From contig CM075987.1 of assembly GCA_038087875.1 (NCBI GenBank), forward strand, positions 19,904,001 to 19,968,000: 64,000 bases of DNA. Reading direction: 5' to 3'. Source of the DNA: Malacoraja senta (taxonomy: Eukaryota). Shown piece after piece: positions 1 to 64,000 of the stretch (position 1 is the stretch's first letter; the number at the start of each line of letters is the position of its first letter). Under the pieces are notes generated by a model. The model was not told where the DNA came from, did not search any database, and saw nothing but the letters and a program-made list of their open reading frames with translations. Both the position numbers and the translations under genes were made by a program.

Positions 1-1275
1 TTGAGGAACCTTTCGCATCTTGGTCACATTGATTGGTCTATTGATGAAATTTGATTTGTCTGATTCTTTGAACGAAAATACATAGTAAAGGTAATGTGTG
101 CAATCTGGTCTATTGAGCATTTGATTAAATGTGTGGCTGACCTTTTGATTTTGTCAGCAATTTTAATTTTAAATTCTCAACATGCTGCACTGTTTGACTT
201 TCCAATATCACGTGAGTAGAAAAACAGGCTTAGCATTTCAGTTGTTCGTTACTGTTCCGTTCAGCATTATACGTCTGAAAATCTCAGATTCCTGGAACGG
301 AATGTAAATGCAACCATTTGCTCTCGACTCGTTCCACACTGCAAATTCGACAAAAGAATTTAGATATAAATTATCTTTGTTCCAATAACATAATTTCTGT
401 TTCTTTTGGCACAATTTCGATATTGGTTGTACATGGGTTAGATTCACAGTGTTGCCTGGGAAATTAGGTCACATTGTTCCAAGAAGCATCTATTAGTAGT
501 CACAACCAGGCATAAATCTGCTTGACCAACGACAACCCTATTTAAGTTCTTGGACCAGGTTCACTCAGCATCAGGAATCCAACCCAGGTAGGACCATGTT
601 TATTTATTTTTTAATGCAACTGCACAGTTTACCCCATTACCTGACATTTCCCATACTTCCTCCGGCCCTGATGAGCATATTGAAGCACAAACGCTATGCC
701 CCTCTCCGCAAGCTCCTGATCTCCAGATCCACCTTCCCATCTTCACTTCCCCCATCCCCATTCGCCATCAATGTGCTGATCGCATGCCACCATTCCCACC
801 CTTGCAGTCAACACAGTACTAGACCGATCTAACTGTTCAGAGGTCTCAATCTCCCCAAGGTCCTGATCATGACACTTCCCAGCACTGTCCAAAAATCTAA
901 TAGAATCATAGAGTCTCACAGCGTGGAAGCAGGCCCTTCGGCCCAACTTCGGCCCATACACCCGCCTCGCTTTGAATGAAAATGTTACCCTATTAAATCT
1001 TTCCCCCCTCACCTTAAACCTATGTTCTCTGGTTCTCAATTCCCCTACTCTGGCAAGAGACACTGTGTGTCTACCCGATCTGATCCTTTGATGATTTTGT
1101 ATACCTCTCTAAGATCACCCCTCATCCTCCTGTGCTCAAAGGAATAGAGTCCCAGCCTGCTCAGCCTCTCCTTATAGCTCAGGTCCTCGCATCCTTCCCA
1201 CACCAAATAACATGCACCATCTACACTAGTCCCACCTGCCTGCATTTGGCTCATATCCCTCTAAACTTGTCCTAC

Positions 1276-2365
1276 CAGCAGAGACTCATCCGATCAGCAG
1301 TAAACTCATCCGATCAGCAGAGAAGGTTATTGGCTGCAACCTTCCCTCCATTGATGAACTGTACACTGCAAGGGCCAGGAAGCGAGAGGGCAAGATCATC
1401 TCTGACCCCTCTCACCCCGGCCACAAACTCTTTGAATCACTTCCATCTGGAAGGCGACTCTGGTTTGTCAAAGATGCCACAGCCAGACATAAAAACAGTT
1501 TTTATCCACGAGTAGTTACATAGATACATAGATACATAGAAAATAGGTGCAGGAGTAGGCCATTCGGCCCTTCGAGCCTGCACCACCATTCAATATGATC
1601 ATGGCTGATCATCCAACTCAGTATCCCGTACCTGCCTTCTCTCCATACCCCCTGATCCCTTTAGCCACAAGGGCCACATCTAACTCCCTCTTAAATATAG
1701 CCAATGAACTGGCTTCAACTACCCTCTGTGGCAGAGAGTTCCAGAGATTCACCACTCTCTGTGTGAAAAAGTTTTTCCTCATCTCGGTCTTAAAGGATTT
1801 CCCCCTTATCCTTAAGCTGTGACCCCTTGTCCTGGACTTCCCCAACATCGGGAACAATCTTCCTGCATCTAGCCTGTCCAACCCCATAAGAATTTTGTAC
1901 GTTTCTATAAGATCCCCTCTCAATCTCCTAAATTCTAGCAAGTATAAGCCAAGTCTATCCAGTCTTTCTTCATATGAAAGTCCTGACATCCCAGGAATCA
2001 GTCTGGTGAACCTTCTCTGCACTCCCTCTATGGCTATAATGTCCTTCCTCAGATTTGGAGGAATCTGAGGAAGGCTGTTGAGTAGTTGCTCTACTCAACA
2101 GATTTTGGCTGTTGAGTAGTTGCTCTACTCAACAGCCAAAAATCTGTAGCCTCCTTTTGATCTGGTATTTTGTTGGTTCACATGCTTGATCAATGGTGTT
2201 TTATCATTAATGTTTTATTATTATTAATGTTTAGTGTTTTCTGAGTCATTCGTAACTGTCACTGTATGTCATGTTACTTGTGGGCGAAGCACCAAGGCCA
2301 ATTCCTTGTATGTGAATACTTGGCCAATAAACTAACTTACTTACTAACTTACTTACTTACTTACT
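1276..2365 (+). mobile_element. Rex1/Babar-type LINE 3' fragment with (TTAC)n tail, interrupted by a CR1
   Basis: Encodes IGCNLPSIDELY..KIISDPSHPGHKLFESLPSGRR; resumes at 2114; AATAAA followed by a (TTAC)n tail at ~2326-2365. Confidence 0.75.
1518..2060 (-). mobile_element. Young 5'-truncated CR1 LINE
   Basis: ORF 1618-2022 is an intact CR1 ORF2 C-terminus; short-repeat tail at 1518-1545; GAGTAGTT duplicated at 1510-1517 and 2114-2121. Confidence 0.9.
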
Positions 2366-2759
2366 ACCCATGTACCTGTTTAAATGTTGCTTAAATGTTG
2401 CATTAGTACCTGCTCCAACTATCTCCTTCGGTAGCTTGTTCCATACACCCACCTCTCTTTGTATGAAAATGTTTCCCCTCAGGTTCTTATTAAATCTTCC
2501 CCCCCCCTCACCTTAAACCTATGTCCTCTGGTTCTCAATTCCCCTACTCTGGGCAAGAGACACTGTGTACCTACCAGATCTAATCCTCTCATAATTTCTA
2601 TAAGAACACCACTCATCCTCCTGCGCTCCAAGGAATAGAATCCTAGCCGGCTCAGCTTCTCCTTATAGCTCAGGCCCTCACGTCCTGGGAACATCTTCGT
2701 AAATCTTCTCTGCTCTTATCTGTGATCTAATTTTTATTTGGTTTTGCAAGAGAATGGGC

Positions 2760-3950
2760 TAGTTATTGGCAGACAACATGGCTTTGTCCAAGGTAGGTCG
2801 TGACTTACAAAGTTGATCGACGTTTTTCAGGAGATAATGTAGGTGATCAATGATGGTAGGGCAGTGGATGTTGTCTACATGGTCTTTACTGAGGCATTTG
2901 CAAAGGTCTCTTATGGTAGGCTGATCCTGAATATTAAGATGCATGGGATCCACAGTGACTTGATCATTTGGATTCAAAATTGGCTTACACATAGAAGACC
3001 GAGGGTAATGGTTGAAATTATTCCGGGGGTTTGTGGCCAATGGAGTTCCCCAGGGATCAGTACTGGAACATCTGTTGTTTGTGATATAAATAAATGACTT
3101 GGACAAAAATGGAGATGGGTTGGTTAGTATGTTTGCAGAAGACACAAACATTGGTGGAGATGCAAATGATGAAGAAAGCTGTCAAATGATACAGCAGGTT
3201 ATATAGATCAGTTATAGATCCGGGTGGAGAAATGGCAGATAGAGTTAAATCTGAGCAAGTGTGAGTTGTTGCACTTTGGGAGGTCAAATGTAAGGGGAAA
3301 GTGTACAGTTGATGACAAGATGCTTAATGGTATTCATGCACAGAGGGATCTTGGGGGGAGGGGGTCACGTCCATTGGTCCCTGAAAGTAGCAAAACAGCT
3401 GAATAGAATGTAAAGAAGGCATATGATATGTTTGCTTTTCATTGGTCAGCAAGATGTTATAGAACTTTGGTCCAACCGCATTTAGTATATTGTGTACAGT
3501 CCCGTTCCAGAAAGGTAGTAGAGGCTTTGGAGAGGGTCAAGATGTGACTTACCAGAACGCTATGTGGATTAGAGAGTATTACCTATAAGGAGAGTTTGAA
3601 CACACTTGGATTGTTTTCTCTGGAGTGTTGGAGGGGAGACCTGAGAGAAGTATATAATATTATAAGAGGCTTAGACAGGGTAGATGGTCAGACTTTTTTG
3701 GGGGGGTTGGAAATATCAAATTACAGAGGGCATAGCTCGAAGGCTTGAGGGGAAAACTTTAAAGGAGATGTGTGGAGCAAGTCCTTTACACAGAGTGGTA
3801 GATGCATGGAGTGTGCTGTCAGGGGTGGTGGTGGAAGCCGATATGATATATTTTAGATAGTCACATGGATACGAGGGATAAAGGAGAAAGGATTAGTTCA
3901 AATTGACATCATGTTTGGCACAGATATTGTTGGTCAAAGGGCCTGTTTTT
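2760..3950 (+). mobile_element. Degenerate CR1 LINE (RT region to 3' end)
   Basis: Broken ORFs with AVDVVYM..AFAKVSYGRL, WIQNWL and KWQIELNLSKCELLHFGRSN. Confidence 0.8.
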
Positions 3951-3958
3951 GTGCTTTA

Positions 3959-4507
3959 AGGGCCTGTCCCACGGGCATGCGACTCCATGCGGCAAGCGCG
4001 ACCTAACCGCAAGCAGGGACCGTGCGGGGGCCGCACGGAGGTTGCGGGGCCGGTCCCACTTCGATCGCCGGAGCCGTATGGAGTTGGTCCCGACATTGCA
4101 CGGTGCTCCGAAAAACTGACACTGTTCAAAAATTCCGTGCGGCAACGGCCTGCCGCCCCACAGCGGCATCGAGGCCATGCGCGCCGCATCGACGGCCGTG
4201 CGCACCGCCTCAACGCCGGACGCAGCCGCCTCGAGGCCGTGCGCACCGCCTCGACGTCGGACGCAGCCGCATCGAGGCCGTGCGCACCGCCTCAACGGCC
4301 GTGCGCACCGCCTCGCCGCCATACGCACCGTCTTAACGTCACTCGACCTCCGCGCGGCCCCCGCTTCCGGTTTGGTAGCGCTTGCCGCATGCAGCCGCAT
4401 GCTGGTGGGACCGGCCCTGTACGGGGATCACTCGACCTCCGCGCGGCCCTCGCTTCCGGTTAGGTTGCGCTTGCCGCATGGAGTCGCATGCCCGTGGGAC
4501 AGGCCCT
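3959..4507. mobile_element. PIF/Harbinger-type MITE, GC-rich, with internal tandem repeats
   Basis: About 50-bp TIRs starting AGGGCCTGTCCCAC; TTA on both sides (3956-3958, 4508-4510). Confidence 0.88.
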
Positions 4508-7500
4508 TTACTTATCAATGTTCTAATATCTAGTTAACTCACATCCTCAAGGTTCCAATTTCTGAACTTCACCATATCCTCTCTGATGCGCTGTTTACAT
4601 GGCCATAGTTAAGGCACCAAAGACTACCATTAATATATCTGCTCCCCAGACCTTGGGGTTTGAATCTGTGCTCCAATCTGGCCCAAAATGTAGACCATTT
4701 CTCCCCATCAATAACCCTCACCCAAAAAAAGCACCAGGCTCATCTTAATTTTCTCATGCAAAATGTAGCCCACTAAGGAAAGTGTCCAATGAGCAGCCAT
4801 TTGGATGTTAGGTTCTACTAAATCTTGCTGTGGTGGATTCTCAATCAAAATAAATTCACAATCACCCTTGACGTGATCGATTGTCATGCCATGAAAAGAA
4901 ATGCAGTGATGAAATTATAAAGCAAAAACTCTGGATAAAGTAATAGCGTTGTTAAAAAGAGCTTGAAATTTGGCTGTAGTATCACAAGATAAATAAAGAT
5001 TTACTGCTGGTTCCAGAAGCCCATCCAAAATGGTTGTTCCCAACAGTTTTTAAAGCCAACTATGTCCTCAGAGACAATGTAAATATTGACACCCAAGGAA
5101 TAGACTGCTGCTTCTCTCTGGCTTCTGGTGCAGCCCATTGTTGAGGTTTATGTAATACAGTCAGTAGTCTCTGTATCACAAGGCTCAGGCATTAATACTT
5201 AAGTGTTGTCATTGCAGTCAAAACCCACTTATTAACATCTCACAATATCGGATTATTTATGAGGATCTAAACACATTCATTTTCTATTTAAATTCTGTTT
5301 TGCAATAATTTGGATAGCACTGCAACGAGGTTAAACATTTTAATTATTATCCTGACTTTTCCCTTTCAGCGTTGTGCTGATTAATATCCTAAAATGTGAA
5401 GTGTAAATTTCTCAAAACACAATGATTTGATTGTCAGAAGCAGCATGACTATTTGCTACCACCATAGCAACTTGACACAATATGAAAGTTGCGCATGCTT
5501 CAATGAAATGTTGTACTTGATTTAATATGAGGGATAGATCTGCAGCCCTTGAATGCAAGATCATGCGAGAAGGGCTGATTCAATTGCTATTGTTCCAACA
5601 GTCTTATACTGCAGTGTATTTGGCAATACTGCATGTGATGTCAACATAAACAGTAGTCACTAGCCAGATGACAAAAGTCCTGTTCTGGAAATAATCAGAG
5701 ATGTGAATGCAATTTTGTTCAAAATACCATCTCTTGACAAACAATCATATACATTTCAGGAGATGCTTCTCAATATTTTACTGGCCTGATATTTTACAGT
5801 CAAAATCTTATTATTCTTTTTTCATGTCTGGTAATTGTTGGCAATGCTCAGATCGTGAGTTAGATTTTCAGAATAAATCAAGTAGAAAATTACCAATCAA
5901 TCTAGTGGCTCTGAATGATACCTTCTGCAGAGAACTGCAATTGTTTCCATGTTTAGCTGGAATTATATAAAATAGATTAAGATAATACAAAATCACTTAA
6001 CTATGTGGATAGTTAGCCTGATTATGAATGGGCTTTGATCACATGTATATCAAATAATATAATAATTATGGTATTTTCAAACAACTTGTTTTTAGAAATA
6101 AATAATCTCTATTTAAATTGCTTTAAACATGCTGATGATGTTCCTTTTCAACTATATTCCCAATTCTGTGGTCTAAATTGAGATTTTTTTTCCCATAAAT
6201 TTCTTGAAGATTATAGAAATATTGGTTCTGGCAAAATGATTGGACTGGCTTCTTCCAGGAGTGAAAAGTATCCAAACAGTGGAGCAACATGTTTGTTGAG
6301 CTCACAATATAGATCAAGATGACTTGCACACCACGACAAAATACTGTTCTCTCGTAGGGATAAATGCACAGACACCCACAAACAGTTACTCTATCCACAC
6401 CCATATCCTACTTTCCCCTACAACCTCTACCCCACCAAACATAACTACAGGGATTAAGTACCTGATTATTTAGAGATGATGCTGCAAAGTTGGGCTAGGA
6501 TATTAAAAGCCACAACAAGCCTCTTAAACAAGAAAAGCACAAAACTACCATTGCAGATAAATATTACATTTTTCCATTTAGGTAATGTTTAAGATTGTTA
6601 TAAACAATTCTCCAAGCACAGCAGCATTCAAGTATGTTCTAATTTAAGGTACTTAACCTATTTAAGTGTGCTGAATGTCCTCTTTAAGGTAAACTCATGT
6701 GGGGGGGGGGGGGGGGGGGGGAAGACAAGCCTGTCCTTTTGCATGATTAAATAACAAAATCCTCGAGCATGGATGTGGTGATGCTACTCCAAACAAGATT
6801 TTTCACTGTACCTGTGCATACAATAGTAAACTCAAATTGAACTTGAACTTTTAAACCCAGAGCTACTGATGTATGCAAAACTGTTAAGATTTAATTTCAG
6901 AGTAAATTAATTAATAGGCTTTTGTTTTTAATTTATGAAAGTTATTTTTTATTATTTTAAAATATACAGGATTTTGAATTCATTTCTCATGATAACCTTT
7001 GAGTACCAAAGGAGTTGTTCAGTAGTACTTGTGATTGTGCTTGGCCTTGGAGCCTTAGTTAACATCAGACATATTTTCATTTTTTTTACAGTTAAAGTGG
7101 TTCAATAAAAAGTTTATAGGAAAAATGTTTTTTGGTTGCCAATGCCAAGTGTGTGGATGAGATTTGGCTGTTGGCTGCTATCACACTCTACTGGCATTGT
7201 GGACATTGAATATGCAGTGATGAGTATAACAAGTGTCCAAAACTCACTCAGACTTACACTAATGGTCAGCGATGCATTTCTCCCCGTTTGAATGTAAATT
7301 CCTTTTACACGATTGCCAAAGAAAACAAAATCACAGTCTATGTGGGTGCAGGGAGTCATTGGCAGCAATTCTTGGATTTCTTCATTTAACTGAACATGTG
7401 AATATCCAGATGTCTGCTTTTCTTCATTCTAAGTGCAAGTGCTGATAGCTGAGCAATTCTCATCACAAATTTTAGGCAATTATATATCCCATCCAGATCT

Positions 7501-7756
7501 TCTAGCTACCCATCTACCACTGTCTAATGAGGGACTAATTACTTTAATCCACATTACAACCAGATTTGTGTTGACTTTGAAGTTGTCTATAAAACTAGAA
7601 ATCCTCCATAACAATTGTTTTGACAAGCATTGAATAATCTGAATGGAATGCCATGACTGTCAAAATAAGATGTTCTTCTCTATTGCACCTTTATAATTGA
7701 ACGCAATATCCAGCCTGCCACATCTGTGAATTTGTCCAGCACAGACTAAAACACTA

Positions 7757-7848
7757 CACAAAGTGCTAGGGGAACTCAGTGGGTCTGGCAGCATCTGTGG
7801 AGGGAATGAACAGGTGATGTTTTGGGTTGGGATCTTTCTTCAGACTGA
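7757..7848 (-). mobile_element. Degenerate Penelope terminal-repeat fragment
   Basis: Reverse complement resembles the repeat at 53065-53159. Confidence 0.65.
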
Positions 7849-8339
7849 CCTAAAGTTATTTGTGTTTCCAGATTAAAGACAGCAAATGGGGCAGTACACT
7901 AACACAATGGAAATTTAACTGATACAGACTTCAATACAACGTTTGAATATGACAATAATGTCATTTTTAGGCCTTTTCACACATAATATTTGCCATGTCT
8001 AAAACTACAAGTGATATTTGTACCTTAGGAGTGATGTTCTTATTGACCATATTATTGACCTAGTAAGGCTGTAATTCAGGAGGTTTGAGAATTGGACTTA
8101 AAGTGATCATTTCCAGCAGCAGGCACAAAATTATGTTATTTTCTTCCAGTTGCGTTTGCATCCGAGTGAAATGTTTGGCTGTTTATCATGTTTTGTTTCC
8201 AAGTTTCTGTGTGGAAAAAATAAATTTAAGGCTGTTATATGACAGGACTTCGCCACATAACACATTGAAGTAGAGACTATTCAAGAGTTCCAATTTTAGT
8301 AAACATCATCTGGACTTCTTGCTATATTTATATCCCCTT

Positions 8340-8490
8340 AGATAGGGCTCTTGAAGGTAGCGGAGTCAGGGGATACGGGGAGAAGGTAGGAACAGGGTAC
8401 CCATTGTGGATGTTCAGCCATGATCGCATTGAATGGCGATGCTGGCTTGAGGGGCCGAATGGCCTACTCCTGCACCTATTGTCTATTGAT
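8340..8490 (+). mobile_element. CR1 3' tail fragment
   Basis: ggccgaatggcctactcctgcacctattgtctattg, the same 3' UTR as other CR1 copies. Confidence 0.8.
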
Positions 8491-8506
8491 AAAAATACTG
8501 TTTTGT

Positions 8507-8732
8507 GACCTGTCCCACTGCGGCGTCTTAATTTGCGAGTTTAGAAGAGTTTGCTCTCGACTCAAACTCACAGCATAGTCGACACGTGGTCCTAAGAGGT
8601 CACTGGAACTCTCCTTCATGCTCGAGGGAAGTTCCCGCATACTCCCAGCCTCAGTTTGGTCGAGGAGTTTCCGCGAGTAAAAATTGGTGGAGTGTGGTCG
8701 CTAGGCAGTCGAGGTAGCCGTCGAGAATCGTC
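8507..8732. mobile_element. Truncated Harbinger-type MITE (one end only)
   Basis: CCTGTCCCACTGCGGCG start; reverse complement of the right part of the MITE at 52448-53014. Confidence 0.75.
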
Positions 8733-8734
8733 CT

Positions 8735-9045
8735 GCACTACATGCAATAGTTTACTTTTTGAATACCCTATCTACCTTTGGTGGCACTTTCAATGAACTA
8801 TGTACCTGCACTCCTAGATCCCTCTGCACTACTACACTCCCCAGAGCCCTGCCATTCACTGTGTAGGTCCTGCCCATGTTAGACTTCCCAAAATGCACAC
8901 CTCACATTTCTCTGTATTAAATTTCATCAACCATTCCTCAGCCCATCTGCCCAAACTGTCAAGATCTTGCTGCAATTTTTGACAACCATCTTCACTATCT
9001 ACAATACCACCCACTTGAATGTCATCTGCAAACTTGCCAATCATG
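8735..9045 (-). mobile_element. CR1 RT fragment
   Basis: ORF 8856-9044: KFADD..VGGIVDSEDGCQKLQQDLD..W...WLM.FN..KCEV. Confidence 0.85.
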
Positions 9046-10670
9046 CTATGCCATGCCTAAGCAAAAACGGAATAAAAATCCTATTTTATTCTTTTGGTTT
9101 AACTACACCACATGGATAGCTGAAGAATTGGAAAGATCAACTCAGCTACATAAAACCTCTCTTCAGAATTTAAAATATGGTATGGATAATTCATAAAGAA
9201 AACGGGAACGGAAATAAATACCGATGTTCTCAAGTTCTGTTGGAACTTTCCAAATCCTTAAGCTGCCCCAGCCACCATTTTACTTTGTACCTTGTAATGT
9301 AAATAACTACATTACGCAGATACTTTGGAATAGAAAATGGCAAATGTTCTATATTTGCTGCAATTTACCTTCATTGTGACTTTCTATATCTTGACATTTT
9401 ATGTCACGTGCTACCTACAACAGGCAAAGGAACTCTGTGAATTTGATAATAAAATTAGCTGCAGATTGCATATTTTGCATGCATCCATCCAGCACTCAAT
9501 TGCATTGCCCATCCCAGTTTTTCTGATAACAGATCATTCACACACTAAGTCAGTCCTCATTTGCTCCTGGCATTTATATTTTGAAAACGTTTAATGTGTG
9601 GGTTAAAGGATCTTGGACATCTGTCCATACCTTGCCCCAGTGTTGTTGACTCTTGCAGGAATCAAGAACAGTTGGTTACAACAGTCTAATGAAATTAATG
9701 TATTATTAAGTTTGCTGCTTAAAATAAATGACAATTGAATTATGGGGCAATAGCTTATCCTCTTTCTCTTTGAACATTTCAAGTATTTTTAAATTGTTGA
9801 ACCCAGGCTGTTCAACATGGTAACTCTGGTGCAAAAGATAACTAATTCTGGTTCTTATAATAAATGAAGCTACTGAATGGAATTCTAGCTTTCTCATTTC
9901 CATTTCCAACAGAAAGAATATTACATAGAAACATAGAAAAATGGGTGCAGGAGTAGGCCATTCGGCCCTTCGATCCAGCACCGACATTCAAAATGACCAT
10001 GGCTGATCATCTAAAATCAGTACCCCGTTCTTGCTTTTTCTCCATGATTCCTTTAGGCCTAAGAGCTACATCTAACTCTCTTGAAAACATCCAGTGAATT
10101 GGCCTCCACTGCCTTCTATGGCAGAGAATTCCACAGATTCACTACTCTCTGGGTGATTTTTTCTTTCGTCATCTCAGTCCTAAATGGCCTACCCCTTATT
10201 CTTAAACTGTGACCCCTGGTTCTCGACTCCCCCAACATCAGGAACATTTTTCCTGCATCTAGCCTGTCCAATCCTTTAAGGATTTTATATGTTTCTATAA
10301 GATCCCCTCTCATCCTTCTAAATTCCAGTGAATACAAGCCCAGTCGACCCATTTTTTCACCATATGTCAGTCCCGCCAATCCGGGAATTAACCTGATGAA
10401 CCTACGCTGCACTCCCTCAATAGCAAGAATGTCCTTCCTCCAATTAGGTAAACAATACTGCACACAATACTCCAAGTGTGGTCTCACCAGGCCCCTGTAC
10501 AACTGCAGTAGGACCTCCTTGCTCCTATACTCAAATCCTCTCGCTATTAAGGCCAACATGCCATTTGCTTTCTTCACTGCCTGCTGTACCTGCATTCTTA
10601 CTTTCTGTGACTGATGTACAAGGACACCCAGGTCTCGTTGCACTTCCCCTTTTCCTAAGCTGACAACATT

Positions 10671-10796
10671 CTGAAGAAGGGTCTCGACCCAAAACGTCAT
10701 CCATTCCATCTCTCCAGAGATGATGCCTGTCCCGCTGAGTTGCTCCAGCTTGTTGTGTCTTTCTTCAGTTTAAACCAGCATTTGCAGTTCCTTCTT
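10671..10796 (+). mobile_element. Short Penelope terminal-repeat unit with hammerhead-like motif, inserted in CR1
   Basis: CTGAAGAAGGGTCTCGACCCAAAACGTC start; flanked by ACAACATTC (10663-10671) and ACACCATTC (10797-10805). Confidence 0.75.
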
Positions 10797-10840
10797 ACAC
10801 CATTCAGATAATAATCTGCCCTCTTATTCTGCCGCCACAT

Positions 10841-10841
<1 letters not shown>

Positions 10842-10898
<57 letters not shown>
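10842..10898. repeat. (AGAT)n microsatellite, the 3' tail of the Rex1 LINE
   Basis: About 14 AGAT units directly followed by TTTATT (minus-strand AATAAA). Confidence 0.95.
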
Positions 10899-10900
<2 letters not shown>

Positions 10901-12958
10901 ATCTTTATTTGCCACACGACCAGGGTTGGTGGTATTTGGGTTCGGTACATGATGGTACACTGCTTTAGTCACAATTAACACTAATAACAACACAAATCAT
11001 AATAATAAAGTGCATCCATACCACATCACAAATCACAAATCTCACCAACAATACATAGTGCAAAAGAACAGACAAAAACCATAGACAAGACACTGTATAC
11101 ATCAAAAGTCAAAAAGTTATTGGAGGGAATTAAGTGTTCTTATTGCTGAGGGGAAGAAACTGTTTTTAAAGCGGGTGGATTTTGTAACAAGTGACCTAAG
11201 GTGGTTTGCTGGATGGGAGGAGTCCGAGATGATCTTTGTTGCCCGTTTTGAGGTACGTTGGAGGTAAATGGAATGGATTGAGGGGAGGGGAGAGTTGATG
11301 ATCCTAGAGGCCTTGGAGACAATGCGCTGTATTCTGTGTAGTGAGTGACTGTCAGTGTTTCCGTACCAGACTGATTGAGGAGGTGATGATGCTTTCAATG
11401 ATGGATTGATAGAAACGGACCAGGAGGTGTTTGTGGACTCTGAACTTTTTGAGCTGTCTGAGGAAGTATAGACGTTGTTGTCCTTTCATGATGATGTGGT
11501 CTGCATTGATGTGCCATTTTAGATTATAGATACATAGAAAATAGGTGCAGGAGTAGGCCATTCGGCCCTTCGAGCCTGCACCGCCATTCAATATGATCAT
11601 GGCTGATCATCCAACTCAGTATCCCGTACCTGCCTTCTCTCCATACCCCCTGATCCCTTTAGCCACAAGGGCTAATTCCGTATTGCAGACCTGAGTTATT
11701 GCAGATATAGGTGCCCAGAAACTTAAATAAGTTCATGGAGGTTATGGGATGGGAGTTGACATGGACCGGGGGTTTGAGGTTTTGTTTGCATCTGAAATCC
11801 ATGATGATTTCTAAGGTTTTTGAGGTGTTAAGCTGGAGGTTGTTGTCTGCGCACCATTTGACTGCGCTGTCCACTGTTTGATGGTATTGTGATTCGTTGT
11901 TGTCTGAGATGAGGCCAATTATTGTTGTGTCGTCTGCATATTTGAAAATTTTAACGGAGCTGCATTGGGATGTGAGGTTGTTGGTGTAAAGTGAGAAGAG
12001 CTGAGGTGACAGAATGCACCCTTGAGGGGCTCCTGTATTGAGAGTCAGAGGGCTGGAGAGTTTTTCACCCACCTTGACTCTTTGCTGTCTGTTTGTCAGA
12101 AAATGTAAAATCCAATGGCACATGGCTAGGTGAATGCCCATGTCCAACAGTTTATTGTAGAGTTTAATTGGGTGTATAGTATTAAAGGCCGAGCTAAAAT
12201 CTATAAACAGGATGCGTGCATAAGTGTTCGGTGATTCCAAATGATGTAGGGAGTAGTGAAGAGCTAGGTTGATAGCATCCTCCACAGACCGGTTGGCGCT
12301 GTATGCAAATTGGAAAGGGTCCATGATGGGGACAGTGTATGTTTTCAGATGGGTGAGGACTATGTGCTCAAAGGCCTTCATGGCAACTGATGTTAGTGCA
12401 ACAGGTCTAAAATCGTTCAGACAGCTCACCTTGGAGGACTTGGGCTCAGGGATGATAATGGATGCTTTAAAACACTGCGGGACTCTACATTGGCTGAGGG
12501 AAGTGTTAAAGATGGAGGTGAACACAGGAGCCAGCTGAGCTGCACAGTGGTTAAGAGCAGCGGGGCTGAGGTCATCTGGCCCTGCCGCTTTTCTTTTATT
12601 AAGATTTTTGAAGGCTGCCCTCACTACCTCCTCAGAGATGGTGAATGATGCTGAGTTAGGAGGAGGGGGAGGCATGGATGGCGGGCTGACATTATCAAAG
12701 CGTGCATAAAAAGTGTTCAATTTTTCCGGTAAGTCCGGATCCTCATCTAAGATGGGAACAGGACGTTTTTTGTAGTCCGTGATCTTCTGTAGATTTTTCC
12801 AGACTTCTCTTGAATTATGAGTTTTGAATTGTTGTTCCAATTTCTTTGAATAAGCTAATTTTGCCTTCCGTATTGCAGACCTGAGTTCATATTTTGCTAT
12901 TTTGTATTGATCACTGTTTCCATTGGTGCAGGCTGCATTTTTCTTTTTGCGATTATAT
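10843..12958 (-). mobile_element. Rex1/Babar LINE, 5'-truncated, with an uninterrupted RT domain
   Basis: ORF 11659-12840 has KAAGPD, FRPVALTS, ILFIDFSSAFNTI, GAPQGCILSP and YADD; C-terminal pieces at 11117-11525; CCACATTA at both borders. Confidence 0.9.
11527..11672 (-). mobile_element. Young CR1 3' tail (~145 bp) inserted in the Rex1 RT gene
   Basis: Nearly identical to 1527-1674; splits the Rex1 peptide FLGTYICNN|LKWHIN. Confidence 0.9.
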
Positions 12959-13828
12959 CCACATTATACTGCATCTGCCATGCTATTCCCACTCACCCAA
13001 CCTATCTAAGTCACCCTGCAGCCTCATAGAATCCTCCTTGCAGCTCACACTGCCACCCAGCTTTGTATCATCTGCAAACTTGGAGATGTTACATTTAATT
13101 ATTTTGTCAAAATCGTTAATATTTATTGTAAATAACTGGGGTCCTAGCACCGAGCCTTGAGGCACCCATTAGTCACTGCCTGACATTCTGAAAAGGACCA
13201 GTTAATTCGTAATCTTTGCTTCCTGTCTGCCAACCAGTTCTCTATCTATGTCAATACCCTACCCACAATACCATGTGCTCTAATTTTGCACACACATCTC
13301 TTGTGTGGGACCTTGTCAAAGGCTTTTTGAAAGTCCAGATACACCACATCCACTGGCTCTCCCTTATCCAGTTTACATGTTACATCCTCAAAAAATTCCA
13401 GATAAGTCGAGCATGATTTCCTCTTCATAAATCCATGCTGACTAATCCTGTCACTGCTTTCCAAATGCGCTGCTATAACATCTTTAATAATCGACTCGAG
13501 CATCTTCCCCACTACCGATGTAAGGCTAACTGGTCTATAATTCCACGTTTTCTTTCTCCCTGTAAAAGTGTAGTTACATTTATAGAGATAATTTTAAATT
13601 TGTTTATCCTGCCCATTGTATGAACCTTCCAAACAATTGCTGAATATAAACTTGCGTTAGTCATGTTAGTATAGACAATGCAAGTACTTTAACCTACCTA
13701 CATAAATTGAAGCCCTGGACTTATTCAACATCAATTTAGTGAAACAAATGAATTATAGGGAATACCTGGAAGTGTCATTTTTGAATATGAAGTTTAGGAG
13801 ATCTAACTCTCATTTCCTTATCTTACAG

Positions 13829-13882
13829 GGCCATAAAGGTGAACCTGGCATCTCTCCAGGAAAAGCACTCAATGGACACAAG
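13829..13882 (+). CDS. COL27A1: Collagen XXVII alpha-1 exon, 54 bp (GHKGEPGISPGKALNGHK), containing a Gly-X-Y interruption
   Basis: tttccttatcttacag acceptor, AAG|gttaga donor, phase 0, 18 codons. Resembles recalled human COL27A1 GQKGDPGLSPGKAHDGAK more than COL24A1. Confidence 0.9.
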
Positions 13883-14675
13883 GTTAGAATGAAGAATATT
13901 GCTCCGAGCAATAGTTTACAGTTATATGCAGAGAAACATAATGTAAGGTACTCAAAGAAGGAAATGTATTATTAAATTACGCAATAAAAAGTGTCGATGC
14001 TGATGTTGATTTCGGTATGTATTCTCAAACCAAACTAAGTGTGAAGTCTTTTATGTCTAAACTAAACTAAACAAGTCCTAAGCTTTGAACATGGGTAAGT
14101 ATACCACGATTGAACATTGATACGTTGCAGCTTAAGTTTGTAATGAGTCACAACAACAACCAATCTGCATTGTTAGGTGGGTCAACAGTGTTTAATTATC
14201 ATATGTGCCAGCAATGGTATAATGAAATTCTTTTTGCAATGCAAATTAGTAGTAGCAAACTGAAGACAATGCAGTATTTAGTAAAAAAAAAGACACAAAC
14301 TTCAAATACAGAAAATAGCAAACCACAAGTTGTAAGCAAAATATTTTGTTGAAAAAATGAGAAAAAGCACTTCCATCGTGGGAATCACTGATTGTAAAAT
14401 GGACCTTTGGTGTTACAGCAGAGTGTGTTCATATCTGGAACACCCTTTGTGGAGAGATAGAAAATTAGATACTATAATGTAAACATATTAACAGGCATTC
14501 TTTGGTGGTTTTAAGATTTTCAGATGCATGCTGATATTGATATTTATATCATTAATAAGAGAATACTAAAGCTGTAAGCTACCCTCATGAAATTTGGTTG
14601 GGTATTTTTGTACCATTAACATTAACAGATTTAAACTTATTTTTAACATAAAATTTTGGTTTTGTTGTTTTACAG

Positions 14676-14729
14676 GGTGACCGGGGCCGTCCTGGTGCCC
14701 TGGGGCTGCAAGGACCAAAAGGCCGAAAG
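14676..14729 (+). CDS. COL27A1: Collagen exon, 54 bp (GDRGRPGALGLQGPKGRK)
   Basis: ttttgttgttttacag acceptor, AAG|gtaggc donor, six perfect Gly-X-Y triplets. Confidence 0.92.
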
Positions 14730-16515
14730 GTAGGCAATTTATTACTTATTTACCTGGTTTTGTTTATTTTTTATTGAGAATTTTAAAATGAATTTAAGGA
14801 ATAAGTGAAGCACTAATTAACAATCAAGGAGGGCAGGGTTAATGGAAAGTTAGAATATTGCATTTAAGATATGTGATTGTTTGGATGATTGTGTCAGAAT
14901 TGGTAACATTGCGAACTGAGTATATATCATCTGCGCTTTGCTGACGATTGAGCGGCTCTGCACTGGTGTGATTGTGATGAATATCACCTTGGCTTCTTTT
15001 TGAGTTATGTTACTAGAACTGCCAGGAGAAACATCCTGCAGTTGGCTCAGCCAATGTGTACATTTTTTTTACGGAAGACATTTCCAGCTTGCAGCCAGGG
15101 TCATTCATTTCTTTGAAAAAATCTTTGGCTATTCACAAAGAAATAGTACAACTGTTTCACAATGAATGTATTAGTTTTCACTTGTAAAATTGATGCCAAC
15201 TTGCTGGTAGTGATTCAGGGTCTGCAATATCAAATCTTTGAACACTTAATGTAAAGATAGTCCCTGTTGAACTTCCAAGTTGATCTGGATAAAGACAATA
15301 ATGGCATTCATTTGACAATGCTGAAACCGATTTGAATATAAATGTGAACCACTCGTTTACAACCTTAGCACCTCATTGCAGTTCAAGATCAATGATATCA
15401 ACTTGATTTGAGAAGGGGGATAGGTTGACAAAGTTTGAAGTCTTCAATCCTAATTTAGGACCAGCAAATAGACCATGGTGTATATTTATAGCACTCAGCA
15501 AGAGGATTTTCTGGAAATTTTGAATCATTGGAAAAAAAACGTGTAACAGGTTCTGCACTGTAGTCCATTATAACTTAATAGAACCATTGAATTTGCTGAT
15601 CAGAAAAGGCACCATCATACATGCGAGAATCTGCCATAAAAGATCAGGTAGCTAACAGAATTTTAGAATATTTGTTTTTCGTTGGGTGTTCTGTAAAATA
15701 AAGGATCTATTCCCTCAGAATATATCACTCTGCAAAGAGCTGAACTTGTCATCTTTCTTTCATTCTCCAAATCTGTTTTTCTGTTGTTTTAATGCTCTTC
15801 CTCATTGTTTCCTCACTATTTGTTGTGTCCCTTAATTTGATTTTGTTAGGAAACTTTTTTATGATTATCACTTCCCTTTGTCAAATTCATTTATAAATAA
15901 TGAAAGCAAATTGATCATTTCAAAGACTATTTGAGCAGTATCATTAACTATATTCTATCAGATTTAGATTTTTTTGTTTTCTGGGCTCATCTCATGCTAC
16001 TCCATGTAGCTACAGGATTAACATTTTTAAATTTTACAGCAGCAACTAGTTAGAACTTAATTGAAAGCACCTTTCAAACTAGCTGCTTCTACTACCTAGA
16101 AGGACAAGAAAAGTTGGTGCATTGTAATAAACTACCACCAAGTTCTGCTTTAATCAGTAACTTTCCTATTGCAATAAAGTGCAGCACCCTTTCAACGGTG
16201 GTGGTGGGGGGGGGGGGGGGGGGGGGAATGGTCCTTGTGGCACCATACAAGGGCCAAGCTACCCTTTTTTCACAGAGTACTACAATTTCCAGGAAATATA
16301 GACAACTGCGTTAAAGCTTGGTCTAAAACCTGCAGCTCCCAACAGTAGAATGGGCGTACCTTCATCACATGGACCCAAGAGGTTGAGGAAGAGTGGTTCA
16401 CCACTGGCTTCCCAGGTAAAACAAGAAAGGGCAACAAACAGTAGTTTTGCCAGTGACGGTTCTTAAGCAGCACACATCCTGAATAGTTACACTGTCATTT
16501 TATGGCGTATGGATG

Positions 16516-16803
16516 GAACGGTGGCGCAGCGGCAGAGTTGCTGCCTTACAGCAGCAGAGACCTGGGTTCGATCCTGACTAACGGTTCTCCCTGTGACTGC
16601 GTGGGTTTTCCCCGGGTGCTCAGATTTCCTCCCGCAATCTAAAGACGTAAAGGTTTGTAGGTTAATAGACTTTGTTAAAAATTGTAAATTGTCCCGAGTG
16701 TGTTGTGTGTGCTAGTGTAACAGGGATCGCTGGTCGGTACGAACTCGGTGGACCGAAGGCCCTGTTTCCTATCTGTATCTCTAAACTGAACTAAACTAAA
16801 CTG
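16516..16803 (+). mobile_element. tRNA-derived V-SINE (HE1-like) with CR1-type tail
   Basis: Box A TGGCGCAGCGG, box B GGTTCGATCC, V-domain-like GCGTGGGTTTTCCCCGGGTGCTC, (CTAAA)n tail. Confidence 0.85.
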
Positions 16804-17319
16804 ATAGCAGAAAAAAAGAAATTCATGAGTGGTCCATGGAGCAGTTAACATCTTGAGATAGATAAAGATTGAGATTTTCTTAAGACTTTTATGAGAGCCA
16901 TTGGTGCTTTCGATTTCCACACTAAAATTTAAAGAGATGATCTAAACTTTGGCAGGTCGAAGCTCCCCCTTCAGCCAGTTAACATTGCAGGGGTGGACTT
17001 TGAGGTGGTGCAGACATACAAATATCTGGGAGTGCACCTTGATAACAAACTGGACTGGTCTGTCAACACCGATGCCATCTACAAAAAAGGACAGAGCAGT
17101 CTCTTTTTCCTCAGAAGGCTCAGATCCTTCGATGTGTGCATTGAAATGCTCTACTTGTTTTACCATACTGTTGTTGCAAGTGTCATCATCTATGCTATTG
17201 TCTGCTGGGGTAACAACATCACTGATAAAAACAGCAAGAAGCTGGACAAGCTGGTGAAAAGAGCTAGCTCAGTGCTGGGGGGAGAGTGGACTCTGTGGTG
17301 GCTGTGCTTGAGAGGTGTA

Positions 17320-18940
17320 CAGTGGCTTGCAAAAGTATTCATACCCCTTGAACTTTTCCACATTTTGTCACGTTACAGCCACAAACGTAAATGTATTTTA
17401 TTGGGATTTTATGTGATAGACCAACACAAAGTGGCGCATAATTGTGAAGTGGAAGGAAAATTATACATGGTTTTCAAATTTTTTTACAAATAAAAAACTG
17501 AAAAATGTCGCGTGCAAAAGTATTCAGCCCCCTTTACTCTGATACCCCTAAATAAAATCCAGTGCAACCAATTGCCTTCAGAAGTCACCTAATTAGTAAA
17601 TAGAGTCCACTTGTGTGTAATCTAATCTCAGTATAAATACAGCTGTTCTGTGAAGACCTCAGAGGTTTGTTAGAGAACATTAGTGAACAAACAGCATCAT
17701 GAAGCCCAAGGAACACACCAGACAGGTCAGGGATAAAGTTGTGGAGAAGTTTAAAGCAGGGTTAGGTTATAAACAAATATCCCAAGCTTTGAACATCTTA
17801 CGGAGCACTGTTCAATCCATCATCCGAAAATGGAAAGAGTATTGCACAACTGCAAACCTACCAAGACATGGCCGTCCACCTAAACTGACAGGCCGGGCAA
17901 GGAGAGCATTGATCAGAGAAGCAGCCAAGAGGCCCATGGTAACTCTGGAGGAGCTGCAGAGATCCACAGTTCAGGTGGGAGAATCTGTCCACAGGACAAC
18001 TATTAGTCGTGCACTCCACAAATCGGGTCATTATGGAAGAGTGGCAAGAAGAAAGCCATTGTTGGAAAAAAAGCCATAAGAAGTCCCGTTTGCAGTTTGC
18101 CACAAGCCATGTGGGGGACACAGCAAACATGTGGAGGAAGGTGCTCTGGTCAGATGAGACCAAAATTGAAGTTTTTGGCTTAAATGCAAAACGCTATGTG
18201 TGGCGGAAACCTAACACTGCACATCACCCTGAACACACCATCCCCACTGTGAAACATGGTGGTGGCAGCATCATGCTGTGGGGATGCTTTTCTTCAGCAG
18301 GGACAGGGAAGCTGGTCAGAGTTGATGGGAAGATGGATGGAGCCAAATACAGGGCAATCTTAGAAGAAAACCTGTTAGAGTCTGCAAAAGACTTGAGACT
18401 GGGGCGGAGGTTCACCTTCCAGCAGGACAACGACCCTAAACATACAACCAGAGCTACAATGGAATGGTTTAGATCAAAGCATATTCATGTGTTAGAATGG
18501 CCCAGTCAAGTCCAGACCTAAATCCAATTGAGAATCTCTGGCAAGACTTGAAAATTGCTGTTCACAGACGCTCTCCATCCAATCTGACTGAGCTTGAGCT
18601 ATTTTGCAAAGAAGAATGGGCAAAAATTTCAGTCTCTAGATGTGCAAAGCTGGTAGAGACATACCCCCAAATGACTTGCAGCTGTAATTGCAGCGAAAGG
18701 TGGTTCTACAAAGTATTGACTCAGGGGAGCTGAATACTTTTGCACGCGACACTTTTCAGTTTTTTATTTGTAAACCATTTTTATTGAAAACCATGTATCA
18801 TTTTCCTTCCACTTCACAATTATGCACCACTTTGTGTTGGTCTATCACATAAATCCCAATAAAATGCATTTACGTTTGTGGTTATAACGTGACAAAATGT
18901 GAAAAAGTTCAAGGGGTATGAAAACTTTTGCAAGCCACTG
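17320..18940 (+). mobile_element. Full-length IR/DR Tc1 transposon, Passport-like
   Basis: TA|CAGTGGCTTGCAAAAG ... CTTTTGCAAGCCACTG|TA; about 210-bp inverted repeats with inner direct repeats; 1621 bp. Confidence 0.95.
17699..18719 (+). pseudogene. DD34E Tc1 transposase with about three frameshifts
   Basis: [29 protein letters not shown] and terminal KGGSTKY*; frame changes near 18070, 18510 and 18665. Confidence 0.92.
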
Positions 18941-19486
18941 TATGAGGAGCGAGGTGCAGGTCATCCTCAACAACTCCGGGCACCCCCTCCATGAAACTCT
19001 GGAGGGTCAGAGGAGCACACGGAACAACAACCGGCTCCTCTCCCTGTGCTGTAGAACAGAGCCTTCACCCCTGCAGCCATTAGATTTTATAATACTGACC
19101 GTTAAGCTGTATGGGGATGCTTTGCACTTTTAATATTGGGTTCTTTTTAAGTATTTATTGCTTTTATGTATTGTCCGTATTTTATGTATTGTCTGCTTTA
19201 CGTTCTGACTGTGTTGGCTACTGGACATCTGAATATCTATCTATCTACCTATCCTTGTTAAAATTGTGTACTTGATGGACCCTTTCTCAAGATCTTAGTG
19301 TTTGACAAAAATGACCTCCCAGAAATTCAGAGCTTGGCTCTGAATCGTATGTCTCTATTTCCTGGCTTATCCCTTTCCCTTTTTTCACAGAGAGAGTGTA
19401 TTTTCCTATACTTATTATATACACAATTCATAAAACCATAGAAAATGTGTGCTGAACGGCTCTTTATTCTCTTAACCTGTCTCCTT

Positions 19487-22400
19487 CAATAGACAATAGA
19501 CAATAGGTGCAGGAGTAGGCCATTCAGCCCTTTGAGCAAGCACCGCCATTCAGTATGATCATGGCTGATCATCCACAATCAGTACCCTGTTCCTGCCTTC
19601 TCCCCATATCCCTTGACTCCACTATCTTTAAGAGCTCTTTCTAGCTCTCTCTTGAAAGCACCCAGAGAGCCAGCCTCCACTGCCTTCTGAGGCAGAGATT
19701 TCCACAAATCACAACTCTCTGTGTGAAAACGTTTTTCTTCATCTCCGTTCTAAATGGCTTACCCCTTATTCTTAAACTGTGGGCCTTGCTTCTGGACTCC
19801 CCCAACATCGGTAACATGTTTCTTGCCTCTAGCATGTCCAAACCCTTAATAATCTTATATGTTTCAATAAGATCCCCTCTGATCCTTCAAAACTCCAGAG
19901 TATATAAGCTCAGCCGCTCCATTCTATCAACATATGACAGTCCCGCCGTCCCGGGAATTAACCTGGTGAACCTACGCTGCACTCCCTCAATAGCAAGAAT
20001 GTCCTTCCTCAAATTGGGAGAGCAAAACTGCACACAATACTAGGTGTGGTCTCACTAGGGCCCTGTACAACTGCAGAAGGACCGCTTTGCTCCTATACTC
20101 AACTCCTCTTGTTATGAAGGCCAACATGCCATTTGCTTTCTTCACTGCCTGCTGTACCTGTATGCTTACTGTCATTGACTGATGAACAAGGACCCCCAGA
20201 TCCCGTTGTACTTCCCCTTTTCCCAACTTGATTGCATTTAGATAATAATCAGCTTCCTGTTTTTGCCACCAAAGTGGATAACCTCACACTTATCCACATT
20301 AAACTGCATCTGCCATGCATCTGCCCACTCACCCAACCTATCCAAGTCACCCTGCATCCTCATAGCATTCTCTTCACAGTTCACACTGCCACCCAGCTTT
20401 GTGTCATCTGCAAATTTGCTAATGTTACTTTTAATCCCTTCATTTAAATCATTAATGTAAATTGTAAATAACTGCGGTCCCAGCACCGAGCCTTGCGGTA
20501 CCACACTAGTCATTGCCTGCCATTCTGAAAGGGACCCGTTAATCCCTACTCTTTGTTTCCTGTCTGCCAACCAATTTTCTATCCATGTCAGCACCCTACC
20601 CCCAATACTGTGCGCTCTAATGTTTCCCACTAATCTCCTATGCGGGACCTTATCAAATGCTTTCTGAAAGTCCAGGTACACTACATCTACTGGCTCTCCC
20701 TTGTCCATTTTCCTAGTTACATCCTCAAAAAATTCCAGAAGATTAGTCGAGCATGATTTCCCCTTCATAAATCCATGCTGACTCGGACCTATCCCGCTAC
20801 TGCTATCCAAATGTTCCGCTATTTCATCTTTATAATTGACTCCAGCATCTTCCCCACCACCGATGTCAGGCTAACTGGTCTATAATTCCCCGTTTTCTCT
20901 CTCCCGCCTTTTTTAAAAAGTGGGATAACATTAGCTACCCTCCAATCCACAGGAACTGATCCTGAAACTATAGAACATTGGAAAAAGATCACCAATGCGT
21001 CTACAATTTCTAGAGCCACTTCCTTAAGTACCCTGGGATGCAGACCATCAGGCCCTGGGGATGTATTTGCCTTCAGTCCCATCAGTCTACCCAACACCAT
21101 TTCCTGTCTAATGTGGACACTAGTACATCAGGGAGATTGTTTGTGTCCTCCTTAATGAAGATGGATCCAAAGTACCTGTTCAACTTGTCTGCCATTTCCT
21201 TGTTCCCCATAATAAATTCACCTTTTTCAGTCTTCAAGGGTCCAACTTTGGTCTTAACTAATTTTTTCCTCTTCTCATACCTAAAGAAGCTTTTATTATC
21301 CTCCTTTATACTCTTGGCTAGCAAACCTTAGTACCTCATCTTTTCTCCACGTGTATTGCCTTTTTAGTTATCTTCTGTTGCTCTTTAAAAGTTGCCTAAT
21401 CCTCCGGCTTCCCGCTCAACTTTGCTATGTTATACTTCTTCTGGTTTTTTTTTATACTGTCCCTGACTTCCCTTGTCAGCCACGGTCACCCCTTACTCCC
21501 CTTGGAATCTTTCTTCCTCTTTGGAATGAACTGATCCTGCACCTTCTGTATTGTTCCCAGAAATACCTGCCAATGTTGCTCCACTGTCATCCCTGCTAGG
21601 GTACCTTTCTAGTCAACTTTGGCCAGCTCCTCCCTCATGGCCCCATTGTCCCCTTTGTTCAACTGTAATACTGACACCTCTGATTTACCCTTCTCCCTCT
21701 CAAATTGTAGATTAAAACTTATCATATTATGGTCACTACCTCCTAATGGCTCCTTTACCTCGAGTTCCCTTATCAAATCCGATTCATTACACAACATTAA
21801 ATCTAGAATTGCCTTCTCCCTGGTAGGCTCCAGTACAAGCTGCTCTAAGAATCCATCATGGAGGCACTCCACAAACCCTTTTTTTTTGGGGTCCAGTACC
21901 AACGTGATTTTCCCAGTCTACCTGCATGTTGAAATCTCCCATAACAACCGTAGCATTACCTTTACGACATGCCAATTTTAACTCTTGATTGAACTTGTAC
22001 CCTATAACCAGGCCATTGTTTGGGGGCCTGTGGATAAGTCCCATTGGGGTCTTATTACCCTTACAATTCCTTAGTTTTATCCATACTGACCACATCTCCT
22101 GTTTCAATGTCACCCCTTGCAAAGGACTGAATTTCATTCCTCACCAACAGAGCTACCCCACCCCCTCTGCCCACCCATCTGTCTTTTAGATGGGACGTAT
22201 ACCCTTGAATATTCAGTTCCCAGCCCTGGCCCTCTTGCAGCCATGTCTCTTTAATTCCCACAACATCATACTTGCCAATTTCTAACTGAGCCTCAAGCTC
22301 GTCCACTTTATTTCTTATACTTCACGCATTCATATACAACACTAACTTCGGTATTCACCTCCCCTCTCACAACGATCACTATTAGCCCTGATCTTACTCT

Positions 22401-23070
22401 CTTATCCCTTCTCAAACTTTCCTTCCCATTAATTCGTCTTTTGTAAATTTTCCTGTACTCACTTCCCCTTTAACTCTATCTTTATACTCCCAATTTGTCA
22501 ACCCCCCCCCCCCCCACACTATTTAGTTTAAACCCACCCGTGTAGCCCTAGCAAACCTGCCTCCCAGAATGTTAGTCACCCTCCAGTTAAGGTGTAACCC
22601 GTCCCTTTTGTACTGGTCACCCCCCCCCCCCCAGAAGAGACCCCAGTGGTCTATAAAGCTAAATCTTTGCTCCCTGCACCAGCCCCCCAGCCACACATTC
22701 AAATCCACTATCTCTCTGTTCCTGCCCTGACTACCACGAGGTACTGGAAGCAATCCAGAGATAACCACCCTAGAAGACCTGCTTTTCAGTCTTCTTCCTA
22801 ACTCTCTGAACTCGCTTTGCAGAACCTCCTTCCTCTTCTTCCCGATGTCGTTTGTGCCCACGTGCACAACTACTGCCGACTGTTCACCGTCCCTCTCGAA
22901 GATGTTCTGAATTCGGTTTATGATATCTTGAACCCTGGCACCAGGGAGGCAACAGACCATCCTCGAGTCTCGCCTTCCACCACAGAATCTCCAGTCTGCA
23001 CCTCGGACAATGGAGTCACCCACCACTATAGCTCTGCCCGACGTCGGTCTTGCCAGTTGAGTCTCATCAC
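19487..23070 (-). mobile_element. Long CR1 LINE (ORF1 esterase + APE/RT ORF2), decayed
   Basis: APE motifs (VVGIKETWL, MGDFN, ILDLML, GGSDHNMI), RT motifs (YRPVSLTS, YLDFQKAFD, FADD); (CAATAGA)n on + strand at 19487-19506 is the tail. Confidence 0.93.
22523..23030 (-). pseudogene. CR1 ORF1 SGNH/GDSL esterase domain
   Basis: IVVGDSIVR, CCLPGA, HVGTND and DGLHLN blocks in one open frame. Confidence 0.88.
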
Positions 23071-24321
23071 TAGGATTGAAATCTTCAGATTTCAAAGATA
23101 CCTTATTTTTAACAAATGACTTTTATTTGTTTACTTTTGAATATTTCTCATTTTGGCTCTTTGACATCTTTGTTCCTATTCCCTGAAGAACTAATAGAGA
23201 CATTTTCTGTAAAGTGGACATTTCTTCCTTTCTTCTCAAATTCAATATGGTCTCCATGGAAATCTCATCCATTCATTGGCTTTCATTTTACTCCTTCTAA
23301 ATGTGATGTCATTTGAGTGCATTGCAAAAGAAATAATGTTAACTTCACTCAAAGTACATATACCAAAGCAAATAAACCCAGTGGTATTTAATAGGTGTTT
23401 TTAAAACATTTTGCAGAGCTTATATTTGTATATAAGTTTGTGTTTATACATAACTTAAAAGCTTTGGGATTGCTGCCTCTACCATAGTGAAATACTAGAC
23501 ATGCACATGCTGTTTCTGGTCCTAATGTTATGACAGTCGATTCATCTGTTTATTATTTCCTGAGATCTTATTTTAACAGACAATTCAATGGAAATCAGTG
23601 AATTAATTATTGACTACAAGCATTGATCTGAGCAATAGAATTTGAGAAGTATCTGAAACATTTTTTTCTGGAGCATTGCCTAAGATTATCGAATGCAAAA
23701 TTTATTGCAATTGGCATTCAGTAATATGAAATTGCTAATGATCACACTAGAGAATTTATATAAATCTGCGAGAGCTTCCCCGTGAACATCACAAATTCCT
23801 GTTTGCCCGTGAATGAATTCCATTGATAATTGCTGGCAAAGGGGCTAATTGGATCCTCTTAATGGAGTGCTGGCGGATAATGAATGTCACTTGAAAACAT
23901 CTGACTAGTTAATAAATTACTTCTTTATAGCCTGTTGGGATTTTACAGTTATCTAATTTTGATATTTCATTGGCCAACTGAATTCTTAGTTACCGAGCTA
24001 ATTAACTATTTCACTTTATTTCATCATAGAATCATGGAACTGTTCTGGCAGAGAAGGAAGCTATGTACCTTCAAGTAGAATAATCCTATTTGTCCAGTTT
24101 CCTTTTAAAAAAAAACCAAGAATTATTCACTAATATGTCTGCCCAAATTTTCAAAGAGTTTGCTTTTATATTGTGAAACCTATTATATATTAGACAATTT
24201 AACATGATCTAACATCATACATTTTGCTAAAAACAGTTTGAGAGAAATTTCTGCTTATTAATTATTTTAAGGACTACAACAATTATAGGGAGCTTGTAAA
24301 TGATCAAATAATATTAAGAGA

Positions 24322-24405
24322 TAGACAAAAATGCTGGAGAAACTCAGCGGGTGAGGCAGCATCTATGGAGCGAAGGAAATAGGCGAAGTTTTGGGTCGAG
24401 ACTCG
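24322..24405 (-). mobile_element. Penelope terminal-repeat fragment (second subfamily)
   Basis: Reverse complement reads TCTCGACCCAAAACTTCGCCTATTTCC..GCTGAGTTTCTCCAGCATTTTTGTCT; TATTAAGA on both sides. Confidence 0.7.
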
Positions 24406-25059
24406 AATTATTAAGACAGCATATATTAAGACAGCATATGTGCATAACACAGACTTATTGCTCTTAATTTAACTTTTGATAATGCATGCTACGTTGGTTT
24501 ATCAAACAATAGTAGAAACTGCAATCTGAAAGAAATGAAGGGCAAAGAGGATCAAGTTTGTGTCAAGCATACAAACCTATTTGTTTCCAGCATATTCATT
24601 CTATCACTTGTAGAGGAAATCAAATCGATTTCAGAACTATCCTTATCCTAGCCATGAATCGTAGAAAACGTGGCACAAAGTTCTAAAGTAAATGCCATTA
24701 TTGCTCCACCATTCGTTTATCAAGCCAACATTTAACATATACAATACATTTCTCACCACACATAAAAACACGGCACTCTTCGGTCTGTTTGTTCTTATTG
24801 CCATAATTCAATCCCTCTTCATCAAATATATATTTTCCATAAGTCTTGTGGTCGTGCATCTGATGCGCATATGTATCCACAAAAACAATCTCAAGAAACA
24901 TTTAACGCAATTGCACAGCATTATATTCATTTTGTATTCATGGACTGCATCTGTAACCCAGGGTGACTAATTTCTTCACCAAATGACTTTGTAAAACATG
25001 TTAGCCAATTCCACACACGATTGGGTTGTTGTGATCTTCAAATGTGGAAAACACACATA

Positions 25060-27163
25060 CAGTGCCCTCCATAATGTTTGGGACAAAGACCCATCATTTA
25101 TTTATTTGCCTCTGTACTCCACAATTTGAGATTTGTAATAGAAAAAATCACATGTGGTTCAAGTGCACATTGTCAGATTTTAATAAAGGCCATTTTTATA
25201 TATTTTGGTTTCACCATGTAGAAATTACAATAGTGTTTATACATAGTCCCCCCATTTCAGGGCACCATAATGTTTGGGACACAGCAATGTCATGTAAATG
25301 AAAGTGGCCATGTTTAGTATTTTGTTGCATATCCTTTGCATGCAATGACTACTAGCAGTCTGCAATTCATGAACATCACCAGTTGCTGGGTATCTTCTCT
25401 GGTGATGTTCTGCCAGGCCTGTATAGCAGTCATCTTTAGCTTGTGCTTGTTTTTGGGGCTAGTCCCCTTCAGTTTTCTCTTCAGCATATAAAAGGCATGC
25501 TCAAATGGGGTCAGATCGGGTGATTGACTTGGCCACTCAAAAATTGAGCTAATATTTTCATTTTGAAAAACTCCTTTGTTGCTTTAGCAGTATGTTTGGA
25601 ATCATTGTCTTGCTGCCAATGAGTTTTGAGGCATTTGTTTGAACTTGAGCAGATAGGATGTGTCTATACACTTCAGAATTAATTATGCTACTACCATCAG
25701 CAGTTGTATCATCAATGAAGATAAGTGAGCCAGTACCTTCAGCAGCCATACATGCCCAATCCATAACACCCCCACCACCGTGTTTCACAGATGAGGTGGT
25801 ATGCTTTGGATCTTGGGCAGTTCCTTCTCTCCTCCATACTTTGCTTTTGCCATCACTCTGATATAAGTTAATCTTCATCTCATCTGTCCACAAGACCTTT
25901 TTCCAGAACTGTGGTTGCTCTTTTAAGTACTTCTTGGCAAACTGTAACCTGGCTATCCTATTTTTGCGGCTAACCAGTGGTTTGTATCTTGCCGTGTAGC
26001 CTCTGTATTTCTGTTCATGAAGTCTTCTGCGGACAGTGGTCATTGACAAATCCACACCTGACTCCTGAAGAGTGTTTCTGATCTGTCGGACAGGTGTTTG
26101 GAGATTTTTCTTTATTATAGCAGAATTCTTCTGTCATCAGCTGTGGAGGTCTTCCTTGGCCTGTCAGTCCCTATACGATTAGTAAGCTCACCAACGCTCT
26201 CTTTCTTCTTAATGATGTTCCAAACAGTTGATTTTGGTAAGCCTAAGGTTTGACTGATGTCTCTAACAGTTTTATTCTTGTTTCTCAGTCTCATAATGGT
26301 TTCGTTTCTTTGACTTTATTGGCACAACTTTGGTCCTCATGTTGATAAACAGCAATAAAAGTTTCCAAAGGTGATGGGAAGACTGGAGGATAGACTGGGT
26401 GCTGAGAGCTCTCTTAAGGGGCTGTCCCACTTGGGCGACCTAATTGGCGAGTTTAGAAGAGTTTGAAAAAATGACATGTTGAAGACTTCCTTCGACTATG
26501 TAGAAGACCTCCTTCGACTATGTTGAAGACCAGCTTCGACTAGCTACGACTAACTTCGGGAAAATTGGACACCAAATAGTGGAGAGTGAAGACGATCTCC
26601 TTCGATCTCCTTCGATCTCCTTCGACCTCCCTTAGACCTCCCTTCGACCTCCCTTCGACCTCCCTTCGACTATGATGAAGACTATCTATGGCTACCTTCG
26701 ACTACCTTCAACTACCCTCGATTACCTACGACTAACATGCTGACCTACTACGACTAAACCTACGAGTAAAAAGTATCGACTTTTTCCATAGCGACTTTTT
26801 ACTCGTGGGCATTTTTTAACATATTGAAAAAAACGCCGCGACCTAGCTGAGGCCTCGAGTACGCGGAGACCACTCTCGAGCATGAAGGAGAGTTACGAAG
26901 ACCTCCTACGACCTCGTGTCGACCATGCTGCGAGTATGAGTCGAGGGCAAACTCGCCAGAACTCGCGGATTAGGTCGCCCAAGTGGGACAGGCCCTTTAT
27001 ACCTGCAGTAAGGAGGCAATTAAACACACCTGAGCAATTACAAACACCTGTGAAGCCATGTGTCCAAAACATTATGGTGCCCTGAAATGGGGGGACTATG
27101 TAATAAACACAGCTGTAATTTCTACATGGTGAAACTAAAATGTATAAAATGGCCTTTAATAAA
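25060..27163 (-). mobile_element. Tc1 transposon (IR/DR type), one end truncated, with nested MITE
   Basis: TA|CAGTGCCCTCCATAATGTTTGGGACA end; the matching inner repeat is inverted at ~27060-27163; ORF 25558-26055 has KVLWTDE.K and VKHGGG; probable ATG at 26340 (minus). Confidence 0.88.
26417..26996. mobile_element. Harbinger-type MITE nested in the Tc1
   Basis: AGGGGCTGTCCCACTTGGGCGACCTAAT TIR; TTA at 26414-26416 and 26997-26999; internal CCTTCGA/CTACGA arrays. Confidence 0.9.
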
Positions 27164-27199
27164 TGGCTTTGTAGAGTCCAGGTGGGCACAGTGGGGAAC

Positions 27200-27770
27200 T
27201 GAGGTTTTATAAGGCACTGCCATGACTGCATTTAAGGTATTATGAACAGCCTTGGGCCCCCTATCTCAGGAGGGATGAGCTGACAATGGAGAGAGTCCAG
27301 AGGAGGTTTACGAGAATGATCCCGGAGATGGGTAAACGTATGATCAGCTTTTGCCTCTTGACCTGTACTTGCTGGAGGTTAGAAGGGGGAGGGGGAGGGG
27401 GTGGTCATTGAAACTTACTGAAGAGTGAAAGGCCTGGATAGAGTGGATGTGGAAAGGATGTGTGCTCTAGTGAGAGAGTCTAGAAGCAGAGGGCCAAGCC
27501 TCAGAATAAAAGTACATATCTTTAGAAAGGAGATAAGGAGGAATTTCTTTCGTCAGAGGGCGATGAATATGTGGAATTCATTGTCACAGAAGGCTGGAGG
27601 CCAAGTCACTGGTTAGTTTTAAAGCGGAGATTGACAAGTTCCTGACTAGTAAAGGTGTCAAAGGTTATGATGAGAGGGCAGGAGAATGGGGTTGAGAGGG
27701 AATGATGATTGAATGGCAGAGTAGACATGATGGGCTGAATGGCCTGATTCTGCTCCTCTGACTTATGAAC
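27200..27770 (+). mobile_element. Degenerate CR1 3' fragment
   Basis: KGLDRVDVERM..ESRSRG.SLRIK..RRNFF.QR; CR1 3' UTR. Confidence 0.8.
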
Positions 27771-27839
27771 GTGTGTTTATGCATATACTTTGGTGAACTT
27801 TCTTTTACAAACTAAGTTATATTGTTTTCTTTAATTTAG

Positions 27840-27884
27840 GGACTGAGGGGTTACCCTGGATCACCTGGCCATCCCGGAGAATCG
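27840..27884 (+). CDS. COL27A1: Collagen exon, 45 bp (GLRGYPGSPGHPGES)
   Basis: ttttctttaatttag acceptor, TCG|gtgagt donor, five triplets; similar to recalled GHKGYPGPAGHPGEQ. Confidence 0.92.
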
Positions 27885-28889
27885 GTGAGTGTTCACTTCC
27901 CTTTACACTTAGTGATGCCATCTGTATTTTTGAATACAATATACAAGAATGAAATTCCGTAAAATGCAAAATTAACCATTTCAATTCCCTGTATTAATTG
28001 TTTGTCTCTCCATATCTGCATCTATAATTCAAACTGATTATATCCTACATTAAACCATATAAACCCCAGCTATCCCTGTGCATATTTGTGACAAAAGTAT
28101 TTTTTTGCATGTACGAAATCATCACTCTTTATTTCTTCTACAACCCAAAGACATTATGTCATTTTTCACAAGGTGGAGACATCTCCTATTAAAGATTTAA
28201 CATCCAAAAGGAATCACTTAGCTACATTGCTATTCTGATGGTCTTTTGCTGCTTGGGTATCAATTTCAACATACCTAGTTTGGGCATTGGTTGCAAACAG
28301 CCATGCTAAAGAATATCTTCATAGTTTGCCAGCAGAGGCCAAGGATAGATAAAATTGTGGAAGAGAAAACCAGCCTGCCATTTTCAAAGATTAATTTAAA
28401 GATATACATTTAAAACAAATGAAAACATTTCAGCGTTTTTACTTATGAATGATCGAATATTACTAGGAACAGCGTTGTCAGCCATTGTCCTTTAGTTTTT
28501 GTAAATTTTAAAGGAAATTTTGGTAAGTAAATCATCTGAGAAATTGCTCTGTGGACATGGCGTCAACTTTTCAGTTACCCCATAAAAAAGGTATGTGGTT
28601 TAACTTTGTGCTCTTTAATAAGGAAGCCGGCCTATAAAGAGAAACTGACAAAAATGGCAGAAGGAAAGGACAGTTTCTTCATCTAAACTGTCCCACAGCT
28701 TGTGATGCGCTGTGAATTGTGATGCAAATAAACTCCACCCATTCAAAGCCACATAACTTAGGAAAGGCAGAAGTGGGAAAATCTGTGCATCAGTCCAATA
28801 AAAATTAATTATTGGCTTATCTATAGTTCAAAACAAATTGATTCTGCTAATCTATCAATATTTTGACGATCGAAGATAAATATCTTTTA

Positions 28890-31120
28890 CTCATGGAGTC
28901 ACACAGCATGAAGACAAGCCCTTTGGCCCAACTTGTCCATACCAACAAAGATGCTCCATCTAAGCTAGACCCATTAAGCCCTTACCCTCTAAAGCCTTCC
29001 TATCCACATACTGTACCTATCCAAGTGTATTTTAAATGCTGTAATAGTACGTGCATCAACTACCTCTTCTGGCAGCTCATTCCAAAATGTTACCTCTCAG
29101 GATCCTATTAAATCTTTCCCCGTCACCTTAACCCTATGTCTTCTGGTTCTTGAATTCCCTATCCCAAGGAATAACCGCTATGCATTCACCCTTTCTATTC
29201 CCTTCAGGATTTTATGCGCCTCTGTAAGATCACCCATCAGCCTCCTGTGCACCAAGGAATAAAGTCCTGGATTTCCCAACATTTCCCTATAGATAGGTCC
29301 TTGCGTTCAGGCAACAGGTATTATGGTATTAAAAAGGAACTTGCTAAAGTTGATTGGAGTAGTTTACAAACAAAGGGACGTCTGAAAAGTGTGTGATTAT
29401 GAGAGTTCAGGGCATGCATGTTCCTGTTAGAGAGAAGGTCAAGGCAGGTGAGAGTAAGGAAGCTTGGATGACAAGAGTAAAAAGGCTCTGGTAAGGGAAA
29501 AGATGGAGACATGGGACAGGTATAGGCCACTGGGATCAAGTGTATCCATGTGTGGAGCGTCTGGAGATGTGCAAAGTCCTCAATGTGTATTTCTCCTCCG
29601 GTTTTACCATGGGGAAAAATGTGAAAACTGGGGAACTTGGAATAGTTAGTAGAGATATCTTGAGTCCATATTATGGTTGAGGAGGTGCTGGACATCCAAA
29701 GGCTTATGAAGGTAGATATATCTCACAGGCTTGATCAGATGTATTTGAGGACACTGTGTAAAGCTAGAGATGAAACTGCAGGAGCCCTGACTAAGATATA
29801 TGAATCATCAGTAGACACTGGTGAGGTGATGGAAGACCGGAAGGTGGCTAATGTTGTTCTTCTATTTAAGAAGAGCCACATGGAAAAACCTGGGAACTAT
29901 AGACCAGTGAGCCGAACATCTGTGGTTGGCAAGTTACTGTAGAGGATTCTGAGGCATACGGTATATGTACATTTGGATAGTTTCCATGGTTTTGTACATG
30001 GGAGATTGTATCTTACCAATATGATTGAGGTTTTTGAAGAAGTAAATGTAAAAGATTGACAAAGCAAAGCTATAAATGTTGTCTATATGCATTTTAGTAA
30101 GGTATTCAATAAGTTTCCACACGATAGGCTGCTCTGGAAGGTTAGGATCCAGGGAGAGATAGCTGACTCAATAGAGAATTGGCTCCAAGGAAGGAAGCAG
30201 AGGGTAATGGTGGAAGGATGTTTTTCAGACTGGAGACCAGTAACGTGGTATGCCTAGTCTAGTGATCAGTGCTGGGCCTATTGCTGTTTGTGGTTTATTT
30301 CAACTATTTGGATGAGAATGTACAAGGCATGATTAGTAAGTTTGCAGATGACACTAAAGTGGGTGATATTGTAGATAGTGAAGACAATTATCAAAAATTA
30401 CAGCACTATCTTAATCATTTGGGCAAGTGGGCTGTGGAATGGCTTATGGAGAATGCAGATAAGTGCGAGGTATTGCATTTTGGAAAGTCAAACCAGGGCA
30501 GGACCTTCACAGTGATTGGCAGAGTTCTGAGGAGTGCTGTGGAGCCGAGGGCTCCAGGAGTACAGGCACATGGTTCCCTGAAAGTGGTCACTGGTAGACA
30601 GGATGGTCAAGAAGGATTTCAATACATTGCCCTTCATCAGTCAGTATTGAGTATAGAAGTTGGATGTTTTGTTACAGATGTACAACATTTGGGTGAAGTA
30701 GCATTTGGAGTATTATGTTCACTTTTGGTCACCCGCTATAGGAAGGATGTCATTAAACTGAAAAGAGTGCAGAGAAGATTTATGTGGATGTTGCCAGAAC
30801 TCGAGGCAATAGGGTGAGATTGGGCAACCTAGGACTATCCCTTGGAGCACAGGAGGCTGAGGTGATCTTATAGAATATAAAATCATGAGGAGAATAAGTA
30901 GGATTAATGCACAGAGTATTTTACCCAGTAGAGGAATCAAGGGCTGAGGACATAGTGTTAAGGGGAGATGGGAAAGATTTAATAAGGCAAACAAACCCAG
31001 TCTATCCAGTCTCCACTCATAACTGAAATGTTACATCCCAGGTCATATACTGGTGAATCTTTTCTGCACCCTCTCTAGTGCTACCACGTCCTTCCTACAC
31101 TGTGACAAGCAGAACTGCAA
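28890..31120. mobile_element. Cluster of decayed CR1 pieces (minus 28890-29320, plus 29320-30990, minus 30995-31120)
   Basis: ANVVLLFKK..PGNYRPVS.TSVVGK, KFADDTKVG and a CR1 3' UTR on opposite strands. Confidence 0.8.
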
Positions 31121-32300
31121 TGAAAATCTCAACTTGGTTCCATTTATATATAAAGTATCCTGCAAAAGGACTTCAGGTGAAATTATAGTAAATATATTTG
31201 ATTTTTGTTCTGGACTGTAATGAATAACTTAAATTGTAATTAAATAGGTGTCTAGAAGTAAATTCTAATTGGAGATGAGCAAACAAGTTAGAATCTGCAT
31301 TACAATCTTTGGTAAACAAATTAAAAGTATGTATGTGGCACAAACGTAACTGTACGGTTTGGGTTCATATCACAAATGACCAGCTCTCTGTAAGTTATAT
31401 TATACTACAACTGTCTTATTTATTGGAAAGATGATTTTTTAAACCATTTCCATATGCATTTGAGGCGTAGGGGATCGTGTATGTATGAATGAATGTGCTG
31501 TAAATGCAGGGAATGTTGGACAATTTATCATTAAATGCATTTGCACTTCTAGGAATTTTTGGCAGGAATTAGACTTGATTAGATCCAGCTGCTTTTAGAT
31601 GTACATTGGATCAATTTTTTTAAAAGCTCTAACAAATATTTTGTATTCAGCTTTAACAAAAAAATAATAAAATATTTAAATGAATGAAAATACTGAAATT
31701 CCTTACAAAGGATTTTTAACCTTGCAAAAAAAAAGAAAAAAAATCAGTGTCACATTACTTGATAACAATAGAATTCTATTGGGTTTTTTTTAACCATCAG
31801 GATTGCAAGTGGTTAATGTAGAAACTACAACATGAATACAATTGTTTCTTATTGTGTTGGTCAGACTTTTAAATGCTCTTTAATGTAATCATTTAGGTTA
31901 ACAGGGTATTTATTCCTTGTGTGAGGACTAAGTAAATGTGCAAAGAAAAGTGCATTTATTTGAACTGAAATATTTGTTCTGCTGAAAATTCATTATGCAT
32001 GTTCCCATTTCCAATATGAATATTTCACTCAAAGTTTTCTCAATGACAAATAGTGCTTGTCATTATTTATGTGCAAATGTTATAGCAACTACAGTTGAGA
32101 GCAGATGCAAGACTAAACAAAAATATGAAAGTTATTATGTGAGATACTATTCTACTTATTAAATTCACAATAATAATAAACTTATATTGGAAAGTAATGA
32201 GTGGCATTTCGTTCCTGTATTTCCCCAATAAATATGGGCTAAACTCACCACAGAAAGCTAGGGATTGTCCATTATCACTGGTGTTTACTGTTTAAAAAAA

Positions 32301-32392
32301 GACAAAGTGCTGGAGTAACTCAGTGGGTCAGGCAGCAGCCCCAGAAAACATGGACAGGTGATGTTTCGGGTCAGGACCTTTCTTCGGACTGA
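32301..32392 (-). mobile_element. Penelope terminal-repeat fragment
   Basis: Reverse complement TCAGTCCGAAGAAAGGTCCTGACCCGAAACATCACC..CTGAGTTACTCCAGCACTTTGTC. Confidence 0.7.
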
Positions 32393-34137
32393 TTTGCTGT
32401 AACTCACTCTCTCTGTCTGTGATATTTTATTGGACAAATGTGAAGGCTTATTTCTTCTGGGTTTTTTATTGGAGAAAAATGTAATTCAAAGTTTCTTTCT
32501 CCTTTCTTAATCTTGCCTTTCTCTTGCTTACTCTTTCTCGTACCAATAGCTGATTTGATATTGAATCTACCATTGTATTGTACATTTCTGTGTTTGAGTA
32601 TATACAGAAAAGTCAATAATTAAATATTGCACAAAGATTGTAAGACGATCAATAAAAATCTAAAAACTAAAATGGCTGCATCTGCACTAGGAGAGAAAAA
32701 AATATCCTGATCTGTGTATGATTAAATTGATACTTCTAATATGTGATTTAGGAAGAATTATTTTAAACTTTCATGACTCATTATTGTTGAGAATCAGATT
32801 AAAGTCAACATTCTTTCAAATATTTCATTCTGTAATTTGCATGCTTACAATTTTCCAGCTCTTTTAGGTTCAAGAAAATGTCCTTGTTTCAACAGAAGCT
32901 TATTATAGGACCTTTTGAAAAAATTTGGTGCTATCATCATGTTACTTCTAACAGTGGTTGAAACAGAAGCATTTTAATTATACTTAGCATGTCTATCAAT
33001 TTTAAGACATCTGGATACTGTGAGGTCATGTCAGTCACCGCTAATAATATTTTGTGAGTGTTTCTGTTGGCAAACTTGAGTCTTAATGGTGAAGCAACCA
33101 TTTGCATTGTCTTGACTCAATAATAGATTTCTATCTCTTTGGCAATCCTTTTCTGTGCTTGGATGCTGCACTGTTCTGGAGTATGTATTAAAGAAAAACA
33201 AAAGAAGAAAAACACAATAACTGTTGGGGATATTAGCAAACACGGGGAACACATTTGTATAGCATTTTCCTGAATGCTATTTTAGTGAATCAGTAAGAAA
33301 AGAATGGTCCCTGTGTTAAATTGCCTGTATTAATGCTAAAATTAAGCCGGCAAACAGAAGAATGTCAGCCAAAGGTTTTGAGCATTCGTAGGTTAATGCA
33401 ATTAACAGTAATTTCCAGACTATTCTCCATGGAAATTGGTTCAATGCTTAAGTGATTCTGAACGGCTTTTAATGTAACAACAACTGCAGACTCTGTAGTG
33501 AGCTGAAGCCAGGCCAAATCTATTCCAGTTCTCAAGAGAAACGTTAAGGAAGAAGTAAGGGTGCAACAAATTTGGAACATATATTCTGGTCAATTTTAGA
33601 TGGCATTGATCAGCTCAATTTATTAGTGATACACAATCACCCCACTCGAACTTCACAGTGGGACCAATATAGATTAGATCATGTTTTTAAAATATTATTC
33701 CAGATGACTTGGACCAATCTGAGTGTTAAATTAAGAATAGTTCTTTGCTATGGAATCATGCCTCATGGGTTGAACTGAAACATGAATTCCTTGGAACAAG
33801 GGACATCCTAGAAATGAAAGCCAAGTTTTTACACTGAATCATGCTGCACTTGGCAGAGAGCTTCTTTAATTGTGTGCATGCATGAATACCATGTCAGTAA
33901 CACATCTGGAAAATAGTTTTCAAAGACATTTACTCGAGAATGTGTAAAGCTGTAATCCCAACTGCAACATTTCATTACTTTTTCATGATAAAATAAAAGT
34001 TAGTGTTGAAAATAAATTAAAAAATACTTAAATCTTAATATTGAATATTGAAACAAAATAAAGCCTAAAATGCTAGTTCCAGTTTGGCGATCTCCCCAGT
34101 GATCTTATTGGTAACATTGTCCTCCTCTTTCTAACAG

Positions 34138-34191
34138 GGGGAACGTGGACCAGATGGAAGCCGAGGTGCCAAAGGTTATCCTGGCAGGCAG
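34138..34191 (+). CDS. COL27A1: Collagen exon, 54 bp (GERGPDGSRGAKGYPGRQ)
   Basis: cctcctctttctaacag acceptor, CAG|gtgcag donor; GAKGYPGRQ matches recalled COL27A1. Confidence 0.92.
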
Positions 34192-34594
34192 GTGCAGTAA
34201 ATCTTCTCGTGCCGTGCAGTTTAATACAGAAAAAATGTTCATTTTGCAAAGCTTGTTTACTATAGATTTTACTGAATCATCCAAAAGAAGACATTAATGT
34301 ATGGTGGTAGACCTTATTTTGCATATAGCTTTCTGTTAACATTTCAAAATGGGAAAATTAATTATTAGTTCAACTGACTAATGACGATTGATTTTCTAAG
34401 CTCTCTCCTAATCTCGGGTCACACAGCTATAAACTAGCAACACAAAGTGTAAGATGAAAAGTTACCAAATTATACTATAAATAAGATTCTGCAAAGAATT
34501 TCCTTCAAAATTTATGATGCAATGAGATCAAATTTAAATCACATTTAAATTACTATTTAATGGAGGCAAAAACAATAAGGCAGCAGATGCCTTC

Positions 34595-35146
34595 AGGGGC
34601 TGTCCCACTTGGGCGACCTAATTGGCGAGTTTAGGAGAGTTTGAAAAAATGTTATGTTGAAGACCTCCTTCGACTATGTAGAAGACCTCCTTAGACTATG
34701 TTGAAGACTAGCTTCGACTAGCTTCGACTAACTTCGGGAAAATTGGACACCGAATAGTGGAGAGTGAAGACGACCTCCTTCGATCCCCTTCGACCTCCCT
34801 TCGACAATGATGAAGACTATCTATGACTACCTTCGACTTCCTTTGACTACCTTCGACTACCCTCGATTATCTACGACTAACATGCTGACCTACTACAACT
34901 AAACCTACGAGTAAAAAAAGCATCGATTTTTTCCATGGCGACCTTTATTTACTCGCGGGCATTTTTCAACATGTTGAAAAATACGCCGCGACCTAGCTGA
35001 GGCCTTGAGTACATGGGGACTACTCTCGAGCATGAAGGAGAGTTACAAAGACCTCCTACGACCTCGCGTCGACCATGCTGCGAGTATGAGTCGAGGGCAA
35101 ACTCGCCAGAACCCGCGGATTAGGTCGCCCAAGTGGGACAGCCCCT
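34595..35146. mobile_element. Harbinger-type MITE, same subfamily and orientation as 26417-26996
   Basis: Same TIR and interior; TTC on the left and TTA on the right. Confidence 0.9.
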
Positions 35147-35366
35147 TTAAACAGTCTGAGAACAAATGATCAACATTTCTACCCTAACTTTCAAAGCTTA
35201 ACATAAGGATGATATTAGTGAATATGTTGAATGCTCTTTATCGAATTTGCGTGCGAAAATGTAATAAATTTTTTTAATGTACTCTTGCTTGTCTGCTATT
35301 ACACAAAGCTGAGTAATCCATTTTTTAGAGTAATTATATTTATTAAGCAGCAGTCTCACTTTGTCT

Positions 35367-35489
35367 TTCTCGACCCGAAACGTCACCCATTCCTTCTCTC
35401 AAGAGATGCTGCCTGTCCCGCTGAGTTACTCCAGCAGTTTGTTTCTACCTTTGATTTAAACCAGCATCTGCAATTCTTTCCTACACAAC
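35367..35489 (+). mobile_element. Short Penelope terminal-repeat unit with 16-bp TSD
   Basis: CAGTCTCACTTTGTCT (35351-35366) and CAGTCACACTTTGTCT (35490-35505) flank TCTCGACCCGAAACGTCACCCATTCC. Confidence 0.8.
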
Positions 35490-36027
35490 CAGTCACACTT
35501 TGTCTGCTGCTTCTTGTTCTGGCTTTCCTTCATTGCTCTGCCACAAGTGTTGGCCTGGTTCAGGCTCCTGGAGAAAACGGACAAATTGGTCAGCTCTTTC
35601 CTGAATGCCACACATCTGACTTCTTGTTCTACCAGTGGACTCAGCAATAAGTCCAGGGGATGGGGTTGTGTTCCACAGAAGGATTGCATTCATTAGAATG
35701 GGTGTTGCCAGTCTGGATGGAAGGAGTAAGTGAAGATAAGTGGTTTGTGTTTTCTCTTTATTTTAATTAATTCTAATTAATGTCAGTTAAATAAATGATT
35801 AGGAAAAGATATTTGAAAGAATGTTCAGTCTTTTCATTGATTTACATCTATTCAACTGTATATCAGTGCCAGTTAAAATTGCTTCTGGCAGCATGAGCTG
35901 TCAAAAGCCAACAGGTGGTCTGGGGGGACGGCTTCAAGATCTGTTGCATGAGGTTACCCTATGTCATAGGACAGCCCGGGAAGCCAGTCTACTGGCCCTG
36001 TTTTACCTGCAGAGCTCTGAAAGATTA

Positions 36028-36686
36028 ACAGTGAAGAAGGCGAATGGTATGTTAGCATTCATAGCAAAAGGATTTGAGTATAGGAGCAGGGAGGTTCTAC
36101 TGCAGTTGTACAGGGTCTTGGTGAGACCACACCTGGAGTATTGCGTACAGTTTTGGTCTCCTAATCTGAGGAAAGACATTCTTGCCATAGAGGGAGTACA
36201 GAGAAGGTTCACCAGACTGATTCCTGGGATGTCAGGACTTTCATATGAAGAAAGACTGGTTTGTACTCGCTAGAATTTAGAAGATTGAGGGGGGATCTTA
36301 TAGAAACATACAAAATTCTTAAGGGGTGGGACAGGCTAGATGCAGGAAGATTGTTCCCGATGTTGGGGAAGTCCAGAACAAGGGGTCACAGTTTAAGGAT
36401 AAGGGGGAAATCTTTTAGGACCGAGATGAGGAAAACATTTTTCACACAGAGAGTGGTGAATCTCTGGAATTCTCTGCCACAGAAGGTAGTTGAGGCCAGT
36501 TCATTGGCTATATTTAAGAGGGAGTTAGATGTGGCCCTTGTGGCTAAAGGGATCAGGGGGTATGGAGAGAAGGCAGGTGCAGGATACTGAGTTGGATGAT
36601 CAGCCATGATCATATTGAATGGCGGTGCAGGGTCGAAGGGCCGAATGGCCTACTCCTGCACCTATTTTCTATGTTTCTATGTTTCT
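36028..36686 (+). mobile_element. Young 5'-truncated CR1 LINE
   Basis: ORF2 C-terminus almost identical to the copy at 1518-2060, in opposite orientation; (TTTCTATG)n tail. Confidence 0.92.
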
Positions 36687-37265
36687 AATATAGCCAAGGC
36701 GTTTGCAGTGGCTGGAGAAGGCATTGGGAAGGACGTGTCTCTTGGGTCAAACACAATCTAGCCAGTTATATTGAGTGCCACAATTGTCATTGTGTCAACA
36801 TCCAGGAACTTCTCACATGAAGCTTCTAAACTGGAAATGTAAAGTCAATCCACCAACATTTAGGGAAATCGGGGATTAAATTAACTGCCATCTTGCCAGT
36901 GACATCCCTATCCCAAGAATGGGTTAATAGATTGCTTTCTCATATCCATTAGTTACTGGTAAATTATTCATTGCACATCATTATTGTTATACAGATGGCA
37001 GCAACTCACAATTCAGCATTGACAACCAACAACTGAACCAAATAATGCTGATTTTAATGAGCCTCGTGTGAAGCATCTAACTCACAAGAGAGTATACCGT
37101 CGTTTATCTGGATGTTGCAGTGCATGTAGTTGTAGATTCTTGCAGGCTACTATAACTTTGCAGATTATTTTAGACTTCTTTATATATACAGTGCATTCAG
37201 AAAGTATTCAGACCACTTCACTTTTTCCACATTTTGTTATTACAGCCTTATTTTAAAATGGATTA

Positions 37266-37937
37266 TCACATTTATTATCACATACACCAATTGGTGTAGT
37301 GACATTTGACTTGCCATAGCAGCACACGAATAAAGATAAGACACAACATTAAAGAATTTAACAATAAACATAAAAACATCCCTCCACAATGGTTCCCACT
37401 GTGGGGGAAGGCAGCAAAGTCCAGTCAAGTCCCCTGTTCACCCATAGTCAGGCCTATTGTGGCCTCCGCAGTCGCCGCTACGGCAGTCCGATGTTTTCAG
37501 GCCCTCTCGCCGGGAAGATGGAACTCCGGCGTCGGGTGAACACTCCTCAGCGGCTTGCAATGTCTGGAGCGGCCGCTTCCTCCCCGGAGACTGCGGCTCC
37601 TGAAGTCCTCAGGCCGCGCTGGTTGGAGCTCCGACTCCACAGCTCCTCGGATGTTAGAGTCGGCGGTCACAGCATCCCGGAGCCTACCGCACGGCGACCC
37701 AGGTAGGGCATCGCCGTGATGGTGTCCCAGCGCTGTGCCGCCGCCGAAGCTGGGATTCCGGCCGGTCCCGACAGGAAACGCCGCTCCAGACCGATGGCAG
37801 GCCGCGAGAAAGGGGCGATGAAGCAGCTCGGAGGGAAGCCGCCTCTCCGACCAGGTAGGGACTACGAAATAAAGTTTCCCCCTTCCCCTCCCCCCACCCA
37901 CCACATAAAAGACTAGAAGACCTCCAAAACAAGGTCC
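37266..37937 (-). mobile_element. GC-rich non-autonomous retroposon-like insertion
   Basis: Interrupts the Tc1 left IR (compared with the intact right IR); minus-strand 3' end is AT-rich with AATAAA, like LINE tails. Confidence 0.6.
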
Positions 37938-38227
37938 ATTTTTAATCATCAATCTACACACAATACCCCAGAATGAAGAAGTGAAAACAGGTGTTTAGAA
38001 ATTTTTGCAAAGTAATTAAAAAGAAATAACTGAAATATCACATTTACATAAATATTCAGACCCTTTGCTATGACACTCAAAATTGAGCTAAGGTGCATCT
38101 TGTTTCTACAACTTGATTGGAGTCCACCAGTGGTAAATTAAATTGAGTGTACATGATTTGGAAAGGTACACACCTGTCTATATAAGGTCCCATAGTTGAC
38201 TGTGCATGTCAGAGCAAAAACCAAGCC

Positions 38228-39232
38228 ATGAAGACAAAGGAATTGTCCGTAGACCTCCGAGACAGGATTGTGTCGAGACACATCTGGGGAAGGGTATAAA
38301 ACAATTTCTGCAGCATTGCAGGTCCCGAAGAGCACAGTGGCCTCCGTCATTCTTAAATAGAAGAACTTTGGAACCACCAGGACTCTTCATAGAGATGGCC
38401 GCCTGGCCAAGCTGAGCAATCGGGGGAGAAGGACCTTGGTCAGGGAGGTGACCAAGAACCCGATGATCACTCTGACAGAGCTCCAGAGTTCCTTTGTGGA
38501 GATGGGAGAACCTTCCGGAAGGACAACTATATCTGCAGCACGCCACCAATCAGGCCATTATGGTAGAGTGGCCAGACAGAAGCCACTCCTCAGTAAAAGG
38601 ACCATGACAGCCCGCTTGGAATTTGCCAAAAGGCACCACGACTCTCAGACCATGAGAAACAAGATTCTCTGGTCTGATGAAACCAAGATTGAACTCTTTG
38701 GCCTGAATGTCAAGCATCACATCTGGAGGAAACCCGCCACCGTTCATCACCTGGCTAATACCATACCTACGGTGAAGCATGGTGGTGGCAGCATCATGCC
38801 GTGGGGATGCTTTTCAGTGGCAGGACCTGGGAGACTAGACAGGATTAAGGGAAAGATCAACAGTGCAAAGTACAGAGAGATCCTTGATGAAAACTTGTTC
38901 CAGAGCGTTCTGGGCCTCAGACTGGGGCAGTGGTTCACCTTCCAACAGGACAATGACCCTAAGCACACAGCCAAGACAACGCAGGAATGGCTTTGTGAAA
39001 AGTCTGTGAATGACCCAGCCAGAGCCTGGACTTGAATCCGATCGAACATCTCTGGAGGGACCTGAAAATAGCTGTGCATCAACGCTCCCCATCCAACCTG
39101 ACAGAGCTTCAGAGGATCTGCAGAGAAGAATGGGAGAAATGACCCAAACACAGGTGTGCCAAGCTTTTAGCGTCATACCCATGAAGACTTGAGGCTGTAA
39201 TCACTTCCAAAGGTGCCTCAACAATGTACTGA
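38228..39232 (+). pseudogene. Decayed DD34E Tc1 transposase
   Basis: MKTKELSVDLRDRIV start, [37 protein letters not shown]; several indels and stops. Confidence 0.9.
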
Positions 39233-39627
39233 GTAAAGGGTCTGAATACTTATGTAAATGTGATATTTCAGTTATTTATTTTTAATTACTTTGCAAAAAT
39301 TTCTAAACACCTGTTTTCACTTTTTTATTATGGGGTATTGTGTATAGATTGACGATTAAAAATATATAATTTAATCCATTTTAGAATAAGGTGATAAAGT
39401 TACAAAATGTGGATAAAGTGAAGGGGTTTGAATACTTTCTGAATGCACTGCATGTATCTGAACCTGTTGAAATAATTATTTTCCTCAGTAAGGTAATCTG
39501 AAGTATAATTCGTCTTGTGAAAAATGCAGTATTCAATCTGAGGTATGAGCCTGTGTTTTTATCTAGTCTAATAACTGCTTCCCTTTACTAAATAAAATAT
39601 GCTTAATTGCAATTATACATATGATGA

Positions 39628-39902
39628 TGTTTAGTTTAGAGATACAGTGTGGAAACAGGCCCTTTGGCCCATCGAGTCCACACCAACCAGCAATCACCCA
39701 TACACTAGTTCTATCTTACACAATTTACAGAAGCCAATTAATGTACAAACTTGCACATCTTTGGAATGTGGAAGGAAACTGGTGGCATCGGAGAAAATGC
39801 ACGCAGTCACAGGAAGAATATACAAACTCTGTACAGATAGCATCCATCTCAGGATTGAACCCAGCTCTCTGGTGCTGTGAGGCAGCAACTCTACTGCTGC
39901 CC
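39628..39902 (-). mobile_element. V-SINE (HE1-like), second copy
   Basis: Reverse complement aligns with 16516-16803: box B GGTTCAATCC and (CTAAA)n tail. Confidence 0.8.
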
Positions 39903-41987
39903 TTTCTGTTCCACAAAATACACTTTAAAATAGAAAATCCACTATTCCTCCATCGTGAGTTCGATCCTGACATGATCCCCCTGCGATATTATAGGGTTCT
40001 GTTGGGAACTGCCGTTTCCTCCTACTTTCCAAAGACATAATGGTAGATTAAACCACTACAGGTGAATCCCCTTTAGGGGAGATAGGTGGCAAAAAAAGGG
40101 AGTAGATGGGCTTGTGACAGAAATTAAGTCAAAGGGGTAGATGGAAATATACATTAGGAGAATGGATTGTGGCCAGGCACAGATGCAATGGGCTTTCTGT
40201 TGCAGTAAATAAGCAACTGACAAATATGGATACAGATTTGATACAGTAAACACTCATCCATTTGGCATTTATGAGCAATAACTGCAGGAGTATAGTTATT
40301 TTGCTTTTGACTTTTGCATAAATATACATTTATGGACATAATAAATTGACATACCCCTAGTAAATATATAATGGAAAAAATATAGTGAACAAATGCCTTT
40401 GGCATTTTTGTTGTTTTATTTTTAACTCATTCCTGGTTCTCTTTTCTTAGACACACACTCAAGTTTTTTGCTTCCGTACCCAGGATTTTATGCTTATTTA
40501 TTTGAATAGGTCAATATTGGTGGTGTTCCAAATAGCTTCTAATGACCTCAATTTTTTCTTGGATTGTGTGTGTGGTTCTGTTAATTAGAAAAAGAATGAC
40601 ACAACATTCTGCAGTCAGTGCAATGGCAGAAATAATTTGGAAAAAAAAAGTATTAAAGTATGTTGACTCTGGTATATTTGGAATATTTGTTGACAACCAA
40701 CCACGTGTTAGGCTGCTCTGGAAGGTTAGATCACATGAGGCTCATTATCAGCCTTGATTTGTTGATCATCTCACTCTTTCCATTCCCAGCAGTAGAGGGC
40801 CACCATGCCTTGAGGAATATTCAATTATTAAATTCTCCATACATTTTTTATTAAACCTTTTAAAGATCATCATATTCTTAACTACAGTATATTTGCCGCG
40901 ATTCCACTCCACATATTGCATCAGGATAGTGTAGGATCTACGCAAGTTTGAGGAGCTGGGTCTGCCTCCAAAAAGGCTTTAACTGCAGGTGAGGACCCAC
41001 TGCTGGCTCACCAGCTTTGCAAACCGTCACTGTTGCAGGATTAGTGAATGTCTCTGATAAAACATCAGACTATTTTAAGTATAAACCAATATTTTTAAAT
41101 TATCTTTAAAATTTGAAAAATTAAATTACTAAAAACACTTTCACTTAAAAACAAGTGATTCTATTTCAAATAACTAAATTCATCAAATATAAAAGTATAC
41201 ATATAATGGACAGCTTGTTTGGTCAAATTAATGCCACCAGTGTCACTGTACCTGCACTAGTTTAAGGGGGCGGATTTCTCAGCTCAAGAATTGCACCATC
41301 GGACTCTATGGGGAGTTCTCTTGTACAGCCTAGATGTCATAAGGCTAAATTTCAATAAAGTGAAAGGTGGACTTTTAAAACCCGTAAGCAGTCTTGGCTT
41401 ATTCCAGGGTTTGTTCCTGTGGATTATGGGTGACAGCCTTCTGCTGTGCTTGGTAGTCCTGTGAGAGCTTACAGTCAGCATCTTGGAATAAATCTGAGGG
41501 CTCTTCAGTGCAAGATCTGTTCCATTCATTCACCAAAGAAGAAAATTATTTCTGGTTCTCTGCACTTACATCTAGTTAACTTTAGTCCTTTATTATCTTT
41601 TTCTTTCCTCATAATACGTTAAATAGTGGAAGAGGTTAATTCCTGCCCTGGATACTCCACTCTCTAATACTTTCAACCCCATGACAAGGTTTCCCTTCCC
41701 CAAGGACTCTGACGTACTTGGCTTAATCCAGGGTTTGTTCCTGGGGCTCATGGGTGACAATCTTCTGCTGCTTGAAAACCTACTCCTGCCCACACATTAG
41801 ACTTCTGACTGCTTCATTGTGGGGCTGATCTTGAATGCTGAGATCTCTCTCAGGTTGGTGATGGAGTGAACGTATCCTTGCTTATCCTGCCACCTGCCTT
41901 CACCCACTTTGCCTACCTACATACAGATCTTATCACAGTTTAAAAATAAAGCTATTGTTTCTGAAATGTATTTTTTTACGTTGACAG

Positions 41988-42032
41988 GGTTTACCAGGAC
42001 CAGTAGGAAAACGTGGACCTAAAGGAATAAGG
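41988..42032 (+). CDS. COL27A1: Collagen exon, 45 bp (GLPGPVGKRGPKGIR)
   Basis: tttttttacgttgacag acceptor, AGG|gtaagt donor; similar to recalled GLPGPVGDPGPKGSR. Confidence 0.92.
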
Positions 42033-42892
42033 GTAAGTGACTATGTGAAATCCATCTATTGGTTTTCCATGGTCTTGCTAAATGAGCGCTAAAACTATTT
42101 GATTGGTTAACTGGATTTGTTGTGTTAACAGGATAATACTAATCCAAAGGGCATTCAATGATCTTGTATAGAAACATTAATCCAAATTGAGTAAAAAAAC
42201 ACATCGATGTGGAAACATTATTTTAAAAGTTATATCTGGGCTATGTGTGGTATTAACTGAGATTCCCAAACAATTTTTGGTATTAAACTTTATCTCTACA
42301 ATTGATTAAACTAAAACATCATCAATTGGCAGTTATTTTTTTACAAATCTATTGACCCAATTGCACTCAAGATACACAGTATCACACTATCACCATATCA
42401 TTCATATTTATTTCCTGGAAGCAATAAGATTTTATGAAAAAACACTGCAAACTTACACAACCTGCATGGTCCTAAATACTACTTCCAGAGGCAATCTTCA
42501 AAGTTAATTATATCAATAAAACATCCTCATTTTTGCCACTCTCGGTACATTGATGAGGTTACCATGCTATTTAACTGGGACACTTTCACAGGGGAAATAT
42601 CTCTTTAAGATAATTTGACATTACATTAAGAATGTTCTGTCTTGACTTTCTTAGTTCCACTGATTTAAATATGGGAAATTACATTCCTGATGCATCAGTT
42701 TGATTTTCACAATGTGAAAAAGTTCTAGCCGTAGATGTTATTCAGTCATTATCAAGTTTGTGTAATGATGAATTGTGTCAAAATACCAACATTTTCAACA
42801 TATTAAATTAAATATCATGTGTGCCAGGACACATACAATGGAGGATGATATGGCTGCCTCCATCATTATAAATTCAGTCAAAATGACATGAT

Positions 42893-42895
<3 letters not shown>

Positions 42896-42947
<52 letters not shown>
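42896..42947. repeat. (TA)n microsatellite
   Basis: About 25 TA units. Confidence 0.97.
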
Positions 42948-42950
<3 letters not shown>

Positions 42951-43993
42951 TCTTCATCAGGATTCTTCGATACCATCAGCAGTGAATTCACCCTATGAAG
43001 AGTGTGGGCAATAAAAATTACAGTTATGCAATTTGTTACTGAACTGCTTGGATTGGTATGTTTGTCTCTGTCGAGAATTAATGTTCAGATATTTTGTTGG
43101 CATTAAGTCATTTAGCATTAAATCAGGCAGTACCTAGTTCAGTACCAAATGAGTTAATGCCAATAAAATATCTGATTCGGGCATATGGCCTCTAGCTTCT
43201 TCCTGTCTTCCTCATTGCAATATGTGAATGACAGTGAGGGTCAAGTTGTTCCATGCACTGCAGTTGGTTTGTGATTCTCTATGGAAACCATTGGAGTAAA
43301 AATGTGTACATTGCAGCTTATTGTTTGTGAACTTGCAATGGGATTTTCTGGCCACTAAACAACTAGATTCACTTTCATTTTCACAGTCAATGCAAGTTAT
43401 TGTCACCTTAAATATATTATGAAGAAGCTGTGAGTTGATGGAACTCATCTACATGTTTGCACTTGCATGTCTTTTCTAAGCAGATGACTGACTTCTGTCC
43501 AAGAAGTAAAGTTATTTGCATCTCAAACTGTTTAATTTTCTCACTGAAAAAAGAAATCTCAACTGGATCCAATCCAAAATTACTTGCCTGCAGTATGTTG
43601 TGCGTTTATATCGTGTGGCCTCTGCCCAGTGGGTGGACAATCTTTTGCAATGAACATCTCTTCCATCTTTGCATCTTGATGGTACCATGTATACATCATT
43701 CTTAATATCTCTACCAACTGTACCCATTTTGTGACCTGTCTGAAACAATTCAGTAAGAGCGAGAGGCAGAGTTGACCTTTCAACAGAAACGCTCTGTTTG
43801 CAATTTTACATATGTTCTTTTTACTGTTGTATGATATTGTGCGTGGGGGATTTGTGCATATGGAATTAATGTACTGCAACAAAATCCTCTTCATTCCATC
43901 CCTTCTTCAGAGAGGTTTGTGCTGACAATGTGCTGACAATTAGTGGTCTAACAATCAAGTTGTAATTACTTACTTTCATCTGTGAGTATGTAA

Positions 43994-44120
43994 TCTAAAG
44001 AAGAGATGCGACCTGAAACATTCTCTGTCCATTCCCTCTACAGATGCTGCCTGAACCACTGAGTTCCTCTAGCACTTTGTGTTTTGCTCAAATTCCAGTA
44101 CCTGCAGTTCTTGTATCTCT
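43994..44120 (+). mobile_element. Old Penelope terminal-repeat unit
   Basis: CTAAAGAAGAGATGCGACCTGAAACATT..AGATGCTGCCTGAACCACTGAGTTCCTCTAGCACTTTGTG. Confidence 0.65.
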
Positions 44121-47100
44121 GCTACTTCCTTATCTCTTTGTTCTGCTACTGTAAAATTGCATGAATTTCAGAGATGTTTCATTCATCAGTCTTGTTCCAA
44201 TCAGCATGAGACATCATTTTTTCTATTAATGCTCCTTCATTTTATTTTTCACTATGTTGGTTAGAACAGGGTTGTTCATTCAATGACATGGATTGTTGCA
44301 TAGAATTTGACTTTTCTAATCTCAAGGCTAATTTACTTTTGAGAAATGCAAAGGATGTGAGTATAATGTTCTAGAATTTTCACAGTTATCAATTACATGG
44401 CACTGCTCACACAAGCAGGAAATCGCCCAGCTCAGATAAGAGTTAACAGGAAACTTTTAAAACAAATGCTCATCAACTATACAGTACATATAGTGGCCAA
44501 AATAATGATTGCATTTTAAATTATTTCTGATTTAATTCAGAAACCCTAGGCAATTCATATTTGGTCTCTCTAAAAAGCTGAATTTTACAGTTTATTTTCC
44601 GAAGTTGCAGTTTCAGGCAGTGAAGAGGAACATATACAAAGAAAACCTGTATTGACATGCTCATTCTTCAAAGGACAGGTATCCTTGACCCACTGTAGAA
44701 AATCCTGCTGCTCCATTAGGATTATCAGAGGATAGGTTCAGTGAGATATTTATCCCTCTGGGGATTGTATGGTTGAAACAAATTGAAGCAATGAAGATGT
44801 AGCTTACATTGTATATTAACAGAAGGAGCATTAGGAAATTATTTACGGGTAATATTCCTAACACTGAGTTATTTGGACATTACTTGTGACTTTTGTCTGG
44901 GTTACGGCACGAAAAATACAACAGTCTGTAAGTAATGCAAGGTTTGTAATCCACTTTAAAATGTTAATTGGAAGGAACCTTTAAATATTCCTACTTAATC
45001 TTCTTCATGAACGGTGCCTATTGGCTGCACTTGTTGCTGAAATATTTTGATATCGTGCACTTTTGTCCACATCCAGGAAAATGCTGGGCAAGATAGTCTT
45101 AGAACCAAACAGCTAGGTACAGAGTAGTGCCAAAGGCTTCACGCATTATAAACGGGACATCACGGTGGGCCAAATCTTTGCTAACATTTGGAAGTATTCA
45201 AAATGATATACTTGTTGAAGCATTTCAGAAAATATAAAGAAAATAAATCACCTAAAATGATCTGAAATAATTAATAACATTACTGCAAACACAATTGAAG
45301 AATTGTAAACTTTTCATATTATTCTTCCTCACTGTTCTAAAATCTGTATTGAAATGAATGAGTTCACAGATCTTTTGCCAGGTCTATACTGCCACAGGAT
45401 CTGCAAGTAGATTCCCCCAAAATAAATTCTGGGGAATTCCAGCAAACACCCACTTCATCACTAGAGTTCATGCGGAATGCAGCAGCAGAGCACAGGCAGG
45501 AAATCACCACAGGAGCTCGGCCAAGAAGTTGCTGGGACATGAGGATGAATGCCAACAGTTCTATGTAGAACTGCTGGCAAAACCATCAAAATCTGGACTA
45601 TGACTGCATTTTCCGTGGTTAAAGTTCAGAATAAGCAGAATATTAATATTAACTATTTGAGATTTGAAATTTTTGTGGATATTACCTAATTCTTAGGTTA
45701 AAATGATAGTCCAATTCTCAGAAGAAAAGTTTACAAATTAAACAAATTGGTGTTATAGTTGTATATATGCTAATACACGTTGTTCTCTAAAATGACTCAT
45801 TTAAACCTTATTACCTCCATTGTGAATGCTGCCAGTGTTTAACATGTTTAGGAAGCAACTTTGATTTATGTGATATGCTGAGAACAGGTTAAATAGATCA
45901 ATGGGGTGTTAGAGCAGACAATACTTGTTTATCACAGCCTTAGCTGTGCGAGTGGGAGGATAAAAATCAAGATTTACAGACAAAATGACCAGTTCTGACA
46001 GAAACAGGGAAAATAAAATATAAAGATGATATTGAGTCTGTGTTGTTACTCAAGCTTGTATTGTTACTCAAGCTTGTATAGGGCTCAAGTATTGTTACTC
46101 ACTGCATTGTTACTCAAGCTTGTATAGGGCTTAGTTTTGACAATGGAGAAGGCCATAGACAAATAGGTTAGAGCAGGAGTAGGATTGAGAATTGAGAGTA
46201 GTCTCAGAGAACAGGAAGCCCGTGGGTCACCCAATCTGCAATTGTTTTCACCAAGATAGAGGAATAATGCTTGTGAAAAGACTAAAAAGTCCAACACTTG
46301 AATAATTAATCTATTTTACTGGTTAATTTGTATGGATGGAGCTTTGATTTGTTATCCTGAATCTTAATTGGGTAATCCAGGATATAAGAAGCATTTGTGA
46401 TATTTTTCAAACTTCAGGCCATCCTTCTGAATCACAATGAACTGTTCCAATCATGCCAGTTTTAATTACTCAACATCCATGCAATAGCACAGAATAGGAT
46501 TTGTCTTATAAATCTGCAGTAAGTTAAGAATTCACACACAGTGAAGTAACAGAAACCAATGAAACCAAATGAGATAATAGTGGATGGATTTAATTCTTAA
46601 CTTGTTTTAGCACAGTGACAGATCAGAAAAAGGATAAATAATTTAATTTTGCTGTATACGCAATTAAAAATAAATGTTTCTTTCAAATACATGAATACAT
46701 ACTAAATTGTCAAATGATTGTTCACTTGATTGCAGAGTTCAGGTGTTTCCTCCGTTCTGAATCACTGTTTTATTTTTGGACACCAAGACCTTTCACAGTT
46801 AGGTGTTGCTGAAGTTTTTTTGGCAATTTGAAAAGTGAACTGTTGACAATATGAGCCTGGGCATGCAATTCCGCAATGAAAACAAAGTCCTATTAGAGAC
46901 TGTTTGGTTTGAATTTTCAGAACTGGCAGCTTGGAAAGAATGCTGATTGAATATTATTGTTAGTTTATTGAGATGAATGTGCAAGGATATGTTAGGCTGG
47001 ATTAGCTGAATGTAATATTTTGTTGAGCTGAATATTTGTGGGCATATTACATGATGACATTAAGAACTTTGAGAATTGTTAGAATGTTTGTCAATGTTAA

Positions 47101-50100
47101 GATGAAGGGATCAATGTTCACAGAAACAATTTACAAAGAATGGCATAAAAATTATGATTTAGAAATAACTTGTTTAGTCTAATCAAAATACAAAGTGTTG
47201 GAGGAACTGAGCAGGACTCGTTTCTATTCCATACAATTCTATGATTGTAAGAAGTGCCCCACTAGAAGTTTATTGACTTTGCATCAGTGAAAATTGGTAG
47301 AAAACACAACAATGCTTAAATACTTACAACAATATTCACACACCACACCAATTTTATACAAACACCTTGCACGTCAAAGACATTAATAAATGTTGAACTT
47401 TGGAAGGTATGTAGATACATTTATTGCAACACATTTATTGACTTGCTTGCTACTGAGCTGTAAGCCATTGCAGATGGCAGATGCATCCACCCGCTCACTT
47501 GTTTGTAGGTAAGGTGCTGATGTATACTTGTTCACCTGATGTAGTGCCAGTAGCCAACTTTGGTTCAGAGATCATGCAGGATGGCAAAATACTCATGGAT
47601 AATCCTTGTAATTGCCTCATTTCCTCCACATTCAATTACTGTACCTCCCTGCTTTATAACATGGGGAAGGTTTAAATGTGTGCCATTAACCTGCACACTT
47701 TCCTCATTGTGAGTGTACCCCTTATTTCAGATACACAAGAAATATTAAATATCCATACCCCAGTAGTGGAACTATTGCATTCTGGAGAGAAGAACATCAT
47801 AACATAATGTTCACATCTACCAGTAGATTCTAGCACTTCAATGATGATAGAATGTGTTTTAACGTTATATCAAGAATGAAGCCATGGGGACAGGATTACA
47901 GGTGTGCTAGCTCCCCAGAGGTTGGCAGCATTGATATTTTAATGAACTCAGTTATATATTATGAAGGGGCAGCATATTATTAGTTGAGATGACTAGGGGC
48001 AAGAGCTCAACCTGCATAAACCTCCATTCAGAATCTAGAGTCCTTATTTTCTAGCATAAGAATAGTGCCAGCTGCTGTCAACTCTCGAAGCAACTATAGA
48101 ATGATATTTGAAGGCAGAGTCACCATTACATCTCAGCCAGGAGGCACCCAATGTATGAACTTGGCAGAGTTAACCCTTCCCGTGGTTCAGTGTGCACAAA
48201 AGTATCCTCTTTTTAGAATGAAGCAATTACGAATCTATCACTGCCACCTCAACAGTGACCAAGTGTAGTTATTCATGGCAAGATGGTGCAATCCAAAGTT
48301 GAGCCATTTAGGCTCGTGGTTGCCCTCAAAACTATCTGCACCTTCGCGCAGTTTCCACCATGGCGCACTGCACATGAGGTATAGGTAGGTAGAAGCAGAA
48401 AGAATGCAGAAATATGATTATTAACCCTTTGCCTTGATTTGATATAGAAATACAGAGTGCAGAATTACAACGTAATAGCACTACGGTTACAGAGAAAGTG
48501 CAGATGAAAAAAAAGTGCAAGATCCACAATGGTGTCAATTGGAAAATTGGAACTGCACACTAGTTTATGGATTTGCAGAGAAGAAGCTGTTCCTGAATCT
48601 GGTGGTATATGCTTATAAGCTTTTATGTATCTTCTGCCCATCGAGAGAGGGGAGAAGAGGGAATGACCAGGGTGAGAAAGATCCTTGATTATGTTTTCTG
48701 ATTCCTTATGATGGGACGTTTTCATGAATTTCAGCCTTCCTATTTGAAAAATTGCACACATTGTAGGCATTGCATCAGTGTTGGACTGCAATGAAAGGTC
48801 AGACGAGTGCATAGCAATGGTATTCAGTGCTATTTCATATACAATGAGCTGGAACCTTGTTTAATGTGTTTAAAACTGCATTTGCAGAAACAGTCTTTGA
48901 AGCTGTTGAGAACATTTTCCATAACCTTGACTTAAGTCTTAAAGACAGTGGGAAAACTTCATAATGCAAGGACTTCAGTCTAGCACACTGCATCTAGAGC
49001 ATCACAGTAATTCTCAATATATTGATGTTGGAAGATAGGGTAGAGGTAATACCAAAGGGAAATAATGAAATAATTGTTCATTGCCAGGCATAAAGTCTGG
49101 TGTAATGGTAACTTCCCATTTATCATTCTATGTCCAAATAGTAGTTATATTGCAGTCTGGCATGAACTGTTTTTCTGTAACCTAAGCTGGTAGAATGTGG
49201 TCCACAATTGAACCTTAGTCTACAAAATACCTCTGAAAGAGTGGGGCCTGCTGCCACTGCAGACTTTGTTTTCTTTCTACTTTGTCAATTGTTGCTGTGC
49301 AGTGTTCAGACTGTGCTTTTATACAATAAAAAGCAAAATATTTAAATTCTGAAAATATAAAAATAAATACTGGATATACTCACCAGCATTTGCAGACAGA
49401 AGTATTGATTGATAGATTCAATTAATACAGCATGGAAACAGGCCCTTTGGCCCACTGATTCTGCACCGACCATTGATCACCCATTCACACAGGTCATAAA
49501 ATCATAAATACATACAATACAGAAACAGGCACATTCAGCACAATTCTCTTTGCAGGATGTGATGCCTTTCTACACAAATCTAATTTAGGCTGCATTAGGG
49601 CTATATCACCTTACGCTTTTCCTGTCCGTCTACCTGTCAAACATCTTTTAAATGTAATTGTTTCTGCCTCCACCATTTATTTCTGAATGTTTGTCCTATC
49701 TCGACACTTCAGAGTTTTATAAAATATTGCTAAATCACCTCTCTTCCAATTAAACCAAATTCACGTGTTTATATTTCCTTGTACCCAACAGCACAATGGA
49801 ATGGAGAAGATGAATGTTTGCTGTATTGCATAATTTGGAAAAACTATTTTTATGAACAATACTGGAATTAAAATATTTGCGCAGTTACATATAAAATAAC
49901 ATTGTTCAGATTCTTTTACCCATTTTTTAATGTCATAAGTTGTTGTTGAGAAGAAACAGTTGCACAATTTGATAGGGAAATCAAATATCTGCTTTTTATG
50001 ATTATATTATGCTACATTCCATTGCTAAATGTACCTTGTTTAACTAGCCCAATGGTAAATGTCATGAATGAAATATCATGGTTTTGCTTTAACCCTCTAG

Positions 50101-50360
50101 CATGGATCGTACGGTAGGCTTTTCATATTTTTGTTTCTAGAAGCAGTGTGCATCAGACAACTTGATCCCTGGTGTGAGGGTATGTGCCCTTGGACTACAT
50201 CGTGGAAGCCAGCACCATGCAGTCCATGGGCATATACACTTGTCTCAAGGCTTTGTTCATCACCTGCATCACCTCGCTGCATCGTTGGAACCAGATAAAT
50301 CACTGACATCCCTGAATTACTACAAGATCCACTGATGGCACTTCTCTCCTCTTTCTACAG

Positions 50361-50414
50361 GGCTTCATAGGCCCACCAGGTTTAATGGGGCTTTCGGGGG
50401 CAAATGGAAAGCAA
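50361..50414 (+). CDS. COL27A1: Collagen exon, 54 bp (GFIGPPGLMGLSGANGKQ)
   Basis: cttctctcctctttctacag acceptor, CAA|gtaagt donor, six triplets. Confidence 0.92.
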
Positions 50415-52096
50415 GTAAGTCTTTCTCTCTTTCATTTTCTCTCTCGATTTCTGTAACATTTAAACATAAATAAGCAAGTAATATTTACAATCTGATTTTT
50501 TTTCAAGCTTTCTGAAATGAAACTAATTTGCAATCTGTTTACCCATGAACAGCACAACTGCTTTCAGTTGCATTTTATTTCTCGCTTGGTGTTTCACCAT
50601 GGTAAACATTCTGTGTGTTGCTTCCCTAATATGTAATGTAATTTAATACCTCCACCAAATTGGAATAGGATCAGAAAATAAGCAAGCATAAAATATGAGA
50701 TGTTTAACTGAATGGTAGGCTTACTTCTCTGATAGACTACATGTAAATTCTATCAACACATGCTACTTTTGGCTCAGTCACAGACAGGTAAGATCATTTT
50801 ACAAAACCTAATCCTTCTAAGATGATTCCCAGGCATCTGTTTAAGGGCATACCTAGAATTAATTGTTGCCTAGATTTCTCTTGCTTTCCACTTAATGAGG
50901 ATAACACTTTTCCTGTTCCACCATATCTTTCCTCACTCAGTGAATCTGGGGTTCTTTACTATTATTTTCCAAATTAGTCTGACAGTGGTATTGGAATATA
51001 ACAAAAGTAATATGTACATCAAACTTTTTCCATTTATATATCACTTTGTATGTCGCAAACATCCACTGCAAGAGTGTAACTTAAGAAAATTTGACTGCCC
51101 CCGGATAAGGAGATGCTAGGGCAGAAGATTAAAAATCTGGTGAATGAAGAGATTTTAAGGAGGTTCTTAAAGGAGAAAATAACGATTTCCAGAAGGGGAG
51201 AGATTTCCAGATTTAAGACATGGTATTTGAAGGCATGTAGGTATCAAAAGCTCAGCAACTAAATTTGGTGACAATCAAGAGGCCAGAATTTTAGCAGGGC
51301 AAATATCTCTGAGGACTATAGAATTTCAAATTACAGAGGTAGTGAGAGAAGAGAACATGTGCAGATTTGAAAACATGGATATGTAATTAAACATTGAGGT
51401 GCTATTCAATCAGGAGTAGGTCAGCATGCAGATGGGTATTTGGTAAATAAGATGATGCAAGTTAGGGTGCAGACAGTAAAGATAAGACCCTGCACATGTG
51501 AATATGGTGCACAAGTGCTATGAAGTAATTTTTAACCATTGTCCAGTATGTTCTTACAATTAGAAGGTAGACACAAAATGCTGGAGTAACTCAGTGGGTC
51601 AGGCAGCATCTCTGGAAAGAAGGAATGGGTGACGTTGACACCTGGAGCAGCGGGTACTGAAGATGAGGTTGGAGGAGGTGCAAGTGAACCTCAATCCTCC
51701 AACATTTTCGCCACCTCCAACGGGATCCCACTACAGGCCACATCTTCCCATCTCCACCTCTTTCTGCTTTCTGCAGAGACCGTTCCCTCCGAAACTCCCT
51801 AGTCAACTCGTCCCTCCCCTCCCAAACCACTCCCTCCCCAGGTACTTTCCCCTGCAACCTGTCCCTTTACCTCCCCCCTCAACTCCATCCAAGAACCCAA
51901 ACAGTCTTTCCAGGTGAGGCAGAGATGCACTTGCACCTCCTCCAACCTCATCTACTGTATCCGCTGCTCCAGGTGTCAACTTCTCTACATCGGCGAGACC
52001 AAGCGCAGGCTCGGTGATCGTTTCGCTGAACACCTCTGCTCAGTCCGTCTTAAGCTACATGATCTCCCGGTGACTCAGCACTTCAACTACCCCTCC

Positions 52097-52237
52097 AGGC
52101 TGGAAGATTGCAACCTTCATGTGGTCCGCCCTGTTTCGACAAATGCAATCAACCCGGCGTGCACAATCAAATAAGATCAAATAGAACAAGTTGTCCAACA
52201 ACTTTAGGCTGTGCACACCATACGCAAGAAGAAGAAG
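52097..52237 (+). mobile_element. 141-bp retroposon 3' end with (AAG)n tail nested in Penelope
   Basis: Ends CCATACGCAAGAAGAAGAAG; flanked by AACTACCCCTCC and AACTCCTCCTCC; absent from the Penelope copy at 57735-58477. Confidence 0.7.
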
Positions 52238-52447
52238 AACTCCTCCTCCCATTCCCAATCTGAACTTTCTGTCCTGGGCCGCCTCCTTTGTTGGAGTGAG
52301 GCCCAACGCAAATTGGAGGAACAGCACCTCATATTTCGCTTGGGTAGTTTACACCCCAGCAGTTTGAACATTGACTTCTCTAACTTCGGATAGCCCTTGC
52401 TTTCTCTCTCCGTCCCCTCCCCATTCCCAGTTCTCCCACTAGTCTTA

Positions 52448-53014
52448 AGGGGCTGTCCCACTGCGGTGACCTAATTCGTGAGTTAAGAGTGTCTTCGACC
52501 TTCAAGCTCGAGAGAGGAAGGGAAAAGACAGCTGCACAGTGTATGGTAAGTCCTTTAGAGAGTGCGAGGGGGAGAGATGGAGAGAGAAGGGGGGGAGAAG
52601 GAGTGGAGACACTTTTAAGAAGTATAATAAAGTTTAGCGGGCATTTAACGTACCGGTTGGTTTTCCTTGGTCCTGAAAACTCCAATGAGCCAATCAAAAT
52701 GCCCGGTCAGCGAAGGAGATTGCCTACGGCTGCTCTCGACTGCCTGTAACTAAATAGCGACCCCACTACACTGCACTAAGAATTTAAAAAAAACATACCG
52801 ACCAAATTTTACTCACGGAAAAATGTTCAACATGCTGAAAGATTTTCCGCGACCTAGCTGAGGCCACGAGTATGCGGGAACTTCCCTCGAGCATGAAGGA
52901 GAGTTCCAGTGAACTCACAAGACCTAGGACCACGTGTCGACCATACTGCGAGTTTGAGTCGAGGGCAAACTCTTCTGAACTCGCGGATTAGGTCGCCGCA
53001 GGTGGACAGCCCCT
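52448..53014. mobile_element. Harbinger-type MITE nested in the Penelope 3' UTR
   Basis: AGGGGCTGTCCCACTGCGG TIR; TTA at 52445-52447 and 53015-53017. Confidence 0.88.
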
Positions 53015-53064
53015 TTACTGTCTCCGACTACATTCGATCTTTGTCCCGCCTCCTCCCCTGACAT

Positions 53065-53100
53065 CAGTCTGAAGAAGGGTCTCGACCCGAAATGTCACCC
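53065..53100 (+). ncRNA. Minimal type I hammerhead-ribozyme-like motif in the Penelope terminal repeat
   Basis: CTGAAGA-A-GGGT(CTCG)ACCC-GAAA-TG-TC: core boxes and stem II intact, ACGT palindrome changed to ATGT, stem I weak. Confidence 0.55.
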
Positions 53101-54269
53101 ATTCCTTTTCTCCAGCGATGCTGCCTCACCCGCTGAGTTACTCCAGCATTTTGTGTCTATGTTCATACAATTGACTGACCAACAATATGTTAACCATGGT
53201 CAAACAAAATTACCATATCAATGAAAATCTGCAATAAAAAACAGAAACTGCCACAAATACAGTAAAACTGATTCAGCCTCTAGCTCACCAGATGATGTTT
53301 GCCACACTCCCTTCTGACTCATGGGGAAAGTCTACGAATCCGGCATCACCAAGGTCCCAAGTTTGGTGGATTATGTGTATTACACTGTATTTGTTTATAT
53401 TGTTCTCAAGAAGTTGTATAAAGCCACCTGGAGGTTATTATAGTTTAATTCAAGGAGTTTGGTGCAAACCATGGAAACTGAGCATTTGTGCTTGTGGTTT
53501 ACAGCATTACATTTTTTCAGCAAAATATTGAATTTGTTACTTCCTGTTTATCCATTTTTTATGACATATCGCTTATTGATATGATAGTTCTGAATTCCTT
53601 TGTTACAGGTGCAAGAAATGTTCTGTAAATAGATTAACACTTGTGTCTAGGTGGTTCCTAAAGGTATATTCCAATATACTAAACTTATAAGAAGAAAGAT
53701 AATTCATTGAATTTTAAAACAAAAACAGAACATTCTGGAAATACTCAGCACGTCAGGCAACATGTGTGGGAAGAGAAACAAAATAAACCTTGTGTCAGAA
53801 CTGACTGTGGCTCTTTCTCTTATCACAGGTGTGGCCTGGTCCGTTGAGTATTTCCAGCATTTTCTGTTTTGTACTAGATTTCTAGCATCTGCAATTCTTT
53901 TTCCAATTTTCTCTGAACTTTGAACTGTTTATATTGCATTTCATGTCACAGCTAACACAGCTAATAACTGTAACCGTATATTTGATTGAAATTTTTTTGC
54001 AAATATGTTTGATATAGAAATGTTTTTAATGGTTTACAGATTTTCATCAGGATGTTGGTGACATGCACCAAAACTGCTGATTTTTGAAGAATGTAATCAT
54101 AGAGTGTATATCTAGCGCACTCTGCCTGTGATACCATGCACTGGTATCTCATGGTTCCATGAAAAATAAGAAGGCCTTGACTCTTGATAAACATGCAATG
54201 GTAGCTGCCAACACATGATGAATAAAATCTTACATTTTGCACTCTGATTTTTATTTCTCATCTTTGCAG

Positions 54270-54314
54270 GGCATGCCAGGAGAACCAGGGAAGAGGGGCA
54301 AGATGGGTAGGCCG
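54270..54314 (+). CDS. COL27A1: Collagen exon, 45 bp (GMPGEPGKRGKMGRP)
   Basis: tttctcatctttgcag acceptor, CCG|gtaaag donor; GKRGKMG matches recalled COL27A1. Confidence 0.92.
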
Positions 54315-56089
54315 GTAAAGATTTTCTCCATTTTTCTCAGCTGTTTATTATCTGATGTACAAAAGATCTAAGACAACAATTAAAATATAAAATAACATTT
54401 ACAGAATAAATTAAGAATGAAAGAAGGAAAATTGTACTGAGAAATTAATTATGGTTATTTTATGTCAATGTTCCATGACCTTTTAATATTTCAAAATCTA
54501 ATAATTTCTTCCTCAAGGTACAAAGTGTCAATTACTATGACTATTCTTATAATTCTAAGACAAGCTTCTCAGGTCAAATTAATGATGTAATTACAGTACC
54601 AAGTTAATTATATTGACTATGGGGCTGAACACTTTTAACATATGCAAACTTTTGGCACATATCCTTTATAAACGAAACTACGGGAGTTAGAGATAAGCTG
54701 ATATAAAACATGACTCTATAGTACTTTACAAAGCAGCCTTTGTAGGAATAAAACCCTAACAAGAAACCAAGAAATGTTATGAGTTCCGATTGTAAAGCTG
54801 TGCAAAGGCGCACTTGCATTTGCAAATATATATTTTTCTTGGATACGGAATATGGTAGAATGGGAATTCAGCTTCTGGAATGCAATGAATGGATCAGGAC
54901 TTTTACATAATAGGAATGGAATATTATACATCTGAGCTGTAGAATAGGAATTGAACATTGAAAGATGCTTTGTTCAAGTTTTTGTTTATATAGATTTGAA
55001 TTTAATGCAAAAAGTCATAAAATCTTAATTATGAGAATTGTCAATGATTATTTCCAGTTTCTAAACTGAAACATGCATTCCTTATTCATTTCATTCTTGA
55101 TGTGTTTCTAATCAAGATGAGCCCAGGTAAATTAAACAATATTGTTATCCAACATTAAATGTGTAATGGGGTGAAGTCACCTTGGGGATTAGTGCAAAAT
55201 TGCAACAGTGAATTGGCAGTCATTTGCTTTGCAAGAAAAACTGAGCAGGCTGCCAATACTTGAACAGCTTTATAACTAATTGACAAATTCAGCAACAGAA
55301 GACAACATCCATGGCTTTAAATAACTGCAGGCCACTGTTCTTCAATTAACAATTTGATTAATTATGTAAGCATCAAAAGAGATCTGTGATTTCAATTGTC
55401 TACTTGTCAATTGATTAATGTTGTATTCAGTTGATGACATGCTTGTGTGTTTAAGAATTTGGACAAAGTATAATGAAGCCTGCCCATTCCCACCAGAAGG
55501 CGCAAAAACAAGCAGTTCCAATTTGGGAACATGGTCAATTTTGTTGGCAGGGACTGATTTGGACAAAAGTTATTAACTTAACATAAATGCTTGTGGTTAC
55601 TCTGGGTGTAATATGATTAATACAATTAATATTTTGCAATATATTGCACTATTTGATTTCATTGCATCCAAAGCTATATCTTGAAACTGGTAGACTCTCG
55701 CACCTCTAGTTCCTATATTGGATCATTCTTTTGACTTATTCCCAATCCAACTTAGACTGCTTTCCGGAAAGTCACCACTATAGTGGGAACAGTGCATTCT
55801 TCCATTTCCCTTCATTGTTGAGCTTTGGTAGAGTACAAGGCACGGCTTAAGCTTCACCAACCAGGTGCAGGGAATGTACTCTGTGCTCCTTATGCTCATA
55901 TTTTGGTGCCTGATAAGCTCATGAAAAGGTTAAAACACAAAATACTGATGCAGGCAAATAAAACAACACAAGGGCCAAAAGTATTTTGAGCTTTATACAC
56001 CAGTAAGGTGCAAATTTACGAATGGTTCTGTAGGAGAAAGCAAAGACTAATAGCCAACTTAATCAAGACCCTTGATAAAAGATTCCGAA

Positions 56090-57175
56090 CGGTGGGCTGC
56101 TCTGTGAGGTTAAGATCGCTTGGGATCCAGGGAGTGCCAGCTAACTGGATACAGAATTGGCTTCATGGAAGGAAGGTGGTGGTGGAAGATTGTTTTTACA
56201 GATTGGAAGCCTGTGACCAGTGGTGTGCCTCAGAAATCGGTGCTGGGCACATTGCTATTTGTGGTTTATATCAACAATTAGAATGAGAATGTACAAGGCA
56301 TGATTAATAAGTTTTCAGATGATCCTAAAATTGGTGGTACAATTGAAGATGGTTATCAAATACGACGACAGGATCTTGATCAGCTAGGCTGAGGAATGAT
56401 GGAGTTTAATGCAGATAAGTGTGATGCATTGTAATTTGGAAAGTCAAACTAGGGCAGGATCTTCACAATGAATGGTATGGCCCTGGAAAGTGTTGTAGAG
56501 CAGATGGATCTAGGAGTACAGGTACATAGTTCCCTGAAAGTGTCGCACAGGAATATAGGGCTTCATTGGACTGTGTTCAGGGTATCGAGTATAACATTTG
56601 GGATGTTATGTTCCAGTTGTACAAGATGTTGGTGAGGCCGCATTTGGGTACTGTGTTCAATTTTGGTCACCCTGCTATAGGAAGGATGTCATTAGGCTGG
56701 AAAGAGTGCAGAGATTTATGTTGCCAGGGCTCGAAGCCCTGAGCTATAGAGAAAGGTTGGGCAGGCTAGGACTTTATTCCTTGGAGCGCAGGAGACTGAG
56801 AGGTGATCTTATAGAGATGTATAAAATCGTGAGGGGAATGGATAAGGTGAATGCAGATGTTTTCCCAGTATAGGGGAATCAAGAACCAGATTACTTGGAT
56901 TTAAGGTGAAATGGACAGGATTTAATAGGAACCTGAGGGGGATCTTTATCACTCAGAAGTTGGTAGGTAAATGGAATGGGCTGCCAGATGAGGTAACTGT
57001 GGCAAGTACTATAATAACATGTAAAAGACATGGACAGATACATGGATTTTTTAAAAAGGCTTGGAGGGATATGGGCCAAATGCAGGCAAATTGGACAAGC
57101 TTAGATGCGGCATCTTGGTCATCATGGATGAATTGACCGAAGGGCCTGCTTCCATGCTGTATGACCCTGTGACTA
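56090..57175 (+). mobile_element. Decayed CR1 LINE (RT to 3' UTR)
   Basis: ANWIQNWLHGRK, YCVQFWSPCYRKDVIRLERVQR, LERRRLRGDLIE. Confidence 0.85.
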
Positions 57176-57734
57176 GATAACTGGAGCTTTAATGATTTGG
57201 TCCCTTGCCTTTCAAGGTGAATATCAATTACTTGGAGTTAAATATGGAATCATGTTTTAGAAATTAGCAGAAGGAAGCAGTTTGGTTGAAAGTGAAGATG
57301 CAGCTGCAGGAAGACATTAATGGACAGATTAGGTCTATGTAAAAAGACCAAATGGATTTCAGTGTGGAGATTATGTGTGTCTGGTGGATAACAAAGCAAA
57401 GGAATACAAAATAAATGATAGGATACTTGGTTACAGGTAGTATCTCAGATATATAATTACTCAAACACAAGGAGATTTTGATGTCTTGAAATGCATTTTC
57501 ACAGTGAGAAGGTAGCAGGACAGACATACAAGGTGGCTAAGAATATAAAAAGGTTACTAGCTGATGTGCTTGGAGTGCTGATAGAAATGCTTAGAAAGAT
57601 AATTAGGGTACGGTTCAAGTGCTGTGTATCATTCTGGTCACCATGCTCCAAGAAGGATATATTTGGGTATCTGGCTTCCGAGTGTCTACTTTTAATTCTT
57701 TGGAAAATTCTAAGCTCAACACCTCTTTTTGTTT

Positions 57735-58477
57735 AGGAAGTAACTCATCCCTTCCCTCCCAAACCACCCCCTCCCCAGGTACTTTCCCCTGCAACCACAG
57801 GAGATGCATCACCTGTCCTTATACCTCCTCCCTTGACCCAGTCCAAGGACCGCAACATTCTTTTCAGGTGAAGCAGAGGTTCACTTGCACCTCCTCCAAC
57901 CTCATCTACTGTATCCGCTGTTCCAGGTGTGGACTCCTATATATCGGTGAGACCAAGCGCAGGTTCGGCGATTGTTTCGCTTAACACCTCCGCTCAGTCC
58001 GCCTAAACCTACCTGATCTCCCGGTTGCTCAACACTTGAACTCCCCCTCCCATTCCCACACTGACCTTTCTGTCCTGGGCCATCTCCATTGTCAGAGTGA
58101 GGCCCAGCGCAAATTGGAGGAACAATACCTCATATTTCGCTTGGGTAGCTTAGACCCCAGCAGTGTGACTATTGACCTCTAATTTCAAGTAACCCTTACT
58201 TTACCTGTCTCTCCATCCCTCCCCCTTCCAGTCTGACTGTCCTTGATTACATTTTATCTCTGTTTGCTTTGTTGTTTTCTTCTAGCTAACAATGATCTAT
58301 TCTACATTTTCCTTGATCTCCACCTCCTTTGATGTCTCGTTCTCACACCTTACACTTCCTTATCTCTGTATCTCACCCTCCCCTGATACTCAGTCTGAAG
58401 AAGGGTCTCGACCGGAAACGTCACCCATTCCTTCTCTCCAGCCTGTCCCGCTGACTTATACTGCCATTTTGTGTCTA
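57735..58477 (+). mobile_element. Penelope-like retroelement 3' part with perfect 14-bp TSD
   Basis: GIY-YIG peptide FTCTSSNLIYCIRCSRCGLLYIGETKRR; ACCTCTTTTTGTTT at 57721-57734 and 58478-58491. Confidence 0.92.
58391..58426 (+). ncRNA. Minimal hammerhead-ribozyme-like motif
   Basis: CTGAAGAAGGGTCTCGACCGGAAACGTC; one substitution at the base of stem II (58414). Confidence 0.5.
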
Positions 58478-58752
58478 ACCTCTTTTTGTTTCTCAAAGCT
58501 TCCACAGTATCCTTCAGTTACTACTTTCTGGTTTTGTTAAAACCTACCTCCTGATGTATGGCTTTTGTGGACTGATATCATTTTGAAAATAGTATGGAAA
58601 TGCATCCCGTAACCTTCTGCCTTTGTGTGCCAGATATCCATCTTCTTTACCATAATTTTACTTTCAAATTTTCTGATGCTTCACCATTGCTAATTCTGAT
58701 CAAGTTTGATGGTGATATTGGGACACAGTGACCAAAATCAGTAAATGCTTTA

Positions 58753-60015
58753 AGCCCCTGTCCCACTTTCATGACCTAATTCACGACCTCTGCTGAGTTT
58801 GCCCTTGACTCATACTCGCAGCAATTCGCCACGAGGTCGAAGGAGGTCTTAGGAGGTCTTCCTCGTGCTCGTGAGTGATCTCCGCGTATTCGTGGCATCA
58901 AGTAGGTCGCGGCGTTTTTTCTAACCTGAAAAAAAATGTCCACGAGTAAAAAAAAAAGGTTGGCATGGAAAAAATCGATACTTTTTACTCGTAGGTATGT
59001 CGTAGGTAGGTCGTAGTTGGTCGTGATGCTAGTCGTAGGTGGTCGGAGGCAGTCGAGGGTAATAGCTCTGGGGTGAAAAAAAGGTCAGTAGAAAAAAAAG
59101 GTTATTTAAACAGCAGAACTTCACCTCTGTCACTCCAAGGCATGTTCATTCATAGCTGGAGAGTTTTTTTGGAGAGGAGACTTGTATTTTAGAGATGGCA
59201 CCAAAAAGGCAGCAGCACAGGGGGAGGGCACAACCCTAAAAAAAAAATGGCCATGCAGGTGTTGCCCACCCAAGAGGAGGAGTGGCAGGAGGTGATGCTG
59301 CAGGAGGTGATAGTGCAGGAGGAGGTAGCCCTGCATGAGAGACCCCTGGAGGAGACCAGGGTGATAGTATATGTCCCCACCACCACCCCATCCTTCACTG
59401 CCTCATTTGAAGGCAGCAAAGCAGCCCTTTCTCCTGTGTCTGACACAGCATCACAGGCAGATGCCCCATTGGTGGTGAGGGAGGGCTGGAGGAAGGTTAT
59501 GCCCCATACCTTCACCAGGCAGCAGGAGGGGGACCTTGAGGAATGGTTCCAGCAGAATGCCATCCTGTACGGGAAATGAGGGATACAGGGACAGGGACAA
59601 GAATGGAATGCATGCCATCCACTGCCCCACATGTGTGCTTAAAGTTCCATCTTTTGTCAAAGCCCAGCGCCACTCTCTTCCAGTCATCTGGTGTACTGGG
59701 ACAGTCCATCATATCATCTCCATTCACCCATTGAGACCTCTTCTTGTGCTTCCTCTTCACCCTTGCTCTTCCCCTTCTGCCTTTCTTAAAAGGCTGCTGA
59801 AGCAAAAGGGCTACTGCAAACAGCAGTAAAACGTACATGGTCGAAGCCAGTCCTCAACATAGTCGAAGGAGGTCTTCTTCATAATCGTGGGAGGTCTTCA
59901 ACATAGTCGTAGGAGGTCGTAGACATAGTCGTGGAAGGTCATAGGTTACCGCGACCTTGATTTTTTTTTAGGTCGTCAGAGGTCGCAATTTAGGTCGTGA
60001 AAGTGGGACGGGGCT
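58753..60015. mobile_element. PIF/Harbinger internal-deletion derivative with remnants of both genes
   Basis: AGCCCCTGTCCCACTTTCATGACCTAA TIR; TTA at 58750-58752 and 60016-60018; minus-strand CPSTPDDWKRVALGFDKRWNFKHTCGAVDGMH; plus-strand FTRQQEGDLEEWFQQNAILY. Confidence 0.88.
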
Positions 60016-61931
60016 TTACTGCCTTTGCAATTAACTATTAATTGACTTCTGTTGAGACGGGGAAAATTGAGATCATTTGTGGTGATCTAATTTTTGCCCC
60101 ACAACTAAACACAAGTGGACATTATATCCAGAGCTTTCTGGTCAATGTACTTAGTGCTGTCTTTATACCTAGGCTTTCAGAGAAGCGATGATCCATTGTT
60201 TAATTGTTAGTTACTGTACAGTGAACTAGTGCCTTAATGTTCTGCTGACATAAGACTCAAATACTGTCATTTACAATAGTCAGTGGTAATGCACAGTTGA
60301 TAGGTATATCCGATTACTACACCAAAATGGCTAAATGCCTTTGTTTCTGACACTACAGAAATTATCTAATTGGTCATGAAAAACATTTCAAATTAAACAA
60401 ATTGTTAAAATCATCTGATTTCTTTAAAATACAATACACCACTTGTTACTTGTATTTTTTGTGTGAAGTGGACATTATTTATATGTAATCATGAACATTG
60501 AATATTAACTGATTGCTCCATCATATGGTACATCTCAGTTAAATGCAATTCAGTTCTTAACTAATGATTTAATTAATGAGAATAAGGTAGCTTTATTATT
60601 ATCTCTCTCTTTCTGTAAACCAAATCTTTTTGTCCTGGCACCAGCTTCGAACCAGCTTCATTAATACCCAAGGCGAGGCCAGGGATCAGAACTAGTATCT
60701 TCAGAAAGATGTGGCTACATACCACACAGTTTTGCCATCATTATAAAATGTCTGGAAACAGTTATTTGGCCTTCAGATCCTCAGTTAAGATGCCTTCTGC
60801 TCAAAATCATTGAACTTACTGTTAAACCATCAATAGTTTGCATGAATGGGTTCTTTTTTTTGTTCTTTAATGTAAGAATAAGATAAATTCATACATACAA
60901 TAACTTCTTTCTCCTACATATGTCTCTGGAGTTGGACATTATGCAGACATTTTCACTTCAAGGAGATATTGGCAGAAGTTTGTTTCGTTTATCCGCACAA
61001 GGAGCATTTTCAAACAGACCTTGAATTTGTTGTATAAATTTGGTCCTCACCCAGGGAGAATTCAATCCTATTTTTGGATGAAAATAAGACAGGTGGAAGA
61101 ATGCCAGTATTTCCTGGACTCTTTTCCTGGCAGCCGAATGTTACTCTTTCCTCTATTCGGCCTGTGCCACAGTGAATTAAATACCAAACAGGAAGAGGCA
61201 AAGATGGAATAATGAAAAAGCCATAAATGGAGGAGAGTATTAAAAATTGTATAAATAATTAGGTTGAAGCAAGTAACAAAAACATTAAAAGTTAAAAGTG
61301 ACATGAGAATATTTCATTCTGAGGAAGAAAATGCATTAAATATTGGGAAATTAATGAATTGGAAATTAAATTAAAGTCTTTAAATATTTAGCAAAGAATT
61401 TCCTTTGAAACGTACAAAGGTTTAATTTAGAGCCGAGTCCTTATTGCAATCCTAATCCAAGTATAGCAGAGAACAAAAACAAATATGAAATAAATATTGA
61501 GACCATCTGATTTACAGAAAATCAGATAACACCTCAAATAGAGATGTCATTTTGTGATTCTACACACAAAATGTGGTGCCACATTACATGGTGTGCAGAT
61601 TGGAGAATTAAGGATGACATCTAACTCGTGCTCCATTTGAATGTTGCTTTCATTCAGAATTCATAGAATTTCCCAAAAATGTATTTTGCTTTAAATAGAC
61701 TCGCGAATTGGGTATTTCCAGTTGTTTTCCATTTAGGCAAATATAATAATTTTCCATCACCTACAGTACATGATAAAAATAAATCAAGCAGACAAAGTCT
61801 TAGACATATTTTGTTGACTCCAATAATGATTATTAATTAATAAAATTGCAAATAAGTGTTTCTATTTAACAAACACATCTGCCTTACTAGATCTTGAAAG
61901 TACTGGCCACCCCAGTTTGTGAACATATAAA

Positions 61932-62213
61932 TTAAAGACTCCCCTACATATAAATGAGCTCCCATTACATTATTAAATTCAAAAATTCAATGTATATACA
62001 AATGATTGTTCCCACAAGCATCCCAGAACTAGTTTTTATTCACTCTCCACTTTACGTAATGGTTAGTTCTTACCAGTTTTGATGCCATTCATTACTGTAC
62101 AGTGGAAGTATGAGGTTACCATATTGAGTGATTGTGTAATTTTTCAAACTTACAAAATTGATTTACGAACGTTTGTAAAAATAGAACCCATTTGTAACTG
62201 GGGATGTTCTGTA
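61932..62213. mobile_element. Possible old pogo/Tigger-like MITE
   Basis: Right end AACCCATTTGTAACTGGGGATGTTCTG|TA resembles Tigger-type termini; the left end is only weakly complementary. Confidence 0.3.
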
Positions 62214-62564
62214 AAATCAATAACTTCCCAGACAATCTCCCCCAAATAGAGAGGGAAGCTGAAATCAAAACAGTAATGCTCAGAAGGTCAGATGTTATTT
62301 GTGGAGAGAAACAATTATAATTTCTGGTTAATAAACTTTCATTACAGCTGGAAATAAAGAGATAAATAGTTTTTAAGATGTATATCTTTTATTAACAGGA
62401 GAGTGAGTGGTCAGATAAAGGTTTAAAGATTCAAGTGCTATGGAAGATTTAAGGTGTTGGTTGGACTAAGCCAGTGGAGAAGTCAAGGCATTGGTTGAAT
62501 TGGCTATCATGGTAGTGTATGAGTGACAATAATGCTGAATATCAGTGCAGCAGAGTGATAGTTA

Positions 62565-62796
62565 AATGCCCCTGTCCCACTTAGGAAACCTGAAAGGAAA
62601 CATCTGGAGATTTTGCGCCCCACCCAAGGTTTCCGTGCGGTTCCCGGAGGTTTTTGTCAGTCTCCCTAATGGTCGAAAGTTGTTTCCGCTTCTTCTATGT
62701 TCCGGCGAAATAATCGGGAACCGCACGGAAACCTTGGGTGGGGTGCAAAGTCTCCAGAGGTTTCCGTTCAGGTTTCCTAAGTGGGACAGGGGCATT
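62565..62796. mobile_element. Hairpin MITE of the Harbinger-type TIR family (~230 bp)
   Basis: About 80-bp near-perfect inverted repeats starting ATGCCCCTGTCCCACTTAGG; exact TSD ambiguous. Confidence 0.85.
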
Positions 62797-63229
62797 ATAG
62801 GATCAGGGTCAGCCTGGGAGTCGGTGAGGGAGTTGGTTGAAAATTATTATGCAGTTTGTTGTAAGAGTTGGTCTATATACCAGTTTGGGTAAAAGCCAGG
62901 GCAGAGGTCATTGGGAAAGGGAGAGATTGGGATGAAGATTGATTGACTGGACATCAGATTTGAGGAGTTCAGGCTGAGATCAGTTTAGGACAGTAGTGTT
63001 GAAGGCAGTTGTTGGGGATATGGCCTGGAGATTAGTTGAGAACGGAGAGATAGGGGTTTGCGGTGCGAGTATTAGGTCATAGCATTAGAGGTAAGTCAAG
63101 CATGAATCTAGTGGTAATCACAGCCAGTAAGTCCAGTAAGTTCAGGATGGCAGACAGTAAAGTATTGAGGTACTGTTGGGATCAGTGCCTAGACCTCAGC
63201 TATTCATAATAGGTACCAATGACTTGGAT

Positions 63230-63820
63230 GTCGTACCAAATGCAACATTTTGAAGTTTGTCAATGATGCCAGATTGAATGGGATTAGGAATTGTGAGGAG
63301 AATGCAAAGAGGTGTTCAGATGACTTAAAATGAGCGAATGCGCAAAAACATGGCCGCCGTAGTATAACATGGACTAAGTGAGAAGTTACCCACTTTGAAA
63401 GGTAAAACAGAAAGGCCAAGTATTATTAAAGTGATGTAAATTGGAGAAGTGTTGATGTAAAACAGGATTACGGGTACCTTTTTACTCTGAACACTGAAAG
63501 CTAACATGCAGTAAAGCACACAGTTAAGCAGGCAAATGAAATGCAGACCTTCATCACAAGAGGATTTGAGTGCAAAAACCGTTGTGTCATGCTATATTCA
63601 TATAGCACATTGGTGAGATCACATTGGGAACATTGGGAGCTGGTTTGATCCTCTCACTTTAGAAGGAATACACTAGCTATACAGGGAATGCTGTGAAGAT
63701 ACAGCAGATTGAATCCTGGAATGGGGGCTGCTGTATGAAGACAGATTAAGTCAATCAGCTTTGTATTTACTCAATCGTAGAAGAATGAGAGAGGATCTAA
63801 TTGAATTTACACAATTCTTT
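63230..63820 (+). mobile_element. Very old CR1 fragment
   Basis: Degenerate match to the CR1 RT and C-terminal nucleotide pattern (aagtttgtcaatgatgcc, gttaagcaggcaaatgaaatg, agaagaatgagagaggatctaattg). Confidence 0.6.
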
Positions 63821-64000
63821 TAAAAAAAATTTTTTTTTTTAATTACAATTTTTATTAGAGGTATCTGCATATCATAGTCCAAACCAATACAAACTTTGTT
63901 TAACGATTACATATTAAGTATCCAGAGTTCCGGGGATCCAGTTACCAAAGTAGCTGGGGTCCTCCTTTATCGGTTACATATTAACATTACCTCTAATTAT

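What the first reader, a model, noticed from the sequence alone, without database searches (positions are those of the whole stretch)
53065..53159. Hammerhead-ribozyme-like motif in the Penelope terminal repeat, repeated through the collagen introns
Seen: the 3' repeat of both GIY-YIG elements has the consensus CTGAAGA A GGGT-CTCG-ACCC GAAA CG TC. This is the CUGANGA box, a 4-bp stem II, the GAAA box and a palindromic ACGT in place of stem III before a UC site. Copies lie at 10671, 35367 (partial), 43994, 53069 and 58395 on +, and near 7757, 24322, 32301 and 51568 (partial) on -. Established: Penelope-like elements carry minimal type I hammerheads with a palindromic stem III that are proposed to work as dimers, and an extra base after A9 occurs in some natural hammerheads. 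Inference: this is the ribozyme, or its relic, of a cartilaginous-fish Penelope family. Caveat: stem I pairs by only about 2 bp (GT/AC) here.
Basis: partly seen in the sequence, partly recalled or inferred. Interest (0 to 1): 0.8.

Follow-up and report, generated by a model that had tools for sequence, protein, structure and literature searches.

The report
Penelope-element minimal hammerhead motif, relic copies
The repeat is the end piece of a very abundant Penelope-like jumping gene and begins with the small hammerhead ribozyme motif that such elements are already known to carry, here mostly as decayed copies in collagen-gene introns.

Summary
In the host genome the 31-mer occurs 103,333 times with up to 2 mismatches, against 0 for the reversed control.

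The module lies downstream of a GIY-YIG ORF. It flanks an RT plus GIY-YIG element as a ~104-nt direct repeat, so it is a Penelope-like pseudo-LTR or "tail".

The motif has the published hallmarks of PLE minimal hammerheads: a base between A9 and G10.1, a G10.1-C11.1 pair, a palindromic C15.2-G16.2, copies on opposite strands, and a short helix I (PMC4209133).

Several results limit the claim:
- Rfam hammerhead models do not match.
- No compensatory stem II subfamily exists.
- A stronger alternative helix competes with the hammerhead fold.
- RNA reads show no ends at the predicted cut.
- Each of the three best window copies has a hit in a critical base.

Verdict: a genuine PLE-type hammerhead motif, a new member of a known kind. 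Catalytic activity is unproven and probably weak.

The parts
53065..53160 (+). Whole pseudo-LTR/tail module of the PLE copy: hammerhead motif, conserved tail and ragged 3' end
   Evidence: blastn and alignment. Read and contig depth jumps about 50-fold over 53054-53165 in 4 runs.
53069..53075 (+). CUGAAGA box (C3-A9)
   Evidence: These columns are 92-99% conserved in 74 unbiased full copies.
53076..53076 (+). Extra A between A9 and G10.1
   Evidence: It is A in 98 of 100 listed genome matches. The feature is named in PMC4209133.
53077..53088 (+). Stem II GGGU/ACCC capped by CUCG
   Evidence: 84.9% of cells are paired in 68 copies. The family B variant is GGGU-UUCG-GCCC.
53089..53096 (+). GAAA box, then UGU-C. 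The consensus is CGU-C, which gives the palindrome A15.1-C15.2-G16.2-U16.1 followed by C17. The predicted scissile bond is 53096|53097.
   Evidence: 53093 T>C in 75-90% of reads and contigs in 4 runs, so the window base is a mutation.
53067..53068 (+). Helix I 5' strand (G2.2, U2.1). It pairs only with A1.1 and C1.2 at 53097-53098.
   Evidence: Pair counts are UA 41 / UG 21 and GC 50 / GU 6 of 68.
51803..52174 (+). GIY-YIG endonuclease ORF fragment of the 5'-truncated PLE copy
   Evidence: Pfam PF01541, E 4.3e-5. Translation.
57811..58180 (+). Second PLE fragment, 85-87% identical to 51857-52379
   Evidence: the repeat finder families D4 and D17.
58391..58477 (+). Module copy with C11.1>G and an 8-nt deletion in the tail
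10667..10760 (+). Module copy with G12>A. It has the long tail form, which continues to about 10800.
7756..7847 (-). Older diverged module copy
24321..24402 (-). Module copy that is 5'-truncated inside stem II
32302..32391 (-). Older diverged module copy (CCGAAGA, AGGUCCUGACCC)
35368..35447 (+). Module copy that is 5'-truncated inside stem II, long tail form
43991..44082 (+). Strongly diverged module copy
51568..51636 (-). Module copy that lacks the CUGA box and stem II

Best explanation
Identity. The 97-nt repeat is the pseudo-LTR or 'tail' of a hugely amplified Penelope-like retroelement (PLE). The element has RT plus a C-terminal GIY-YIG endonuclease. A Cx4CxxC linker suggests the Neptune type.

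Motif. The first 28 nt are a minimal type-I hammerhead of the kind already described for metazoan PLEs:
- core C3-A9 = CUGAAGA;
- one bulged A;
- a 4-bp helix II (GGGU/ACCC or GGGU/GCCC);
- G12-A14;
- no helix III hairpin. Instead there is the self-complementary A15.1-C15.2-G16.2-U16.1, so two copies would build a shared 4-bp helix III;
- cleavage would fall after C17 (U17 in family B), at 53096|53097.

Shown here: the motif, its place at the very 5' edge of the unit just upstream of the ORF, its duplication at the 3' end of insertions, ragged 3' ends in two classes, head-to-head inverted partners, and constancy of the core across families and across runs from four organism labels.

Inferred from published PLE work:
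- RT starts internally in the downstream unit of a read-through or tandem transcript, so every insertion ends with HHR plus tail.
- The very many solo modules are run-off cDNAs of the 5'-terminal ~100-140 nt.
- Cleavage, if it occurs, needs a dimer and probably the element's protein.

Odds. That the motif is a true PLE hammerhead homologue: about 0.8. That consensus dimers cleave detectably in vitro without protein: about 0.4. The window copies are mutated relics.
For: - Motif and copies.
- Abundance: 103,333 31-mers with up to 2 mismatches. 83,523 exact matches to CTGANGA-N-GGG-N6-CCC-GAAA-YRT, reversed control 0. 267,893 exact matches to the tail 16-mer.
- PLE context: GIY-YIG in the window; 65,208 first-look candidates for that ORF; L044 has the layout module - ORFs with RVT_1 and GIY-YIG - module, and the direct repeat is only ~104 nt.
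- PLE-type insertion signatures: 21 head-to-head pairs against 4 tail-to-tail among 173 module hits. Two 3'-end classes, with the long tail in 43 of 129 copies. Tandem element arrays with ~2.44-kb spacing (listing).
- Conservation: in 74 unbiased full copies the core columns are 92-100% conserved at non-CpG sites, and identity falls to about 55% within 6 nt upstream.
- Family-level changes inside the motif are confined to loop II, to A>G at the 3' strand of stem II (U-A to U.G), to C17>U, and to A1.1>G, which still pairs with U2.1.
- Other organisms: in 4 runs with different organism labels no variant reaches 10% in 53069-53088 among those listed.
- Literature, passages and sections read: PMC4209133 lists the bulged base, G10.1-C11.1, the palindromic 15.2-16.2, motifs on opposite strands, and a 2-bp helix I in D. 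virilis. PMC11167929 places an Anolis PLE HHR at the pLTR-ORF junction, with internal RT initiation and protein-assisted cleavage. PMC8557442 describes inverted 5'-truncated copies and tails.
Against: - No Rfam hammerhead model matches. The whole window was scanned at gathering score, 601 nt at E <= 10, and 31 kb holding many modules at E <= 10.
- Helix I is only 2 bp.
- No compensatory covariation in stem II. Genome counts are T24/A29 35,513, T24/G29 23,134, C24/G29 96 and C24/A29 1,132. The pair-restoring C-G form is therefore rarer relative to its parent (0.4%) than the mismatching C/A form (3.2%).
- Positions a hammerhead leaves free are just as fixed: N7 is A in 96 of 100 and the bulge is A in 98 of 100 listed matches. 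Three other tail blocks are equally conserved. The constancy may therefore reflect young masters or other constraints.
- An alternative 10-bp helix, GAAGAAGGGU with ACCC(A)UU(C)CUUC, is favoured: -10.1 kcal/mol for the monomer, and a dimer MFE of -23.3 against -12.7 for the hammerhead-type dimer. It fits the copies as well as the hammerhead pairs do: 87.3% against 86.9% of cells paired.
- The window module does not fold better than shuffles (z 0.28).
- PolyA RNA reads (11,795 laid) show no place where molecules begin or end, and no depth step at 53096/53097.
- 5' ends of genomic copies do not cluster at the predicted cut: only 5 of 144 start at model positions 39-44.
Confidence: 0.8

Rival explanations
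1. The motif descends from a PLE hammerhead but is no longer used as a ribozyme. On this reading the 5' part of the module is kept for another role. Candidates are the alternative GAAGAAGGGU/ACCC..CUUC hairpin, binding of the RT/EN protein, or promoter or start-site function.
For: - The alternative helix is about 6-10 kcal/mol better than the hammerhead fold and equally compatible with 68 copies.
- HHR-free positions are as invariant as core positions.
- No read ends at the cut site.
- Copy 5' ends lie 3 nt before CUGA, not at the scissile bond (table 7).
- Literature: HHR mutants did not affect insertion in vitro and no reads ended at the site in Anolis (PMC11167929). Naiad PLEs proliferate without an HHR (PMC8557442). 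8 of 9 Xenopus retrozyme dimers did not cleave (preprint 10.64898/2026.07.22.740005).
Against: - The family-level substitutions inside the motif are exactly those a hammerhead tolerates: loop II, U-A to U.G, and C17 to U17.
- The ACGU palindrome is kept in both large families although it is a CpG.
- HHRs are reported as universal in EN+ Penelope/Neptune-type PLEs.
Confidence: 0.3
2. The resemblance is due to chance. The boxes CUGAAGA and GAAA around a short palindrome happen to occur in a SINE-like repeat that has nothing to do with ribozymes.
For: Rfam models are silent. Helix I is 2 bp. There is no covariation.
Against: - The repeat is demonstrably the pseudo-LTR of a GIY-YIG/RT element, which is exactly where PLE hammerheads are reported.
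- Four features that are not part of the box definition are all present: the bulged base, G10.1-C11.1, the palindromic 15.2-16.2 and an H at position 17.
- The motif sits at the sharp 5' edge of the conserved module.
Confidence: 0.07
3. The solo modules are an independent non-autonomous, retrozyme-like or SINE-like family. On this reading they are transcribed on their own and mobilised in trans by the PLE, rather than being by-products of PLE insertion.
For: - At least 267,893 tail anchors against 65,208 first-look GIY-YIG candidates.
- A discrete 5' end 3 nt before CUGA, with heterogeneous flanks, in reads and contigs from four runs (table 7).
- Module-to-module joints of 97 nt (table 5) and short tandem arrays.
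- Retrozymes derived from PLE pLTRs are described in vertebrates, including one chondrichthyan.
Against: - Full elements carry the same module with the same subfamily markers.
- Internal RT initiation near the 5' end of any PLE transcript would give the same solo copies.
- Tandems are a minority: 18 of 173 hits are adjacent in the same orientation, and most of these belong to two derived satellites.
- No circular RNA evidence was sought.
Confidence: 0.25

Closest known systems
Minimal hammerhead ribozymes (min-HHR) of metazoan Penelope-like elements (Cervera & De la Pena 2014, PMC4209133; Lunse et al. 2017 is cited there and in PMC6765202 but was not readable here)
   Same: - Located in the pseudo-LTR of an RT plus GIY-YIG element.
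- CUGANGA and GAAA boxes.
- A base between A9 and G10.1, and a G10.1-C11.1 pair.
- No helix III hairpin, but a palindromic 15.2-16.2 that implies dimers.
- Mostly solo copies, some on opposite strands close together.
- Genome-wide abundance.
   Different: - Helix II is 4 bp here; the paper describes 6-8 bp as typical.
- Helix I is 2 bp, as in the D. virilis variant, rather than 4-5 bp.
- Sequence variability is very low, not the 'extreme' variability reported.
- No compensatory changes were seen.
- Copy number is about ten times the largest figures quoted there (4,000-9,000).
Poseidon PAc element of Anolis carolinensis (Frangieh et al. 2024, PMC11167929)
   Same: - The HHR lies at the pLTR-ORF junction.
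- Insertions end in a tail a short way downstream of the HHR, with several end points.
- Structures that fit priming on both strands.
- No RNA-seq ends at the HHR site.
   Different: - In PAc the ORF starts inside stem II. Here the open frame starts about 130 nt after the motif.
- Protein-assisted cleavage and internal RT initiation were shown for PAc. They are only inferred here.
Non-LTR retrozymes of animals (Cervera & De la Pena 2020, listing only; Li et al. 2026 preprint, results section and passages read)
   Same: - Short non-coding units derived from PLE pLTRs with a type-I HHR.
- Solo and tandem forms occur.
- Reported in one chondrichthyan.
   Different: - Here most copies are dispersed monomers with PLE-type tails and inverted partners.
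- The tandem arrays seen have 50-nt and 66-nt units. The first has a decayed palindrome and the second lacks the CUGA box and stem II.
Rfam Hammerhead_1 / Hammerhead_3 and related models
   Same: The core boxes.
   Different: No match even at E <= 10. Those models expect a helix III hairpin and a longer helix I.

Membership tests
Hammerhead ribozyme (core definition) | C3 U4 G5 A6 N7 G8 A9 box | tested here: met
   CUGAAGA at 53069-53075. 92-99% conserved in 74 copies.
Hammerhead ribozyme (core definition) | G12 A13 A14 box directly after helix II | tested here: met
   GAA at 53089-53091. A13 and A14 are 99-100% conserved. G12 is at 71% because of CpG decay. G12 is lost in the 10671 copy.
Hammerhead ribozyme (core definition) | Helix II closed by G10.1-C11.1 | tested here: met
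   GGGU/ACCC, with one extra A before G10.1. GC 44, GU 9, AU 4, other 11 of 68 at that pair.
Hammerhead ribozyme (core definition) | A15.1-U16.1 pair followed by H17 (not G) | tested here: met
   A..U then C (U in family B).
Hammerhead ribozyme (core definition) | Helix III formed within the molecule | tested here: not met
   There is no loop between 15.2 and 16.2. Only an intermolecular ACGU/ACGU helix is possible.
Hammerhead ribozyme (core definition) | Helix I of several base pairs | tested here: not met
   Only U2.1-A1.1 and G2.2-C1.2 pair; the next positions are A/C and C/C.
Hammerhead ribozyme (core definition) | Match to curated covariance models (Rfam) | tested here: not met
   No hammerhead hit at gathering score or at E <= 10.
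Hammerhead ribozyme (core definition) | Site-specific self-cleavage | not testable with these tools
   The only indirect look found no excess of read ends at 53096/53097 in polyA RNA reads.
PLE minimal hammerhead (Cervera & De la Pena 2014) | Lies in the pseudo-LTR of an RT plus GIY-YIG element | tested here: met
PLE minimal hammerhead (Cervera & De la Pena 2014) | [quoted passage not shown] | tested here: met
   A at 53076. It is 97% conserved in 72 copies and is A in 98 of 100 listed matches.
PLE minimal hammerhead (Cervera & De la Pena 2014) | Palindromic positions 15.2-16.2 | tested here: met
   The consensus is C-G (79% and 82%, the rest being CpG decay products). The window copy has U-G at 53093-53094.
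PLE minimal hammerhead (Cervera & De la Pena 2014) | Consensus families rich in covariations and compensatory changes | tested here: not met
   Only pair-preserving one-sided changes were seen (U-A to U.G). The C-G form has 96 copies against 23,134 for its parent. Pair counts are barely above shuffles.
PLE minimal hammerhead (Cervera & De la Pena 2014) | Two motifs available for a dimer (tandem pLTRs, or close copies on opposite strands) | tested here: met
   L044 has two modules 3.9 kb apart. Arrays with ~2.44-kb spacing appear in the listing. There are 21 head-to-head pairs.
Non-LTR retrozyme | Tandem repeats of units each holding a complete HHR, giving circular RNA | tested here: inconclusive
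   97-nt module-to-module joints were seen in a few contigs and in 3 reads. A 50-nt array lies at L033:91-492. Circular RNA was not examined.

The most novel reading that the evidence does not exclude
The roughly 100-140-nt module may be a hammerhead-headed retroposon in its own right. On this reading its RNA begins three bases before the CUGA box and is copied by the PLE enzyme from an internal start site. It would have reached several hundred thousand copies, the largest hammerhead-motif population reported for a vertebrate genome. The two mutually exclusive folds (hammerhead dimer against the GAAGAAGGGU/ACCC..CUUC hairpin) would act as a switch between processing and templating. Head-to-head pairs would then be a large source of hairpin RNAs in host introns.
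Probability: 0.12. Interest if true: 0.6.

Novelty: new member of a known kind. Interest (0 to 1): 0.35.

Why it matters
The finding places a cartilaginous-fish genome among the animals whose Penelope-like elements carry minimal dimer-type hammerheads, and at a scale of 10^5 motifs. That makes it a convenient natural data set for two questions: which positions such ribozymes tolerate, and whether cleavage leaves any trace in insertion boundaries. Here it does not. For annotation, the practical point is that these intronic copies are retroelement tails and not host regulatory RNAs.

Tried and rejected
- Rfam scans found no hammerhead family: the whole window at gathering score, 601 nt at E <= 10, and five loci totalling 31 kb at E <= 10.
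I worked instead from the 274 kb already held and from whole-genome pattern counts.
- Covariation in stem II was tested with a 2x2 genome count. It gave no support.
- The count of structure pairs could not separate the hammerhead pairs from the alternative helix.
- The window module does not fold better than shuffles.
- The look-up of sequencing runs listed no holder on record as RNA. One raw RNA run from the same study as a DNA holder was laid instead.
- The search of earlier findings returned nothing.
- Lunse et al. 2017 (PMC5785218) is not held, so its consensus and species list could not be compared.
- Supplementary figures and tables of PMC4209133 were not opened. They may already list cartilaginous-fish motifs.
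- Two searches for the topic in print were thin. 'hammerhead ribozyme' + Penelope + shark gave 1 paper (listing only, not opened). Penelope + elasmobranch + 'transposable elements' + genome gave 4 papers (listings only), none about ribozymes by title or abstract start.
- I considered a type-III or upstream cleavage reading to explain the 5' end at AGU-CUGA. I rejected it because no hairpin I precedes the box.
- I considered a permuted hammerhead across the 66-nt satellite junction. I rejected it because CUGAGUU lacks G8 and A9.
Full report
THE OBSERVATION

Window 53069-53099 (+) reads CTGAAGAAGGGTCTCGACCCGAAATGTCACC.
- 7756-7847 (-)
- 10667-10760 (+)
- 24321-24402 (-)
- 32302-32391 (-)
- 35368-35447 (+)
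- about 43991-44082 (+)
- 51568-51636 (-)
- 53065-53160 (+)
- 58391-58477 (+)

Two copies start inside stem II, and one lacks the CUGA box and stem II.

This is not chance. Shuffles give 0 matches. In the host genome (1.94 Gb) the 31-mer occurs 103,333 times with up to 2 mismatches, against 0 for the reversed control.

The window lies in a collagen gene:
- three 54-bp Gly-X-Y exons on the + strand;
- a full-score mir-455 at 50167-50250.

WHAT THE REPEAT IS

The ORF at 51803-52174 is a GIY-YIG endonuclease (Pfam E 4.3e-5, above the cut-off). Searching it against the genome gives 65,208 first-look candidates. All 150 that were scored have E <= 1.3e-38.

Ten loci around long open frames were fetched. 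In most of them the module lies about 100-300 nt downstream of the GIY-YIG frame.

L044 shows the full layout:
- the module at 1633-1726;
- open frames from 1764 to 5445;
- the module again at 5565-5656.

Further details of L044:
- The frames hit RVT_1 (E 4.6e-6) and GIY-YIG (E 4.2e-4), both just below Pfam's cut-offs.
- The direct repeat is only about 104 nt, at 92% identity.
- A Cx4CxxC linker precedes the GIY-YIG part. By the passages read in PMC8557442, this points to the Neptune/Nematis type rather than Penelope/Poseidon. This assignment is an inference.

The module is therefore the pseudo-LTR or 'tail' of a Penelope-like element.

ANATOMY ACROSS COPIES

An nhmmer profile found 181 module hits in the 274 kb held. 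After dropping two loci that overlap others, 174 hits remained; 30 were the copies selected by the search pattern and 144 were not.

Seventy-four full-length unbiased copies were tabulated:
- Non-CpG core columns: CUGAAGA 92-99%, the bulged A 97%, A13 and A14 99-100%, U16.1 96%.
- The three CpGs (loop II/stem II, C11.1-G12, C15.2-G16.2) show the usual C>T and G>A decay.
- Upstream of the GU that precedes the box, identity falls to about 55% within six bases. The motif therefore sits at the sharp 5' edge of the conserved module.
- Three other blocks are as conserved as the core: AGATGCTGC, CTGAGTT and CTCCAGC.

Read and contig loose ends support a 5' end at this edge (table 7). Many copies begin at 53066, three bases before CUGA, with unrelated sequence upstream. 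Others continue into the element's C-rich 3' UTR.

The 3' ends fall into two classes:
- a ragged end around GTGTCTA(C/T)C;
- a form about 35 nt longer, present in 43 of 129 copies. The 5' copy in L044 continues into this longer form.

Among 173 hits (one duplicate locus dropped), adjacent copies are arranged as follows:
- 21 head-to-head inverted pairs;
- 4 tail-to-tail pairs;
- 18 same-orientation neighbours, most of them in two derived satellites.

These are the signatures described for PLE insertions: 5' truncation, an inverted 5'-truncated partner, and tails (PMC8557442 passages). They also fit internal initiation of reverse transcription with priming on both target strands (PMC11167929 passages).

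IS IT A HAMMERHEAD?

Read as a type-I hammerhead, the motif has:
- C3-A9 = CUGAAGA;
- one extra A;
- helix II GGGU/ACCC with loop CUCG;
- G12 A13 A14;
- A15.1 C15.2 G16.2 U16.1, which is self-complementary;
- C17;
- a helix I of two pairs only (U2.1-A1.1 and G2.2-C1.2).

Cervera & De la Pena 2014 (parts 1 and 2 read) name four features as arguments that PLE min-HHRs are real. Three are met here:
- the base between 9 and 10.1;
- the G10.1-C11.1 pair;
- the palindromic 15.2-16.2.

The fourth, consensus families rich in covariations and compensatory changes, is not met (see the evidence against, below).

They also describe dual motifs on opposite strands, mostly solo copies, and a D. virilis variant with a 2-bp helix I. 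Activity in vitro was low and seen only with dimers or an extended helix III.

Two large families exist here:
- A: GGGU-CUCG-ACCC ... GUC-ACC;
- B: GGGU-UUCG-GCCC ... GUU-GCC.

With the first loop base read as C or T, exact genome counts are 35,513 for A at position 29 and 23,134 for G at position 29.

The differences between the families inside the motif are all of kinds a hammerhead tolerates:
- loop II;
- U-A to U.G in stem II;
- C17 to U17;
- A1.1 to G1.1, which still pairs with U2.1.

In runs carrying four different organism labels, no variant of 10% or more is listed within 53069-53088. The window's T at 53093 is the minority state there: C is read in 75-90%. Nine variant rows were not shown by the tool.

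EVIDENCE AGAINST A WORKING RIBOZYME

- Rfam's hammerhead models give nothing, even at E <= 10. This is expected for a motif without a helix III hairpin, but it remains a failed test.
- There is no compensatory covariation. The pair-restoring C24-G29 form has 96 copies, 0.4% of its U.G parent. The mismatching C24/A29 form has 1,132 copies, 3.2% of its parent. This looks like neutral decay at different ages.
- Positions a hammerhead leaves free are equally fixed. N7 is A in 96 of 100 and the bulge is A in 98 of 100 listed matches to a descriptor that has 83,523 exact matches.
- A competing fold is thermodynamically favoured. A 10-bp helix with two bulges forms between GAAGAAGGGU and ACCC(A)UU(C)CUUC. 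The monomer MFE is -10.1 kcal/mol. The dimer MFE is -23.3, against -12.7 for two stem II hairpins plus the ACGU helix.
- That alternative helix fits 68 aligned copies as well as the hammerhead pairs do: 87.3% against 86.9% of cells paired, both barely above shuffles.
- 11,795 polyA RNA reads were laid. There is no place where molecules begin or end and no depth step at 53096/53097. Most of these reads probably come from old monomeric copies inside host transcripts, so this bears only on such copies. The same negative result is reported for Anolis.
- The 5' ends of genomic copies do not pile up at the predicted cut: 5 of 144 start at model positions 39-44. A peak of 13 at position 33 comes mostly from a 66-nt satellite.
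- The three best window copies each carry a change at a critical base: C15.2>U at 53093, G12>A in the 10671 copy, and C11.1>G in the 58395 copy.

MECHANISM PROPOSED

Shown:
- the element's layout;
- the motif at the extreme 5' end of the repeated unit and again at the 3' end of insertions;
- the two tail end classes;
- the inverted partners;
- the tandem arrays with ~2.44-kb spacing (listing).

Inferred from PAc (PMC11167929):
- The enzyme binds near the 5' region of a unit and starts reverse transcription internally.
- On read-through or tandem transcripts this yields copies that end with HHR plus tail.
- On any transcript it can also run off after about 100-140 nt. That would explain at least 267,893 tail anchors.

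Inferred from the motif:
- Two motifs pair through ACGU to give a dimeric hammerhead that cuts after C17 or U17.
- Cutting is weak and probably protein-assisted.
- The alternative helix holds monomers inactive.

My odds are about 0.8 that this is a true PLE hammerhead homologue and about 0.4 that consensus dimers cleave in vitro without protein.

COMPARISON AND NOVELTY

This is a member of the known class of PLE minimal hammerheads. It differs from the published description in four ways:
- a short helix II (4 bp);
- very low sequence variability;
- no compensatory changes;
- a copy number about tenfold above the 4,000-9,000 quoted for coelacanth and Xenopus.

A 2026 preprint reports PLE-derived retrozymes in one chondrichthyan. 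I found no paper in the library that describes this motif in elasmobranchs. However, the supplements of the 2014 paper were not opened and the 2017 Lunse paper was not readable.

The finding is correct and well observed, but it is ordinary for the field.

Noticed in passing
window 50167-50250 (+): Full-length mir-455 precursor (115.1 bits, E 3.9e-27). It lies about 110 nt upstream of a 54-bp Gly-X-Y exon at 50361-50414. Further 54-bp collagen exons are at 14676-14729 and 34138-34191.
   Followed up: partly
L015:2834-3031, L017:362-554, L018:739-988, L030:1693-1978: A 66-nt tandem satellite derived from the module. The unit runs from GAAACGTCACC to ..GCACTCTGT and lacks the CUGA box and stem II. 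It was seen in 4 of the 30 3-kb loci.
   Followed up: partly
L033:91-492: A tandem array of about 50-nt units, each made of the hammerhead half of the module. In each unit the ACGU palindrome has decayed to ACAU.
   Followed up: partly
L050:3152-3239 and L050:5647-5798: Head-to-head module pairs form long hairpins that draw sub-threshold miRNA-model hits (mir-722 E 1.7e-5; MIR2118 E 7.3e-5). They may be sources of hairpin RNA. RNA reads also show an opposite-strand joint, 53064 with 53111, in 285 reads.
   Followed up: no
G000:C1:3872250-3892415 and 4002239-4035111: Same-strand family B motifs spaced about 2.44 kb apart. These look like long head-to-tail arrays of shortened PLE units.
   Followed up: no
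window 52826-53017; also 26815-27002 and 34965-35152: A different repeat (80-97% identity between copies) sits between the GIY-YIG fragment and the module in the first PLE copy. It is also present in contigs of the other organisms' runs. Not identified.
   Followed up: no
window 4161-4327: A GC-rich tandem repeat of about 21 nt (five overlapping 64-nt copies in the repeat finder family D11).
   Followed up: no
module columns 70-105 (window about 53119-53150): A conserved stem, AUGCUG with CAGCAU, encloses a 20-nt loop just before the ragged 3' end (91% of cells paired in 68 copies). It is a candidate for the RT entry structure.
   Followed up: partly
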